Shown here piece after piece: positions 1-64,000 of a DNA stretch of 64,000 bases. Under the pieces are notes generated by a model, which did not search any database, was not told the DNA's origin, and saw only the letters and a program-made list of their open reading frames with translations. How positions within the stretch are numbered: position 1 is the stretch's first letter; the number at the start of each line of letters is the position of its first letter. The DNA comes from an uncultured Verrucomicrobiae bacterium. Lineage in GTDB: Bacteria > Verrucomicrobiota > Verrucomicrobiia > Limisphaerales > JAFGQR01. The position numbers were made by a program, and so were the translations under genes. The stretch lies in assembly GCA_963788655.1 (NCBI GenBank), contig CAWBHS010000089.1, positions 43,059 to 107,058 on the forward strand. The letters are read 5' to 3'.

Positions 1-678
1 AACGAATTGCGCCGCCGGTGGACCGACGAGAAAATCACCAAAAAGAAATTCTCGTGCTCGACGTTCATGATGTATCTCGGGATCGAAGGCCGCTACGAAT
101 TGCCCCATCATTCGATCTTCATATCCAAGGATTATGCCCGCAACCTGGACGAAATTGAGAACCAGCACGTGCTGTCATCTGATCCGTCCTTCTACGTGCA
201 AAATGCGAGCGTGACCGATTCCACGCTGGCGCCCCGGAACCACAGCGCGCTGTATTTGCTCGCTCCCGTGACTCACCAACATCCCCACGTGGACTGGTCC
301 CGCGAACGTGAACGCTTTCGCGGAGTGCTGCTCGAAAAAATCGCCCAAGCCGGTTTTACGGACGTTGAAGCCCGCATCCGCTACGAACGGATCATTACCC
401 CCGCCGATTGGGACCAGCGTTACGAAATTTATCGAGGCGCCACGTTCAACCTGGCGCACTCACTGGACCAGATGCTGCACCTTCGACCGCGCAATCGGTT
501 CGAGGATCTCGACGGAGTTTATCTCGTTGGCGGCGGCACCCACCCGGGGAGTGGATTGCCGGTGATTTTTGAATCCGCTCGCATTACCAGCCGGCTTTTG
601 CTGGACGATTTGGGCGTCACGCCGACCGTGGCTCCCGTCCGGCTGGAAGCCCAGTCCACCACTCTCCAACCAGCCTGA
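1..678 (+). CDS. crtN: Phytoene/diapophytoene desaturase (CrtI/CrtN family), 5'-truncated by window edge
   Basis: SCSTFMMYLG, DPSFYVQN, GATFNLAH, LYLVGGGTHPGSGLP motifs; first gene of carotenoid cluster. Confidence 0.8.
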   Translation, partial: NELRRRWTDEKITKKKFSCSTFMMYLGIEGRYELPHHSIFISKDYARNLDEIENQHVLSSDPSFYVQNASVTDSTLAPRNHSALYLLAPVTHQHPHVDWSRERERFRGVLLEKIAQAGFTDVEARIRYERIITPADWDQRYEIYRGATFNLAHSLDQMLHLRPRNRFEDLDGVYLVGGGTHPGSGLPVIFESARITSRLLLDDLGVTPTVAPVRLEAQSTTLQPA

Positions 679-2198
679 TGAGTAAAGTGCATTCCATTGG
701 CTCCAATCCACTCGAAGCTCAGGCGTTAGCTTCGCGTGCGATGGATTTGGAGGCGCGCGTGAAAACCGCGACTCGTGATGCCCGTCTTGCTCAAGTTCAA
801 TGGGCAGATACTTCTTTGAAACAGCGCCTCAAATTGCTTCGGCGGTTGCGTCATTTGCTGGTGGAACGTGCGAGCGAATTGGCGGCGGTGATCGGTGGTC
901 CGCGCCACCGTCCGCTGGCAGAGACCCTCACCGCGGAAGTCATTCCCTTGGTGGAAGCCTGTCGGTTTTTGGAGCGTGAAGCGGCAGCCATCCTGGCGCC
1001 TCGTCGAATTGGCCAACGTCATCGTCCGCTGTGGTTGACCGGAGTTTGGTCCGAGGTTCAGCGGGAAGCCTTGGGCGTGCTGCTCAAGGTGGCACCGTTC
1101 AATTATCCGCTTTTCATTCCCGGCGTTGTGACCTTGCAGGCTCTCGCTGCCGGCAATGCCATCCTGATCAAACCGGGGCATCAGGGCATGGCGGCAGCGA
1201 ATGCATTGGCGCAACTCGTGAACGCCGCGGGAATCGATGGTCGATTGTGCCGCGTGCTGCCCGAACACCCGGACTCGGTGCGTTGCGCGGTCGAAGCCGG
1301 CGTGGCCAAAGTGTTTGTTACGGGCTCGGCTGCCACCGGCCGGGCGATTCAAGCAATGCTCGCCGAACATGTCGTGCCTTCCACTTTGGAACTTTCGGGC
1401 TGTGATTCCGTCCTCGTGCGCCGCGACGCCAATCTCGACCTGGTGGCGCAAGGTTTGGCTTTTGGCCTGCGACTGAATGCGGGCGCCACCTGTGTGGCCC
1501 CGCGACGCGTTTTCGTGCATACCTCGCGGGCCACGGAACTGGAAGGGCGGCTCGCTCAATTGCTCGCGGACGAAGCTCCGATTCCAATTCCTTGTCCGAT
1601 GGCCCAGCGGCTCGTTTCCCTGTTGCGGGCGGCCTTGGCCGAAGGCGCTCATCTCGTGAGCGGGACGATTGGCGACGACGGTTCGGCGATCGGTCCGCAG
1701 GTTCTGGCGGGCGCCCAACCCGGGATGCAACTTCTCCGGGAGGATGTGTTGGCTCCGGTGCTGGCATTGGTATCGACCACCAATGATACCGAGGCGGTGG
1801 CGATGGCTAATGACTGTCCGTATGCCTTGGGAGCTACAATTTTCAGTGAGGACAAAAGATCTGCCGCCGAGTTGGCGGGGCAAATGCACGCGGGCGTGGT
1901 GGTGGTGAACGATGTGATCGTGCCCACGGCCGATCCTCGAGTGCCCTTTGGGGGACGTAAGCATAGTGGCTTTGGCGTGACCCGCGGCGCCGAAGGGCTT
2001 TTGGAAATGACGACGCCCAAAGTCATCACGATCCGGCGCGGTTCCTGGCGGCCGCACTTTGCGAAACCGGCTCCGGGCGATGAAGTTGTCTTTGCTGATT
2101 ATCTCACCTTGGCTCACGGCGGTAGTCCCCGGAAACGGGTGCGCGCACTTCTCAACTTATTGCGGCGCCTTAGCAACAAAAACCACAGAACTTCCTGA
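678..2198 (+). CDS. aldH: Aldehyde dehydrogenase, probable 4,4'-diapocarotenoid aldehyde oxidase
   Basis: PFNYP, catalytic LELSG (Glu) and NAGATC (Cys), PFGGRKHSGFG; overlaps crtN stop. Confidence 0.8.
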   Translation: MSKVHSIGSNPLEAQALASRAMDLEARVKTATRDARLAQVQWADTSLKQRLKLLRRLRHLLVERASELAAVIGGPRHRPLAETLTAEVIPLVEACRFLEREAAAILAPRRIGQRHRPLWLTGVWSEVQREALGVLLKVAPFNYPLFIPGVVTLQALAAGNAILIKPGHQGMAAANALAQLVNAAGIDGRLCRVLPEHPDSVRCAVEAGVAKVFVTGSAATGRAIQAMLAEHVVPSTLELSGCDSVLVRRDANLDLVAQGLAFGLRLNAGATCVAPRRVFVHTSRATELEGRLAQLLADEAPIPIPCPMAQRLVSLLRAALAEGAHLVSGTIGDDGSAIGPQVLAGAQPGMQLLREDVLAPVLALVSTTNDTEAVAMANDCPYALGATIFSEDKRSAAELAGQMHAGVVVVNDVIVPTADPRVPFGGRKHSGFGVTRGAEGLLEMTTPKVITIRRGSWRPHFAKPAPGDEVVFADYLTLAHGGSPRKRVRALLNLLRRLSNKNHRTS

Positions 2199-2213
2199 AC
2201 GAAAAACAACATT

Positions 2214-3782
2214 ATGACGGCAGAACTTTCACAAAAGATCGGGGTCATCGGCGGTGGGCTCGGCGGATTAGCGGCCGCCTGCACTTTGGCGGCCCGGGGT
2301 CACGAAGTGGTCCTGTTTGAAATGAATTCCTGGCTCGGCGGCAAAGCCGCTTTGTGGGAAGCGGACGGATTCCGCTTCGACATGGGACCGACCATTCTAA
2401 CGCTACCGTCAGTGTTGCGACGCATTTTTGCGGAAGCCAACGAATCCATGCGCGACTACCTCGAACTGATTCCGCTTGATCCGCAGTGGCGCAGCTTTTT
2501 CGAGGACGGCTCCACCCTGGACCTGGTGGCGGACGTTCGCGAGATGGGTACCGCGCTCGATGCATTTTCGCCGGGCAAATCCTTAAGTGCCCGTTACACC
2601 CGGTTCATGGCGCTGGCCAAAAAACTGCACGACCTCTCGAATCGCTATTTCTTCTATCGTTCGATTGGTGGCCTGCGGGACATGTACAACGCCCGGGCCA
2701 CGTTTCGGGCCGGCACGTTGCGGGATGTGTTGACCATGCGCATGGGCGGCACGGTTGCCGGCACGATCCGTTCCTTCATTCCCGACGCCCGCGTCGCGCA
2801 GATGCTCGATCATTTTACCCAGTACGTTGGTTCTGCTCCGGACGCTTCGCCGGCGGTTCTCTGTGGCATTGCCGATATGCAGACGGCGGAAGGCGTTTGG
2901 TATCCGCGGGGCGGCACTCGGGCTGTGCCCGACGCGCTTGGCAAACTGGCGGTCAACCTCGGTGTGCATATCCGCACCCGGACGCCCATCGCGCGCATTC
3001 TAACCGCCAATGGGCGGGTGAGCGGAGTGGAAACGGCCAACGGAGAAACCATTCCACTTGCGGCGGTGGTTTCGAATAGCGACTCGGTGCGCACCCATCG
3101 CGAACTGCTGACGGGAGACGTTGCGCAGCGTTTCCTCAACCGTCGTCCGTACGAACCCGCCTGTTCCGGGGTGGTGTTGTACTTGGGATTGAACCGTCGG
3201 TATGAACAATTGCGGCACCACAATTTTGTGTTCTCCCAATCGCCGGAGGAAGAGTTTGATTACATCTATCGCCGCGGCGAACCGGCGCCCGATCCCACCT
3301 GTTATGTGTGCGCGCCGGCGCAGACCGAACCCGAGGTGGCGCCGCCCGGAGGCGAAGCTTTGTATGTGCTGGTCCACACCCCGTATTTGCGGCCGCACCA
3401 CGAATGGCCGCGAATGCTGCCGGCCTACCGCCGCACCATTTTGGAAAAACTTAAACGGACCGCCGGTTTACGGGATATCGAGCAGCGCATCGTTACCGAA
3501 AAGGTGTTGACGCCGCAGGACATTCACGAGCGCTACCACGTGTTGAATGGCGCGATCTATGGCTTGGCGAGTCACGGGCGTTTCCTGGGCGCCTTCAAAC
3601 CGGCCAATCGCAGTCCCGATCTGCGGGGATTGTATCTGGCCGGCGGTTCGGCCCATCCCGGCCCCGGCATGCCGATGGTGATGATGTCGGGTTGGATCGC
3701 TGCCGACGCGTTGGATCAGGATGGGGTGGCCACGCCGTCACGACAATCGTCGCCCCGAACCACTGAAATGGTGGCTGCATAA
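2214..3782 (+). CDS. crtP: CrtP/CrtNb-like diapolycopene oxygenase (phytoene desaturase family)
   Basis: GGGLGGL FAD-binding motif, FRFDMGPTILT, HPGPGMPMVMMSG C-terminal motif. Confidence 0.8.
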   Translation: MTAELSQKIGVIGGGLGGLAAACTLAARGHEVVLFEMNSWLGGKAALWEADGFRFDMGPTILTLPSVLRRIFAEANESMRDYLELIPLDPQWRSFFEDGSTLDLVADVREMGTALDAFSPGKSLSARYTRFMALAKKLHDLSNRYFFYRSIGGLRDMYNARATFRAGTLRDVLTMRMGGTVAGTIRSFIPDARVAQMLDHFTQYVGSAPDASPAVLCGIADMQTAEGVWYPRGGTRAVPDALGKLAVNLGVHIRTRTPIARILTANGRVSGVETANGETIPLAAVVSNSDSVRTHRELLTGDVAQRFLNRRPYEPACSGVVLYLGLNRRYEQLRHHNFVFSQSPEEEFDYIYRRGEPAPDPTCYVCAPAQTEPEVAPPGGEALYVLVHTPYLRPHHEWPRMLPAYRRTILEKLKRTAGLRDIEQRIVTEKVLTPQDIHERYHVLNGAIYGLASHGRFLGAFKPANRSPDLRGLYLAGGSAHPGPGMPMVMMSGWIAADALDQDGVATPSRQSSPRTTEMVAA

Positions 3783-3793
3783 AATCTCTAGCG

Positions 3794-4681
3794 ATGCCCC
3801 CTTCGCAACTCCAGATCAATTCGGGCACAGCCGGAGCGTTGCGCGCGCGGCCACTGGTCCCATTTGCTACGACCAGGCCCATAGGACGTTCGAGCGCGAC
3901 CTTGGCTGTGCCTTCAGTTTCCCCCTGGTTATTCAAGGGCTTTGCCCTTTATGCCCGCGCTTACATCAAAAAGCATTTTCACGCGCTTCGGCTTTGTCGT
4001 GCGGGGCAACCGCCCGCGGAGGACGACGCGCCGCTGGTGGTGTATGCGAATCATGCCTCCTGGTGGGATCCGCTGGTGGGCCTGGTGCTCGGGCAAACGT
4101 TCTTTCCCCGGCGCAACCTGTTCGCCCCCATGGCGGCTGAGTCTCTGGAAAAGTATCGAATGTTGGCCCGGTTGGGCTTCTTCGGCGTTGAACAGAACTC
4201 CGTCCGCGGGGCGGCCACGTTCCTGCGAACCAGTCTAAAGATTCTTCGCTGGCCGAGTGCGTCGCTCTGGATCACCCCGCAGGGCCAATTCGGCGATCCG
4301 CGCGACCGACCGATCCGCTTCAAGCCGGGGCTTGGACAACTGGCGCAGCGGGTGAATCGCGCGCTCTTCGTCCCGTTGGCCATCGAGTATCCCTTTTGGG
4401 AAGAGCGCACTCCCGAAGTCTTGGCTGCTTTTGGCGAACCGGTGCTCGTCGAAGCCTCCCATATCCGACGCGCGGATGCCAAATACTGGACCGCGCTCTT
4501 TGAGCAGAAATTATCAGCCACGCTGGATCGGCTGGCGCGGGCATCGCAACGCCGCATTCCGGAGGAATTTACGACGATACTGCGCGGACGAGCCGGGGTG
4601 GGCCTTCTTTACGATGGGTGGCGCAAGCTGCGCGCACGATTGCGCGGAGAAACATTCGCCAATGAACACGGCGCCAAATGA
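3794..4681 (+). CDS. Lysophospholipid acyltransferase-family protein, probable carotenoid glycoside acyltransferase
   Basis: NHASWWD (HxxxxD) motif, WITPQG, FKPGLG; inside crt operon; true start may lie downstream. Confidence 0.75.
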   Translation: MPPSQLQINSGTAGALRARPLVPFATTRPIGRSSATLAVPSVSPWLFKGFALYARAYIKKHFHALRLCRAGQPPAEDDAPLVVYANHASWWDPLVGLVLGQTFFPRRNLFAPMAAESLEKYRMLARLGFFGVEQNSVRGAATFLRTSLKILRWPSASLWITPQGQFGDPRDRPIRFKPGLGQLAQRVNRALFVPLAIEYPFWEERTPEVLAAFGEPVLVEASHIRRADAKYWTALFEQKLSATLDRLARASQRRIPEEFTTILRGRAGVGLLYDGWRKLRARLRGETFANEHGAK

Positions 4682-5916
4682 ATCTCAACACGCTCTCTTT
4701 GATTGCCCTGGTTTTGGCGGGGATTCCCTGCCTGCTGTTCCTCGTGAATCTGCTGGCCTATCGCCAACCGGCCGGCGGCGTTGGAGTATTGCTGCCAAAC
4801 GCGATTTTGAAACCGCGCTTTCATGTATCCGAAACCAGCGCGCCGGTCATCGTGCCGCAATCCATTTCCGTGCTCATTCCCGCGCGCAATGAAGAAACGA
4901 ATATTCGCGCCACGCTGGCGGCGGTGCTTGCCAATCGCGGCGTCGAGTTCGAGGTCATCGTGATGGATGATCATTCGACCGATCTAACCGCGTCAATTGT
5001 CGCTGAGATTGCCGCGCGCGATGAGCGGGTGTTGCTCGTTCCGGCTCCGGAGTTGCCCGCTGGCTGGTGCGGCAAACCGCACGCCTGCTGGCAATTGGCG
5101 AAACATGCGCGGCACGGTCTATTCCTGTTTATCGACGCTGATGTGCGCCTGGCTCCCGATGCCCTGGCACGCATGAGTTCGTTCATGAATACTGGCCGGG
5201 CCGACCTGGTCAGCGGCGTGCCGCGCCAGGAACTGGGAACATTTTCTGAACGCTTGCTGCTGCCTCTGATTCACTTTCTTTTGCTCGGGTACCTGCCGAT
5301 GCATTTCATGCGCTGGTCCAAATCCACCGGCTTCGGGACCGGCTGTGGCCAACTCTTCCTGGCCCGGGCCGAAGCCTATCGCCACTGTGGAGGTCACTCG
5401 ACGGTGCGCGGGACGTTGCACGACGGGTTAAAGTTGCCGAAGGCGTTTCGTCGCGCCGGTTTTCGCACCGACTTGTTCGATGCCACTCCTCTGGCCGGCT
5501 GCCGGATGTATCGCCGCAATGCCGAGGTCTGGCAAGGTTTGGCCAAGAACGCCACCGAAGGGCTGGCCGCACCAGCGACAATTGCTCCGATGACCTTACT
5601 GCTGCTGGGAGGACAAGTGTTGCCGTTTTCATTGCTGGGGATGGCGCCGTTTCTATCACCGGTAGCGTTGCTCATGGCGGTCACGGCGGCCCTGAGTTCG
5701 CTGTTGCCTCGTCTGATCGCCGTGCCGAAATTCAAACAACCCATTGGCAGCGCACTGCTGCATCCCTTCGCCATTCTGGCCTTGCTGATCATTCAGTGGA
5801 CCGCCTTCATCCGCTGGCTGGCCGGGAAACCGGCCACTTGGAAGGGGCGCGATTACTGTCCCTCGTTGCCGGTTGTTCACCTGACAAAGTCCATTCCGAA
5901 ACCACGAAAAGCCTGA
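4678..5916 (+). CDS. crtQ: GT2 glycosyltransferase, CrtQ-like
   Basis: SVLIPARNEE, DDHSTD, GWCGKPHAC, FIDADV; C-terminal TM helices; ATGA overlap with upstream gene. Confidence 0.75.
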   Translation: MNLNTLSLIALVLAGIPCLLFLVNLLAYRQPAGGVGVLLPNAILKPRFHVSETSAPVIVPQSISVLIPARNEETNIRATLAAVLANRGVEFEVIVMDDHSTDLTASIVAEIAARDERVLLVPAPELPAGWCGKPHACWQLAKHARHGLFLFIDADVRLAPDALARMSSFMNTGRADLVSGVPRQELGTFSERLLLPLIHFLLLGYLPMHFMRWSKSTGFGTGCGQLFLARAEAYRHCGGHSTVRGTLHDGLKLPKAFRRAGFRTDLFDATPLAGCRMYRRNAEVWQGLAKNATEGLAAPATIAPMTLLLLGGQVLPFSLLGMAPFLSPVALLMAVTAALSSLLPRLIAVPKFKQPIGSALLHPFAILALLIIQWTAFIRWLAGKPATWKGRDYCPSLPVVHLTKSIPKPRKA

Positions 5917-5930
5917 TTACACCTTGTTCC

Positions 5931-6500
5931 ATGAATTACCTTTTACGCTTGCTAAAACTTCGTTCAGCTTCGATGACTGGGATGTGCTTACTGCACTTTC
6001 TCGGATGCGCAGCCTTTGCCGGCCAAGCCAAACCACCTCCGGCCGACACGACGGCGGCGCACCCGACCAAAGTCGCTCCGTTCGCCCTGGCTGACCAATA
6101 CGATCATGTTCACCGGTTCACGCTGCCACTGGCGAAAATTACCGTGCTGACGGTGGCCGACAAGAAGGGTTCCCGTCACATCGAAGAGTGGGTGCATCCG
6201 CTCAAGCAGCGCTACAACCTGCGAATTGACATTGTGGGCGTGGCCGACCTCCGAGGAGTGCCGGGCCTGTTTCATGGCCGGGTGGTGAAGTCGTTCAAGC
6301 AGAGCCAGCGCTACCCAGTGATGTTGGATTGGAAGGGGGAAGTCGCCGAACAACTCGATTGTGCCAAAGGTCAGGCGAATGTCTTCGTGCTGGATCGTCA
6401 GGGACGCATCGTAGCCCGAAGGGCTGGCCCCGCAACTCCAGACTCGCTGAAGGAACTTTTCAGCGCCATTGACCGATCAGTGGTTCCGGAGACCCCATGA
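5931..6500 (+). CDS. Exported thioredoxin-fold protein lacking CxxC (YtfJ/ATP10-like)
   Basis: Signal-like N-terminus, FALADQY, PVMLDWKG, VFVLDRQGRIV. Confidence 0.55.
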   Translation: MNYLLRLLKLRSASMTGMCLLHFLGCAAFAGQAKPPPADTTAAHPTKVAPFALADQYDHVHRFTLPLAKITVLTVADKKGSRHIEEWVHPLKQRYNLRIDIVGVADLRGVPGLFHGRVVKSFKQSQRYPVMLDWKGEVAEQLDCAKGQANVFVLDRQGRIVARRAGPATPDSLKELFSAIDRSVVPETP

Positions 6501-6516
6501 AGCTGATTTCGTCCAC

Positions 6517-6545
6517 GTAGCGCAAGCAAGGGAGCCCTGCGCTAC
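6517..6545. repeat. Single GTAG...CTAC REP-like hairpin
   Basis: gtagcgca-N13-tgcgctac just after the stop codon. Confidence 0.45.
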
Positions 6546-6665
6546 CAACACAATCAAGACGCACGGCTCGGGGCTGTAGCTCCAAAAAAATGCGGGACAT
6601 TCGGGGTAATTTATGATACGCATTACCTCGTAACCCGTTTTATTGGCGAAAGTGAAGTTCAATCT

Positions 6666-9600
6666 ATGAAACGTCGTATCATTTCCTCCCTGGTGATTCT
6701 CTTCCTATGTAGCCCCGCTGTGCTTCCGTTGTTCGCGGCGGATACTATCGTCATTTCGGAATTCATGGCCAATAACAATGGGATCCTTGCGGACGAGGAC
6801 GGCGACTTTTCGGATTGGATTGAACTCCATAATCCCACGGCCACGGTCGTCGAGCTGGAAGGCTATTACCTGAGCGATGATCCGGGCCTGCTGACCAAGT
6901 GGGCCTTCCCGGCGGTCAGCCTGTCGCCGGACGGCTATTTGGTGGTGTTCGCATCCGGCAAGAACCGCTCCAATCCGGGCGGCCAGTTGCACACGAGTTT
7001 TCAATTGAATACTGATGGCGAGTTTCTGGCGCTGGTGTTGCCGGATGGGCACACGCTGGCCAGCGTGTTCAATCCGGAGTATCCACCACAACGCGAGGAC
7101 GTGGCCTACGGCGTGGCCCAACAACCCGTGTCCATCGCACTTATCGCCAGCTCGGTGCCGCAGATTCTGGTGCCGGCCAATGCCGGCGAATTACCGGCGA
7201 ATTGGAGCGCGGTCGATTTCCAACCCGACGGCAATTGGATTAATGGCAGCGCCCCGGCGGCTATTGGCTTCGATACCGATCAACCAACGGCCACGCCCGT
7301 AAACGTCGCTCCCGGTGGCACAGCCGTGCAAAGCACCACCTCCGGCGGTAACACCGCCAACCTGGCCACCGATGGCAGCACGGCAAATTTCACCCACACC
7401 CTGTCCGCTGACACTTCGCCATTTTGGCAGGTTACACTGGCCAGTGAAACCGCCGTGTATCGTGTCGTATTGCGCAATCGCACGAGTTGCTGCCAGTCCC
7501 GGTTGCGCGATATCACCGTGCAAATTCTTTCGGCGGACGGCAACGCCACCAACTACAACTCTTCCCTGCTCAACGCGGAGAATGTGGGTTACACCTATCC
7601 GGCTGGCCCGGCTTCGATTGAAGTCGATTTGACCGCGCTGGCGGGCGGCCCGGTGTTGGGCCAGGTGATACGGGTGTTGCGCGCGCCGGACCCGGACCTT
7701 TCCGGCAGTGGTGGCCAGGGCGGTGCTGACGAAGTTGCCGTGTTGTCGTTGGCGGAAGTTGAGGTCCATGGCGTGCCCACGGCTACTGAAGTGAATCTGG
7801 CCCGCACCGGCAGTCCGGCGCCCACCGCGTCCCAATCGTCCACTTTGAGCACTTACACTCCGGACCTCGCCATCAATGGCAACCTCGGTGATTTCACGCA
7901 TACCGCCAGCGCGGACTCCAATCCCACTTGGACCCTCAATCTGGGGCGCCGCTCCGTGGTCAATTCCGTGACGATTCACAACCGTGATGACTGCTGCGGA
8001 TCGCGATTGCGCGACCTCACCGTGCAAATTCTCGACACCGACGGTTCGACCGCGGTTTATACTTCACCCTTGTTGAATCCGGAGAATGCCGGTTACAGTT
8101 TTCCGAACGGCCCAGACCATCTCGATGTTGTTCCTCCCGCGCCGGTGCTCGGCCAATACGTGCGCATCCGGCGGACCCCGGACCCCGATCTTTCCGGCAC
8201 TGGTGGCCAGGGTAATACTGACGAAGCCGGTGTCTTAGCCCTGGGCGAAGTGATCGTGCTGGGTTTGGATGTGAACGGCTATCGTCCGTTTATCCGCACC
8301 GACCTCGAGAACCAAATGCTCGGCAACAATGCTTCGGCGTTTGTGCGCCTACCCTTTACGGTGGATGATCCGTCGGTGCTGGATGAACTCACGTTGCGGT
8401 TGCGCTACGACGACGGATTTATTGCCTATCTTAATGGGGTGAAAATCGCCGAACGTAACGCGCCCGCCACGCCCGCCTGGAATTCGGCTGCCACCGTTGA
8501 TCGCGACCTCGCCAGCGGCATCCTACCGGAAACGATTTCGTTGACTGACTACCTGCCGCAACTAATGGCCGGCGTCAACGTGCTGGCAATTCAGGCGATG
8601 AACTCGAGCGTCAGTGACGGCAATTTTCTACTCCAACCGGAATTGACCGGCGCGCAGATTGAAGAGAGTCCGTATGCCTATCTGGTGGACGCCACACCCG
8701 GTACCCGCAACGAAACGGACTATTACTTTGGCGACGTGGCGGACACCCAGTTCAGCGTGGACCGCGGATTCTTCGATGCACCGTTTACATTGGAGATCAC
8801 TTCCGCGACGCCCGATGCACAGATCTATTATTCCTTGGACGGCAGTGAGCCCAGCGCCAGCCGGGGCCTGCTTTATACCGAACCGTTGACCATCACGAAC
8901 ACCACCATCGTCCGCGCCCGCGCGTTCAAGCCGGATCTCAAGCCAACAGATATTGACACGGAGACTTACATCTTTCTGGACGATGTCATTCACCAGGCGC
9001 CCACCGGGGCGGCTCCGCCCAATTTCCCCGCGTCATGGGGCCGGAACCGCGTCGATTACGGCATGGACCCAACCGTCGTGTCCAAATACTCCCTGGCCGA
9101 ATGGCACGAGGCACTGACGCAAATCCCGACCATGTCGATCGTCACCGAGGTGGAGAACCTTTTTGATCCGGTGACGGGCATCTACGCCAACGCGGATGGG
9201 CACGGCGAAGACTGGGAACGGCCCAGTTCGATTGAGTTGATCGATCCGCACGGCACCCCGCAAGGCCAGTTCCAGGAGAACTGCGGGCTGCGCATTCGGG
9301 GTGGCTACAGCCGCAACACCGACTTCGTGAAACATTCCCTGCGCGTCTTTTTCCGGCGCGATTACGGAGCGGCCAAACTGCACTACCCACTCTTCGAAAA
9401 CGAGGGCGCCGACACCTTTGACACGTTTGATTTGCGCACCAGCCAAAATTACGCCTGGCCGCGGGAAACCAGCTTGAGCAACGGTCAAAACGATACGCTG
9501 GTCCGCGAAGTGTTTTGCCGCGAAACCCTGGGCAAGATGGGCCAACCCTACCGTCGCTCACGCTACTATCACCTTTATCTGAATGGACAGTATTGGGGTA

Positions 9601-12600
9601 TCTATATGACCGATGAGCGACCGGAGGCTTCCTACGGCGCCACCTACCTCGGCGGTAACAAGGATGATTATGACGTGGTGAAATGTGCCAATCACATCGG
9701 CAATTTCGTGACCGAAGCCACGGATGGCAACTTCGGTACCTGGACCAATTTGTTTACCATGGGGCTAGACATGCTCGACGACAGCGGCAATGCCAATTAT
9801 TTCCGCATGCTGGGCCGCAATCCGGACGGCACCCGCAATCCCGCGCTGCCCGTGATGGTCGATGCCGATAACCTGATCAATTACATGCTGGGGATTTTTT
9901 ACACGGGCGACGGCGATGCCACGCTGTCGTCTTTCCTGGGAAATACCGAACCAAACAATTGGTTTGGTATGAAGAACCGCAATAATCCCGACCAGGGTTT
10001 CTTGTTCTTCAACAGTGATTGCGAGCACACCCTGGGCGCCCCCAGCAGTCAGGTGGACCGCACCGGACCGTGGAAGGACATTGCGGGATCGAATGTCCGC
10101 AATTTCACCTATTCCAACCCGCAGTACCTGCACGAAGAATTGATGCTCAATCCCGAGTACCGCCTCCTTTTTGCCGACCACGTGCAACGCCATTTCTTCA
10201 ATGGCGGTGTGCTCACTCCGGAAGCATGCACGAATCGCTTCTTGCGCTGGGCGGACCAGATCAACCAAGCCATCCGCGCCTACGAAGCCCGCTGGGGCGA
10301 CGCGAATAACGCCCACGTCAAATATTCCGCGACCGATTGGACCAATCGCATTAACACCATCGTCAACTCCTGGTTCCCCAACCGCACGGCCACGGTGCTC
10401 CAGCAGCTCAAAGTCGATAACCTGTATCCCGCCATTAGTGCGCCGGAATTCAGTCAGCTTGGCGGCGACATTGCCGAAGGCTTCAACTTGACCATGACCA
10501 ATCCCAACGCGAGCGGCGCTATTTACTACACGCTCGACGGCACGGACCCGCGCCAGGTGGGCGGAACCGTCAATCCCACGGCCGCAGCGTACAGCAGCCC
10601 GATTGCGTTGAACGCCAGCACGCGCGTGAAAGCCCGGGTGCTCAACGGTTCAACCTGGAGCGCCCTGGTGGAAGCCGATTTTGCCATCCCCGGCATCGTG
10701 CCGTTGCGCATCACCGAATTGATGTACCACCCGGCCCCGGTGAGCGCAACCGAGGCGGCGGCGGGATTCAGCAACGCCGACGACTTCGAATTCATCGAAC
10801 TGCGCAACGTCGGCGCGATCACCATCAACCTGGCCGGCATCCAATTCGTTGACGGGATCACCTTCACCTTCCCCAGCGGCAGCTTGGCGCCCGGCGAACG
10901 TATCCTGGTGGTGAAGAATCTGGCCGCCTTCAACCTGCGCTACGGACCCGTGAGTCGTGTGGCCGGTTATTATAGCGGCAACCTGAACAATGCCGGCGAG
11001 CATCTCCGGCTCCAGGACGCGGCGGGGCGGGCCATCCTGGATTTCTCCTACGCGGACGGGTGGTATCCCATCACGGACGGATTTGGTTTCTCGTTGGTGG
11101 CCGTGGATGAGAACGCGCCAGCTTCGACTTGGGGCAGCAAGTCCAGTTGGCAGTCGGGCAGCAACCTGGGCGGTTCGCCCGGCGCGGCCAATCCTCCGTC
11201 ACCGGGAATCCCCTTCGTCGTCATCAACGAAGTGCTCACCCGGCCGGCGGCGGGCGGCAAGGTCAGCGTTGAACTCGCCAACTTGAGCGACAGTCCGGCT
11301 GATGTTGGTAACTGGTGGCTGACGGATGATTTTCGCAATCCCTGGAAGTTCCGTTTGCCGGCGAACACCATCATTCCCGTGGGCGGTTTTGTGGTATTCA
11401 ATGAAGATGATTTCGGCCCGACCGCATTGGGAATGAATGCTATACAGTTGAGCAGCGCCGGCAGCGAAATTCGCTTGTTCAGCGCGGACGCCAATGGGGA
11501 TTTCACCGGCTACGTCCAAGGCTGGGACTTTGGACCGGCGGAAGCTGACGTGAGCTTTGGCCGGTACGTGATTAGCACCGGCGCGGACCATCTGGTGGCG
11601 CAAACCGCCGTGACGCTGGATGCCACGAATGCCGAACCGCGGATTGGCCCGGTGGTGATCAGCGAGATCATGTATCGTCCACCCGACCTGGGCATGAACG
11701 ACAACAGCCGGGATGAATACCTCGAACTGTTGAACACTTCCCCGAATCCGGTGCCGTTGTTTGAACCGGCTGCGCCGGTTTACACGTGGCGGGTCACGGG
11801 CGGTGTGGATTTCGCCTTGCCACCCGATCTGACTCTGGCGGCCGGCGAATACTTGTTGGTGGTCAGTTTCAATCCGGCGACTGACCCGGCATTGCTGGCC
11901 GATTTCCGCGTCCGCTATTCCGTACCCGCCAACGTTTGCATCCTGGGACCCTACAGCGGCAAGCTCGACAACTCCGGGGAAAGCGTGGAATTGCGAACGG
12001 CAATCCGGTTGCCGACCAGTCTGCCGGCTTGGGCGATAGCGGACAAGGTTTCCTACGAAGACGCCGACCCGTGGCCGGGCGGCGCCGACGGTTACGGACC
12101 CTCGCTGCAACGTGTGGACGTGGCTGCGTACGGCAATGATCCAGTGAATTGGGTGGCGGTGGGACCGCGTCCCGGCCGGACCTTTGTCGGCGGCACGCTG
12201 CCGGTGATCACAATCCAGCCCACGGACCAAGCAGCGGTGGAGCAAACGAGCGCCACGTTTAGTGTCGAGGTGGAAGACAGCAGTGCCGTTACGTACCAGT
12301 GGCGTTTCGAAGGCCACAATATTGCGGATGCCACCAACACAACGTATTCGATTGAGCCTGTGCAGCCCGCGGATGAGGGCTTGTATTCGGTGGTGATTCT
12401 GGGTGCGGGTGGCGCCGTGGTCAGCAGCAACGCCGCGCTCACCGTGCTCTCATTGCCCAAAATTATCGTCCACCCGGAAAGCCAAACCGTGGATGCTGGC
12501 GGCACGGCGATGCTCTCCGTCGTCGCCTCGGGCACGGGTTCTCTGAGCTACCAATGGCGGCGCAATGGGATCGACGTTCCCGGCGCGACCAGCGCCTCGC

Positions 12601-13920
12601 TAACCGTGACGGATCTCCAACTCGACGTGAATGACGGGATCTACACGGTGGTGGTTACCGACGCGGTGGGATCGCGCGAGAGCCATCCCGCGCTGGTGGT
12701 CTTGCTCCTGCCGCCGGCCGTTGTGGAAGGCCCCTTTCCGACCAATCAGGTCGTGGCCTCGGGCAGCACCTTCACCATCAGTCTGACGGTTCGGGGCACG
12801 TTGCCGATCGGCTATTATTGGCGCCTCGGGAACGGGTATTATAACTTCGAATCCGGAGGCGGGTACACCTATGCCGAGACGAACTCGGCGTACGTCAGCA
12901 CGAGCGTGCTGGTGATTACCAACGCGCAGAAGGCCTTACACGAGAATAAATATCGCGTGGGCATCAGCAACAGTGTTCAGACCTACCAAACTGCCAGTGC
13001 CTATGCCTATGTGACCGTCATTGACGGCCCGGCCATTACGCTGCAGCCGACCAATCAATCGGCCGCGCTGGGTGCCCCGGTTACCTTCCATGCCGGCGCG
13101 AGCGGCGAAGCGCCGTTGACGTTCCAATGGTGGCACAATGACGCTCCGATCGCCGGCGCCACCGGCACCAGTTACAGCCTCAACAGCGTGCAGGCCAGCG
13201 ACGCCGGCGCGTACACGTTTGTGGCGAGCAATCCGGCCGCCAGCGCCACGAGCCACGTGGCGTATCTGACGCTGCCCGTGGCTCCGACCATTGTCACGCA
13301 ACCGGCGGATCAAGCGGTGCATGTCTGCTCGAATGCGGTGTTCACGGTCGAAGCCAGCGGGGCGCCCTTGAGCTACCAATGGTGGTTCAATGCGACCAAT
13401 CGCCTGGCCAATGAAACCAATGCCAGCCTGGTGATCGTTCAGCCGGGCCTGGCCGATGAGGGCCGTTACTCGGTGGTGGTCAGCAATCTCTTTGGCGCGA
13501 CGCCGAGTGACGCCGCCACGTTGACCCTGCTCGACGGGGACAGCGATGGTGACGGCATGAGCGACACCTGGGAACTGGCGCACGGCTTGAATCCTTGCGA
13601 TGCGTCGGACCGCGATCTCGACCCGGACCAGGACGGGCGCACCAACTGGCAGGAATTTGTTAGCGGCACCGACCCGGGCAGCAACGCCAGCGTTCTGCGG
13701 GTGAGTTTGGTGGGTGACAGCGGGGGAGCGCGCATTCAATTCGAAGCGGCGCCCAATGTCGGGTACACGATCCAGGTACCGGACCAGCTTGACGGAAGGG
13801 CCTTGGCTGAAATTGACCGACATCGAACCCGCAGCGACTCCGCCGTCGGTGGACTTCCTGGATCCCAACGTAGCGGCCGATGGCGGACGGTTCTATCGCA
13901 TCGTCACGCCCAGGCAGTAA
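6666..13920 (+). CDS. Large secreted protein: lamin-tail domains, 2 F-type lectin domains, CotH kinase, Ig repeats, C-terminal RFYR domain (frameshift ~13775)
   Basis: Signal peptide; VISEFMANN...DWIELHN (LTD); NRDDCCGSR; GLRIRGGYSR, YYHLYLNGQYWGIY; ITxQP/YQW Ig repeats; true C-terminus ...GGRFYRIVTPRQ is in ORF 13714..13920. Confidence 0.8.
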
Positions 13921-13937
13921 TAGGCAGAACCTCTTCG

Positions 13938-14303
13938 GTTCGGAGTCCCGGCTTTAGCCGGTCAAAGCATGCATCCAAGAGCGGGCACCCAACGGTTAGG
14001 CCCCCGGTTCTGATGAATCATACAACGGCGGTTGATTAGGCACCGAGAACGCGAAGATTTTGGACGGTTCATTTCACCGCAAAGACACGGAGAGCGCAAA
14101 GAATCTGGTTCGGAATCTTTGCGCCCTTCGTGTCTTTGCGGTGAGTCAGGCGGCCTACTTGCAGTTCTGACGGTCGGAGTCGATATTCGCGCTGCTTTGG
14201 GTTGGAGCTCTGCTGTTGCAAGTGGCGACGAGATTTTCTGCGCGCGGCACCAACCTACCACGATTTAGCGCGAACGCCTTGCCGGCTGAAGCCGACTCCA
14301 AAC
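13938..14303. repeat. GGAG-type REP pair enclosing a second palindrome
   Basis: gttcggagtcccggctttagccgg (13938) and its inverted copy ccggctgaagccgactccaaac (14282-14303). Confidence 0.55.
14074..14144. repeat. Palindrome with 29-bp arms
   Basis: tcaccgcaaagacacggagagcgcaaaga versus reverse complement of 14116-14144, 27/29 identical. Confidence 0.8.
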
Positions 14304-14361
14304 TTGGCGTGGGGATTTTGCTTGCGACTCGGCTTGGTCGCAGGCATCACCGCCTCACGCA

Positions 14362-17099
14362 ATGACACTCTTGAAGAACGTTCTTTCCTGCCTGGCAGTG
14401 GCAATCACGACAGTTGGATCGTGCTTGGCCGGCGACCTGGTCCCGACCTCACTCGAATGCGAATACGCGCAAAATCCGCTCGGCGTTGATCTGCCGGCGC
14501 CGCGGCTTTTCTGGAAACTCGCGAGCCGCACCCGCGGCCAGCGGCAAACGGCTTATCGCATCCTGGTGGCTTCATCGCCTGAACGATTGCGCCTGGAAGA
14601 AGGCGATCTGTGGGACAGCGGCAAGGTCAGTTCCGAGGCAACCATCCAGATCCATTACGCGGGCAAACCGCTCCGGACATGTCACAGCAGGTTTTTTGGA
14701 AAGTCCGGGTATGGGACAAAGACGGCGAAGCGTTGAACTGGACTGAGCCCGCCACTTGGACCATGGGGGTGCTGGACCGCGCGGATTGGCAGGCGCAATG
14801 GATCAGTGCCGCAGCTCTCGAAACGAACCACAACGCACTGGCGACCTTGCTGCTGCGCCGGGAGGTCGCCATCAAGCCGCGGCTCGTCCGTGCGGTGATG
14901 CACCTCTGCGGGCTTGGCCAATACGAATTGACACTCAACGGCCGCAAAGTGGGCGCGGATTTACTGGCGCCCGGTTGGACGAAGTATGACCGGACCTGTC
15001 TCTATGACACGCACGATTTGACGCCGCTGCTGCACGAAGGCACGAATGCCCTGGGCCTGTTGCTGGGAAACGGGATGTACCATGTCACCGGCGGCCGGTA
15101 CACCAAGTTCAAAGGTTCGTTCGGGCCGCTCAAGCTGATGGCGCAGTTGCGGTTGGAGTATGCCGACGGAACCATGCAGCTCATCGGCACTGACCCGCAA
15201 TGGCGCGTGGCTCCGGGGCCAATCACGTTCTCGTGCATTTTCGGTGGCGAGGACTATGACGCCCGCCTCAAGCCGGCCGGTTGGAACCAGCCAGGATTCG
15301 CTGATGCGAACTGGGACCGCGCCGTGGTGGTGCCGGGTCCAGGCGGCCAATTGCGGGGATTGTCCTGCGCGGCGCCACCCATTCGGGCCATCGAAGTGCT
15401 GAAGCCGGTGAGCGTGACGGATCTCAGCCCGGGCCTACGCGTTTATGATCTTGGTCAAAATGCCTCCATTATGCCGCGCTTCCAAGTTCGGGGCCCAGCG
15501 GGTTCGGTCGTAAAGATCACTCCGGCGGAACTGCTGCGGGAGGATGGTTCGGTGGACCGGGGCTCATGCGGCGGCGGGGAGGCCTACTGGAAATACACGT
15601 TGTCCGGAAAGGGAACTGAATCCTGGTTTCCCAAGTTCTGGTATCACGGCAGCCGCTATCTGCAGGTCGCGTGTACGGCCGCCAGTGGGAAGGGCGAGCG
15701 GCCGAAGGTGGAATCGTTGGAGGGGGTGGTCGTGCATTCCTCCTCGTCGCCGGTGGGTGAGTTTGCCTGCTCCAATGAGTTGTTCAATCGCATCCGCCAA
15801 CTGGTGCGCTGGGCGCAACGCAGCAATCTCCAGCACGTCATTACCGATTGTCCGCACCGCGAACGTTTGGGCTGGTTGGAGCAATATCATTTGAATGGAC
15901 CGTCGCTGCGTTATGAATTCGACTTGGCCCAGATCTTCACCAAAGGCATGAATGACATGGCTGATTCCCAGTTGGACAACGGCCTGGTACCGGACATCGC
16001 GCCGGAATACACGGTGTTCTCCGGCGGGTTCCGCGATTCGCCTGAATGGGGCAGCGCGTATGTCATCGTGCCCTGGCAGCAATATGAATGGACGGGCGAC
16101 CTGGATTTGCTGCGCGCGCATTACCCTGGCATGCAACGCTACGTTGCCTACCTGGGCAGCCACGCTAAAAACCATATCGTTTCCCATGGCTTGGGCGACT
16201 GGTACGACCGCGGCCCGAAGCCGCCCGGCCCCGCGCAGTTGACGCCGTGCGAGTTGACCGCCACCGCGTTCTACTACGAAGACACGCATATCCTGGCACA
16301 AACTGCCCGACTCCTGGGCCAACCTGACGACGCCCACAAATACGACCAACTGGCAAACAACATCCGCGCGGCCTTCAACCGGGCCTTGTTCAATCCGACC
16401 ACCGGCCAATACGCCACCGGCTCGCAATGCGCCAATTCGATGCCGCTGGTGATGGGATTGGCGGACCCCACGGCCCGCGCTGGCTTGGTGGAGGCCGTGG
16501 TCCAGGATGTCCGGCGCCGCGGTAATGTGCTGACGCCGGGCGACGTGGGGTATCGCTATCTGTTGCGTGCGCTGGCGGACGGCGGTCGGTCCGACGTAAT
16601 CTTTTACCTCAACAACCAGTCCGCGACGCCGGGCTACGGTTACCAATTGAAACAGGGCGCCACCAGTCTGACCGAAGCCTGGGATGCCGGACGCGGCTCT
16701 TCGCAAAACCATTTCATGTTGGGCCACATCATGGAATGGTTTTATCACGACCTGGCCGGCATTCAAGGCGACCCGGCCGGACCTGGTTTCAAGCAAATCA
16801 TCATTCACCCGCAACCGGTCGGTAACGTCACGTGGACGCGGGCCAGTTATGATTCGATTCGCGGACGTATCGTCTCGGACTGGCGAATTACCGGCGGGAA
16901 ATTTGAGCTACGGATTTCGATTCCGGCGAATACTCGGGCGACGGTTTTCGTCCCCGGTTCGTCCGCGGACTTGGTGACGGAGGGCGGCCGACCGGCGGCG
17001 ACGGCGCCAGGGGTGACATTTGCGCGATTGGTGCCGAAGACAGTGGTGTTCACCGTCGAGTCCGGCAGTTACCTGTTCGCTTCGGCGCTGCCGGAGTGA
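14362..17099 (+). CDS. GH78 alpha-L-rhamnosidase (frameshift ~14680)
   Basis: CEYAQNPLGVD, WDSGKV, GEDYDAR, DLGQN, TDCPHRERLGWLE, GATSLTEAW, SQNHFMLG. Confidence 0.88.
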
Positions 17100-17118
17100 G
17101 TACCGAGAGAATCGTTCC

Positions 17119-17146
17119 TTGACCTGCTTTTGCCGACTGCTAATTT
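17119..17146 (+). promoter_or_regulatory. Putative sigma70 promoter of the FKBP gene
   Basis: TTGACC-16 bp-TAATTT with TG extended -10. Confidence 0.35.
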
Positions 17147-17197
17147 GGACCATCACTGTCATACGAACATAGATCGATAGCAATAAACGCAATTTAA

Positions 17198-17887
17198 ATG
17201 AAATCATACAGCATCCTCGCTCTGACGCTTGGGGTATCGGTTGTGGCCGCGGGCGCCGCGGACACCGTGAATCTCAAAGATACCAAGCAACGGGTCAGTT
17301 ACAGCATCGGCGCCGACATTGGCGCGAACTTCAAACGCCAGGGTATCGAGGTGGATCCCAAAGCATTGGCCGCCGGCATTACCGACTCGCTGACCGGGAA
17401 GACGGCGTTGACCGAAGCTGAAATGAAGGAAACCATGATGAATTTCCGGAAGGAGTTTATGGCGAAAATGGAAGCCAAACAAAAAGTCGATGGCGAAAAG
17501 AATGTCCAGGAAGGGGAAGCCTTTCTGGCGGCCAACGCCAAAAAAGCCGGTGTCAAAACCACCGCCAGCGGCCTGCAATACAAGGTGATCAAATCCGGTA
17601 AAGGGGAATCCCCGCAAGCCACGGACAAGGTCAAAGTGCATTATCATGGCACCCTGATTGACGGCACGGTCTTCGACAGTTCGGTGGACCGTGGGGAGCC
17701 CGTCACCTTCGGCGTCAACCAGGTTATTCCCGGCTGGACCGAGGCCCTGCAACTGATGAAGGTGGGTGACAAGTGGCAGTTGTTTATTCCTGCCAAACTC
17801 GCCTACGGCGAACGCGGCGCCGGGGGCAAAATCGGTCCCAATGCCACGTTGATTTTTGACGTCGAATTGCTCGCCATCGAGAAATAG
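17198..17887 (+). CDS. fkpA: FKBP-type peptidyl-prolyl isomerase (FkpA/Mip-like)
   Basis: SYSIG, TTASGLQY, VHYHGTLIDGTVFDSS, VIPGWTEAL, LAYG, LIFDVELL. Confidence 0.92.
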   Translation: MKSYSILALTLGVSVVAAGAADTVNLKDTKQRVSYSIGADIGANFKRQGIEVDPKALAAGITDSLTGKTALTEAEMKETMMNFRKEFMAKMEAKQKVDGEKNVQEGEAFLAANAKKAGVKTTASGLQYKVIKSGKGESPQATDKVKVHYHGTLIDGTVFDSSVDRGEPVTFGVNQVIPGWTEALQLMKVGDKWQLFIPAKLAYGERGAGGKIGPNATLIFDVELLAIEK

Positions 17888-17941
17888 CGCGGCGTTTGAT
17901 GGGGCGTTTTAAGTCCCGCCTTCAGGTGGCGGTGCCGGCTT

Positions 17942-18112
17942 GGTAGGGCGAGACTCTGTCGAGCCCTGAGTTCTCCGCGGCAATCTCAGTTTTCATCTAA
18001 CGAAATTGTGGGGGGCTTTGGCGTTCCGAAGGCCCAAGGTTTTTATTTGATGGGCTGCCGGCTTCCGAATCCACACCTGAGAAACCAGGGCTCGGCGGAG
18101 TCTTGCCCCACC
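17942..18112. repeat. REPIN-like element (GTAG/GTGG REP pair)
   Basis: ggtagggcgagactctgtcgagccctg and inverted cagggctcggcggagtcttgccccacc, 23/27 identical, all differences transitions. Confidence 0.75.
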
Positions 18113-18239
18113 GGAGTTGGATTGCGACTCGACTCCGCCGCACCACGGGTCGTTGTTCGCGCCGCAAAGTAAGGATTGCCCACGCCGACTGGCTGGCGAT
18201 ATGGTAATTCCCGCTGCAAGTGAACTCGGAATTTAGTGC

Positions 18240-19193
18240 ATGACCATGATCACGCCCAATTTCCAAGCCAGTGTAACCGCACCGGTAACGCCAGCCATCC
18301 AACGGGCCAAGTGGATGCTGTTCCAGCCGTTCGATTTCACGAAGTGGTTGGTGATGGGTTTCTGTGCCTGGCTGGCGTATTTGGGACAAGGCGGAGGCAG
18401 TGGTGGTGGGGGAGGTTTCGGTTCGAAAATGCGTTCGAGCCCGCGAAACGCTTCGCGCCAGTTCCACGAGCTGAAAGATTATGTCTTGAACAACCTGGAC
18501 TGGCTGGTGCCGCTCGCCGTGGGTGTGGCGTTGGTGGGGGTATTGATCTGGCTGTTGGTGATGTGGCTCAGCAGCCGCGGCCGGTTCATGTTTCTGCACT
18601 GTGTCATCGCGAACACCGCGGAAGTCGTGCTGCCCTGGCAACGGTTTGCCGCCCAGGGAAACAGTCTGTTTCTCTTCCGCATCGGGCTCGGGCTCCTGAC
18701 CTTCCTGGTGTTGGCGCCGTTGTTGCTTGTGATCGGCGGATTGGTTATCGCCATGATGTCGCAGGGGCAGGCCCGGCTGTTATTGGTCTCCGGGGCGCTC
18801 ACTGCTTTCATCGCTGCCGTGGGGCTGGGAGTAACCTTTGCGGTGGCCTTCAAATTCACCGAGGATTTCGTGGTGCCCATCATGTTCCTGCGGCGAGGTA
18901 ATTGCCTGGAGGGTTGGCGGGAATTTCTGGGACTGCTGGCGGTGAACAAGGCCAACTTCGCCCTCTACATCGTATTCGTGATGGTCATTAAAATCGTCAT
19001 CGCCATGCTGATTTTGGTGATCGTGCTGGCAACGTGCTGCACGGCCGGCTGCTTGCTGGCAATTCCCTATGTCGGTACGGTGCTGCTGCTACCCGTGCTG
19101 GCTTTTGAACGATCGTATTCCCTCTATTACCTGGCGCAATACGACGCGCCCTACGATGTGTTTGCCGCGGCCACAGCGGGAACGGGGGAGTGA
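18240..19193 (+). CDS. Multi-pass membrane protein of unknown function
   Basis: Six or more hydrophobic segments, DFVVPIMF, CCTAGC motif. Confidence 0.7.
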   Translation: MTMITPNFQASVTAPVTPAIQRAKWMLFQPFDFTKWLVMGFCAWLAYLGQGGGSGGGGGFGSKMRSSPRNASRQFHELKDYVLNNLDWLVPLAVGVALVGVLIWLLVMWLSSRGRFMFLHCVIANTAEVVLPWQRFAAQGNSLFLFRIGLGLLTFLVLAPLLLVIGGLVIAMMSQGQARLLLVSGALTAFIAAVGLGVTFAVAFKFTEDFVVPIMFLRRGNCLEGWREFLGLLAVNKANFALYIVFVMVIKIVIAMLILVIVLATCCTAGCLLAIPYVGTVLLLPVLAFERSYSLYYLAQYDAPYDVFAAATAGTGE

Positions 19194-19206
19194 GTAGATG
19201 CCACCG

Positions 19207-19234
19207 CCATCTGGCATCCGGCATTCAGCATCCC
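19207..19234. repeat. Degenerate heptamer tandem repeat between convergent genes
   Basis: ccatctg gcatccg gcattca gcatccc. Confidence 0.4.
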
Positions 19235-19241
19235 TCCACTC

Positions 19242-19481
19242 TCACGCCAGTTTCCCGTGTGTGCCGTCGCATAACGGAGCGTTGGCGGAATGCTTGCAAG
19301 CGCACCAAGCCACGGATTTTTCCTCGGTGACCTCAACTTTCGTGGGCGCCAGACCGGTGCCTTTATGCGAGCCGTCGCAAAATGGTTGGCCTTGGGAGCG
19401 ACCGCAGGCACACCACCAATAGATGCCCGGAACTACGTTCTGCACGATCGGGGATTTTTGAAATACAACAGGTTCAGCCAT
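19242..19481 (-). CDS. CDGSH iron-sulfur domain protein (two domains)
   Basis: WCACGRSQGQPFCDGSH and WCACKHSANAPLCDGTH. Confidence 0.92.
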   Translation of the reverse strand: MAEPVVFQKSPIVQNVVPGIYWWCACGRSQGQPFCDGSHKGTGLAPTKVEVTEEKSVAWCACKHSANAPLCDGTHGKLA

Positions 19482-19580
19482 AAGCGTGATATGAGTTTGG
19501 ATTTGTTATCGTGTTGCCGGGGTGTTGCGGGGGAGGTTGGAGCCTCTTTGGCATTACCGTCCCGCGCTGTTAGCCAACGG

Positions 19581-20812
<1,232 letters not shown>

Positions 20813-20869
20813 GGGCGCCGATTAAACGGGGAAGCCTGACAGAACGCAAAGCCGAAAATGAACTGGCAA

Positions 20870-20910
20870 AATGACTGACAACCAAGGACCAAGCCCCAGA
20901 GAATGACCAA
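20870..20910 (+). repeat. Left heptamer-periodic inverted repeat bounding the R-M island
   Basis: 31/41 identical to the reverse complement of 25521-25561. Confidence 0.55.
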
Positions 20911-20959
20911 GGGCGAAGGCGCAAGTTCCATCACGGCGTAACGCGCCTCCCAATGCGCC

Positions 20960-21849
20960 ACGCTTGAGCAAGCTGCGTAAATCGTCGCGGTCTTTGGCCT
21001 GCACCGGCGTCTGGCGCAGCAACTCTTTGCAAAACGAGAATGTGTCGAAAAGCTGGTCGTCCAAATCGTTACGGTCGGTCAACACGACAACGGTAGGATT
21101 CTCCATCGCCGGGTGTTGCACGATCTTTCCGGCGTAGAACACCATCGAAAGACTTTTACCGCTCCCTTGCGTATGCCAGATGACGCCTGCGCGACGGTCG
21201 CCAATATTTTCCGAGGTAGGAGACGAGGTGACGAGGCTCTGACTAATTTCCGATTTTGAAGTTCGAGTCTCCTCACGTCGTCTCCTACTGGATTCAGAGG
21301 AAACACCCGCCGCCCGCAAGGTCGTTTCCACCGCTTTATTGACGGCGTGGAACTGATGATAGCCCGCCAGCTTCTTCACGACCTTTTCGCCGTCGTCCTC
21401 GAATACGATGAAATTGCGGATTAAGTCCAACAAGCGGTGATTGTCGAACACGCCTTTGAGCAGCGTTTCCAGTTGCAACGAACCGGGCGGGACAAGCTCC
21501 TTTCCCGTAATGGTGCGCCACGTCATGAACCGCTCCCAATCAGACGTGACCGTGCCGAGCCGCGCTTCGTGGCCATCGGAAACGCGCGATTGTTCTCGAT
21601 GAGCGTGGGATAATTGACCAAACGCAGTTTGCGCAACGTTTCCTGCAACCCCTCCGGCGGAATCTTGGAATTCAAATCCTCCAGCTTGGTTTGCAGCCGG
21701 TCGAAAAGAAAAACCTGCTGGTAATCCGCCCGCTCCGCCGCTGATTCACCCGGCGCGATGGTGAGGCCAGATAAAACCTCGCAACCAAGCTCACGAAGCC
21801 TGTCGAGCGAGCATTCTTCAACGACCGACTCCGTGATCCCTTTGCTCAT
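20960..21849 (-). pseudogene. hsdR: Type I restriction subunit R remnant: nuclease domain deleted, helicase truncated
   Basis: ITESVVE...LIENNRAF joined directly to SDGHEARLG...ERFMTWRT; YHQFHAV, WHTQGSGKS, VLTDRNDLDDQL; similarity ends before the DEAH motif. Confidence 0.88.
21216..21288. repeat. GTAG palindrome inside the hsdR reading frame
   Basis: gtaggagacgaggtgacgaggctc ... gagtctcctcacgtcgtctcctac, 21/24 arm identity. Confidence 0.8.
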
Positions 21850-22715
21850 TTCTTCTTTGGTTTGTCGTGCAACACCATCTCCGACAACTCGTGGTTGCCG
21901 ATTTCTTCGGCAACGTGCTCCGCGAAGTGTTCCAGTTCATTCTCGCGGACAAGTTGTTTATGCCCCGGAATCTTGCTCAACAGATGAAACGCGTTTTCAA
22001 ACGCCTTCTTGGTCTCATCCTGGCGCGGCTCGCCCAGCAGGAAGTGAATCTTGAATTTCTCCCGTGCATCATGCAGCGCAACTCCGCGGCCAAGCCATTT
22101 ATTCGCCTTCTCACGGATGCTGCCCGGATCAACGAGGTCAAACGAAACCGGCTCGTAGAGATGCCAGACGTCATTCTTCCACGCGAAGCGAAAATCGTAT
22201 TGGTAGTCCTTCGTCTCGATTTTCTTTTCCGCCAGCTTTTCCGCCGTCTTGCCCAGCCTCGCTTTGAACGGCTTTGCAATTTCCTCGTCGCTCCGGCTCA
22301 CCTGTTCCGCGCCGGCGACGTATCGCTCCACCAACCGCTTGAACAATTCGTCCATTGTCTTCGCCACGTCCTCCGTGAAACCGCCGCCCTGTTCCGACCA
22401 TTGCAGCGAACTGTCGTCCGGTGGCAGCACTTGCCGGACGATTTCCTTGAGCGCAGTCACCGGTGGAACTTCGAGACCGTCGCGGATTTCGGCGGCGATT
22501 TCGTCGAACCGGTTCGCCATGTAACGCATCAAGGCCCGGTAGTGCAGATGGTCAATCTTCAAAAAGATCGCGTTCAACCGTCCGTAGGACGTGGTGAAGC
22601 GGGCTTCCAGATACCGTTGCTCGGGCGAATAGAGCACAACCCCGATGTTGGCGAATTCGCCGGTCACAACGTCGTGCAGATAACGCAGTGTGATGGTGCT
22701 GTAGGTTGGTTTCAT
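21846..22715 (-). CDS. DUF3037 domain protein with C-terminal restriction-endonuclease-like domain
   Basis: YSTITLRYLHDVVTGEFANIGVVL (DUF3037 signature), AWKNDVWHLYEPVSFDL; ATGA overlaps at both ends. Confidence 0.8.
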   Translation of the reverse strand: MKPTYSTITLRYLHDVVTGEFANIGVVLYSPEQRYLEARFTTSYGRLNAIFLKIDHLHYRALMRYMANRFDEIAAEIRDGLEVPPVTALKEIVRQVLPPDDSSLQWSEQGGGFTEDVAKTMDELFKRLVERYVAGAEQVSRSDEEIAKPFKARLGKTAEKLAEKKIETKDYQYDFRFAWKNDVWHLYEPVSFDLVDPGSIREKANKWLGRGVALHDAREKFKIHFLLGEPRQDETKKAFENAFHLLSKIPGHKQLVRENELEHFAEHVAEEIGNHELSEMVLHDKPKKK

Positions 22716-23516
22716 CGCAGTATGTGTTTTACGTAATTTACCAAATTGTCCCGGTGCTGGCGAGCCTCTCGGAGATACGCGGCGACCTGCTCGCCAAAGT
22801 CGCTCTGTCCCAGCCACTCCGCCGGAACAGCGTCAAGATAGCCTTGAATCCGCTTGTCAGACAGTGCGCCGAGCTTTTCCTTGAATGGGCCAAGATTCAG
22901 CCGCCCGCCGCGCAAGTCTGCCATAGAAAACGTGCTGTTCCAGAAACCGGAAACCATTCCCCTGACTGGCTGCGGCCCAGGGCTTTGGCGCTCCACCGAT
23001 AATCGGCACGGACAAGAATGAGAACGCCTGCTCATGGTCGTAAACGCCGAGCCGGTCCGAACGCGCCCAAAGGTTGGGATTCACCGCCCGCCGGTCCGCA
23101 TTCTGGATCAACGTGTCGAAGGCAAAAATATCCGCCGCTTGATCCCGTTGCGCGCCGACCGGGTTGCGGCCGGGCGGCCACGTCGTAAATCCCGCGCCAA
23201 GGTGAACCGAACCAAAATTCAAGCCGGGACTGCCTTTAACCAATTTCACCAGTTCGCGTTCGGCTATGACAGCTTCAAAACCAACCGGCACGTCCACGAC
23301 CGCTGCTTGCGGGACTTGCAGTCCAAGGTTGTCTGCCAATTGCGCGGTGAGCAATTCGGCGGTTTGCGCCGTCCCGGTCATCTCGCGCCCGCGAAACTTC
23401 ACCACCACCTCAAACGTGTCACCGCCCGCGTTCTCGCAACCCAGCAACAGCGGATGATTCCGCCCTGTGGACATCGCCTTGATGAATTGCGTGGCTGTGA
23501 GCTCCAGGACTTCCAT
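22712..23516 (-). CDS. HipA-like Ser/Thr kinase (HipA_2 type), one apparent extra base at ~22918
   Basis: GRNHPLL, VVKFRG, ELLTAQLADNLGLQVP, FDTLIQNADRRAVNPN, YDHEQAF; C-terminus LDAVPAEW in ORF 22712..23035. Confidence 0.82.
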
Positions 23517-23518
23517 AG

Positions 23519-24562
23519 TCAGGTGGTTGCCTCCACAAGTTTGGCGGCGGCGGGCACGCGCAACTCGCCCGACAGCAGCTTCGGCATCAGCGCGTCGCGC
23601 AGCGCGGCGAGGGTGCGGGATTCGTGGAGGTTCGCAATGATTCGTTCGACGAGCGGATGAATCTTCTCAGTGAACTCGGCGGCAAGCTGTTTCGGTGGCA
23701 GCGCAACTTCGTAACGGGAAATGTCATTCCAATTTGCCCGTGGCATCTTCGTTCTGGTTGAAGCTGCGTTTGTGTGGTTCACAAGCTCGACGCTGGAAAC
23801 GTGGCCAAGCACAAAGCCGAACCATGCAGGTTCTTTTGGCGTGATGACCAAAATATCTGTTGAGCAAACGCCATCCAGCGGGGCGACACCGATTTTGTGA
23901 AAGTAAGGCCGCAGTTTGCCGAAAAGGATTTCGCCGCGCTTGAACTCGAATTTGCCACTCTCCAACTCTTCGGTGTGCCCCCAATCGGAAAGCGCAATGC
24001 AACGACGCGGCATGTGTTCAAGTCCGATGTATGCCATATCGGTTTTAATTTGGTCCGGCTGGATTCCGCGACGCGGATTCTCGGCGACTTCACCGAGCGT
24101 TCCCGCGCGCCAGCCTTTGGGGAGGGCGGATTGGCCTGCCTGTCTGCGGGACGCAGGCAGGGTGGCCCGATCCACGAACCAGGATTTGAACAGGCTCTGG
24201 GCCAGCGCCTCCAGCGTCTCGTTCATCCGCCGGTTCAAATCAATCTTGTCGTCCAGAGTGCCCAACACCGCGGCAATTGCACGCTGTTCGTTTGGCTCGG
24301 GAATGCAAATGGGAATATGGTAAATGAAATTCCGATTTAGTGATGCCTGTGCGCTGCCCGAGTTGTATCGGCTGAAATCAATAGACTTCAGAAAATAATA
24401 GGTGAACCGCGTGTCGTTGCCGCGAAAGTCTGTGACGTAAAGCGCGGTGTTGTGCGGCCAGTAATCAGTCGGGCAATAGTGAACTTGCCCGAATGATGCG
24501 CCGCTACGACCAACAACAACTCCCGGCCCTTTGGCTTTGGCTATGGCGTGGTAACCGTTCAT
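23519..24562 (-). CDS. hsdS: Type I R-M specificity subunit S, N-terminus clipped by a deletion
   Basis: [58 protein letters not shown]. Confidence 0.88.
24135..24161. repeat. 27-bp cctgcctg...caggcagg palindrome in-frame in the hsdS linker
   Basis: Removing it leaves the frame intact ([12 protein letters not shown]); encodes LPASRRQAG. Confidence 0.65.
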
Positions 24563-25240
24563 TCCAGCAGAACCCAGAACACGCGGCCTTTGTAGGGTTC
24601 AAGCATGGCGACGAGCACCTGCACGACGCATTGCGGGGTGTAGAACTCGCCGCCGCCCTTGCCTTCCGCGCTGGCGAATTTGCCGAGAAAGTATTCATAG
24701 ACGCGCCCGAGCACGTCCTTGGACTTCGCCGCCGATTCGTTGAAGCCGATGTTGCTGATGATGTCCACGAGTCCGCCGAGCCGGACTTTGTCGAGGCTGG
24801 GCCGGGCGTAATCGCGCGGCAGCACGCCTTTGAGCGTGGGATTCTCGCGCTCAATCGCGCCCATCGCGTCGTCAATGACCTTGCCAATCTCCGGCGACTT
24901 GGCTTTGGCCTTGATGGTGTGCCAGCGGGCTTCGGGCGGCAGCCAGAAGACATTCGCGGCCAGATATTCGTCGCGGTTCTCGGCGGCGTCGGCGCGTTGC
25001 GGTTCGTCCTTGATGAACCATTCGCTCTTGGGATCGGAGAAGCCGAACAGCAGTTGCTCGCGTTTTTCCTCGAAGGCGTCGGAGATGTATTTCAGGAAGA
25101 TGAGGCCGAGGCAGACGTGCTTGTATTCCGAGGCGTCCATGTGCCCGCGCATCTTGTCGGCGGCGGCCCAGAGCTGGGCTTCAAAGTTCGAGGGCGGAGC
25201 CGTTGCCGTTGGGCTTTTTCTGAGGTCGTGCTTTCGCCAT
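24559..25240 (-). pseudogene. hsdM: Type I R-M methyltransferase M, N-terminal domain only
   Basis: [44 protein letters not shown]; ends at GRVF just before motif I (DPxCGSGG); no NPPF. Confidence 0.9.
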
Positions 25241-25428
25241 GCGTCAATGCGGTTTAATCATAGTCCGCTTCAGTCTTGGTTTAAAGGCTGCCTCGCAAAC
25301 AAGTCTTGCTTCCCGTTAACGAATTCGAGGATGCGCCCAAATTGTTTGTAATGGTAAAGAGCCAAAATTGGATCCTGGGGTCATGTAAACGGGGGCGGCC
25401 CAAACGATGAAGACTCGTGCAACAGGCC

Positions 25429-25498
25429 GTAGCCGCCAACGTGAGGAGGCGGAGCAAAGGAAGTGGCATCAGGTCCGCCTTCTCACATCGGCGGCTAT
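25429..25498. repeat. GTAG palindrome, same family as 21216 and 55507
   Basis: gtagccgccaacgtgaggaggcgga ... tccgccttctcacatcggcggctat, 21/25. Confidence 0.75.
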
Positions 25499-25520
25499 GG
25501 TGACTGTGGAATCTTCGGAT

Positions 25521-25561
25521 TTGGACCTTCTCTGGTCATTGGCCATTGGTTATTGGTCATT
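25521..25561 (-). repeat. Right heptamer-periodic inverted repeat bounding the R-M island
   Basis: (ttggtca)-like heptamers; inverted match to 20870-20910. Confidence 0.55.
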
Positions 25562-25570
25562 GAGAGCAGG

Positions 25571-26447
25571 TCACTGAAGATACGGTTCAATGTGGACCAG
25601 CACGTCGAACACGGCGGGGATTTCGACACACACCTGGTCCTTGACCGCATGGGCAATCGCGTGGGCTTTCTTGACGGAGATCTCGGGGTCCACTTCCACG
25701 TGCATGTCCACGTAAAATTGGAATCCCATTTTGCGCACGCGGCATTTTTCAATCCTCGCCACCCCCTCCACCTGACCGGCAACGGCGCGGATCTTCTTGA
25801 TCAGACCGGGATCGGGCGCGGTGTCCATGAGTTCATTCAGGGCGGGCCGCAGCAGGCGCCAGCCGTTCCAGGCAATAATGACGGCCGCGACAATGGCAGC
25901 AATGTCGTCGGCAATTTCGAATCCAGGTCCGCCGATCAACGCCACGGAAATGCCGATGGCCGCGGCGATGGAGGTGATGGCGTCACTGCGATGGTGCCAG
26001 GCATCGCTGCGCACTACGGAACTTTCCACCGAGTTGGCTTCCCGCAAGGCGAAGCGGAACAACGCTTCTTTGATGGCCACTACCGCAAACAGGACGGCCA
26101 ACGTGAAGGGCGCCGGTCCGATTTGGGGATTAATGATTTCATGGATGGCCTCAACCGTAATCCACACGGCGGCCAGCAACAGCATGGTGGCCACCAAGGC
26201 AGCCGCAATGGGTTCGGCTTTGCCGTGCCCGTACAGGATGATCCATGTCTGGTGGCTCGGAGGCCACCACCAGGCCCCGCCAAACAATCACCGAGCTGAT
26301 AATGTCCGACAGTGATTCCACAGCATCGGCGACCAGCGCATGGGAATGTCCGAGGAGCCCCGCCGTCAGTTTGCTGCCTGCCAGAGCCGTGTTCGCCGCC
26401 AACCCGATGAAGGTGACGCGCAAGCCGCGATAGAGACGCTGGTCCAA
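25571..26447 (-). CDS. Cation diffusion facilitator transporter (FieF-like; frameshift ~26240)
   Basis: SHALVADAVESLSD, HPYGHGKAE across the frameshift, DAWHHRSD, VLVHIEP. Confidence 0.88.
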
Positions 26448-26469
26448 ATTTCGAGGTCCGTTCAGCGGT

Positions 26470-28045
26470 TCAGGCCCAGTAGTGGTAATTCACTTCCGGG
26501 AACAGGTTGTCCGTGGCTTCAATCTGCGCCAGCCAATGTTCGTCGATGCGCGTGGTGGTCAATTGCTCGTGCAGCGCAATAAACCGGAGCAAATGATCTT
26601 TGACCCGCTTCCGGGCGTAATCAGGGCTGGTGCCGGTGCGCAGGATGAACGGCCAGTCGCTGGACTGCGCCAGCAGCAATTCCCGCGCGGCTTGTTTGAG
26701 CGCGCGCTCGATCCAGCCCGTGGCGTTCGGGAATTGGCGGGCCAGTTGGGTCATCCGTTCCTGGGCGACGTGCAAGTGCGGGTAAATCCATTCGTTGGTT
26801 TCGTTCAGCCAAACCCTCCAGTAGCCTTCCTCGCCCCAACTTGAAGCGCTGGGCTGGCCAACTTGATTGGTGGGATATTGCCGCAGGTAGTCGCTCGGCG
26901 TGATGAGCGCGACGGTGCTTTGCTCGAACAACAGCTTGCGCACCAAGTAATCCAGGAATTCCGGCCCTTCATACCACCAATGCCCAAACAGTTCCGCGTC
27001 GTACGGCGCCACAATCACCGGCGGACGTTCCATGATCGAGGCCAGTTCATTGACCTGTTTGAGGCGGGCCTGGAGAAAATGTTGGGCGTGTTCCGCCGCC
27101 ACGTACAGGGCAGCCTTCCGATCGTAAATCTGCTTGTCCGGTGCCGGGCCGGTGATGCTGTAATACTTGATCCCGGTGAAACTGCGTTGATTGCCGGTGG
27201 GCAGGTGCGGTCGCACATAATCGAAATCCAGATCGAACCCGATGTCGCGGTAGAAATCACGGTAGCGGGTATCACCGGGATACCCTTCGTGCTTGCTCCA
27301 AACTTGTTTGGCAGACTCCAAGTCCCGTCCAAACGCGGCGAGTCCATTGGGCGTAAACAGCGGCGCATAGACGCCAAAACGCGGCCGGGGACGGGCATGA
27401 AGAAGGCCGTGGGTATCGAGGATGAACCAGCGAATCTCCGCTTCCTGCAAGATCGGTTCAAGCCCCTCAAGGTAGGCGCACTCCGGCAGCCAGATGCCGC
27501 GCGGATCGCGGCCAAAGCACGCCCGGTAAGGATCGCGCGCCACGAGGATTTGGGCGCGGAGCGACGGACGATGATCGGCCAGCAGCGGCAGCAAGGCATG
27601 CGTGGCGGCGGAGGTGATGATCTCCAGTTGGCCGGCGTCCTGGAATCGGCCGAACGCCGCGACCAGGTTCTGTTGGCAGGCCTGATACGTTTGGCGCAGC
27701 GATTTGAACCGCTCGAAATACATTTGGGCCAGTGGATGACAGGCCGAGTCCCAGGCCGTGCGGTGAACTTCCTTGTCGGCCAACTCGACCAATCCGTCCA
27801 GATGCCGGACATAGCGCGCTTGCAGCAACGGATCGAGCAACATGGCGCAGAGCGTCGGTGAGAGCGTCAAGGTCAGCCGCCAGTCCAATTCGTCGCGCCG
27901 CCAGCCTCCCAGCATTTGGAGCAAGGGCAGGTACAGTCTCGGTGATGGCTTCGTAAAGCCAGTTCTCTTCGAGGAAACGGTCGTGTTCGGGATGCCGCAC
28001 GAAGGGCAGGTGGGCGTGCAACACGAGCGAAAGATAGCCTTTCAT
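26470..28045 (-). CDS. GH57 1,4-alpha-glucan branching enzyme (DUF1957; frameshift ~27930)
   Basis: LVLHAHLPFV, GIWLPEC, PYDAELFGHWWYEG, RELLLAQSSDW. Confidence 0.9.
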
Positions 28046-28138
28046 GACGGAGCAAAAAATGGATTACCGCCAGCGTATAAGACTCGGAATTGGCTTCTCA
28101 AGTGAATCCTTCTTAAGGGCAACCGGCCGCGCAGTGCC

Positions 28139-29671
28139 TCACGAGAGGTTCTCGGGGCGCGGCGGTTTCAGGTGCGGTTCCTGCGGATGCTGGCCCACAG
28201 TTCCGCGATACCGCGTGCGGCGCCGAAAGTCCAATTTGGCCGAACGCTGATCCGTGCCGTCGGCCGCCGTGGCGACCGCTTCCAGACCATAACTTCCATC
28301 CGGCAGGGCAAAGCGAAAACTGAAGGTGCCATCGTCGCGCAATCGAATTGGCCGGCCTTCCAGCGTGACCTCGGCCCCCGGTTCGGTGGCGCCGTAAATG
28401 ATCAGTTCGGCATTGATGTTGAACCAAAAAGCGCGCTCCGCTTCCGGCCCGGCCCCCTGGCTGGAGATACCGGAAACCGGGGCGCTCCCCACTCCCGCGG
28501 GCGCGAAGGGCACTCCGGCGGCCGGCCACGCGGAAGGCGGTCCCACGCCCGACGCCCATTCGTGTCGCAATTGCCGGCGGAGCATTTCAGTGATTTCCAA
28601 CGACCCGATCCACACGTGGCGGACCGCGTCCATGTTGACCATGCGGGCGAGAGCATCCTCGTGTTTCGGAGTCCAGTGCTTGGCGGAAATCTGCTCGCGT
28701 GCCGGCAAACCCGGATGGCCGGTGGCGCGCAATTCCTGGAGGGCTTCCGCGAGCGGCGCTTGGGTGCCGGCGGCCTGCTTGATCAATTCCAGCAGTTGGG
28801 CGAACGGCAGATCGGGCGGGATGGTTTCCACCGCAAACGACAAATCATCCGACATGGCATCGGGCGGAGTCAGCGTTTCTCGGGAGGTCGAAATGGATTC
28901 CCATCGGTGGCCGGGATCGTAATAACCCAATTCGGCTTGGAAGCGGGTGCCGCCCTGCCCAACGTGGACAAACCAACTCCGGGAATCGGGAGCAAGGGGC
29001 GTTTCCTCGACGGGCGTTCCGGCGACTTGGTCACGATAGACGCGCAGCACCAATTGGCCGCTCTCGGCCCGTTGGCGGTACTGCTCCTGCTGCGCGTGCG
29101 TCAAGTCCCAGTGCGCATAGAGCCAATGCGGATCGCGAGCGGTGAGCAACAATTCTTGGGTGCCGTAGGCTTCCGGCAGTTCCCGTTCCTCAACGGGACT
29201 CGAGCCAGCTTCCCTTGGAGCGATGGGCCGCAGGGCATAACGCTGGCCTGGGCCACTGACGGGCGGCTTTGGAGCGGGAGCCGTAGTTTTTAATGCTCGC
29301 GCCGCCGTTTTGCTCACGGTCGGTTCGGTTGTCTCGGGATCGTCTTCCAGCAGGATGGGGGGGATTTTCAGGCGAGGCTTTGCGGAAATGGTTTTTGGTC
29401 GGGCCGGACTGGATTGGGTCGCACTGGCTTTGGTGAGGCGGCTTTTGGCGGGGCGACTTGGGGACTTGGTAACCCGCACCTGCTTCGCTTTGGTTGGTTT
29501 GGCTTTGGCACCTTTCGCTGGGATCGATTTCGCTTGGGCCAGCTTGGCGCCGGTGGATTTGGCCTTGGGTGTTTTGCCCTTGGTTGCCTTGCGCATTGCT
29601 GGCTCAGCCGCTTTCCTCCCGGTGGGCCGGGGGGCTGGTTTAACTGGCTTTTTTGCTCTCGTTGCTTTCAT
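28139..29671 (-). CDS. DUF4912 domain protein with Lys/Ala/Pro-rich N-terminus
   Basis: ELPEAYG...RDPHWLYAHWD; FWFNINAELIIYGATEP...DGTFSFRFALPDG. Confidence 0.82.
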   Translation of the reverse strand: MKATRAKKPVKPAPRPTGRKAAEPAMRKATKGKTPKAKSTGAKLAQAKSIPAKGAKAKPTKAKQVRVTKSPSRPAKSRLTKASATQSSPARPKTISAKPRLKIPPILLEDDPETTEPTVSKTAARALKTTAPAPKPPVSGPGQRYALRPIAPREAGSSPVEERELPEAYGTQELLLTARDPHWLYAHWDLTHAQQEQYRQRAESGQLVLRVYRDQVAGTPVEETPLAPDSRSWFVHVGQGGTRFQAELGYYDPGHRWESISTSRETLTPPDAMSDDLSFAVETIPPDLPFAQLLELIKQAAGTQAPLAEALQELRATGHPGLPAREQISAKHWTPKHEDALARMVNMDAVRHVWIGSLEITEMLRRQLRHEWASGVGPPSAWPAAGVPFAPAGVGSAPVSGISSQGAGPEAERAFWFNINAELIIYGATEPGAEVTLEGRPIRLRDDGTFSFRFALPDGSYGLEAVATAADGTDQRSAKLDFRRRTRYRGTVGQHPQEPHLKPPRPENLS

Positions 29672-29884
29672 GGGTGCTTCGCACGGAGTTGGCCGGCGCA
29701 CTCTAAACGAGCGCATGGTAAGGGCAAGGCGATGCGCCCGCAACGGGTAAATGGATGGGGGATGAACTTCAACCGGCGGTGTCAGCCATCCGAACCCTCG
29801 CAGACGAAGGGGGTTGTAAAAACTTCACTTGCAAAGTATTGGGAGGCGGGTGTTAACTAATTCTAAACGCAGGACGGCGAACAA

Positions 29885-30292
29885 ATGAAACAGCCCATCC
29901 AGGCCGGCGACGGACACCGGCAAAAAGCAACCACCTTGATTTACTTGGTGGACGATGAGCCGCTGCTGTTGGACTTGGCGGAAATGGCTCTGAAAGGCAA
30001 CGGTTACCTCCTCAAGAAATTTCAGAATCCGGAGTTGGCCCTCAAATCGTTTGTGCGGGCGCGGGCCAAACCGGTTTTAATCATCACCGACTACGCCATG
30101 GGCCGCGTAAACGGTTGCGATTTCCTCGCCAGTTGCAAGCAGGTTGATCCGACGGTCAAAACCCTCCTCGTCAGCGGCACGGTGGGACCGGAAATCGTGC
30201 TGAACGCGCCGGTGACCATTGATCGCTTCCTGGCCAAACCCTACCAGCCGGAAACGCTGGCCGATTTGGTGCGGGCGGTGTTGGCGACATAA
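29885..30292 (+). CDS. Single-domain response regulator
   Basis: YLVDDE, IITDYAM, LVSG, LAKPY. Confidence 0.88.
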   Translation: MKQPIQAGDGHRQKATTLIYLVDDEPLLLDLAEMALKGNGYLLKKFQNPELALKSFVRARAKPVLIITDYAMGRVNGCDFLASCKQVDPTVKTLLVSGTVGPEIVLNAPVTIDRFLAKPYQPETLADLVRAVLAT

Positions 30293-30318
30293 TCATCCGG
30301 GCTTCCTGCCTTGCCAGC

Positions 30319-30636
30319 ATGACCTTGCGCGCCAAAAAATTGGGCATCCTCCTTTCCACGCGACCGGACGCTCCCGGCTTCCAGCACGGTTTGCAGTTGG
30401 CCGAACAGGCGCTGGCCAACGGCGTGACGGTTTACCTCTATTGCATCGATGAGGCCGTGATGGGGGTGGCCGATCGGCGATTGCAGGCAATGAAGGCGCG
30501 GGGACTCAATCTTTATGCGTGCGCTTATGCGGCCCAGCGACGGCACCTTCCGGTCAGCGATGACGCGGTCTTTTCCGGCTTGTCCATCGTGAGTGATTTG
30601 ATGGCCGGCACGGATCGGTTCGTGAGTTTCAACTGA
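30319..30636 (+). CDS. DsrE/TusD-like sulfur relay protein
   Basis: KKLGILL, YLYCIDEAV, YACAYAAQRR, DRFVSF. Confidence 0.75.
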   Translation: MTLRAKKLGILLSTRPDAPGFQHGLQLAEQALANGVTVYLYCIDEAVMGVADRRLQAMKARGLNLYACAYAAQRRHLPVSDDAVFSGLSIVSDLMAGTDRFVSFN

Positions 30637-30659
30637 GCAACCAGGAGCGTGGCCGACCA

Positions 30660-31010
30660 ATGAATCCGAGCGTCTTAATCGTCATCGCCAGCGATCCGCG
30701 GACCAGTCCCCGCGCCGCCGAAGCGGTGCGTATCGCGGCGGGGATCAGCGTCTGGGGGCGCTTGGACGTTCAGGTATGCCTGCAAGGGGCAGCCGTCCAG
30801 ATGTTAGGTGAGTTTCCCGACGACTTGATGGATGGAGACCAAGTGACTCAGTGTCTGCCGATGTTGGCGCGGCACAATTGCTCGCTCTATGTTGGGCGCG
30901 ACGCCGTGCCGACGCTGCCCACGGCGCGGGCCGAAATTCCGTTCCAGGAAATTGACGCCTCGCAACTGGGAGCCTTGGCCGCGCAGTGCCGGTGCTTGCT
31001 TCGTTTCTAA
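30660..31010 (+). CDS. DsrF/TusC-like protein
   Basis: VLIVIASDP...AEAVRIAAG, C-terminal LLRF. Confidence 0.65.
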   Translation: MNPSVLIVIASDPRTSPRAAEAVRIAAGISVWGRLDVQVCLQGAAVQMLGEFPDDLMDGDQVTQCLPMLARHNCSLYVGRDAVPTLPTARAEIPFQEIDASQLGALAAQCRCLLRF

Positions 31011-31012
31011 TC

Positions 31013-31192
31013 ATGCGTGCCATCCTCCACATTCTGACCCACCCAACCGATGAATGGTCGCAACAACTCATCGCCGCGGAGCAGGCGCTGCCCGATTGCC
31101 GGATTGAGGTGGTGGATTTGACGCGGCCCGAGCCGGATTATCAGGATTTGCTGGAAAAGATATTTATCGCCGACAGCGTGCAGGTTTGGTGA
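31013..31192 (+). CDS. Small DsrH/TusB-like protein (59 aa)
   Basis: MRAILHIL...DYQDLLEKIFIADSVQVW. Confidence 0.6.
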   Translation: MRAILHILTHPTDEWSQQLIAAEQALPDCRIEVVDLTRPEPDYQDLLEKIFIADSVQVW

Positions 31193-31289
31193 CGAGCCCA
31201 AAGAAACGAGACATTCCTGATCAAAGCCGAACAGACCGATAGCGGGGGAGAGAAGGTTTCTTTCAGCTTCGTGTATTTGTTGGCCAGGA

Positions 31290-32393
31290 TCATTGCTCCG
31301 TTTGTTTGTCTATTTTGTCACTGTGCGGCGAATCCAATTCCAATTCCAGTTGTTGCCGGTTCGGCCGTCGAAAAGCAGTAGTCGATAACTCCCAGCGGCT
31401 GTTGTTGAAGCCCGCCCGTCGGCATCCAACCTGGAACATTCGCGTGATCTCCTCGGCATAGTGGCCTTGCCCGCTCATGCGAAAGCCGAAGCGCGGATCA
31501 TTCAGTTTGCCGTTGCGCAGGGACCGAATGCGTCCCAGGATTTTGTCCTGCTTCTCGGGCGCATGCTGTTCCAACCACTCTTGAAACACGGTGGCGACGG
31601 TAAGCGGCAGCCGCAACACTTCCTTGCTCGCCCACTGCGCTCCGGCCTCCTTGGCGGCGTTCAAAACGGACAAAACTTCATGGTCGTTCAAACCCGGAAT
31701 AATTGGCGCAATCAAGATACCCGCCGGAATGCCTGCTCGCGTCAATTCCTCGACGGCGCGGAGACGATGACCGGGCAACGACGCGCGCGGCTCCAATCGC
31801 CGGGTCAGTTCCGGTTGGAGGGAGTTAACGGAAAGAGTGACCGATACCGCGCGGTGAGCCGCCAGTTCGCGCAGCAGGTCAATGTCGCGCGTTACTAAAT
31901 AATTCTTGGTGACAATGCTCACCGGATTTCGGAACTCAGCCAGCACTTGCAGGCATTGCCGTGTCAATTGCAGGCGCCGCTCGACGGGTTGGTAAGGATC
32001 GGTGACGCCGCTGAGCGCGAGCGGCTGAGGCTTCCAACGGGGCGACGCCAATTCGCGGCGCAGCAACTCCGGCGCGTCGGTCTTGACCACGATTTGAGTT
32101 TCGAAGTCCAGGCCCGCGGAAAAGCCCAGATACTCGTGGGTGATTCTGGCGTAGCAATAACTGCAACCATGCTCGCAGCCCCGATACGGATTAATGCTGG
32201 CTGCGAAGGGAATGTCGGGGCTGTCGTTGTACGTGATGATCGATTGGGAGCAGTCCCGCAGGAACTGGGTCTTCGGTGCCGGGTCTTGCTCCGGATCCCA
32301 ATCGGCGTCCCGTTCCAGCGAGATGCGTTCGAATCGGTTGGCCGGATTGCTGGCGGCGCCGCGACCGCGCGGCGATGACGGTTGGTTGACCAC
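31290..32393 (-). CDS. PA0069/SplB-like radical SAM protein
   Basis: SINPYRGCEHGCSYCYAR, SGVTDPYQP, APIIPGLND. Confidence 0.9.
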   Translation of the reverse strand: MVNQPSSPRGRGAASNPANRFERISLERDADWDPEQDPAPKTQFLRDCSQSIITYNDSPDIPFAASINPYRGCEHGCSYCYARITHEYLGFSAGLDFETQIVVKTDAPELLRRELASPRWKPQPLALSGVTDPYQPVERRLQLTRQCLQVLAEFRNPVSIVTKNYLVTRDIDLLRELAAHRAVSVTLSVNSLQPELTRRLEPRASLPGHRLRAVEELTRAGIPAGILIAPIIPGLNDHEVLSVLNAAKEAGAQWASKEVLRLPLTVATVFQEWLEQHAPEKQDKILGRIRSLRNGKLNDPRFGFRMSGQGHYAEEITRMFQVGCRRAGFNNSRWELSTTAFRRPNRQQLELELDSPHSDKIDKQTEQ

Positions 32394-32628
32394 AGCGTCA
32401 ATTTGTCAGAACAATCTCATGGCGTCCAATTCGTTGAAAGCGGTCGTGATGCCTGGAAATGGGGCGCGGATTCCGGTCAATCGGTGGTGCCCCTTTCCAA
32501 GCTCTCGCCCATTCTGGGCGCAGCGAGTGGCCGCCCTCCCCAAGTCCCCGAAACGCATCCCGGCGGAGCCTGGGGATACTGGCCCTGACGCGGCGGAAAA
32601 CAATGGGGCGAAGGCTTGCCCCTGGGGC

Positions 32629-33258
32629 CTACTCCAAGGCCTTGGCTTTGAGGTTCCGAAACTCGACTTTCATTTTGAGTCCGGGATGAATCTGCAGGCC
32701 GATCGGGCCGGGGCGGGAATATTTGGGATTTTGATATTCGACCACTTGCCGACCATTCAGCCACACGGTGAAGGTATCACCTTTGGCCTGAAGCCGGATC
32801 GTGTTCCAATCGCCGGATTTGAGCAGTTGCGCGCGGTCTTTGGTCCGGCCGGACTCGGGATACATATCCTTGCCGCCGGTATAGAAGCAGCAGGTCATGT
32901 CTTGCTTGAGGCTGCGCGAGACGCCGAATTGCAATTGCAGTTCCGGCTTGCGGACCATGATGCCACTGTCGATCTCGCCGCTCCAACGCACGTCGGCCTC
33001 GACGACCACGTCTTGGTACGATTGCTTCGTGTAAAGCATGCTGCCCTTCAAGTTGGGCGCGTTCTCGCCGATCAAGACGCCGTCCACGACTTTCCAATAC
33101 GGGTTTGGATTGGGCACCTTCCAGCCGGTCAAGTCGCGGCCGTTGAAAATGGAGGGCAGGTCATCGGCCGCGCGAGCCGCGAAGCTGGCGGAAAACGTCA
33201 GGAGAATGGCCGCTGCCCAGGTGGTGAGATGGCCGGTTCGTGAGAGTGATATTTTCAT
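32629..33258 (-). CDS. DUF1080 (3-keto-disaccharide hydrolase family) secreted protein
   Basis: IFNGRDLTGW, DSG, WNTIRL, GPIGLQIH, VEFRNL. Confidence 0.85.
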   Translation of the reverse strand: MKISLSRTGHLTTWAAAILLTFSASFAARAADDLPSIFNGRDLTGWKVPNPNPYWKVVDGVLIGENAPNLKGSMLYTKQSYQDVVVEADVRWSGEIDSGIMVRKPELQLQFGVSRSLKQDMTCCFYTGGKDMYPESGRTKDRAQLLKSGDWNTIRLQAKGDTFTVWLNGRQVVEYQNPKYSRPGPIGLQIHPGLKMKVEFRNLKAKALE

Positions 33259-33366
33259 AGTGGTAGTAATTTCGGTGTCAGTCATTGGTTTAGTTGGACT
33301 GCGCCCAACGGCGATGTCTTCATTTGCCATCAAGTCGATTCGCCGATCTCGATTGCTTGTTCGTAC

Positions 33367-35314
33367 CTACCAAATTCTCACCAGCACCACGCCGTGCCGC
33401 GGCACCGTGGTTTGGAACTGATCGGAGAACTTGCCGAGATCCTGCTGTCGCCAAAGGTCGCGGACGCGATGCGAGCCGGTCAAGCCCAAGTCCGACCAGC
33501 GGGCGGTCGCCTGGGCTTCGCCTTCACCGCGATTGAACAAGCCAACGGCCTTGGAGCCGTCTTCCATGTCCTTGGCCCAAACTTCCAGCCCGCCGGTCTT
33601 AGCGACGCGACCCGCCTGGCGACCGAGTGGATCCTGATTTACCTCCAGCACTTCGTCGTTGGTGAGCAGGCTCAGCGTGAACTCGTCCAGTTGCGACATG
33701 TCGCAGCCGATGAGCAACGGCGACGTGAGCAGGCACCAGAGGCTGATGTGGGTGTATTGCTCGTTGGGCGTGAGCCGCGTGGGACGCAATCGCCCCCAGC
33801 CCAACCGCCCCACGACCAGCATGTCCGGATCATTCCAATGGCCCGGCCCGGCGTATTGCTCGTGGCCGGCCTGACCGAAGCCGATGCCCGACATGCTGCC
33901 CCAGGTGTCGGTGATGTCGCCGGTGGTGCGCCAGCAATTGCCGCCGACCTGGGCGCCCCATTCCCACACGTTGCCCATGCCGTATTGGCAGAGGCTGAAG
34001 ACAATGTCGCGGTCCACCTGGTCGAGCGCGGCGCGCATCACCTGGTAGGGCTTCATCAAGCGCGGCCGCTCGGGAAGCGATTTGTCCTGCACCTGGCTGT
34101 AGGAACACCAGTCGTATTTCAAGTAATCAAAGCCCCACTCGGCGTAGCGTTGGGCGTCGAGATCTTCATGTTTCCAACTGCCCTCGAAACCAGCGCAGGT
34201 CTTCGGACCCGGCGAGGAATAGAGCCCGATCTTCAGCCCCTTGGCATGGACGTAGTCGGCCAGCGCCTTCATGTCCGGGAATTTCTCGTTGGAAAGTATT
34301 TTGCCGTCCGGCGCGCGGCCATCTTCCCAACAATCGTCAATGTTGATGTAAGTCCAGCCGTGATTGATCAAGCCGCTGGTCACCATCGCGTCGGCGGCGG
34401 CCCGCACTTTGGCGTCGTCCACCGCGCCGGCAAAGCAGTTCCAACTGTTCCAGCCCATCGGCGGGGTGAGCGCGATTTGGTCGCCGCACACGATCCGCAG
34501 CTTGCGTTCGGCCGAACCGAGTTGGTTGCGAGCGCGCAGGGTCACGAGGTGTTCGCCTTTGGTGGTCAGAACGCCCGTGATGTGGCCGGTGGCGGGATCG
34601 AGTTGCAGACCGGCCGGCAGACCTTCCGCCGCGAAGGACATGGGCCGGTTGCCGGTGGCCGCGATGGTGAAAAGAAACGGATGGTTCGGCCGAACGCCGA
34701 ACACTTTCGCGCCGTTGATGCGCGGCGTAGCCGGGGCGGGAGGCGTGAGTATCACCGCCTCTTCGCGCGGCGCATCGACGGTTACCGGTGGTGCGCCGCG
34801 GTAGTCGAATTTGGCCTCCACCCAATCGGCGTGGTCGAAGTTGATGCCGTTGCCCGCGTCGCCAACCAGCAACACAAGCGTTTTGACTCCCTGGAGATTT
34901 ACTTCAACTTGTTGGGCGGGTTGACCGGCTTTCATCACTCCGCTTTTCCACAGGGTCTTGCCGTCGCCGACCACGGAGAACTCGACGCTGGATTCCGGGT
35001 TCTTCGCTTCGTCGTCCACGCCCACGCGTGCGGAGAATCGTTCCGCGTCGCCTTTGAGATCGAGGTAGAGAGCACTCTCCGCGTGCGTGCCCAGGCCGCG
35101 TTCAAATGGCTGGCCGGCGATGGTCAAGGGGTGATTATCCACCGAACGGTTTTTGTGGGGATCGCCCCAGCCTTGCGAGGTTTTACCGACCTCGAGCTGA
35201 TCCAGCCAGACGCTGGCCGCGTGGAGACGCGGTTGGCCAGCAACGGCAAGGGAGATGAGCAGCGGCAGCAGCCACTGACGCGGGAACGAATTGGATGATA
35301 CGATTGCTTTTCAT
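33367..35314 (-). CDS. GH27 alpha-galactosidase with NPCBM and Ig domains (frameshift in signal region)
   Basis: RGLGTHA...DHADW (NPCBM), TPPMGWNSWN, INIDDCW, DYLKYDWC, WRTTGDI, WNDPDML. Confidence 0.9.
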
Positions 35315-35484
35315 ACAGTTAACGGAACAAGGCTGAAACGAATGCCTGCATTCAGCAAGAAGGAATTGTTGGGAGGGTGGTTGGCATTGTTCGAAAAAAG
35401 CCGGTCTTGCGCGTGAAGAAACTGCGTTATCAATACGATCGACCGGCCCCGTTGCAGTTGCACTTTGGAACGAGGTGCAATCCT

Positions 35485-35629
35485 TCGCGCCAGCGTTTGG
35501 AGTGCGTCCGGCTTGCCGGCGCTTTTGCACGAAGATGGGCTATCAGTCCCTCAAGCGGGCGGGATTGATCTTGATCGCCCCACGTCAGGCGAAAGCGGGA
35601 GCAAGCTCCGCGCACCAAACGCTGCGCGA
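35485..35629. repeat. GGAG-type REPIN-like element
   Basis: tcgcgccagcgtttggagtgcgtccggcttgccggcgcttt ... aaagcgggagcaagctccgcgcaccaaacgctgcgcga. Confidence 0.7.
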
Positions 35630-35643
35630 TGTTCGGAGACCCC

Positions 35644-35760
35644 TTGGGACAGCCGTCTCGGCTGTCTCGAATGATCGGCAACCTGCCGCCAGTCAGCGAA
35701 CGTTCAGCAAAGTATTGGAAGGCCTTGGGTCATTCGGGACCGGCGGGACGCCGGTCCTAC
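35644..35760. repeat. GTAG REPIN, family of 53148; right arm overlaps the adjacent stop codon
   Basis: gggacagccgtctcggctgtctcgaatga ... tcattcgggaccggcgggacgccggtcctac. Confidence 0.7.
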
Positions 35761-38700
35761 GGGGTTGGGAGCACGCGCACTCGGTAGAAACGTGCATCCG
35801 CAGTGGGCGCGGGATCGGTGAGCGTGGTAACGCCACCGCTGGCAGCGTTGGTCACTACGGAGGTCCAACTTGTTGGAGGAATTCCATCGGCGTAATCCAG
35901 AGCGTATGGGACGCCGTTGGTGCTCAGGAAAGAAAGGCCAAAAGCATTCGGGGAGTGGGAAATCACCATGAGGGCGGCCACCAGGTTGGTGGTTGCTCCC
36001 ACACTGTTCGACACCACCACCGAGTAGGCGCCGACATTGGTCGTTTGCACATTGGGGAGGAGCAACTCGCTACCGGTGGCGTCCGGGATGTCTGCGTTCC
36101 CGAACCGCCATTGCACGTCGGGCGTTGGGTAACCCACGACTTCCACATCCAAGCGAGCATCGCGCCCGGCGACGGATACCAGGTTCAGCGGTTGGTTCGT
36201 GATGCCCGGGCTGAACCGGACACTGAGAGTGGCGGCGGTGCTGTTCGTTGCTCCCGATTCATCGGTGAGCGTGACGCGATAAAGTCCGGCAGCTTCCGGC
36301 TGAGCGTTCGTCACTGAATACGTGCTGTTGGTGGCTCCGGCAATGGCCATGCCGTCGGTGCTCCATTGATAGGTCAACGGCGCGGGACTGCTAACGGTCA
36401 GGTTGAACGTGGCGGTATCGCCTTGATCGACTTCCACGTTGCTCAACGGCGTAAAAACGCTTAGCACCGCCGGATCGCTGGTTTCGCGCTCCCCGAGATC
36501 ATTCCAGGTAACGACCTCGTATTCGCCAGCGTCCGTTAATTTGAGATTGTTAATGCTTAGCGAGCTGAGGTTGGCACCGGGCAGATTGGCGCCGTTGTGC
36601 ATCCACTGGTAACTCAGAATTCCGGTGGCTTTGACGCCGACGGAGAATACGGCCCGGCCGGCGCGCGCGAGGATCTGGCTTGGCGGCTGATCGGTGATGC
36701 GCAGCGGCGAGTTCACGGTCAGGCTGGCCGACAAACTGGTATCCGAACCGTAAGCATTGGACACTTCCACGCGGTAGGCTCCCTCGTTGGTTTCATACGC
36801 GACCGGAATCAAGTAGGTGTCGCCGGTGGCTCCGGAAATGAGATTGCCTTTGAAGAACCACTGGTATGTAAAGGGCGTGTCGCCGGTGGCAGTGACCGAG
36901 AACATAACCGGTTCGCCTTCGAACACGAGTTGGCTGAGCGGATCCTGGGTGATGGTCGGCGGCAGGTGGACGGTCAATTGCACACTGGCACTGTCCACCG
37001 AACCGGCGGCGTTGGATACGGTGACGCGATAGCTGCCCGCGTTGGTCGTTTGCGCATTGGCAATGACCAGCGTATTGCCGGTGGCGCCCGCCATGGCGGT
37101 ACCGCCGAAATACCACTGGAATCCGGGGTCGGGTGATCCGGTGGCTTCGATCTGGAACGTTGCGGTTTCACCCTGGATGACTGAAAGGTTGGTCGGCGGC
37201 ACGGTGATCACGGGCGCTTCGAGGATGATCAAGCTCACCGGCGCGCTGGTCACCGCTCCCAGGCTGTTGGTGATCACGACGGTGTACATTCCGGCGTTGA
37301 TCTTCTGCGCGTTGATGAGGGTGAGGGAAGTGTTGGTTTGCTCAGGCACGATCAAGCCCTCGAAGTACCATTGATAACGGAGCGGAGCATCACCGGCCGC
37401 GGCGACAACGAACTCCGCCGTCGCGCCAGGATAGACCATGCGGTTGGTCGGTTGCACAGTAATCACCGGTGGTTGCGGGACCGTCACGGTCAAGGTGGCT
37501 TCCTGGCTGGTGGCTCGCTCGCTGTCACTGCTGGAAATGACCACCCGATAGCCGCCGGCGTCGCTCGCGCTTACCTCGACCAGGGTCAAATTACTGGAGG
37601 TGGCTCCCGGCAAAGTCACTCCATTGCGTTGCCATTCATACGTCAGGTTGGCGGAACTCTCAACCACCACACTAAACACCACCGTGCTGCCCTGGGTGAC
37701 GGACTGGCTGACCGGGTTGGTCAAAATCTTGAGGGGCACTTGAACGGTCAACGTGGCCACTTCACTGGTCGCAGCGCCGAACTGGTTGCCCACGACCACT
37801 TGGTATTCGCCCTCTTGGGCGAGTTGCACGTTGCTGCGCGTAAGACTGTTGGTGGTGGTTCCGGTTTGCTCGTTCGTCACCGTCTGAACGATATTGGTCG
37901 CTTGGAAATACCAACGGTAGGTCACCGGAACATCGCTTTCCGCAGTCACATAAAACGTGGCGTTACTGCTCCGGAGCACAGTCTGGTTGGTGGCGTCCAG
38001 TGTGATAACCGGGGGCAACGCACTTGCGCCGTATTCGAAGGCGCCGATGTCGCACCGCCCTCCGAACGGATACGGTCGGGTCACGCCGCGTTGATCGGTC
38101 GGCAGACAAAAGTTGGGATCGCCACTGTCGATGGCCGGACTGCCATCCTGCGGTTCCATGGTTTCCGTAGGTCCGCCGTAATCATCCAAAGTGTAAAGCA
38201 GGGGGTCAATGCTGTAGCTGCTGCCCGGACCCGTAAAGGGCGGGGTGATATCGGAATTGATATTATAACCGGCGTCGGTTACCGGCCCATAGAAATTTCC
38301 GCTGCTGACCCAGTAGGCAACGATCGTGTTTTTCAGGATCACGGCACTGCCCGCATTGCCGATGTTGTCGCCGCGCCAAGCGCCGTAGGCACCGTTTTGC
38401 CCCGGAAGAGATCCCCCGCCGCCGGCCAAACCGTTGGTGCCGGGAATGGTATTGCCGGAGGAAAAAGTGCAATTAGTGATCAGCGCCTGGCCTTGATTGT
38501 AGTAGTTGCCGCCCCAGGCACTACCACCGTTGCCGCCGTTGCCACCTTGTTGCGATCCGTAACCGCCGTTGCCGCCATTGCCTCCCGCTACGCTGTTCGT
38601 GTAAAAGGTGCAATTCAGCACGCGGTTCAGGCCATAGTTGGCAATCCCGCCCCCAAACGCATCCGCGCCGGCCGGACCGGCGCCGCCGGTGCCAGCCACG

Positions 38701-39635
38701 CCGCCACCATCACCCGAGTCGCCGCTTTGGACGTGGTTGTCGGTAAGCGTGGAGGCGGTGACCTCGCATTCACCCAGGCTGTAAATCGCTGCCCCGGCAC
38801 CGACAGCTCCAGCGCCTCCCTGGCCGAGGAAACTGGGGTTGCTGCCCACGCCGTTCGTGCCACCCGCACCACCCGCGCCCCCGACCGCACGATTCAGTTT
38901 AAAAGTAGATTCGGTGACGGACAGCTTGCTCTGGTTATAGATGACGCCGCCCTTCCCGATTGCCCCGCTGCCGCCGGCGCCGCCATTGCCGCCGAAAACA
39001 CTGCCATCCCCACCGTTGCCTCCTCCGCCGCCCGCACCGCCGGTCGCACTGTTGCCGACAAAGAGGCATCGGGCCGCAGTCGTCGTCGCGGCATTGAACA
39101 GAACGCCGCCCGACGCAGGCGCCCCGCCTCCTCCTGAGCCGCCCGGTTTGCCCTGCAATTCGCCGTCGGTGCCGTCGATTCCCGCGGTACCATCCGCGCC
39201 CAGGGCGATATTGTTGGTCAATACGCAATCCTCCAGCCCGAGCAGCCCTTGGTTGTAAATGGCGCCGCCCGCGGTGCTGCGGCCATCGGCCAACGTCAGA
39301 TCTTGAAGGGTGAACTGAATTCCCGGATTGACGGTGAAGAGACGGACGCCATTGGTCGATTCCGGGTCGTTGTCATAACCACCGCTGAGGATTACCTCGT
39401 AGCCAGCCCCGTTCAGAACCGTGTTGGTGCGGACTGTGATGGTTTGCGAAAGCGTGATGGTGCCGCTGTTGGTGAACGTGACCGTGCCGCCATTGGTCAT
39501 CGCATTGAGGAGCGCGGTTTGGGTCATGTTGGTCACGACGCCATCGGCGTATGCGGGGCAGGACAATTCAATCCAAGCCGGAAATACTCCAGCAATAAGA
39601 CACACACGGGCCAGTTGTTGTAGTCGCACCTTCAT
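35757..39635 (-). CDS. Secreted Gly-rich beta-helix / choice-of-anchor Q protein with about 8 Ig repeats and C-terminal RFYR domain
   Basis: Signal peptide; GGAIYN repeats; SPAIDSG...DQRG...CDIGAFE; PxIT..P/YQW repeats; ends DARFYRVRVLPTP. Confidence 0.85.
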   Translation of the reverse strand: MKVRLQQLARVCLIAGVFPAWIELSCPAYADGVVTNMTQTALLNAMTNGGTVTFTNSGTITLSQTITVRTNTVLNGAGYEVILSGGYDNDPESTNGVRLFTVNPGIQFTLQDLTLADGRSTAGGAIYNQGLLGLEDCVLTNNIALGADGTAGIDGTDGELQGKPGGSGGGGAPASGGVLFNAATTTAARCLFVGNSATGGAGGGGGNGGDGSVFGGNGGAGGSGAIGKGGVIYNQSKLSVTESTFKLNRAVGGAGGAGGTNGVGSNPSFLGQGGAGAVGAGAAIYSLGECEVTASTLTDNHVQSGDSGDGGGVAGTGGAGPAGADAFGGGIANYGLNRVLNCTFYTNSVAGGNGGNGGYGSQQGGNGGNGGSAWGGNYYNQGQALITNCTFSSGNTIPGTNGLAGGGGSLPGQNGAYGAWRGDNIGNAGSAVILKNTIVAYWVSSGNFYGPVTDAGYNINSDITPPFTGPGSSYSIDPLLYTLDDYGGPTETMEPQDGSPAIDSGDPNFCLPTDQRGVTRPYPFGGRCDIGAFEYGASALPPVITLDATNQTVLRSSNATFYVTAESDVPVTYRWYFQATNIVQTVTNEQTGTTTNSLTRSNVQLAQEGEYQVVVGNQFGAATSEVATLTVQVPLKILTNPVSQSVTQGSTVVFSVVVESSANLTYEWQRNGVTLPGATSSNLTLVEVSASDAGGYRVVISSSDSERATSQEATLTVTVPQPPVITVQPTNRMVYPGATAEFVVAAAGDAPLRYQWYFEGLIVPEQTNTSLTLINAQKINAGMYTVVITNSLGAVTSAPVSLIILEAPVITVPPTNLSVIQGETATFQIEATGSPDPGFQWYFGGTAMAGATGNTLVIANAQTTNAGSYRVTVSNAAGSVDSASVQLTVHLPPTITQDPLSQLVFEGEPVMFSVTATGDTPFTYQWFFKGNLISGATGDTYLIPVAYETNEGAYRVEVSNAYGSDTSLSASLTVNSPLRITDQPPSQILARAGRAVFSVGVKATGILSYQWMHNGANLPGANLSSLSINNLKLTDAGEYEVVTWNDLGERETSDPAVLSVFTPLSNVEVDQGDTATFNLTVSSPAPLTYQWSTDGMAIAGATNSTYSVTNAQPEAAGLYRVTLTDESGATNSTAATLSVRFSPGITNQPLNLVSVAGRDARLDVEVVGYPTPDVQWRFGNADIPDATGSELLLPNVQTTNVGAYSVVVSNSVGATTNLVAALMVISHSPNAFGLSFLSTNGVPYALDYADGIPPTSWTSVVTNAASGGVTTLTDPAPTADARFYRVRVLPTP

Positions 39636-39667
39636 GATTGTCCAAGTCTGGCCGAGCTGGCACCAGC

Positions 39668-42279
39668 TCAGAAGCCTTCGCGTTTGTATAATTCCTTCGC
39701 CGACTTCTGTTGGTTCTTCCGCGCATCGTCGGTAAAGTCGCGCTCCGCTTTGCTGATGCCCGGCAATTTGGCTTTTTCTTCCATGGCCACCAAGGCGGCG
39801 TCCTCCGGGGTGTTCAGCACTTTGGGCCGGATGAGAATCATCAACTCGACCCGGTTGCCGGACTTGGTGGTGCTGCGGAAGAGCGAGCCCAGCAGCGGGA
39901 TGTCCTTGAGGAACGGCACGCCGGAATTCGAGCTGCGCTTTTCGGTGCGCATGAAGCCGCCCAGAATCACTGTCTCGCCGTCGCGCACCGACACCTTGGC
40001 ATTGGCCGATCGCTCGACGGTCGTGGGCACGTCATTGCCGTCGATCTTGACCGGCTCACCGACATTATCGACGCGCTGGTCGATGTCCATGACCACCAGG
40101 CCGTCCGGGTTGATCAACGGTAGCACGTTCAGCTCGATGCCGATGCGCAATTGGGCGATCTGCGATTGGGATGCCGCCGTAGCCGCCGTAGCCGGCCGGT
40201 GACATAAGGCCGCGTCTCACCGACGAAGATGCGGCACGGCACGGCGTGCGAGGTTTGCACCCGCGGGCGGGACAGAACCTTGACATCGCCCACGCTGGCA
40301 ATCGCCTGAATGGCCAGGTCGAGGTCGTTGCGGTACGCCGCGAAGTAGGAAAATCCGCTCTGCAAACCGGGGATCGAGGGCACCCCGTTGCTGCTTGAGC
40401 CGGTCCGGCCCAGCCAGGACCAGGGCTCGGCCGCGTTTTGTCCGCTGTTGTAGCCGCCGACGCCCGCCCACTTGCCGGCGACTTCCGGCCGCTGCAAGGC
40501 GCTCACGCCGAAACTGAAGGTGTCGTTGAGGGAGACTTCCAGGACCACCGCTTCGATGAGCACCTGGGCGAGCACCACGTCGAGCTTGGAGACAATTTCC
40601 TGGATCATTTCGATGTCCTCCTCCGAGGCGAAAATCAACAGCGAATTGGTGCGTTCGTCGGCAATGATTTTCGTTTTGCCCAGCACCACAATATCCTCGT
40701 CGGTGGCCTTGTTGACGATTTGCTGGAGACGCTGCTGGAAGGAGGCTTTCGGGGTGACCACATCCAGTGAGGCATTGTCGGCACCGGACAACGGGACAAC
40801 GGCTTCCGAACGAGGATAAACCCCTCCGCTATACCCGCCCCCATAGCTGCTGCCGTAACGGCTGCTCGAGCCGCCGTAAGAGGAACCGTAGCCGCTGCCG
40901 CCGGCGCTGTAGCCGGGCAGTCCGCCGCCCCCGCCCCCGCCCGGCGTGCTGAACCGTTGCGAGCTGACGCTTTGACCGCCAACGGAAGTCACGGCGCCGC
41001 CGCCCTCCGTGAGGCTGCTCAACACTTGGGCGATGTCCGCGGCCAAGGCGTATTTGATGGGGATAACCACCGGTCTAACGTCGCGCGGGATGTACACGTC
41101 AATTTCCCGGATCAGTTCCACCATGCGTTTGATGTTGATGGCGTAGTCGCGCAGGACCAACGTTTGCGTGCTCTTGATCGCCATGATGCTGTCGGGCGCC
41201 TTGGACGCAAAGGGCTTGAGGGCATCGACAATGTCGCCAGGATCCGTGTATTTCAATTTGGCGACGTAGCAGATGTATTGCTTGCCTTCCGGCAAATCCT
41301 CCGGATCGGCGTCGTAGAAGGTCATACCGGCCTGGGGAGCTTCGGCGGTGGGCAGCGCCTGCACAAACTTGTCGCCCATGGGCACCATGGTAACCCCATT
41401 CAGGGCCAGGATACTATCCAAAGCCTGGATGGCTTCTTTGCGGGTCAAGTCGGTTTGCGTATATAGGGTGATGGGCTGCTGCGGTAACGAGGACGGCCGC
41501 AGAATGGTCCGTCCGGTCAGATCCTGATACACGACGAGCACCTGGCTCAAGTCAAGTTCTTCAAACTTGATCTGGCCGGCGGGAATGATCTGGTTCTCGG
41601 CCGCTTCCCCTTCGGCTCCGCCCTCGTCCGGTTTGGCGGTCGCTGTTGCCGACGGCAGATTGGTCCGCAAGGACGGAGGAAGTCCGGCGGGCACGCCGGG
41701 CGGCCGGGCACCGGGTACTGGCGGAATAGCGGCGGTGGCTCCCGGAGCGGGGGGCACCGGGATGGCCGTGGGTCCGGGTCGTCGTACCGGCGGGTTGCGC
41801 ACGGGATTGGGCGCCGCCGGATTGGTGGTGGGCGTCGGCAGACCCGGCCGGGCGGAAGGGGTGGGTAATTTCGGAGCCACCGCAGGCGGGATCGTCGGTG
41901 GGGCGGCGCTGGCGGTCGGCGCGTTGCTGGTGCGCAATGGCACCGGAGCCATGGCGGCGCGCGGTTCGACTCGGAGGAAACGATCCGGCAGCGAGGAATG
42001 ATTCGTGGCCAAACCCGCCTCGACGATGATGGTGCCCAAGGGATCCGGCACCGTGGTGACCGTGGTCTCCGGTTGGGTGATTCCGGCAAGGTCCGGCTGG
42101 GGCAGTCCATCCATGCGGGCGTACGCCCGGTCCATTGCTTGGCGAATTCTCGCCTGCTGGTTCGGCAGCGCTTCGGCGGGGGAAGCCGTGGGACTCGGTT
42201 GCGGCGCTTGCGCCCAGACCGCCCAGGCGCAGCCAATGGTCAATACGATTTGGAGAACAGTTTTCACGGCAAGATTCAA
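39668..42279 (-). CDS. gspD: Type II secretion secretin with Pro-rich N-terminus (frameshift ~40200)
   Basis: IIADERTNSLLI, QVLIEAVVLEV, VLSRPRV, DGETVILGG, GVPFLKDIPLLGSLF, ELMILIRP. Confidence 0.88.
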
Positions 42280-42407
42280 TTTGATGATTGGGTGGGTACG
42301 TTGAGCAAACGAGGGAGCGCCCGCGGCGGTCGTCCGGCGACTACCGTATCCAAGCGGACGCAGCGGTCGGTGGACAGGTTCGCGATGGGGGACTCAATAT
42401 TCACGGT

Positions 42408-43244
42408 TCACTTTCGGGAGGCGCCGGAAGCCGGTGACGGAGGCGATCCTGAGCGGACGGGCACGGAATTCATACGTGGCGGCAGGGTGGGGGGCTTGGA
42501 AGGGGTGGGTTGTTTGGGAGCAACGACCGGTTTGGCGGGCGTCGAGCGTTTGGCAGGGACGGGGGAAGTGGGCCGTGATCGAGCCGGAGCGGGGCGAGCC
42601 GGGGCGCTGGCCGGGCGCGATGAGTTGGATGGCGCCGGCGGAGCCGCTTTTTTGACTGGAGCGGGAGGAGAGCCGATTCCCGCGCCGCGCGGAGCTTCTT
42701 TCTGGTAACTGGCGACCAGCGTGATGTTCCCTTGCAGCTTGTAACGTCGGGCATCGGGTTGGAGGGACATGCTAAGCACGCGGATCAAGGAACTCTTTTC
42801 GGCCAGGTTGTTGAGGAAACAGACCAGCTCTTTCTCGCCGGCATTGACCCGGATATTGAGCACTTCTTCGTCAAAGAAAGCATTGGTTTTGGCGGAGGAC
42901 TGGGTGCGGGGCTTATCGTAGCTTTGGACCGGCACCCCACACAGGAGGGCCTGTGAGGAAACGTCCCGTTGCAACTGTAACGCTCGCCCCGCCTCGGCCA
43001 CTTCGGCCCCCAGTTTGCCCAGCGTCTCTCGCTTCTTGGCATATTCCGGCTCCTGGGCAATTGCCATCTGGAACGTCTGCAAAGTTCCGCCGGCGTCCTT
43101 CAGTTGTTGTTGCACGCGGCCCAGATCGCCGAAGTGCGGAAATACCAGCAGCAGGTTCAGGAAGACGAAAACCACCCCGCCGGCGATCACCACCAACCGG
43201 CGTTCGCCCGGGCGCAAATTCAGTTTGTCAAACAAGCTCGTCAT
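42408..43244 (-). CDS. GspM/PilO-like inner membrane platform protein
   Basis: LRPGERRLV followed by one TM helix and a coiled coil; ATGA overlap with upstream gene; Pro-rich tail. Confidence 0.65.
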   Translation of the reverse strand: MTSLFDKLNLRPGERRLVVIAGGVVFVFLNLLLVFPHFGDLGRVQQQLKDAGGTLQTFQMAIAQEPEYAKKRETLGKLGAEVAEAGRALQLQRDVSSQALLCGVPVQSYDKPRTQSSAKTNAFFDEEVLNIRVNAGEKELVCFLNNLAEKSSLIRVLSMSLQPDARRYKLQGNITLVASYQKEAPRGAGIGSPPAPVKKAAPPAPSNSSRPASAPARPAPARSRPTSPVPAKRSTPAKPVVAPKQPTPSKPPTLPPRMNSVPVRSGSPPSPASGASRK

Positions 43245-44626
43245 CGAGATACGGTGTTCTTCAAGACGCAAGTGAACTGCCACCGTTTGCGATTGCCCGG
43301 GTAATCGCGCATGGTGGGCGCCTCCACCTCGGCGAACAGGGGTTCCCCTTTACCAGCGTCCAGTTTGCTCTCGGTTTCCACGTTGCGTAATGTTTCATTG
43401 AAATCCATGACTTTACTGACATCAGCGTCACCCGCGCTGCCGGTGATGACCAGTTTTTGGCCGCGGTCGAAATTCAGCGAATCCAAGGTCAATTCCGTGG
43501 GCAGATTCAGCGCCACGGCTTTCCAGCTCTCCAGGGCCGCAAATTGGAGTTCCACCTGGTCCTGCAATACCCGCACGGTTTCCTTGACCCGCTGGGCATT
43601 GGTGTAGGAACCGCTAAGCTGGGCGACCTGTTCGCGCACGCCTTCGAGGCGCCAACGCGTCGCCTCCACCCAGCCGAAATAAATCCCGAGGCCCAACAAA
43701 TACAACGCCAGCAACGCGCCCAGGCTGCGCATCCATATCCGATCGACGAACTGCTGCTTGTAACGGGTGGTGTATTCGGGCGGCAGCAGATTGGTGTGGG
43801 CGTCATTGCGCGTTACCCGGCGCGCCGTGCGGGCAGCCAAATCCACCGCTGGTCCCGGTGGCACCACGGCGGCCGTTTCGGCTTGGATGAATTCCAACAG
43901 CCACGGCTCGGTCGCGGCGGGATCGGTCATTATATGAAGCCGCGGCGGCTCGTTGAGCCAGCCTTCCAATTCGCCGGCCCAGGCGGTTTGGGACAGGTTT
44001 TCCCGCAACAAAGCACCCCGCACCTCGGGATCGGGAAAGTACACCAGCGAGATGTGGCGCAGGACGTTGCCGTACCACCAAGCGATCAGGAAATGGTCCT
44101 TGGCGAGACCCAAGCCCGGATAGATCCAAACGCCGTCCTCGGTGATTTCCGTGGCGCGGACCTGGTCGAGCAGCGGCAGTTCCAAGCGGTCGGGGTGGTA
44201 GCCCTGGGTTTCGATCTTGCCCAGAAAATCGTCCACCATGCTCCGGGGAACCACGATGACGACCACCGTCTGCATTTCGTCGGTGGCTTGGGGCAGGACC
44301 TCGAAACACCACTCGATTTGCGCCACGGGCAGCGGGGAGATTTTCTCGAGCTGCAACTCGACCATGGCGCGCGTTTCGGCCAAGTCGCTCGGGGGCAGTT
44401 GTATCGCCCGCAGGAACACATGGTCGGCGGGCAGCCAGGCGACATTGAGTTTGGGTTGAAAGAGGGTTTGCCAGTCCTTGGCGACAATTTTAGCCGGCAA
44501 GGGTTCGCTGGGCAGTTTGGATTCGCTGCGCAGCAGGTTGAATTTGCTGCTGGCCGCCGAGAACTGCCAGACGTTCCGGCCCTCCTTGCCCACTTGCAGC
44601 ACGTTACACGATTGCCATCGAGCCAT
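43241..44626 (-). CDS. GspL/PilM-N-like protein
   Basis: NLLPPEY followed by a TM helix and PilN-like LPTELTL; position between gspE and gspM. Confidence 0.65.
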   Translation of the reverse strand: MARWQSCNVLQVGKEGRNVWQFSAASSKFNLLRSESKLPSEPLPAKIVAKDWQTLFQPKLNVAWLPADHVFLRAIQLPPSDLAETRAMVELQLEKISPLPVAQIEWCFEVLPQATDEMQTVVVIVVPRSMVDDFLGKIETQGYHPDRLELPLLDQVRATEITEDGVWIYPGLGLAKDHFLIAWWYGNVLRHISLVYFPDPEVRGALLRENLSQTAWAGELEGWLNEPPRLHIMTDPAATEPWLLEFIQAETAAVVPPGPAVDLAARTARRVTRNDAHTNLLPPEYTTRYKQQFVDRIWMRSLGALLALYLLGLGIYFGWVEATRWRLEGVREQVAQLSGSYTNAQRVKETVRVLQDQVELQFAALESWKAVALNLPTELTLDSLNFDRGQKLVITGSAGDADVSKVMDFNETLRNVETESKLDAGKGEPLFAEVEAPTMRDYPGNRKRWQFTCVLKNTVSR

Positions 44627-44627
44627 C

Positions 44628-46382
44628 TTAAGTCCTCGTCATCATGACGGTTTGCGAATCCTCCATCAATGACTTCAAATGTTCTTCCGTTTGGGTGACC
44701 CGCAGCACTTCCTCAATGGTGCTCAGGCTGGCCTTGACTTTGCGCCAGCCATCCACGCGCAGCGTGCGCATGCCTTCCGCGATGGCCGTTTGCGCAATGG
44801 TCGAGGCGGCCACCCGGTGCAAAATGTGCGAGCGGATTGCTTCGGACATGATTAAAATTTCGTAAATTCCCAGGCGCCCCTGGTAGCCCAATTGCCGGCA
44901 CTCCTCGCAGCCGGTGCCTTGCCAGAACTTGGCCGTGGGGATTTCCTCCGGCGGGAAGCCAATGCGTTTGAGATAGGTGGGATCCACCTTCCGTTCTTCT
45001 TTGCAGCCCGGACAGATTGTGCGCACCAGGCGTTGCGCCATGACCGCTTCCACCGACGACGCAACGAGGAACGGTTCGATGCCCATGTCGATCAACCGCG
45101 TGAACGCACTGGGGGCATCGTTGGTGTGCAGGGTGCTGAAGACCAAGTGACCGGTCAGGGCGGCGCGGATGGCGATTTCGGCGGTTTCGAGATCGCGAAT
45201 TTCCCCGACCATGATCACGTTGGGATCCTGGCGGAGAATATGGCGCAAGCCCATGGCAAACGTGAGCCCGATGTCCGAGCGCACGGCAATTTGGTTGATG
45301 CCCTTCAACTCGTACTCGACCGGTTCCTCGATGGTGATGATGCGTTTCTGGACCGAGTTGATGGTGCTGAGAAATGCGTAAAGGGAAGTGGACTTGCCCG
45401 AACCAGTGGGTCCGGTCACCAGCATGATCCCGTGCGGCTTAATAATGATGTCCCGGATCATCTTCTCCTCCTCGGGGGAGAAGCCCAATTTGTCCAGCGT
45501 TAGGAATATTTTGCCGCGGGTGAGCAGGCGGAGGGAAACACTTTCACCATAGACCGTCGGCACGGTGGATACCCGGATGTCGATTTCCTCGCCTTTGATC
45601 CGCACATTGATGCGGCCATCCTGCGGCAGGCGCTTTTCGGAGATGTTCATCCCGGACATCACTTTGATGCGCGAAATGATCGCTGCCTGGTAGCGCTTCA
45701 ACTGCGGCGGCATGGGCGTCTGGTGCAGGATGCCGTCAATCCGGTAGCGGATGCGCAATTCATCTTCGGCGGGCTCGAAATGAATGTCCGTGGCGCGGTC
45801 TTTATAGGCTTCCCAGACGATCTGGTTGACAAACTTGATGACGCTCGCCTCCTGGTCGGACTCGGTAATTTCCTTGTCCTCGGCCACCAGCAACTCGATG
45901 GGATCATCGTCCTTTTGGAGTTCGTCGAGGGTTTCGGCGCCCACGCCATAGTATTTCTTGAGGGCTTTCTCGATCTCGGCGCGGGTGGCCAGGGCGAACT
46001 GGACCGGCAACCGGGCGTCGAATTGCACGGCATTGAGCATTCCGGCATCGAACGGATTGGCGACGACAATCTGGAGCGTGCCGTTCCGGAAATCGGTGGG
46101 AAAAGCCAGGTATTGAAAGGCAACCTTGGTCGATAGCTTGTTCCGGGCTTCCGTGGGAATGTCCAGTGTGCGCAGATCCAGAAAGGGCCAATTCAACACC
46201 CGCGACAGGCTCTGCAAAAAAGTCACTTCGGAACTACCGGATTCCCGGCAGACGAACTCCAGCAGTGATTCCTGCGAACCACCCGCCACAGCGACTTGCC
46301 AGGCTTTGTGCCAGTCATCGAGTTTTTCCGGCGAGGCCAACACGGCCGAAGCCAGCAAGTTTTTTAACGAGACAAATCCCAT
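44628..46382 (-). CDS. gspE: Type II/IV secretion ATPase GspE/PilB
   Basis: TDIHFEP, RLPQDGR, GPTGSGKS, LRQDPNVIMVGEIRD, GHLVFSTLHTNDA, CPGC...CEEC. Confidence 0.93.
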   Translation of the reverse strand: MGFVSLKNLLASAVLASPEKLDDWHKAWQVAVAGGSQESLLEFVCRESGSSEVTFLQSLSRVLNWPFLDLRTLDIPTEARNKLSTKVAFQYLAFPTDFRNGTLQIVVANPFDAGMLNAVQFDARLPVQFALATRAEIEKALKKYYGVGAETLDELQKDDDPIELLVAEDKEITESDQEASVIKFVNQIVWEAYKDRATDIHFEPAEDELRIRYRIDGILHQTPMPPQLKRYQAAIISRIKVMSGMNISEKRLPQDGRINVRIKGEEIDIRVSTVPTVYGESVSLRLLTRGKIFLTLDKLGFSPEEEKMIRDIIIKPHGIMLVTGPTGSGKSTSLYAFLSTINSVQKRIITIEEPVEYELKGINQIAVRSDIGLTFAMGLRHILRQDPNVIMVGEIRDLETAEIAIRAALTGHLVFSTLHTNDAPSAFTRLIDMGIEPFLVASSVEAVMAQRLVRTICPGCKEERKVDPTYLKRIGFPPEEIPTAKFWQGTGCEECRQLGYQGRLGIYEILIMSEAIRSHILHRVAASTIAQTAIAEGMRTLRVDGWRKVKASLSTIEEVLRVTQTEEHLKSLMEDSQTVMMTRT

Positions 46383-46651
46383 GCGGTCTTACTCTTCATC
46401 ATTGTCTTTTAACGTAACAACGGAACCTATAAAAAGTTGCGGAGGGGGTCAAAGTAATAAACTCCGCCCACCGCGCAGGCGGCAAAACCGTATCAGCTCG
46501 AAGTGACGCCACTGCCACTCCGGTCCATAAAGTGGCTGCCCATCACCCGGTTGCGAGCCATTGTCACTGCAGCTTAATCATGCAAAGCAGTTTCTGAACC
46601 TATTCGATTTCGAAGCAATTTAGTTTTTCCAATTCTTTTTCTTTCTTTGAG

Positions 46652-46681
46652 TTGACAACCCGGGACGTCTGCTGGCACATT
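46652..46681 (+). promoter_or_regulatory. Possible sigma70 promoter
   Basis: TTGACA after a T-rich tract, then TGg-CACATT 18 bp downstream. Confidence 0.3.
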
Positions 46682-46825
46682 GGCGCCGGTTCGGACGGTA
46701 GCACGTTTCTTCAGCGGGGTTCCCCCAAACCCCCACCTCCTTGGCGTCTATCGTCCGGGCCACTAACACTTCAGACCTACTTTCTCCTTGTGAATAAACC
46801 GGCTCCCGGTGTAGTCATTTCTTCT

Positions 46826-48271
46826 ATGCCTACACCAAATATATTTAGTGCAAATTCAAGCAACATCTCTCGTCGGAGATTTCTCACCCAATCCACGCTG
46901 GCAATCGGCGCCACGGTCATGACGGGGCCGTCCTTGTTGCGTGGCCAAAACCTCAATGGAAAAATCAACGTCGCCTGCATTGGCGTCAACGGCAAAGGGA
47001 GCAGTGACACCGACAGCGCGTACAACATGGGCGGCAACATCGTCGCCCTGTGCGATGTCGATGAAAACAGTCTCAACGGCAAACTGCGCAGCCTTCAGGA
47101 CCGAGCCCGCAAAGCCGGCAAGGAAGAACCCAAGCCCAAGCTTTATCGCGATTTCCGCAAGCTGCTCGAGGAAATGGACAAGTCCATCGATGCCGTCACC
47201 GTTTCCACGCCGGACCATTGTCACGGCCCGGCGGGCATCCGCGCCATGCGGTTGGGCAAACACATCTATTGCCAGAAACCGCTGACCCAGACGGTCTATG
47301 AAGCGCGCACGATGCGGGAACTGGCGAAGGAGAAGAATCTGGCCACCCAAATGGGCAACCAGGGCAGTGCCGAAAGCGGTCTCCGGCGGGCCGTGGAAGT
47401 CATCCAGGCCGGCGTGATCGGCAACCCCAAAGAAATTCACGTCTGGTCCAACCGGCCAATATGGCCCCAGGGACTCAATCGTCCCGAAGGTTCGGACCCA
47501 GTGCCGTCCTCCCTGGACTGGAACCTGTGGCTGGGGCCGGCACCGGAACGCCCCTTCAAGAAAGACGTTTATCATCCGTTCAAATGGCGCGGTTGGTACG
47601 ATTACGGCACCGGCGCCCTGGGCGACATGGCTTGCCACACCGTCAATATGCCGTTCCGCGCGTGCAAACTGGGTTACCCCAATGTGGTCGAATGCGAACT
47701 CGATTCGCGGTTCTACCCTGAAACATATCCGAAGACCTCGCGCATCCGCTATGAATTCCCTGCCCGCGAAGGGCTGCCGCCGCTCAAGTTCTGGTGGTAC
47801 GACGGCAACCCGGGCGATGCCATCAAGCCCTTGCGTCCGAGCGCGGACATCACCAAGGAAATCATCACCATGCGCGACAAACTGCCGGGCAGCGGCTGCC
47901 TGATTATTGGCGACAAGGGCAAAGTCTTCTCGCCCGACGATTACGGCGCCCGCTTCTACGTGGTGCTCAACGGCGAACAGGAATACAAGTCCGGCTTGGA
48001 TCACCCCGCCTGCAAGGAAGTGCCGCAAACCATTGAGCGCTCACCGGGGCATGACCAGGAATGGTTCCGCATGATCAAGACCGGCAAACCGTCCTATTCG
48101 AACTTCTCGATTGCGGCGTATCTCACCGAAATCATCCTGCTCGGTTGCATCGCCCTGCGCGTGGGTGAAGGCCGGCGGATGGAATGGGACGGCCCCAACA
48201 TGAAATCAACGAACATCGCCGAAGCGGCCCAATTCGTTAAACGCAATTACCGCAGCGGTTGGGAAGTGTAA
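46826..48271 (+). CDS. Tat-exported Gfo/Idh/MocA oxidoreductase
   Basis: SRRRFL Tat motif, VSTPDHCH, YCQKPL, GALGDMACH. Confidence 0.9.
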   Translation: MPTPNIFSANSSNISRRRFLTQSTLAIGATVMTGPSLLRGQNLNGKINVACIGVNGKGSSDTDSAYNMGGNIVALCDVDENSLNGKLRSLQDRARKAGKEEPKPKLYRDFRKLLEEMDKSIDAVTVSTPDHCHGPAGIRAMRLGKHIYCQKPLTQTVYEARTMRELAKEKNLATQMGNQGSAESGLRRAVEVIQAGVIGNPKEIHVWSNRPIWPQGLNRPEGSDPVPSSLDWNLWLGPAPERPFKKDVYHPFKWRGWYDYGTGALGDMACHTVNMPFRACKLGYPNVVECELDSRFYPETYPKTSRIRYEFPAREGLPPLKFWWYDGNPGDAIKPLRPSADITKEIITMRDKLPGSGCLIIGDKGKVFSPDDYGARFYVVLNGEQEYKSGLDHPACKEVPQTIERSPGHDQEWFRMIKTGKPSYSNFSIAAYLTEIILLGCIALRVGEGRRMEWDGPNMKSTNIAEAAQFVKRNYRSGWEV

Positions 48272-48300
48272 GCCTTTACCGTCTCAAAACCGTTCAGCAC

Positions 48301-48337
48301 TCCCGCGGTGGACTTAGCCGTCCGCCGCGGGATTTTT
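48301..48337 (+). terminator. Rho-independent terminator
   Basis: tcccgcggtggac-ttagcc-gtccgccgcggga followed by ttttt. Confidence 0.75.
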
Positions 48338-48567
48338 GTATTTTCCAGCATGTTTGACTAAGTGGGTCACCGGCATGAGGCGGCGGATTCGTCCGTGCCC
48401 TGCAAACGATCTGGATCGCCGAGCACCGCCTCCAACACCGCCGGCCAATCACCCAAATCGGTCGGCACGATGATCGGCAATCCCGGCGCGCGCGGTTCCG
48501 TGTCGGTGTAAGTGTCCGGCCCCATCCGATCCGGCAGGGGCAAGGCCAGCCGCACCACCGCGATGGC

Positions 48568-48680
48568 CTCCCGCTCAAGCCATGGTTCGGCTCTTTGCAC
48601 AACCGATTCCCGTTTTTCTTCGCCGCCGTGATGTTCGCCTACCCGGCGTCCCAGTTGCTCCCGGAGTTGCTCTGTCAACT
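48568..48680 (-). pseudogene. Possible remnant of a REP-associated (Y1/RAYT-like) transposase C-terminus
   Basis: LREQLGRRVGEHHGGEEKRESVVQRAE resembles, from recall only, the GEHHxGEExRES segment of verrucomicrobial Y1 transposases. Confidence 0.3.
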
Positions 48681-48714
48681 CCAGCCCATCGTTGGCACCC
48701 TTCAGGTTCAGGAC

Positions 48715-48745
48715 AAAAAAGATGACCGGGAAATTCCCGGTCATC
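48715..48745 (-). terminator. Rho-independent terminator of the LamG gene
   Basis: Perfect 12-bp inverted repeat gatgaccgggaa/ttcccggtcatc followed by T6 on the minus strand. Confidence 0.75.
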
Positions 48746-48777
48746 TAACTGGACTAATTGTTTTCGGACGGGGTTCC

Positions 48778-51700
48778 TTACGGAACCATTACGCGGAAGA
48801 TTCGCAGCGGCCGGACGGCCGGCACTTGCCACGGCGCGCTGGCGTCGGGATTGGCATACCAGGGTCCCAGAATGTCCTCCGCCTCTTCCAGGATGCCGTA
48901 CGGCCAGGAGAGCAGCAGGCTGGAGCCTTGCGGCGGCGCGTCGAAGTTAAGACGCACCATCAACGCGTCCGGCGCGACCAGTTCCGCGTCGTCGCCGCTT
49001 ACGATGGCGGTGAGTTCGGATTCGTCGAGCATCCGGTCGTAGATGCGGAAGTCGTCGAGGCTGCCGTTGTACGTGCGCCAGTAACCATCATGCGACCGGC
49101 CGATTTCGATGGATTGTTTGACCGGCCAGATCCAGGCGCTGGAATTGCCTTGAGACGTGTCCAGCACGCCGTCGAGGTAGATCGAAATCGATCCGGCCGC
49201 CGACTGATCATACACGTAGGCGACATGGTGCCAGTCGTTGTCATTGACCGTGTTGGCCGTGACAAACGAATTGCCGCCACCGTTGTTCTGCACAAACAGG
49301 GTGCCATCGTCTTTCATGACAATGACATCCCCTTCCGAAGTGCGACGGTCAAAGATGATGGAGCCTTCGCTGCCGCTGGTCATGTCGTTCCCCGCGGTGC
49401 GCATCCAGAACGCGATGGTGCCTTGAGCCCCATCAAAGTCCGGATGAGCCGGCAGGACGATCTGATCGCCTTCGGGGGCCACAAACTGCGCGACCCCCGA
49501 GCGGGTGGTGGAGATGTTGTCGGTTTCGGAATCCAGCCAGGCGGTGCCGTTATCAAGGCCGTCGTGCGGCAGACCGACCGGTTTCGAATCCAGGACGGCC
49601 GGGCCTTCTGTCGCCGTCAACGAGAGCGCCAGGGTTTCGCCGGACCCGTTCAGGTAGAGGTTGCCAATCGCGGCCAGGCTCAGCGCCTGGTTGTAAATGG
49701 CCACGTCATCGATGATGCCATTGAACAGGCGCGTGCCCGCCGAGGTGTCTTCGCCGATGTAAGTAGTGCCGTTGAATTCCTCGATGTCGTTGGCGACGAT
49801 ACGAACCGCCGACTGGAGTATGCCATCAGTGCCTAGATAGAGGGTACCGTTGGTGGGCGTGACGACCAGGGCCACGAAACTCCACTGGTTCGTTGGCACG
49901 ATCAGCTCGGAGTTCCAACCCCAGGTGGCATTGGCGTTGTTCCAGGTGAAACGCAATTCGTTGCCGTCACCGTAATGCACGCCGGCCACCGTGCTGCCCG
50001 CCCGGCTGAACACGATTCCGCGCCAGCCGCCTTGATCGCCATCGGGATAAATCCAACCGGCGATGGTGACGGTGTTGGTGTAGAGGTTCAGCGCCGGCAG
50101 GGCCACGCGGGAGCCGGCCACGCCGGTCAATTGAACGGCCGTGTTGTCAGCTTCGAAGCCGCCGAATTGCGGTCCCGGGGCGCCCGGCACGGCGCCAGCA
50201 TCGTAGGTGCCATTGTGGCCGCCCCAATAATCGTAGGCGGTGGTGGCGCCAACGGCCTCATCCAACGGCCAAAAGCCTACCGGATCTTGCGTCAGCACTT
50301 CGCTCGCGTAACCGTTCTCCGCCGGCACCAGCACGGTAAGCAGGGCTGGAATCGAATCATCGAAGCCGCTGTCGTTCTCGATGCCCACAAAATATTCGCC
50401 CGCGTCCGGACCCGTCACATTGGCAATGGTGAGCGTCGCGCTGTTGGCACCGGAGATACTACCATTGTCGGTGAGCGGGTTGTTGTCGTGGTACCATTGG
50501 TAATTTATCGGCAGCGTGCCCACCGCCGTCACTTGGAAGGAAACGCTCTGGCCGGCGTAGCGGGTTTGACTGGTCGGCTGATAGATAATCGTCGCGCCCA
50601 CCTCGCCCGCGCCCTGCGCGTAGATGGCGTTAATGGTCTCCGCCGAGAGGGCATGGTCGAAGACCGCGACTTCGTCGATGGCGCCAGAGAAGTAGTTGCC
50701 AGTGGCGTCCAGCACGGCGGCGCCGATGCGGAAGGGCGACGGGGAACTGCCGTAATTGTTGGTCGTGTTCAGGGCGCTTGCGATGGGACTGCCATTTCGG
50801 TAGAGCGTGAGTTGAGTGCCATCGCCCACCGCGGCCAGGAAATACCATTGGCCGGCGCTGATGAGCGAGGTGGGATCGAAAGCCACCAAACCCGTCGCCG
50901 GCGTCCAGATGCCGAGGTCGGTTGCGGTATGGAAGCCAAATTCGGCCACGTCATTTTGGCCAAACAAGCCGACGCGTGCGCTGTCGCCCGACATCTGCGG
51001 CATGACCGATGGATTGAACCAGCCCATGATGGTGAACTGCGTGCGGTCGTTTATGAGGCTGGCCGAGGTGGAGGTGCTGGCGCTGGTATTGGTGCCGTCG
51101 TAACTGGCGGCGTTGTTGTCGCTCTCGAAGCCGGGCGAAAGCGGCGGGCGCGGTCCGGCCACGTAGGTCACTTGGTCATTGGTGGCGTCGTTGCCGCCGA
51201 AATAATCGTAGGCGGTCAGCGCGCTGTCCGTTTCATTGAGCCGCCAGTAGGCCAGCGGTTGATTGGTAATGATGGTATCCTCGAAACTGCCCGCCGTGAC
51301 CGCTAACAACGTAAGCCCAACCGTGGACGAGTTGGTCCAACCGACCTGGTTCGTCACGTAAAGCGTATAGTTGCCGGCATCGGCCGTTTGCAGGTTGGTC
51401 AGCGTCAGGGTCACATTCGTAGCATCCGTGATGGGGGTACCGTCGTGTTCCCATTGGAACTGGAACGGTGCGGTGCCCTCGATGATCGGCGCAAAGACCG
51501 CGGTGCCGCTGCGGTACCGGGTGGCGGGCGCGATGTCCTGGGTCAGCAGCGGTGGGGCGTCCTCCACCGTGATGGTGTTCGTGATGCTCAGGACCGAACC
51601 GTTGTCATTCGAAACCTGCACGTAATAATCGCCGGAATCGGTCGGCACGGCATTGGACAAAACCAGCGTCGCCTCGGTGGCGTTTTCAACCGGATCAACG

Positions 51701-52678
51701 TCCTTGAACCATTGATACGAAAGCGGTAACGGCGCGCCGCCGGTGGCGGTTACACTCATCGACACGGTAGTCCCGGTGAAAACGCTGCTGGCGGGCGAGG
51801 GCGAGGGCTGGGCGGTGATCACCGGTGTGATTTGGACCACGTCGCCGTAGGCGGTGCCCAGGCGGAAGGCGTCCAATTCGCCACTGCTGGTCGGACCGTT
51901 CACATAGGCCAGGAGGTGCGTGTACGTGTTGGCGTCGTCAAAGGAGTAGCTCACATCCCAAACGACGTCCGCTTCGTTCGGGGGCAGTGTCTGGTAACCG
52001 GTGCGGGTGGCATTGAAGAAGGCGGCCTGCACCGTGTCGTCGCCCGTGGCGCTGGTGGTGATCTTGATCAGGATGAGGTTGCGGTCGTCATTGTTCACCT
52101 CGGTGGGACTGTAGGCATTGGCGCCGTAAGGGCCCTGGCCGACGTTCAATGTGCCGACGGCGACAACCAACTTACGGTTGGCGGGCGGATTAAAACTGGT
52201 GTTGTTCCAAGTGGCGCCCACCGAAATGAACTGGCTGGCAGGATCGCTGCCGGTGGCCAGGCCAAAACCGATGGCGTCGTCATTGCGGCGACGCATGTTG
52301 TAGGTGATGTAATACGTTCCGTCGGCCGCAAAGTCGATTTGGCTGCCCGCGGCGAGTTGGCGGGTGCCCCACCAACCGACATCCCACTGCCCGGAACTGG
52401 GCGGACCCCACCAGAGGCCACCGTTGCCGTTGATTAGGACGGGCATCTCATTGGTGATGTTGGGATCGACGTTGAAGTTGTCGGCCAGATTGATGTTGCC
52501 GATTTAGGTTGGCGGCCCAGGTGGTGCTGGGCTCGAAGCCCACGGAGGTGGAACTGTCGCCGGCGCCATCGAGGGAAGGCGTCAGCCCGTCGAACAATTC
52601 GCGAACCAGCAAGGCCGCATTGGCTTGGATCAAACCGGCCGCAGCCAGGGTGGCTGCCAGGATCAGACGTTTTTTCAT
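48778..52678 (-). CDS. Secreted protein with three LamG domains, Ig repeats and C-terminal W...IFRV domain (frameshift ~52500)
   Basis: Signal MKKRLILAATLAAAG; PLAYWRLNE, FSGAIDEVAVF, FNGIIDDVAIY, YNGSLDDFRIY. Confidence 0.85.
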
Positions 52679-53147
52679 ATCGTTGCTCTGGAATGGTTGT
52701 GGTTACAGCAGGCCTCACGATCAAACGACCATCGGTCTGTGTCCCAATCGGGCGATATCATCCATCCATGCTCGTCGTCGAAAAGCCAGGCTGAGAAAAC
52801 CCTGCCCGGCACTCCGCGATTTCTGAAAGAACAAGCATCAAACGCAATCCGCGCGAACGGGACAATCTTCCTTCGTATGGGCTAAAACCGCTCAAATGTC
52901 AATCAAGTTCGAGCTGGACTTGTTGTTACGCTGCGGGTTGCACCCAGGTTAACTAATGATATTCATACGCCGCGCCACTGGTGCTGGCGCGCGCACAAGC
53001 CCTCCCGGTCTCGTCGTCGAGATGCACGCCAGGCTGCGTGAGTTCTTCGCGCCTGAGACGGCCGGCTTTTTACGGCCTGGCGCCAAACGGAGCTTTGCTT
53101 AGCCGTATCAATTCAGTAGCTGGTCTGCGATGAGGCAGTTCGGCGTG

Positions 53148-53280
53148 GTAGGACAGGCGTCTCGCCTGTCTCGAATAGCCCAAGGCATCCTCACCGTTTG
53201 GTGACATGGAAATACTCGCGGCGCCGTGATCCAAGTTGTTGGTTTGCACTTGTTCGGGACAGGCGGGACGCCTGTCCTAC
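53148..53280. repeat. GTAG REPIN
   Basis: gtaggacaggcgtctcgcctgtctcgaa ... ttcgggacaggcgggacgcctgtcctac, 26/28. Confidence 0.82.
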
Positions 53281-53409
53281 TAAATAGTCACGGCTTAGAG
53301 GCAAGAGGCAACAGCAGAGGGAACGTCTTGGGCATGCTGTGTGAGCGCCCAGCGCGGTCGGTGCATGAGCGGGCGGCCATCGACATTCGAGACCGCCGGG
53401 CCGGTTGTC

Positions 53410-54646
53410 CTACTTGCCGGTGCCGATGCAGAATAGGTGTTTTTCTCCCCGCAAAAATATTTGCCCCCGGCTGATGGCGGGCGAGGCAAAGGTCTTTTCC
53501 TCAATATCGTTTTGGGCCAGACGCTCGAATTTCGGCCCGGCCTTGATGACGTTCATCACGCCGTTATCGTTGAGAAAGTAAACGTTACCGGCGGCCGACA
53601 CGAGGGAGGCATGCTGCTCGCCCAGGCGCTCTTTCCACAAAATCTTTCCGTTCGCGGCATCAAAGCAATGGGCGACGCCAGAATCCGAAACCACGAAAAA
53701 CCAGTCGCCCGCAATGATCGGCGACGGCACATAGGCGACGCCTTGCACAGTGCGCCAGACAATGTGGCTGCGGGTGACGTTGCCCGTGCCGTCCGGTCGA
53801 ATGGCCAGAATGTGATGGCCGGGAAAACCGCCCGTGATATAGACAAAACCTGTCCGCTCGCTGAATACGGGCGACGCCACGAATTGGTCGGTTGGCCCGT
53901 CGATCACCCAGTAGCGGTGGCCGGTGTCCGGGTTGTAGCTGGCCACGCACTTGTCGCCGGACAGCACCATTTGCGTGCGCCCGGCCATTTCGCGGATCAG
54001 CGGCACGCAATAGCTGCGGGTGTGGTTTTCCCGCGGGATTTTCCACAGCGTCTTGCCGTCGCTCCGCCGGAGCGCGATCAAGTAGGAGTTGCCGTCGTGG
54101 TCGCCGTTCACAATGAGCTGGTCCCGGTAAATCACTGGCGAACTGCAAAAACCGTGCATGCTCGCAAACGGCCCCGGCAACACGATCCACTGTTGGTTGC
54201 CCTGAAAATCATACGCGGCTACCAGCATTTTGTTGCCGGCCAGGAAGGTGACGTACACCAGTTTTCCGTCGGTGGCGGGTGTGCTCGAAGCGTAGCTGTT
54301 CAGCGCGTGCTTACGTTCCAGCGAGGCGGTGAGCACGGTGCGCTCCCAAAGGAGACTGCCGGTCTTCCGGTCGAGACACAACAGCACCCGCTCCTGCTGA
54401 TGGAGGATGGCCGTCACGGTGAAGACCCGATCACCCCACACCACCGGCGAGGCGTGGCCCGTGCCCGGCAACTCGATTTTCCAGGCCACATTCTCCGTGG
54501 CAGTCCAGCGGATCGGGATCTCTTTTTCGTGGCTGGTGCCGTCCATGCGAGGTCCCGCGCCAGCACGGCCAGTCTTCCGCGTGCGCCATCATGGAGCCGA
54601 CCAGAAAACAAACCAGCAGCGCCGGTCCCCGCAACGAACGTCTCAT
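53410..54646 (-). CDS. PQQ-like beta-propeller (BamB-like) secreted protein (frameshift ~54550)
   Basis: AEDWPCWRG, ASPVVWGDRVF, STPATDG, ASPAISRGQIFLR. Confidence 0.85.
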
Positions 54647-54681
54647 GATTGAAAAATTAGCGGTGTTTGGGGGCCGTCGGC

Positions 54682-55437
54682 TCATGGTAACTGCACTGGC
54701 TTTACCCACAAATTCCGGTACGCCACCGGACCATGATCGCCCTGCAACAACAGCGGACCAACGGCTTTTTCATCATTGAAATGGGCGGCGCGCGTTGGGC
54801 CTGTGATCGCCACGTTTTCATGCACCAGCTTTCCGTTGTGAACCACTCTAACGAACCGCGCATCTTCGAGCTTCTTGCCATTGGCATCAAAACGCGGCGC
54901 GCGAAAAACCACGTCAAACGTCTGCCATTGCCCCGGCGGTTTGCTGGCGTTCACGCGGGGCGAATGGCCTCCGACTTCGGTGTTATTGATCCAGCGCGGA
55001 TACAGCCCGCCGCATTCGATGCCGGGATATTTATCCTTCGCCACCCCGAAACTGTCGTAGATTTGCAGCTCGTATCGCCCCATGAAATAGACGCCGGAAT
55101 TGGACTGCTTGGAAATGCAAAATTCGATGTGCGCCTCGAGGTCGCCCCATTCACCTTCGGTAATCAAATCGACCGTTCGACCGGCCGTGCCGTTGACCAT
55201 GATGCCCTGGCCGGGTATGAGGGCGAATTTGCCGGGATCGGCCGGGCTAAGCGCGACGGTTTGGGCGGCCGTCCATTCGCCCGTCGGTGAACGCCAGCCT
55301 TTGAAATCTTTGCCGTTGAACAGTTGAATCTTGTCGGCCGCATTGGCACCAGGAAGCAGACTACCGCTCACCATCAGCGCAGCCAGCAGAACGATCAGCG
55401 TTCTTGGAAAAACGGGAGACTTTGGATGTGTTTTCAT
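54682..55437 (-). CDS. DUF1080 secreted protein
   Basis: LFNGKDFKGW, NSGVY, YELQI, GPLLLQGDHGPVAYRN. Confidence 0.85.
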   Translation of the reverse strand: MKTHPKSPVFPRTLIVLLAALMVSGSLLPGANAADKIQLFNGKDFKGWRSPTGEWTAAQTVALSPADPGKFALIPGQGIMVNGTAGRTVDLITEGEWGDLEAHIEFCISKQSNSGVYFMGRYELQIYDSFGVAKDKYPGIECGGLYPRWINNTEVGGHSPRVNASKPPGQWQTFDVVFRAPRFDANGKKLEDARFVRVVHNGKLVHENVAITGPTRAAHFNDEKAVGPLLLQGDHGPVAYRNLWVKPVQLP

Positions 55438-55488
55438 AGTCAATGAAAGGCAGACGTTAACAGCGAAAGTCGCATTCGAAAAGTCTCA

Positions 55489-55619
55489 GAGCCTGTTTTA
55501 AAAATGGTAGCAGCCGACGTAAGGAGGCTCATTCTTGTCGGACGCAACACGGTTTTCCGAGGAAAAATGAGCCTCCTTACGTCGGCTGCTACGGATCGGT
55601 TGGAATTTAAAACCGGCTC
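55489..55619. mobile_element. 131-bp MITE with IS5-like terminal inverted repeats, TCA target duplication and an internal perfect GTAG hairpin
   Basis: tca|gagcctgttttaaa ... tttaaaaccggctc|tca; inner perfect 27-bp inverted repeat 55507-55533 / 55566-55592. Confidence 0.72.
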
Positions 55620-55719
55620 TCAGGGCTTGTCACCGCTGACGTCAGGACGCGAAGTGACCTTCCTGGGTGCAGCCCGGTCCGTCTCGTTTCCACGGCGGTT
55701 ACTCTTGCGTTCGCAAACT

Positions 55720-57114
55720 TCACGGATTGTCCGTCAACAGTTTTGCCATGGCGGCCCGCAGGACGCCCTCGACTTCGGGTGCGACGTTCGACGCCGCGGG
55801 ACTGGTTTCGTAGCCGCCTTGTTCGTAGGCCACGGCAGTGCCGATGTAGAACGGCGCGTAATCTCCGTAAGCCGCCACCGCTACGAACTGGCCGGGCCTC
55901 ATCGACTTGGCGGCAAGCTGGTATTCGACGAACAATTCGCCGGGCAGGTGCAGAATTCGGGCCGAGCCAAGCGCGAGACAGCCGACATCAATCCGGTGGC
56001 CCGCCTGACACCGGCGCAGCCAGGCCAGTCGCAACGCGGCGTCCCGGTCGGGCGGTGTGGCGTCGTTGGGCTTCAATTGCGCCAGCAAAGTTTCGCTCGT
56101 CAAGTTCGTGGCCGGTGGCAGGAGGACCGGCTCCACAGACCACCGGACCGCTGCGGCCGCGAGGGGTTGACGGCGAGTGGATTCCCAGGCGCGTCGCATG
56201 CCGTCCGCGAGGCGCTCGGCCAGGATTCGGCGATTCTCATGGGAACCGTCGTTGTATTTGCCCGCGCCCACGTTGCCGCCGGCACCATTGAAGTGAATGT
56301 GCAACGCTCCGGGCACCGCCAGTTGGCGCAGGAAACGGGCAACGCCTGGAAAATCCGGATTGGCAATGCCCGTGCGATAATAACTCTGCGGATGCACCGC
56401 GTAGTAGCTCAACACGGCCAGTGGCTTCTCGCCGTTCCAAAAACTAACCAGCGAAAGCATGGGATCAATCGTGCCCTCGGGCTCGGCCCGCAACGCTGGA
56501 CTTTTGCACGTGGTGAAACGCATCGCGCGAATCCGTCCGTCCGGACCGGGCAAACGCCGGTTCGAGGCCACCTGATACACGGGCGCTTCACCCAGGCCGA
56601 GCTGCGTGATCGGTTGGGGATGGTTCAAAGCGAGCCGCACTGCTGCGCGCAAACGCCGGATCACTTCGCGGGCAAACTGGCCGTCAAGATTGCGCGGCTC
56701 AATTCCCAGATCCTTCAGAATCTGTTCCGCGTCGAAATCACATTCAGGCGCGTCATGTTGGTGCAACGTGTGAACCGCCACCCGCTCCGGAACGGTGCCG
56801 GCAGCTTCGGCCAGCGCGCGACGGAACGCATCGTGTCCCTCGTTCGCAATGCCGATCCAATCCACCGCGCACAACACGATGGGTTGCCCGGCCCCCAACA
56901 GCACGATGCCCCGCGCCCGCAGGCCGAGGTTCCACACGTTGGTTACCGGATCGTAGGCCAGATAACTGCCAATGGGCGGGCTGGCGTCCACGTCGAACGT
57001 CGCCAGGCGCAGATCGGACGGCGAGGCCTCGCGGGCCGGCTGGTTTTCCTCCGCATTAACAGCCAGGATTCCGAGCAACCCCGCCACCATACCCAGCCCC
57101 AATTTTGAATTCAT
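55720..57114 (-). CDS. Secreted PVC-family hydrolase-like protein (neutral ceramidase-like)
   Basis: [47 protein letters not shown]. Confidence 0.65.
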
Positions 57115-57376
57115 GCCGGCAGGATAAACCCGGCCGGGGGGCAGGGGACAATTGAAAAATTAGTTGGAGCAGAAACAGACCTTGGCGCAGTGGATTTGGC
57201 AGGGTGAGTGGCGCGGTTTGGCAGTTTTGAGGGTCCTCACTCTGGCGCCAAGTTGTGATCAGCCAACATCTCTCATTTGAACTCGGGTGACATTTCAGGA
57301 CACTGGTGGGTTGGCGCAGACCCAGTTGAATCGGTGCGTCTGAAAAGGCCTCGCCTATACCATTTTTATTTTGACG

Positions 57377-57421
57377 CCACAATATCCGGTATGGTAGCAA
57401 TCCCAATGCTACATTTAGTTG
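57377..57421 (+). promoter_or_regulatory. Possible tandem NrdR boxes
   Basis: ccacaatatccggtat and atgctacatttagttg resemble acaCwAtATaTwGtg; 29 bp apart, next to TTGACG. Confidence 0.4.
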
Positions 57422-57438
57422 TGGGTGATTGAATAAAT

Positions 57439-57924
57439 ATGCGCTGTCCCAAGTGTGGGTGTCTGGAAGATAAGGTGATTGATTCGCGCGCGTCGCGAGA
57501 GGGCTCGGCCATCCGCCGACGCCGCGAATGCGTGGCATGCGAACACCGTTACACGACTTACGAGCAAATCGAACGGGCGCGTCTTATGGTGCTCAAACGC
57601 GACGGACGCACGGAAGAATTCTCGAAGGACAAGTTGTTGAACGGCATTGAGAAGGCCTGTCAAAAACGCCCCGTCAGCCAGGAACAGATTGATAACTTGG
57701 TGGAAGCGATCGTGAACGATCTCGCTCAGCAATTGGAGCGGGAAGTGCCCTGGTCCGCCATTGGCTTGCGGGTGATGGAGGGATTGCGCGACCTGGATGC
57801 CGTGGCTTATGTGCGCTACGCGAGCATTTACCGGCGGTTCGATGAAGCCACGGATTTTGTGCAAGAAGTCAAGAAACTGGAGAAACCTTATGATCGACTT
57901 ACGGCCCGATTGCCTGGTATTTAA
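57439..57924 (+). CDS. nrdR: Transcriptional repressor NrdR
   Basis: MRCPKC...VIDSR...IRRRREC, ATP cone, VAYVRYASIY. Confidence 0.95.
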   Translation: MRCPKCGCLEDKVIDSRASREGSAIRRRRECVACEHRYTTYEQIERARLMVLKRDGRTEEFSKDKLLNGIEKACQKRPVSQEQIDNLVEAIVNDLAQQLEREVPWSAIGLRVMEGLRDLDAVAYVRYASIYRRFDEATDFVQEVKKLEKPYDRLTARLPGI

Positions 57925-58447
57925 GGATGCGGAAGGTGAAGGCGCTCCGAAGTCCGTCGAGCACATCACGCTGGAGTTGATCGGCGAGTCGGCACCGTTC
58001 CTCGACGAAACCATTCTCAAGAACGCGGCTCACGGCGTGCTGCACTACTTCAAGGAAGATCTGGGACAGGAAACCGTGTCTGGCAACGAGTTTGCGCAGG
58101 CGCTGGAGAAGACCTTGAAGGGACTGGGCTTCGAAGTCACCGCCGGCTGCGCCGAAGCGAACGCTCCGTCGATTGCGGAAGCGGATTTGCGAGGATTGGC
58201 CGGCGAGGGGAACGACGGGTTGGAACTGATGTTCTTTCCCCGGTTGCGCAGTGAATTGCACCAGCAACTCCAGCAGGCACCCCAGGTTTTGCGATTTAAG
58301 GGCTTGCGCGGGTGCGTCAAGCAACTGGTCGGGGCCAAACGTTGGAGTGGCCGCTGCCAGGGGCTTCACGACCAGATTGTCGAATATCTGCGCACTTGTC
58401 TGGTGGCAGAAAAGGCCGGAAAGTCCTGCGCCATGGTTGTCCAATAG
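57890..58447 (+). CDS. Conserved hypothetical protein
   Basis: Overlaps nrdR; AHGVLHYFK, ELMFF, GLRGCVKQL. Confidence 0.65.
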   Translation: MIDLRPDCLVFKDAEGEGAPKSVEHITLELIGESAPFLDETILKNAAHGVLHYFKEDLGQETVSGNEFAQALEKTLKGLGFEVTAGCAEANAPSIAEADLRGLAGEGNDGLELMFFPRLRSELHQQLQQAPQVLRFKGLRGCVKQLVGAKRWSGRCQGLHDQIVEYLRTCLVAEKAGKSCAMVVQ

Positions 58448-58503
58448 AACTTGCTACCCACCAAAACCAAACCACCGAAATCTGCCATCCCCCCATCCAG
58501 GCT

Positions 58504-58848
58504 ATGAGTAAAACTCTATTCGAGAAGATCATCACCCGCGAAATGGCGGGCACGATTGTCTATGAAGACGATAAAGTCGTGGCCTTTCGCGACATTGTGC
58601 CCCAGGCGCCCGTTCATATATTGATCGTGCCTCGCAAACCGATTTCACGGATCGCCGAAGCCAAGCCCGAAGACCACCCGCTGATCGGTCACTTGCTGTT
58701 GAAAGCCGCGGAAGTGGCCGCGAAGGAAGGTTTGGCGGACAAGGGGTATCGCTTGGTCATCAACAACGGGCCGCACGGCGGCGAAGCCGTGCCGCACCTG
58801 CACGTCCACATCCTCGGGGGCCGCCAAATGAGTTGGCCCCCCGGTTAA
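58504..58848 (+). CDS. hinT: HIT family nucleotide hydrolase
   Basis: AFRDIVPQAPVHILIVP, VPHLHVHILGGR. Confidence 0.92.
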   Translation: MSKTLFEKIITREMAGTIVYEDDKVVAFRDIVPQAPVHILIVPRKPISRIAEAKPEDHPLIGHLLLKAAEVAAKEGLADKGYRLVINNGPHGGEAVPHLHVHILGGRQMSWPPG

Positions 58849-58903
58849 AACCGCTCCGCAGACAAATTACAGTTCCAAACCACAGAGGACGCTCACTGCT
58901 CCA

Positions 58904-58931
58904 TCGGGACAGGCAGGACGCCCCGTCCAAC
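58904..58931. repeat. Single degenerate REP arm (53148 family) between convergent genes
   Basis: tcgggacaggcaggacgccccgtccaac. Confidence 0.5.
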
Positions 58932-58950
58932 CGCACAAAAAATATCCTCC

Positions 58951-61900
58951 TCACTCCGTCGCATGAATCGGGTTGCCCGCCGGATCAATCAGGGTCGGCG
59001 TCACGAAGATCACCAAGGTTTTTCGCTGCACCTCCTGAGTCTGCTGGCCGGAGCCGGTCCGTGGCTTGCGCACGGTTTCGACCGTGCCCGGTGAAAGCAC
59101 CAAGGTCTGCCCATCTCGCAGGGCCGCGCTGGCGACGACCTGCCGCACGCGAATCTGCGGCAAAGGCGGTGCGGGAAGATTGGTGCCCGTCAGCGCCTGA
59201 ATCCGCTCCGAGGACTCGAAGTCATAGCCCATGAATTCGCGAATGGTGGGAATGACGGTCATTTGAATCGTCCGATTGTCCACGGCGACGTGCGGCACGA
59301 TATCCAGCTTGGGTCCAAATTCCAGGGGCTTCGAAATTGGCAGGGGCGAGTTTCCGGGCGTCTTCGAATGCCTGCAATCCCGTCACAACGTATCGGACAT
59401 TGGAGATTTTGATCTCCGCTTGACGCCCGCTGACGGTGGTAACGCGTGGCGCCGAGAGCAAGTCCACTCCCCGCCGCTCTTCCAGAGCCTTCAGCACCGT
59501 GCGAAATTGGTCGGCAGCCAGGATGCCGAAGAACCCGGCAGGAGGCAAATTTGAGGATTGGACACTATCGGGCCGTAAGGCCGGCACGATGTCGGGAGTT
59601 ATCGGTGTGGGTTTTAACGCGCCAGGCTTCAGCCCCAGTATCTTAAGGAAATCCTTGCCGCCCTCTTCGTCTTCTTTCACCTCGGCGAACTTCACTTCAA
59701 TCGTCACTTGCGGTGATGACGTATTGATGACCTGAAGGGCTTGTTCGATGGCGTCCAAATCCTTCAGCGTCGCACGCACCATCAGCATGCCGAGCTGATC
59801 GTTGAAATAGATGTTCTTGGGCGGCGACAAATCCACGCCCATGCCCGCCATGAACGCGCGGAATTTGGGCAGGACGGTGGGGTTGGCATTGGTGTCGGTC
59901 ATGTAGTCAATGCCGCCGCCGGTAGGGGATGCGCCGGTTCGTACCCTGCCAGATATCGGATTATTCGTGGATGGCATAATCGTACTCTGGCCCTCGGAAT
60001 TCCTCGAGTGCGCGCATCAGATTGTTGACATCCAACCTGAAGAAGCGGTTGTACAGGGGGCTTGGTTTGACGGCTGGGTTTGCGATCTCCTTCTCATTCT
60101 TCTTGGCGGACTCGTCGTCGCTTTTGTTTCCCGACTTGTTCTCACGTCGCATGTTGGATCGCTGGTACTGCGTTTCCATGACGAGATCCAGATACGCAAC
60201 CGCGCTGCGATTCGACGGATCACGCTGGAGAGCCTCCCGCAGTTTGCTTTCGGCTTCGACGTATCTGCCGGCTTCGTAAAGCAGTTTCCCGTCGCGAACC
60301 AATCCTTCGAGGGGGACTTCTTGATCAATGGTGATCTGGGGCGGTTTTGATGCGGGCGTAATACTGGCCAATAATTTTTCAAGTGCTGGCCGGAGCTCCT
60401 TCACTCCTCGGTATCGCCCAACAAGCTTTTGATCCGGGCCAATCAGCAACAAGTCAGGGGTGCTGCTATAATCGCATTCGCTTTGAAAGAACCTCAGGAG
60501 TGAATTCGCATTGGCCTGCGGCCAGTCCAGCCCGGCCTCGCGGATCCATTCCTGCGCTTGCTCATCGGTTCCAAAGTAAAGGCCCAGCCAAGCCATTCGC
60601 GAGCCCGGCTGCAATTCTTCGTGCAGACGTTGTAATTCCTTGAGCGTTCGCCGATCCGCCGAGTAGTCGCTTGCATACCACAAAACCAGCAACACGTTTG
60701 TTCCGGCGTGGTCCTTGAGGTTGCATATCCGGCCATCCTGGTTGGTGACCGAAAAGGGCGCCACCACATCCCCAACCTTCAGTTGCTTGCGTAACTTCAC
60801 TTCGATTGTCCCCAGATCCAACGGGGTGTCGCCTTCGCTGATGTTGGTCGTGACGGTAAAGGGCACCGGGCCACTGCTGCCAATCGCCGGCGTCATGGGG
60901 CCGGGTTTATCCTGCGGGGCGACGAACAATTCGTAGTCACCCGGTTCCACCAGTGGCAGCACAAAGGAACCATCCTCCAGCGCATGTCCCATCGCCACTT
61001 TTCGATTCGAGCGATCTTTGGTGATGGCATGAACGTCGGCATAAGCCCAATGGACCGGCCGAGTGGCGTTCGTGGCGACGGCTCGTCCCGTCACCACGCG
61101 GCTTTGCTTGCGAACCTCGACCGTTGTGACCTTACCGCCTCCACCTGCCCCAACGTCATCTCGGCCAGTTGAAATCCAACGGTATTGGTTCCATCGAGGT
61201 CCAACGCTTGCCCGCTCCAGGCACAGGTATAGGCCAGACACACTTGCCAGGGCCCCGCACTGACATCGTGCAACACAAAACGGCCGGCTTCATCAGTTCG
61301 TGTCGCGGGATACCCTAACCTTGCACCCGACCCCCAAGAACGGCGTAGAGCCACCACTTGATTTGTCCACGGTCGCCCACCCAGCCACAGTGTGCCCTGC
61401 ACCGTGCCGGGAGCCTGGAGGTTGATACGGAATTCATTGGTCAACGTCTGCATTGCCACTTCCGCGAACTGTCCTTCATGCTGGACCATTACCCACTCGA
61501 CCTCGGGATTGGGATAGACAAAGGTCCGGCCTTGTTCATCCGTGAATGCGGGCAAACTGAGCGTGCCGCCGCGAAACCGAAAGCGGACTTCGGCGCCAGG
61601 CACGGGCTTGCCCTCAAAAAGCACGGTTCCCCAGAAGCGGCCGTCGGCAACTGCGAGATTCGGCGTGCTCGGATGCGCCGGTGCGGTAGCCTCCATCGCC
61701 GAGTCTGTGTTGGAATCGGGTGCAGTTTCTACCCCGTTTGTTGCCGTTGGTGAATTAACGCCATTCGACAACCGATTGACCACGCCAAGTATCAACTCCG
61801 CGTCATGCTCTCGACCCGCATTAATCAGCAAGTTGGTGTAGCCTCCCCAGATTTCACGGTTGGCTGGACCGAGGGCGAAGGCTTGCTGGTAGGCCAGTTC

Positions 61901-64000
61901 CGCTTCATCCATCAGGCGCCGGTCAACTCGGCCAGCAGTGTTCGTGGCGCGCCACAGATAGACATTGGCCGTTGCCGCGCGCAAACCGCACAACGTGCGC
62001 TGGGCTGAATTGTCTTTGAGGTAATCGCGATCACCGTTGAAATGGGAGAATTCCTGCCGCCCATAGACCTGCTCCACAAACTTGCACAATTCCGATACCG
62101 GCTGCAATGCCACTACCGCGTTCCCGATGAATGGCCGGGTGAAGCTCTGCCAGAATTCATGGTCCTGCTTGATCACTTCATCCGACAGTATCGCCAACGG
62201 GCGATGCCGGAGTTTCATGATCGGTCCCTGCGGTTCTAATCGCGAATACATCCACTCCATCGGCCAGCGGCCGTCCACGTAGAAATCTACAGTCGGATTG
62301 AGATCGAACAGGCGCTTGGTCAACAGGGCGTTGACCTCCATAACCGCCACCTGTCCACTGACCTGAAATCGATTGCCGATGATTCTTGCTTCCTCCCCTG
62401 GCTTGAGGCGATCCTCGCGAAATCGCTTTTGCAGGTCTTGAAGGAAATCGCCGAACGTGCGTTGGTGGTCATCCATCGTCAACAGGACAAGCCGATTCGT
62501 CAGCGTTTGCCGCAGAAACTCCAGGTAGGAATTGTCCGCCAGCATATCATAGGCGACGAACCACCCGGGGCTGGGTTCGGTTGCATGCAACAAGCGAAAC
62601 ACGGTATGTTCTTGAGCGCCACAGCTCAGATACACGCTGTTCGATGGAATGGAACTGAAGAGGGCATCGGCCAGTTGGCAGGCAAGCCGGGGATTCCAGG
62701 GCCGGATACCTTCACAAGCAGCGTAAGTTTTGCGGACGTTTTCAAACGATGCTTGGATTGGGTCGGGCAGAGCAGCGAACGCCGACTCGTTCTCCGCATC
62801 GGTTAGTTGTTGGAAACAATTGGACATCATGCTCCAGTTATTGCTCGACGCTGCGTCGAAGAAGTTCGTGACCACGGGCATCATCTCGAATGTGTTCGTT
62901 CCAACTTTGGATAGAAATGCATTTCGTCTGGCGGTTACGAACTGCGTTTTCGCATGCCGAATCCTTGCTGTGGCGTCCTCAAGCGCACTGGCCGTTTTCT
63001 CGGAAATGGCATCTGTCAATCCGACTGCCGCCGCCACTGCCAAGAGACAGAGTCCCAGTGTTGACCAGCGGGGAGTTACTTTGAATCCCGCGATCATCCC
63101 GATACGCCGTTTCATCTGGTTCTTGTCCTCCAGAATGCCCACCAATCCCGGCAGCACTGACGGACGAGCGAAGCCTTCCAGTAGCTTGACAATGGTGTGG
63201 CCGTAGGCGCGGTGTTCACCGGCGTCGGCCACCGACAGGGCCAGTGCGTCGCAAGCCACTTCGCGGTCGGCGCGCATCCGAGCGAAGGCCAACCAGACCA
63301 GCGGATTAAACCAGTGAAATATCTGGAGCGCGGTGCAGAGCCAGTTGACGGCAATGTCGCGGCGTTTCACGTGCGCCAGTTCGTGGAGAAAGACGTGACG
63401 CAGTTCGGCGGAACTGGAATCCTGGAGCAAACCTTCCGGCAGCAACAGCCAGGGTTGTCGCAGGCCGTAGAGGGCGGGACTGGCGACCAACTTGGTCTCG
63501 ACCACCACGAGTGGCAGGCGAACGTCAAGCGAGTTGCGACATTCGTCGAGCAGGGCCAACACCGCCGGATCCTCCACCGGCGAATGGCGGCGCAGGCGGC
63601 GGGTTAACCGCCAGCTCACCCAAGCCACGCGCCCGGCCAGCAGCAAAACGCCGGCTAACCAGAGCAGCGGCAGTGCAGCCTGCAGTTTCAGCCAGCCCAC
63701 GGCGAGAAGGTCGCGCAGGCGTTCGGAGAATGGTTTGAGTGGAGGTTTAAGTGGCTGCGTAGTAGCGAACACTTCCGTTTTTTCGCCCGTGGTTGCGGTC
63801 GGCGCCAGCCAGTCCGTTGCGAAATTGTCCGAATCTAGGGTTCGAGGTGATGGTGGTTGGACCATCGACGCAACTGGCTGCTCTCGTCCGGAGGCGAGGT
63901 TGAAGATGCTCCACGCGCTTTGCGGCGATACGGGCAGTGCCAGCCGCGCCACCACCAACAACCACAAGGCGTACCGCCAACGCGGCGCCAACCGTTTGCG
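58951..64000 (-). CDS. Probable single multi-domain protein: M56/BlaR1 peptidase, DUF2723-C-like/TPR, carboxypeptidase-regulatory-like repeats, CxxC-less redoxin, TPR, secretin (5'-partial, three frameshifts)
   Basis: HELAHVKRRD, HWFNPLVW, REVACD; VSGQVAVM; LKVGDVVAPF; VDLLSAPRVTTVSGRQA, LVIFVTPTLID; frames join at ~61136, ~59990 and ~59340. Confidence 0.7.

Follow-up and report, generated by a model that had tools for sequence, protein, structure and literature searches.

A probable anti-phage pair of a HipA-like kinase and a DUF3037 protein in the hsdS-hsdR gap of a decayed type I restriction-modification operon

The window analyzed here, a stretch of 64,000 nucleotides from an uncultured Verrucomicrobiae bacterium, very probably carries, as judged from sequence comparison, a HipA-like kinase and DUF3037 anti-phage pair (PDC-M66/DS-6/HipAD) at 23516-21846, lodged in the hsdS-hsdR gap of a type I restriction-modification (R-M) operon that has itself decayed. 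The type of pair is not new, as it is catalogued by PADLOC and reported to have been validated twice in E. coli homologues, hence the finding is real but ordinary (PMC12548924; PMC13092281).

Organization of the locus

The genes of the locus and the features at its borders are the following, ordered from upstream to downstream:

25571-26447, minus strand: cation-efflux (CDF) gene, interrupted at 26234 by one extra base; Pfam match split at profile position 60/61
25520-25562, no strand assigned: short dispersed repeat at the upstream island border, between the CDF end and hsdM'
24559-25240, minus strand: hsdM' remnant, with its ATG at 25240, one additional base close to 25191 and an open frame at 25152-24559
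23519-24562, minus strand: hsdS' remnant of 347 aa that lacks the N-terminal 57-69 aa and whose ATG overlaps the stop codon of hsdM'
22712-23516, minus strand: HipA_2-type kinase gene (PDC-M66A), ~267 codons with one extra base, assigned by Pfam, PADLOC and motif columns
21846-22715, minus strand: intact gene of the DUF3037 protein (PDC-M66B), 289 aa, assigned by Pfam and PADLOC
20822-21849, minus strand: hsdR' remnant in two frames (ORFs 21849-21523 and 21526-20822)
20880-20912, no strand assigned: related short repeat at the downstream island border, flanked by the hsdR' remnant and the start of argG
19581-20812, minus strand: argG, present once in the genome, its frame disrupted by an extra base each at 19935 and ~20665; Pfam match split over three ORFs

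The gene order hsdM-hsdS-kinase-DUF3037-hsdR on a single strand, described in an earlier note on this DNA, is present in the sequence, and so are the junctions listed there. The stop codon of hsdS' (TGA, 23521-23519) and the ATG of the kinase (23516-23514) are separated by 2 bp on the minus strand, the kinase stop, in the shifted frame, overlaps the DUF3037 start in the ATGA at 22715-22712, and the DUF3037 stop overlaps the hsdR start in the ATGA at 21849-21846. Inspection of the ORF list and of Pfam matches revealed no HTH-type ORF in 20.8-25.3 kb, in agreement with the claimed absence of a HipB-type HTH gene, and the 2-bp gap leaves no room for such a gene upstream of the kinase. An Rfam scan of 18-29 kb gave no match, and a promoter scan placed one sigma-70-like site 5' of hsdM', the three sites found in total being not above the 1.9 +/- 1.3 seen in shuffled sequences.

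The adjacency of argG and the CDF gene in six relatives (G004, G005, G007, G008, G011, and G019) identifies the ~4.76-kb island between them in the window as an insertion. The repeat at its upstream border has 40 blastn-short matches on 24 contigs and the one at its downstream border 10 matches on 7 contigs, the own copy being counted in each case; the two lie in opposite orientation and, upon self-comparison of the borders, have the common cores TTGGTCATT and TTCTCTGG.

The kinase and its DUF3037 partner

In the HMM search that the earlier note had proposed, the kinase matched Pfam HipA_2 (E 1e-15), which, apart from a sub-threshold HipA_C match (E 0.008), is the only Pfam family to do so. 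The gene is read in two pieces, namely an N-terminal ORF of 219 aa (23516-22857), of which the final ~20 aa are out of frame, and a C-terminal part of 68 codons in the next frame (22918-22715); the former matches PDC-M66A with E 1.9e-47 (profile 12-212 of 270) and the latter with E 7.9e-11 (profile 184-269). Although the reading frame breaks after aa ~199, the catalytic residues are kept: the motifs VVK (K40), QNADRRxxNPN (D141, N148), and YDHE (D160-E162) are as intact as had been claimed for VVK, NxDRxxxNxN, and YDHE, and K40, D141, N148, and D160 occupy nearly invariant columns of a 29-row kinase alignment. HipA_2 was detected in 28/29 of these rows, the miss being the window's 68-aa C-terminal piece or a similar short row. 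The catalytic-loop motif and the Mg-binding Asp motif presumably correspond to the respective residues of HipA. A search of solved structures with the kinase family profile, by sequence, returned neither HipA nor HipT nor any other structure at E<=0.1.

The partner matches Pfam DUF3037 (E 3e-20), as do 36/36 partners in the family, and PDC-M66B over nearly its whole length (E 3.4e-76, profile 3-279 of 281). DUF3037 accounts for the N-domain (aa ~1-135), which is followed by a C-domain (aa ~139-281), and 33 columns are invariant across 36 DUF3037 sequences. The search for DUF1829 proposed in the earlier note found this domain in the C-terminal half of 0/36 family members at E<=1 (Pfam), in contrast to DS-6B, for which DUF3037 and DUF1829 are both reported (PMC13092281). 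The model predicted for the whole protein has a pLDDT of 84, and its C-domain resembles restriction-endonuclease-like nucleases weakly, at Z 5-7.4 (best 7.4), so that from the model a restriction-endonuclease-like fold is possible for aa ~139-281. The model of the N-domain (pLDDT 86, pTM 0.83) had no Foldseek match at E<=0.001, and with VIA-align the best Z was 3.9, HipS and HipA being absent among the best 50 rows. Mimicry of the HipA N-subdomain by this domain, in the manner of HipS, was considered and is unsupported, which does not in itself prove the folds to be different. The DUF3037 family profile found nothing below E 0.1 in the sequence search of solved structures.

A profile search of the whole genome gave the two PDC-M66A matches at the same two places, and the pair is present as a single copy.

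Comparison with known systems

Both proteins of the window match the PADLOC system PDC-M66 over nearly their full length, and their genes are adjacent, co-stranded and in the same order; in contrast to PDC-M66, the kinase gene of the window has a one-base frame break. PDC-M66 is a phage-defence candidate of PADLOC-DB v2.0.0, and 145 such candidates (PDCs) are described as derived by a "guilt-by-embedding" screen of BREX, DISARM, and type I R-M systems (Payne et al.). From this derivation we infer that PDC-M66 came out of the same screen; the main text of that article names neither HipA nor PDC-M66.

In the locus of Retron-Sda1, a HipA-like kinase/DUF3037 pair is reported to work without the retron parts, deletion of the kinase abolished defence against phage Bas51, and deletion of the DUF3037 gene was toxic (PMC12548924). 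This pair, like that of the window, is PDC-M66 by PADLOC, yet it lies beside a type III retron RT rather than in an R-M operon, and the two are likened here at the level of the family. A further characterized relative is HipAD of E. coli, on which Brenes and Laub reportedly published in 2025. It is the same system as DS-6 of the DefensePredictor study, in which a kinase active-site mutant is stated to have lost defence, AlphaFold3 gave an ipTM of 0.76-0.79 between the two proteins, and a toxin-antitoxin or abortive model is hypothesized by the authors (PMC13092281). DS-6/HipAD and the window share a HipA-family kinase with a DUF3037 partner and no HipB. Since tblastn of the kinase and of the DUF3037 protein against 50,697 phage records found no match, the link between the window and DS-6 stands at the level of family and architecture only. 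By analogy, the PDC-M66 match, Retron-Sda1 and DS-6/HipAD favor the anti-phage module of the earlier note, in which DUF3037 would restrain the kinase, as an instance of a type that was already known.

HipBA and HipBST likewise consist of a Ser/Thr kinase toxin of the HipA superfamily that is neutralized by a protein partner, which is also what is proposed for the window pair. In contrast to these systems, the window lacks a HipB HTH gene and has the toxin gene first, and its kinase is short (267 aa), with no match to the N-terminal domain of canonical HipA. Thus, neither the upstream HipB-type HTH gene nor the full-length HipA with N-terminal domains that define canonical HipBA was found.

Decay of the type I R-M operon

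The type I R-M setting described in the earlier note stands as far as gene order is concerned, whereas hsdM, hsdS, and hsdR are present as fragments only. By blastp to the HsdM of locus L007, hsdM' comprises aa 28-219 of a 724-aa relative and ends after ~190 aa; Pfam finds HsdM_N and positions 2-48 of 311 of N6_Mtase, the catalytic methylase domain is missing, and the score against TIGR00497 is 40 bits at a cut-off of 243. Its similarity to locus L026 (96% DNA identity) ends at 24577. In hsdS', aa 13-338 correspond to aa 70-399 of the 403-aa L026 HsdS (blastp), and Methylase_S profile positions 66-167 match at aa 20-118. The hsdR' remnant retains aa 1-90 (ORF 21849-21523) and aa 215-410 (ORF 21526-20822) of ~1060 (blastp, L007 HsdR), and thus lacks aa 91-214 and everything from 411 to the end; true similarity extends to ~20963, Pfam matches cover 3-84 of 198 of HSDR_N and 1-91 of 221 of SWI2_SNF2, and TIGR00348 scores 122 bits at a cut-off of 285. 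A deletion of 316 nt in hsdR sits between two TTTC repeats (4-nt microhomology), which are present in two relatives, and a 31-nt internal hsdR piece is kept at 20956-20926, where it matches C75:126077-126107, on another contig of the bin. The window retains neither a catalytic domain of the methylase nor a complete HsdR, and none of the components that a functional R-M system requires, namely HsdM, HsdS with two target-recognition domains and HsdR, is complete. The alignments suggest that the operon has decayed via at least four deletions, none of which removed any part of the 1.67-kb pair.

The hsd deletions could in principle reflect strain mixture, and a mis-join or such a mixture would mean that the organism itself has an intact hsdMS-kinase-DUF3037-hsdR operon. 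The genome is a bin of 115 contigs with a completeness of 86% and a contamination of 5.6%, frame errors cluster locally, and near-identical public contigs (1 mismatch over 288 nt) cease matching exactly at the 24577 junction, one of them continuing for 33 unlike letters. Moreover, a second, near-full-length hsdR with 83-90% protein identity to the hsdR' piece is truncated where contig C75 ends. However, this hsdR is not identical to the pieces in the window, the bin contains neither a further hsdM nor a further hsdS, and the single copy of argG shows C75 to be a different locus. Four separate junctions would also have to be explained, one of them with clean 4-nt microhomology between repeats found in two relatives, and an intact operon hidden by the assembly is therefore considered improbable.

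The frame break in the kinase gene

The claim that a lone extra base at ~22918 splits the kinase was borne out: against the closest relatives, L004 and L005 (DNA 84% identical along 1.67-1.77 kb), the alignment has a single gap, caused by one extra base of the window at ~22917-22922, outside any homopolymer. It is one of six +1 insertions between 19.9 and 27.9 kb, the others being the two in single-copy argG (19935 and ~20665, called against three relatives), the one in hsdM' near 25191, and those in the CDF gene (26234, extra against 4/4 relatives) and the GH57 gene (27934), both of them single-copy. No common sequence motif was seen by eye at the six sites, and paralogues on other contigs likewise align as adjacent split pieces. 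Five other +1 insertions within the same 8 kb, several of them in single-copy genes, are hard to explain as biology, and the frame break is probably a consensus error of the assembly. A read check at ~22919 made use of Logan contigs from four public runs, each with <=0.10 of the sampled words and represented by low-depth pieces; a near-identical contig spans 22914-23070 gap-free, with 20 letters on its left unaligned.

If the frame break is real, the module would be inactive in the host organism, and the whole locus may be dead, with an orphan, antitoxin-like DUF3037 protein amid R-M debris and the defence function gone. Such an end would fit the partial deletion of every flanking hsd gene and the position of the inserted base outside a homopolymer, and also the related loci, of which 8/37 have a broken or missing kinase and 1/37 a truncated DUF3037. 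Loss of the toxin first is likewise reported as the commonest pattern of toxin-antitoxin erosion in Photorhabdus (PMC13617665). On the other hand, the density of +1 insertions in the surrounding 8 kb speaks against a dead locus, and so does the sequence beyond the break, as the 68 codons past the shift are stop-free. The kinase dN/dS is 0.07-0.11 before the frameshift and 0.27-0.32 after it, the latter lying inside the 0.13-0.57 of intact pairs for the same C-terminal part, and that of the DUF3037 gene is 0.05-0.10. Taken together, death of the locus is regarded as rather unlikely.

Breaks in the C-terminal third of the kinase (aa ~186-218) occur in four unrelated genomes, one of them the complete genome of an isolate, and their recurrence could, although this is improbable, mark a selected taming of the toxin. 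Programmed frameshifting was rejected as an explanation, as the four breaks run in both directions and at differing codons.

Related loci and the relation of the pair to R-M

The pair is sporadic in Verrucomicrobiota, being found in 12/401 sampled genomes of the phylum, and the family profile recovers 1,725 cluster representatives at E<=1e-10 from a library of 1.84 billion proteins. In 35/37 assessable loci DUF3037 is immediately preceded by a kinase match, which is intact in 29. In the neighborhood survey for enrichment in hsd operons, hsd genes are present on both sides in 9/39 related loci and on one side in 4 more; the flanking DNA examined contains no hsd gene in 22/39, among them 13/13 alphaproteobacterial loci. 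A PADLOC scan (E<=1e-10) of 116 neighboring proteins from 12 of the non-hsd loci revealed clear defence genes in 2 (L012, L028), partial mad3/mad8/WYL-type matches in 4 and none in 6. With so few defence neighbors, the pair is not obviously located in defence islands outside the embedded clade.

These distributions bear on the proposal of the earlier note that the pair acts as a PrrC-like guard, tied physically or functionally to type I R-M and firing upon a phage anti-restriction protein. PrrC is described as an ABC-ATPase and anticodon nuclease that is kept inactive by the R-M enzyme and is almost exclusively R-M-embedded (Payne et al.). The window pair shares with PrrC-EcoprrI the co-oriented position inside a type I R-M operon, between hsdS and hsdR as for prrC, and besides the 13 related loci with hsd genes on one or both sides, an ATGA that joins the DUF3037 stop to the start of hsdR is shared by the window, L007, L010, and L015 (68-91% DUF3037 identity to the window). 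In contrast to PrrC-EcoprrI, its effector is a kinase with a proposed inhibitor of its own, and a functional R-M partner that would silence this effector was not found. Homologues are reported to protect E. coli without any R-M system (PMC12548924; PMC13092281), and most of the related loci show no hsd gene in the flanking DNA examined. Near-identical cassettes occur in unrelated hsd operons, as in L005, where DUF3037 is 90% identical to that of the window and the HsdR start 49%, with five other genes between. The same gap is also occupied by many unrelated cassettes, including in relatives PDC-S02, PDC-M04, GmrSD/HEC-06, a deaminase, SieB, AbiP2, DarTG, and an RmrA-like gene; to judge from these occupants, the hsdS-hsdR gap appears to be a general swap or landing site for defence cassettes in related Verrucomicrobiota. 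Finally, as hsdM, hsdS, and hsdR are truncated in the window, no enzyme remains to be guarded and such a guard cannot operate here. The proposal is not supported and is regarded as highly improbable.

A narrower version may be confined to the clade with the ATGA overlap (the window, L007, L010, and L015), in which the HipAD cassette would be co-translated and act as a back-up defence, released in dependence on the state of the type I R-M enzyme, the window being an end state with the R-M operon deleted piecemeal and the toxin disarmed. This version is highly improbable.

Proposed mechanism and implications

The embedded HipA-like kinase/DUF3037 pair can be placed in the following scheme, which is drawn by analogy to the systems described above. 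The short HipA_2 kinase would be a growth-arresting toxin that is restrained by the DUF3037 protein from the overlapping downstream gene, and phage infection would free the kinase, so that the infected cell halts growth before the phage completes. As regards its history, a type I R-M operon with the cassette in its hsdS-hsdR gap would have been inserted between argG and the CDF transporter gene, and would afterwards have decayed around the pair. If real, the frame break would correspond to the way in which toxin-antitoxin pairs usually begin to erode, with the toxin disarmed and the antitoxin retained.

The assembly carries frequent single-base frame errors, and calls of "pseudogenes" in it need the source reads. 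That defence genes are embedded in type I R-M operons has already served as a search principle in published work, and with the window the HipAD/PDC-M66 family is extended to Verrucomicrobiota of soil and peat. In this bacterium, the embedded cassette appears to have outlived its host R-M operon, as would be expected for an addictive toxin-antitoxin pair.

The Kinase/DUF3037 Pair and Its Known Relatives

Five genes lie on the minus strand in the 5'-3' order hsdM', hsdS', kinase, DUF3037 and hsdR', the primes marking remnants of type I restriction-modification (R-M) genes.

Genes of the locus (window positions)
ATG 25240, open frame 25152-24559, minus: hsdM'
24562-23519, minus: hsdS'
23516-22712, minus: HipA_2 kinase (Pfam HipA_2, E = 1e-15)
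22715-21846, minus: DUF3037 protein (Pfam DUF3037, E = 3e-20)
21849-20822, minus: hsdR'

The 2-bp gap behind hsdS and both ATGA overlaps, as described in the earlier note, are present in the window sequence. Two of the three Pfam families it had named, HipA_2 and DUF3037, were recovered, while the third, DUF1829, was not detected in any of 36 members. The kinase motifs are likewise present as claimed, namely K40 (VVK), the QNADRRxxNPN loop (D141, N148) and YDHE (D160-E162), and conservation in their columns of a 29-row alignment is 90% or higher. The two pieces of the kinase match PDC-M66A (E = 1.9e-47 and 7.9e-11) and the DUF3037 protein matches PDC-M66B (E = 3.4e-76, profile positions 3-279 of 281), the two halves of a PADLOC phage-defense candidate, and the genome holds one copy of the pair.

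A HipA-like kinase/DUF3037 pair located beside Retron-Sda1 is called PDC-M66 by PADLOC and is described as protecting Escherichia coli from phage Bas51 in the absence of the retron parts, with defense being lost upon deletion of the kinase and toxicity arising upon deletion of DUF3037 (PMC12548924). DS-6, renamed HipAD, is also reported to defend E. coli, defense being lost in a kinase active-site mutant, and binding of its two proteins was predicted by AlphaFold3 (ipTM 0.76-0.79); the same source credits Brenes and Laub (2025) with an independent discovery of HipAD (PMC13092281). Given this match and the tested E. coli homologs, the proposal of an anti-phage module was right, and already published. 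The 145 "PDC" candidates were drawn from genes lodged within BREX, DISARM, and type I R-M loci, in a study that also discusses PrrC (Payne et al., bioRxiv 10.1101/2024.01.29.577857); PDC-M66 is presumably among them, and neither HipA nor PDC-M is named in the main text of that study.

Structure of the DUF3037 Protein

The DUF3037 protein was modeled confidently as two domains (pLDDT 84). The best alignments of the C-domain (aa ~139-281) are to restriction-endonuclease-like nucleases, namely BstEII (Z 7.4, rmsd 3.9 Å over 129 residues), BsoBI (7.1), Cdn1 (6.8) and PspGI (6.7), followed by Bax1, XPF, and Can2, all with Z values in the range that the alignment tool rates as unremarkable. The canonical D...(D/E)xK motif was not seen among the invariant DUF3037 residues, so nuclease activity is not implied. 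The N-domain alone (aa 1-135) also yields a confident model (pLDDT 86, pTM 0.83), with no structural neighbor above Z 3.9 among 48,161 PDB representatives. Foldseek returned nothing at E ≤ 0.001 for the protein model, and neither family profile found a solved structure by sequence.

Decay of the R-M Operon

hsdM' encodes an HsdM_N domain and only positions 2-48 of a 311-position methylase profile, and corresponds to aa 28-219 of a 724-aa relative. Its similarity to the related locus L026 (96% DNA identity) ends at 24577, where relatives continue into the catalytic motif, and ~1.9 kb are gone between this point and the conserved middle of hsdS. hsdS' lacks the first 57-69 aa, and hsdR' retains aa 1-90 and 215-410 of ~1060. 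The stretch separating the two hsdR' blocks (316 nt) was deleted between two TTTC repeats that can be seen in L026 and a second relative, L007, which points to a microhomology deletion; past ~20963 only a 31-nt internal hsdR piece remains, followed by a short repeat and the start of argG. Scores against the NCBIfam hsdM and hsdR models are far under the cut-offs. The gene order of a type I R-M operon was read correctly in the earlier note, but all three hsd genes are remnants and the operon is not a working one. Since argG and the CDF transporter gene adjoin in six relatives, the 4.76 kb between them represent an inserted island, which has since lost roughly 4 kb.

Another contig of the bin (C75:124645-127759) carries a second hsdR that spans aa 21-1060 of a relative and shows 83-90% identity to the window remnant. 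It is spread over at least three frames and is cut off by the contig end, and the bin contains no further hsdM or hsdS. The repeats at the island borders (25520-25562 and 20880-20912) are short, dispersed and oppositely oriented, with the common cores TTGGTCATT and TTCTCTGG, and the former has 39 further copies on 23 other contigs, some of them arrayed on contigs C65 and C62.

The earlier note had interpreted the pair as a guard of the R-M enzyme in the manner of PrrC, an effector embedded between hsdS and hsdR. With no enzyme left to guard, this model fails at its defining point in the window, and the tested homologs do not call for it either; it is not supported.

Distribution and State of Related Loci

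The family comprises 1,725 cluster representatives (E ≤ 1e-10) and was found in 12 of the 401 genomes sampled from the phylum and in 13 plasmid records. Across 39 related loci, identity of DUF3037 to the window protein is 63-91% in Verrucomicrobiota, ~45% in Desulfobacterota, Kiritimatiellia, Acidobacteriota, and Latescibacterota, and 29-37% in Alphaproteobacteria. hsd genes flank the pair on both sides at nine loci and on one side at four (contig ends or remnants only), and four have distant methylase- or S-like genes upstream only, whereas 22 have no hsd gene, including all 13 alphaproteobacterial loci (three of the 22 are contigs <8 kb). Clear PADLOC neighbors were seen in only two of 12 loci without hsd genes. 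One DUF3037 protein shares 90% identity with that of the window, and the HsdR start in its operon only 49%.

DUF3037 is full length at 36 loci, runs into a contig end at two and is truncated at one, while the kinase is intact at 29 of the 37 loci assessable for it, broken at six and absent from two. The more frequent loss of the kinase fits the erosion of a toxin-antitoxin pair, although the loci are not independent; in Photorhabdus, toxin-only loss is described as the commonest pattern (PMC13617665).

At L004:20-1705, hsdS and a kinase lacking its first 10 aa form a single 561-aa open frame, possibly by fusion or through a small deletion. At L007:8565-8675 the kinase is reduced to its first 37 codons, and two other ORFs (L007:8675-9992; 275 aa without a family match, and 199 aa with a weak PIN match, E = 1.6e-4) precede an intact DUF3037 gene, which may reflect a toxin swap.

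The Frame Break in the Kinase Gene

A single extra base near 22918 was correctly reported as splitting the kinase: over 1.67-1.77 kb the pair aligns to its nearest relatives, L004 and L005, at 84% DNA identity with exactly one gap, an extra window base at ~22917-22922, behind the HVFY codons and outside any homopolymer. The next frame stays open over the last 68 kinase codons, which match the C-termini of the relatives residue for residue. A genuine frameshift would agree with the eight of 37 loci in which the kinase is broken or absent; against this, dN/dS over the 68 codons past the break (0.27-0.32) lies among the values that intact pairs show over this gene part (0.13-0.57). The corresponding values are 0.07-0.11 for the N-terminal part of the kinase and 0.05-0.10 for DUF3037. 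Moreover, the break is one of six single extra bases relative to relatives within 8 kb, none in a homopolymer.

Single extra bases within the 8-kb stretch
19935 and ~20665: argG (broken twice)
~22919: kinase
~25191: hsdM'
26234: CDF transporter gene (versus 4/4 relatives)
27934: GH57 branching-enzyme gene

argG, CDF, and GH57 are single copy in the genome, a bin of 115 contigs (86% complete, 5.6% contaminated), and paralogs on other contigs likewise align as adjoining split pieces. Because two real frameshifts in the sole argG are unlikely, all six insertions are better read as consensus error; the cluster is probably a local error of this kind, and the kinase break is accordingly a likely assembly artifact.

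Beyond the 8-kb stretch only two frame breaks were seen, both of opposite sign, at 14680 (alpha-L-rhamnosidase gene, N-terminal ~85 aa in another frame) and ~40180 (secretin gene, C-terminal part in another frame). Kinase breaks occur in four unrelated genomes (window ~22919, L017 ~2554-2560, L028 ~9864, L042 ~9759-9765), in mixed directions and all within aa ~186-218 of ~265 (range test for four random points, p ~ 0.006); L042 is from the complete genome of an isolate. Elsewhere, window 6666-14039 holds one 2457-aa ORF with lamin-tail, F5/8 type C, CotH kinase, chitobiase-C, and Ig domains, and two more giant proteins with Ig repeats are encoded at 35757-39635 and 48778-52446.

The hsdS-hsdR Gap and a Proposed Mechanism

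In the embedded loci L004, L005, L007, L016, L017, and L026, the gap between hsdS and hsdR also carries other cassettes: PDC-S02 (Mrr-like), PDC-M04A/B (DUF3800), GmrSD/HEC-06 with DUF4268, a cytidine-deaminase protein, SieB, an AbiP2 reverse transcriptase, DUF6119, DarT/DarG, and an RmrA-like M78/HTH protein. Between cassettes there are additional stubs of the hsdS 3' end and of the hsdR 5' end (L005:9131-9200; L007:6138-6239, 6807-6902, 8448-8552; L016:8998-9207; L035:6455-6652, 7803-8030). It looks as if cassettes are swapped by recombination through the conserved hsdS and hsdR gene ends. The gap acts as a general swap site.

The earlier observation was largely right; what the window holds is a cassette that may be intact, lodged in a dead R-M operon of an assembly prone to errors. 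The sequence itself establishes that the pair belongs to the family, that it is conserved, that its genes are coupled and that the R-M operon has decayed. By analogy with the tested systems, the kinase would arrest growth and the DUF3037 protein would neutralize it by binding, so that infection, by upsetting the balance between the two, would be aborted.

Follow-up and report, generated by a model that had tools for sequence, protein, structure and literature searches.

A fragmented Verrucomicrobial gene predicted to join a BlaR1-type M56 protease and a secretin module in one chain

The locus and its reading frames

The window analyzed here is a stretch of 64,000 nucleotides from an uncultured Verrucomicrobiae bacterium, and its end is also the end of contig C89, which falls inside the gene described below. 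Frame analysis of positions 58951-64000 confirmed all four of the minus-strand ORFs noted earlier (Table 1), and the single-base shifts through which the original prediction had joined them lie where they were claimed to lie. A read-through with an X at each break has 1684 residues and zero stops. Junction 1 is crossed by collinear homology in blastp matches to M56-CarboxypepD_reg-redoxin proteins (e.g., P0094), and junctions 2 and 3 are crossed in the same manner in a MAFFT alignment with P0002, the closest intact homolog. The corrected reading at junction 3, LPISKPLEFGP, matches KPISEPIEFGP of P0002. Based on this homology and on the corrected frame, we infer that one continuous ORF spans the junctions. 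There may be a fourth shift, at the stop codon, weakly suggested by about 20 tail residues: the next-frame tail past the stop, EEDIFCAVGRGVLPVPMEQ, itself followed by a stop, is similar to the C-terminal tail of the homologs, EEIPFRDRGVPPQ... Residue 1 of the window protein aligns at about residue 37 of P0002. Since the contig stops where the window does, the first 36 or so residues of the protein, and blaI if there is one, lie off the assembly. The locus is best read as a single gene of about 1740 codons that appears in four (possibly five) frames through indels that are almost certainly assembly errors.

Table 1. Features of the M56-secretin locus, in window positions
Feature	Position	Strand	Remarks
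ORF 1	61091-64000	-	969 aa, 5' end open
ORF 2	59961-61241	-	426 aa
ORF 3	59222-59977	-	251 aa
ORF 4	58951-59298	-	115 aa
Junction 1 (J1)	61134-61136	-	One base missing, -1 frame switch; QVEA/KVTTVEV
Junction 2 (J2)	59990	-	One extra base, +1 frame switch; variable linker; homology leaves exact base unfixed
Junction 3 (J3)	59344	-	One extra base in CCCC run, +1 frame switch
Possible fourth shift at stop codon	58893-58953	-	Stop at 58951-58953; next frame open to 58893
Peptidase M56 (BlaR1-type) membrane protease domain	63092-64000	-	PF05569; 5' end cut by contig end
HELAH zinc-binding motif	63371-63385	-	Residues 206-210; regular-expression match
Last hydrophobic (transmembrane) segment	63005-63061	-	Residues 314-332; Kyte-Doolittle
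Periplasmic domain X	61721-62998	-	Residues 335-760
CarboxypepD_reg/DUF4198/DUF6795-like beta-sandwich repeats	60777-61696	-	Weak Pfam matches; J1 inside
Thioredoxin-fold (AhpC/TSA-like) domain	60342-60776	-	PF00578; no CxxC
TPR unit	60192-60314	-	TPR_2, TPR_19 and TPR_14 matches; K/E-rich linker after
N3-type secretin ring domain	59708-60062	-	PLYNRFFRLD ... LQVINTSSPQ; inserted loop holds J2
Secretin domain	58954-59707	-	PF00263; no VPxLGDIPxLGxLF; shorter than stand-alone secretins between N3 and core

Breaks of this kind are not confined to this gene. The essential rpoB gene of the same genome is split over two frames and its rpoC gene over at least four frames, with a TGA in addition, and the GspD gene of the window is also split. 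Of 71 G001-ortholog-like conserved genes, 15 had frame switches (21 in total) and 14 had in-frame stops (28 in total). Because rpoB and rpoC show the same kind of breakage, we consider the shifts to be assembly artifacts, and the idea that they are a peculiarity of the M56-secretin gene was rejected, the defect being genome-wide.

Domains of the predicted protein

Profile searches bore out the predicted domain order of M56, transmembrane segment, periplasmic region, redoxin, TPR, N3 and secretin, and resolved the periplasmic region before the thioredoxin fold into a TMEM260_2/TPR-like part and beta-sandwich repeats. The PF05569 match (E 8.2e-52; 176.6 bits, or 179.7 in a second search, against a cut-off of 31) covers residues 1-303 and profile positions 25-296 of 296. 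The HELAH motif sits between hydrophobic segments at residues 98-126 and 314-332, the only two found in a Kyte-Doolittle analysis with a 19-residue window. E247 and D251 of the window protein, whose residues were counted by hand, align with E289 and D293 of family alignment A1. In this alignment of 73 M56-secretin proteins H248, E249 and H252 are conserved at 90% or more and E289, D293 and R341 are invariant, and the family profile A1 matches BlaR1 (8exs/8exp) at about 2e-20 over residues 4-323. The M56 protease is likely to be active, based on its intact catalytic residues and the profile match to BlaR1. Downstream of residue 332 the chain is free of hydrophobic segments, and we predict that it lies in the periplasm.

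Domain X can be related to stand-alone hypothetical proteins of Verrucomicrobia, as well as to the TMEM260_2/TPR region of DUF2723-type glycosyltransferases. Nearly every relative has proteins of 1100-1570 aa with stretches homologous to it, and one such protein in the window's genome (G000) carries TMEM260-like and TPR matches. An Atlas feature search on this domain provided a lead only. The beta-sandwich stretch is collinear, at 25-27% identity, with the M56-CarboxypepD_reg-redoxin proteins P0092-P0099 and with 1400-aa proteins of two related genomes (G011 and G021). The thioredoxin fold that follows it (PF00578, 27.2 bits against a cut-off of 26) has neither a redox-active CxxC nor a peroxidatic Cys, as WYASDYSA is aligned to WATWCGPC of P0094 and the single Cys in read-through residues 1100-1260 lies away from the CxxC site; judged from these residues the fold is redox-dead. 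The TPR unit is 51% identical to the N-terminal TPR of the genome's stand-alone secretin on contig C64. The N3 domain, which was aligned with P0002 and the stand-alone secretin, is among the best-conserved stretches in the fused and stand-alone groups alike.

The last piece of the gene, taken alone, scores 25.5 bits against PF00263, under the cut-off of 27.5, and 33.2 bits when neighboring matches in frame are counted; P0002 itself scores 51.2 bits and covers only profile positions 1-120 of 169. When profile A1 was compared with solved secretins, the match extended over the whole secretin domain (BfpB 9u5s, 6e-22; GspD, PilQ and pIV, 1e-9 to 1e-17). Secretin strand segments are also conserved across 69 fused proteins. 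On this evidence the secretin domain is probably complete except for the VPxLGDIPxLGxLF motif. A six-frame search of positions 58800-64000 returned no GVPxLxDIPLLGxLF-type motif, in agreement with the original prediction that the fused secretin lacks a segment present in GspD, and the window's GspD ORF (39671-40216) has it (GVPFLKDIPLLGSLF). This C-terminal motif is kept in only 12 of 91 fused representatives, and the solved secretin BfpB is likewise without its canonical form in the profile alignment. Between N3 and the secretin core, a further 45-60 residues are missing from the module; both this stretch and the motif are strongly conserved in stand-alone secretins. On the secretin tree, the motif state changes 17 times when scored by regular expression, and the fused modules have longer branches; the latter would fit a relaxed or changed function, with or without insertion into the outer membrane.

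Within the secretins, the module is 58% identical to the M56-fused P0002 vs. 42% to the genome's own PilM-linked secretin, and it falls in a clade (marked 98, with an asterisk) in which 13 of the 14 rows are M56-fused. For the M56 part, identity is 62% with P0104 and 55% with P0103. The closest relatives of both gene ends, P0002 for the module and P0104 and P0103 for the M56 part, are thus fused proteins. We rejected a relationship of the module to the GspD at 39668, as its lineage is that of the TPR-bearing, PilM-linked (type IV pilus-like) secretins. The genome's stand-alone TPR-bearing secretin is encoded four genes downstream of a PilM_2 gene. Pilus or secretion machinery is absent beside the window gene, whose neighbors are a HIT-family gene and NrdR.

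The fusion in relatives and the proposed switch

Single ORFs encoding both M56 and secretin domains were found in 10 of 40 related genomes. In a search with the N3 piece, 18 of 90 matches carried PF05569 and PF00263, and all eight long frames from eight further genomes were M56 plus Secretin by Pfam, one of them on a 2.32-Mb contig. Both halves of P0002 were matched by 91 of the best-scoring 150 clusters (50% identity). The original prediction had named an absence of M56-secretin fusions from accurately sequenced genomes as evidence against it; uninterrupted single-ORF fusions were found in well-assembled ones. We regard the fusion, on these homologies, as real and as a common design in the Verrucomicrobiota, the family being the N3 and secretin part of a TPR-bearing type IV pilus-like secretin grafted onto M56 proteases. 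Some Verrucomicrobial fusions combine ExbD, M56 and secretin (P0081; L057 of G136). An intact protein with the exact chain of the window gene (redoxin plus secretin) was not found in searches that are weak for long proteins, nor was an ortholog in the same-genus genome G001. No published study of an M56-secretin family was found in the literature searched.

A BlaI-type repressor had been predicted as the partner of the protease. This pairing was observed in the relatives, where blaI lies directly upstream in seven of the nine M56-secretin loci examined; for the window copy, the contig ends before the upstream region. No unpaired blaI was found in this assembly, as each of its three PF03965 hits is beside another M56-like gene. 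Besides blaI, there are no conserved neighbors across the nine loci. The cassette promoters of the relatives have perfect palindromes that overlap a TTGACA, and in five genomes (G005, G093, G016, G129 and G067) the perfect palindrome occurs, genome-wide, only at the genome's own cassette; in G005 it is still unique to the cassette when up to one mismatch is allowed. The operator search of the relatives' genomes gave no BlaI target besides the cassette itself. Cassette-only operators, which would leave the sensor without a separate output, count against the switch proposed below.

Our best explanation of the locus, to which we assign a probability of roughly 0.6, is a single gene encoding the sensor-protease of a switch, with a ring-forming secretin module. 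A BlaR1-type (M56) zinc protease would be anchored in the inner membrane, with about 1350 periplasmic residues in place of the penicillin-binding sensor of BlaR1. Based on the BlaR1/BlaI analogy and on the blaI genes and operators of the relatives, we propose that this protein acts in a self-regulated two-gene switch. At or under the outer membrane, its secretin module may oligomerize into a ring or join one. The chain would relay the state of this module to the M56 domain, and cleavage of the BlaI repressor by M56 would then derepress the cassette. All four elements, from ring formation and outer-membrane contact to the signal and the cleavage of BlaI, are proposals. The originally predicted docking on, or co-assembly with, a secretin ring and the reporting of secretion or envelope state are likewise hypothetical. 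A bolder form of the proposal, which we consider rather unlikely, is that one chain runs from the inner-membrane protease to an outer-membrane secretin ring whose assembly or gating state drives cleavage of its own BlaI. The fusion would then be both the sensor and the only output, since the operator in the relatives was found only at the cassette, and the system would be a self-adjusting trans-envelope channel or an envelope probe. Control logic of this kind is not described for secretins or BlaR1 proteins in the literature searched.

Two other readings concern the integrity of the gene. If the locus were a true pseudogene, the shifts would be real mutations in a decaying accessory gene, and consistent with this are the three or four lesions in 5 kb, where the genome averages about 0.2 frame switches per kb, the intact ORFs of 2510, 1424 and 1241 aa in the same window, the same-genus genome without the gene, and the lack of homopolymer enrichment at frame-switch sites genome-wide. 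However, with rpoB and rpoC equally broken such lesions are artifactual in this assembly, other conserved genes (on contigs C58 and C95) likewise have 3-4 shifts clustered together, and the corrected frame is stop-free for all its codons, with 50-60% identity to homologs after every shift, so that we consider decay very improbable. Slightly less probable still is an assembly chimera, in which an M56-beta-sandwich-redoxin gene has been joined near the contig end to the TPR-N3-secretin tail of another gene. The transition from redoxin to TPR lies within one unbroken frame of 426 codons and shows no marked break in composition, both gene ends are nearest to M56-secretin fusions, and intact fusions of up to 1822 aa vary in their middle domains (ExbD, SecDF_P1_head, SLBB, Secretin_N and TPR). 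These observations outweigh the C-terminal position of the redoxin domain in relatives (G011, G021 and P0094-P0098), the finding of zero proteins with both redoxin and secretin, in searches of low power for long proteins, and the position of the locus less than 5 kb from the end of a contig, in a genome with a contamination rating of 5.6%.

A third alternative accepts the gene and questions the pore, and we consider it a possible though not the favored reading. The secretin-derived module would be a periplasmic sensor or decoy that does not insert into the outer membrane and instead binds the cell's type IV pilus-like secretin, its partners or peptidoglycan, with M56 reporting the contact. In favor of this are the 69 fused proteins, including that of the window, which are without the C-terminal motif and have a gap where 49 stand-alone secretins share 45-60 highly conserved residues, as well as the repeated changes of motif state on the tree. 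In addition, some motif-less fusions have copies of the motif upstream of an N0-like domain (P0001 has three), which look as if they were kept as a binding peptide rather than for building a barrel. Conversely, the best PDB match is BfpB, a solved 17-mer outer-membrane secretin with a compact domain and no canonical motif in the alignment, and the fused group shows clear constraint on the strand segments of the core. The secretin core fold is not known to form outside an oligomeric barrel, which also counts against a decoy.

BlaR1-type proteases are known as Gram-positive antibiotic sensors, and secretins are known as passive gates in the outer membrane that serve pili and secretion systems. 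The fusion family is widespread and in most cases has its own BlaI, which suggests that regulated proteolysis is the means by which Verrucomicrobia monitor, or build, a structure spanning the envelope. If the switch that we propose is correct, its repressor, operator and protease would give a direct handle on how the state of an outer-membrane machine is sensed. The window gene is real, but its assembly, with rpoB and rpoC broken, is too error-ridden for a reference sequence; it is a poor exemplar, and the intact homologs are preferable.

Comparison with known systems

The predicted protein shares with BlaR1/BlaI and MecR1/MecI of Staphylococcus aureus (structures 8EXP-8EXT) a membrane zinc protease of the M56 type in which HExxH is followed by a downstream Glu, a sensor part located C-terminal to the last transmembrane helix and, in the relatives, a BlaI-family gene immediately upstream, whose promoter carries a palindromic operator. 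Unlike BlaR1, it has no penicillin-binding domain, its long periplasmic part ends in a secretin domain, and its host is Gram-negative, with the sensor in the periplasm; no resistance gene or other repressor target was found in the relatives. Like PilQ, GspD and BfpB, it has a predicted secretin domain after an N3 ring domain, the family profile matching solved secretins over the whole of the former, and its closest stand-alone relatives are TPR-bearing secretins of 900-960 aa. In contrast to these three, the module stands behind an inner-membrane protease rather than a signal peptide and the window copy is without an N0 domain; relative to the stand-alone secretins it has lost VPxLGDIPxLGxLF and the conserved post-N3 stretch, and unlike pilus and secretion secretins it is encoded outside any pilus or secretion gene cluster.

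The Bacteroides M56-TonB_C proteins (TonB1/BT0813 and TonB10/BT3898) are similar in that M56 is joined to a module whose usual contact is an outer-membrane machine, although there the outer-membrane-directed module is a TonB C-terminal domain, not a secretin. FecA-FecR-FecI, TonB and VirB10 are different families, in which the output of FecR is an anti-sigma/sigma pair and that of VirB10 is channel gating, and to our knowledge none of FecR, TonB and VirB10 is a protease acting on a BlaI-type repressor. They nevertheless embody the same general idea of an inner-membrane-anchored chain that reaches an outer-membrane machine and links its state to something happening at the inner membrane.

Reading frames of the M56-secretin gene

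The original prediction joined four minus-strand ORFs, through three single-base shifts, into a protein of more than 1650 residues with an M56 (BlaR1-type) protease at one end and a secretin at the other. The positions of the three junctions (J1 to J3, see table) were borne out, and reading through them with an X at each break yielded 1684 residues with no stops. J1 is crossed without a break by blastp alignments to M56-CarboxypepD_reg-redoxin proteins (P0094, P0099, P0092, and others), and J2 and J3 are crossed collinearly in a MAFFT alignment with P0002, the closest M56-secretin match, and other homologs. The frame after the annotated stop reads EEDIFCAVGRGVLPVPMEQ followed by a stop, which is similar to the conserved tail of the homologs; based on these approximately 20 residues, a fourth shift at 58951-58953 is possible, with the true gene end at 58893. 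The start of the gene is off the assembly (8.96 Mb in 115 contigs), as the contig ends where the window ends. Three short contigs from one public read run, representing a share of 0.05 of the stretch, covered 58976-59017, 59398-59548, and 59726-59876, all off the junctions. Synteny with the same-genus genome G001 was limited to 57438-58469 and is therefore uninformative on gain or loss at this site.

ORFs of at least 250 codons from 20 G001 contigs were compared to G000, the genome that contains the window. This gave 71 orthologue-like genes that did not overlap and had a best HSP of at least 60% identity. Over 104 kb, 21 frame switches were found in 15 of these 71 conserved genes, and 14 of the 71 had in-frame stops (28 in total; 17 TGA, 5 TAG, and 6 TAA). 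An alternative genetic code was ruled out, as these stops align to many different residues. There was no homopolymer enrichment at the frame-switch sites genome-wide (mean longest run 3.19 vs. 3.13) and so that simple signature of error type was of no help in judging the shifts. By itself, the pattern of switches and stops would be compatible with mass gene decay or with a poor consensus. However, rpoB and rpoC are broken in the same manner, and neither can be a pseudogene in a living cell. Based on the fact that these essential genes carry such lesions, we conclude that frame shifts of this kind in G000 are assembly errors, and we are highly confident that the organism itself carries the M56-secretin locus as a single intact gene.

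The GspD gene of the window is also split, near 40132-40216, and both of the other blaI-M56 cassettes of G000 are interrupted by frame switches. The completeness estimate of 86% for this genome may have been lowered by assembly errors. A second copy of rpoC, partial and on another contig, could represent a second strain or contamination (G000 is rated 5.6% contaminated). The window additionally contains three very large unbroken ORFs, whose products resemble giant proteins of the cell surface or secreted ones.

Locations of the genes, junctions and domains discussed (window positions unless a contig, locus or residue range is named)
Feature	Position	Strand	Detail
M56-secretin gene, four ORFs	58951-64000	minus	overlapping or abutting; 969 (5'-open), 426, 251, and 115 codons
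J1	~61134-61136	minus	one base missing
J2	59990	minus	one base extra
J3	59344	minus	one base extra, within a CCCC run
HELAH	residues 206-210		flanked by hydrophobic segments 98-126 and 314-332
Thioredoxin fold	60342-60776	minus	CxxC gone; WYASDYSA vs. WATWCGPC of P0094
GspD, N0 and Secretin_N	40132-42393	minus	754-codon ORF
GspD, Secretin core	39671-40216	minus	182-codon ORF; profile 43-168
Large ORF	6507-14036	plus	2510 aa; Lamin-tail, F5/8 type C, CotH kinase-like, Ig, TSP3 repeats
Large ORF	35760-40031	minus	1424 aa; at least seven Ig_3, and PKD; directly downstream of GspD gene
Large ORF	48781-52503	minus	1241 aa; Ig and three Laminin_G_3
rpoB	C45:51013-54792		two frames
rpoC	C45:54960-58956		at least four frames and one internal TGA
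rpoC, second copy (partial)	C104:54632-55347		profile 908-1146
blaI-M56 cassette	C112:3476-4804		
blaI-M56 cassette	C100:85892-88775		
Stand-alone TPR-secretin	C64 (L001:5547-8390)	minus	947 aa

Domain anatomy of the window's protein

In Pfam searches, Peptidase_M56 matched the first piece (8.2e-52, from profile position 25), there were weak beta-sandwich matches (DUF4198, DUF6795, and CarboxypepD_reg), and the second piece matched both AhpC/TSA (27.2 bits, cut-off 26) and TPR. The third piece (251 codons) had no Pfam matches, and the fourth alone matched Secretin at 25.5 bits, below the cut-off of 27.5. Because no hydrophobic segment was found after residue 332 of the read-through, the remaining ~1350 residues are predicted to be periplasmic, in line with the topology of BlaR1.

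Residues 335-760 (domain X) resemble stand-alone Verrucomicrobial proteins, and also the TMEM260_2/TPR part of DUF2723-type glycosyltransferases, for which the feature-search support is a lead only. The M56 gene on G000 contig C100 shares this domain. Beta-sandwich repeats and a thioredoxin fold follow, collinear with the 1400-aa proteins of two relatives (G011 and G021) and with P0094-P0098, all of which end directly after the thioredoxin fold. The CxxC of this fold is lost in the window's protein, WCGPC being retained in the same domain of related M56 proteins, and the same unbroken 426-codon frame then runs into a TPR followed by a K/E-rich linker. The protein finishes with an N3-type ring domain and the secretin domain, so that the long predicted-periplasmic chain ends in a conserved N3+secretin module. 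This exact chain of domains is so far unique to the window's gene: our searches found no intact protein with redoxin plus secretin, or of more than 1697 aa with domain X (weak evidence), and there is no orthologue of the gene in G001.

The M56-secretin family

A search of 5.8 billion proteins with the N3 piece gave 90 matches, 18 of which carry PF05569 and PF00263 together. The best match was P0002 (916 aa, 58% identity), and the source names of the matches point to Verrucomicrobia subdivision 3/Limisphaerales. Among 40 same-order relatives, cross-matched by hand, ten (G004, G005, G006, G008, G011, G016, G021, G031, G033, and G037) have M56 and module matches on the same contig within a single open frame. 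Another eight long frames (961-1822 aa), each from a different additional genome, were all M56 plus Secretin by Pfam, with middle parts that vary (ExbD, SecDF_P1_head, SLBB, Secretin_N, and TPR), and one of these comes from a 2.32-Mb contig in a genome of 10 contigs. P0002 was also searched exhaustively against 1.84 billion cluster representatives, and 91 of its 150 best matches cover both of its halves. The fusion that had been proposed from the window is thus found uninterrupted elsewhere, and we regard it, on these comparisons, as a family and not an accident.

The profile of 73 fusions matches BlaR1 (8exs) at 2e-20 in its first part and, in its last part, solved secretins over the whole secretin domain, the best being BfpB (9u5s, 6e-22), then GspD, pIV, PilQ, and RcpA. 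At least 90% of the aligned fusions retain the histidines and glutamate of HExxH, and E289, D293, and R341 are invariant. The window's protein is an M56 protease with intact catalytic residues.

We constructed a FastTree phylogeny of 142 N3+secretin modules, obtained from 190 proteins with a module match by removal of 48 whose coverage of the model was below 70%. In this tree, the window's module falls into a clade of 14 (98% local support), comprising 12 M56-fused modules without the C-terminal VPxLGDIPxLGxLF motif, one M56-fused module with it, and one short stand-alone protein that is probably truncated. The genome's own stand-alone secretin, encoded four genes downstream of a PilM_2 gene and 42-46% identical to the window's module, belongs to a separate clade of 16 stand-alone proteins. 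Between its N0-like and N3 domains, this stand-alone protein has a Gly/Tyr-rich low-complexity stretch of ~100 residues with GGYGGGG repeats. At the M56 end, fused proteins are again among the nearest relatives (P0104, 62%; P0103, 55%; G075, 51%). As both ends have fused proteins among their nearest relatives, the window's module is an old M56-associated lineage rather than a recent duplicate of the stand-alone secretin of the same cell; the same observation argues against a chimeric assembly join.

A probable BlaI-type switch and its candidate sensor

By tblastn, 11 of 14 distinct foreign M56 loci have a BlaI-family gene immediately upstream. For M56-secretin loci this is the case in seven of nine (L020, L053, L055, L056, L058, L059, and L063); none was found upstream at L057 and L062, and the M56-secretin loci have no conserved neighbors besides blaI. 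The blaI promoters at L020, L055, L056, L058, L059, and L063 have palindromes overlapping TTGACA, with the putative operators TTTACA-N2-TGTAAA (G005 and G093) and ACTACC-N2-GGTAGT (G016, G129, and G067; imperfect in G061, where the sole match is inside a coding ORF). In five genomes (G005, G093, G016, G129, and G067) the perfect palindrome is restricted to the genome's own cassette. With one mismatch allowed, that of G005 had one site (control, five) and is still cassette-specific, and that of G093 had five sites (control, two), one of which adjoins another M56 cassette. Because the palindromes are cassette-specific, the blaI-M56 cassette is very likely self-regulated in these relatives. Neither exact nor one-mismatch operator searches of the relatives found a regulon outside the cassette and, as no separate target gene was found, the output of the switch may be the fusion protein itself.

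The window's protein belongs, by homology, to this family paired with BlaI and an operator. Any blaI upstream of the window's gene would lie off the contig. In the rest of its genome, each of the three PF03965 matches is paired with another M56-like gene, and neither operator pattern has a perfect copy. The window's copy is therefore a poor exemplar of an interesting family, being cut at the contig end, broken by the assembly, and separated from its repressor.

Our general reading, to which we assign a probability of roughly 0.6, is that the locus is a genuine single gene and that its product acts as the sensor-protease of a BlaI-type switch, the sensor being derived from a secretin. The module would form a ring of the secretin type, or become part of one, either at the outer membrane or beneath it; since the N-terminus of a secretin points towards the inner membrane, tethering through that end makes geometric sense. 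A changed state of the module would then activate the M56 protease, BlaI would be cleaved, and the cassette would be derepressed.

Within this reading, a periplasmic sensor or decoy is about as likely as an outer-membrane ring. The missing motif noted in the original prediction was confirmed, as no frame of the locus contains a VPxLGDIPxLGxLF-like segment, while the window's GspD has GVPFLKDIPLLGSLF. By regular expression, the motif is retained at the C-terminus in just 12 of the 91 fused representatives and its presence switches 17 times on the tree. Some fusions whose C-terminal secretin domain lacks it have one to three copies (VPxLGDLPxxGxxF) further upstream, after the last TM helix and before the N0-like domain (P0001, L020:1846-4911 in G005; P0015; P0044; and several cluster representatives), but no such copy is present in the window's protein. 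When 49 stand-alone modules were compared column by column with 69 fused modules without the motif, both groups were seen to keep the N3 domain as well as the strand segments TT.SGRQA, GP.LDV.P, DGQT.VL, and IFVTPT.IDPAGN. The barrel start LGFDWYLGN, the next 45-60 residues, and the KDKVPLLGDLPL.GRLFRSE segment are conserved in the stand-alone group only, and are gapped or variable in the fused group. This pattern fits a changed role of the fused module and is in keeping with the sensor or decoy. However, BfpB is likewise compact and without the canonical motif in the profile alignment, and is described in PMC12531336 as a solved 17-mer with a double barrel and a central gate, the S domain being absent. 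The amphipathic helix lip is regarded as a key factor in the insertion of secretins into the membrane (PMC7545093).

Full-text literature searches yielded no paper on M56-secretin fusions. The closest characterized system to the window's M56-secretin protein is BlaR1/BlaI. Among published architectures, its nearest analogue is the M56-TonB_C fusion of Bacteroides.
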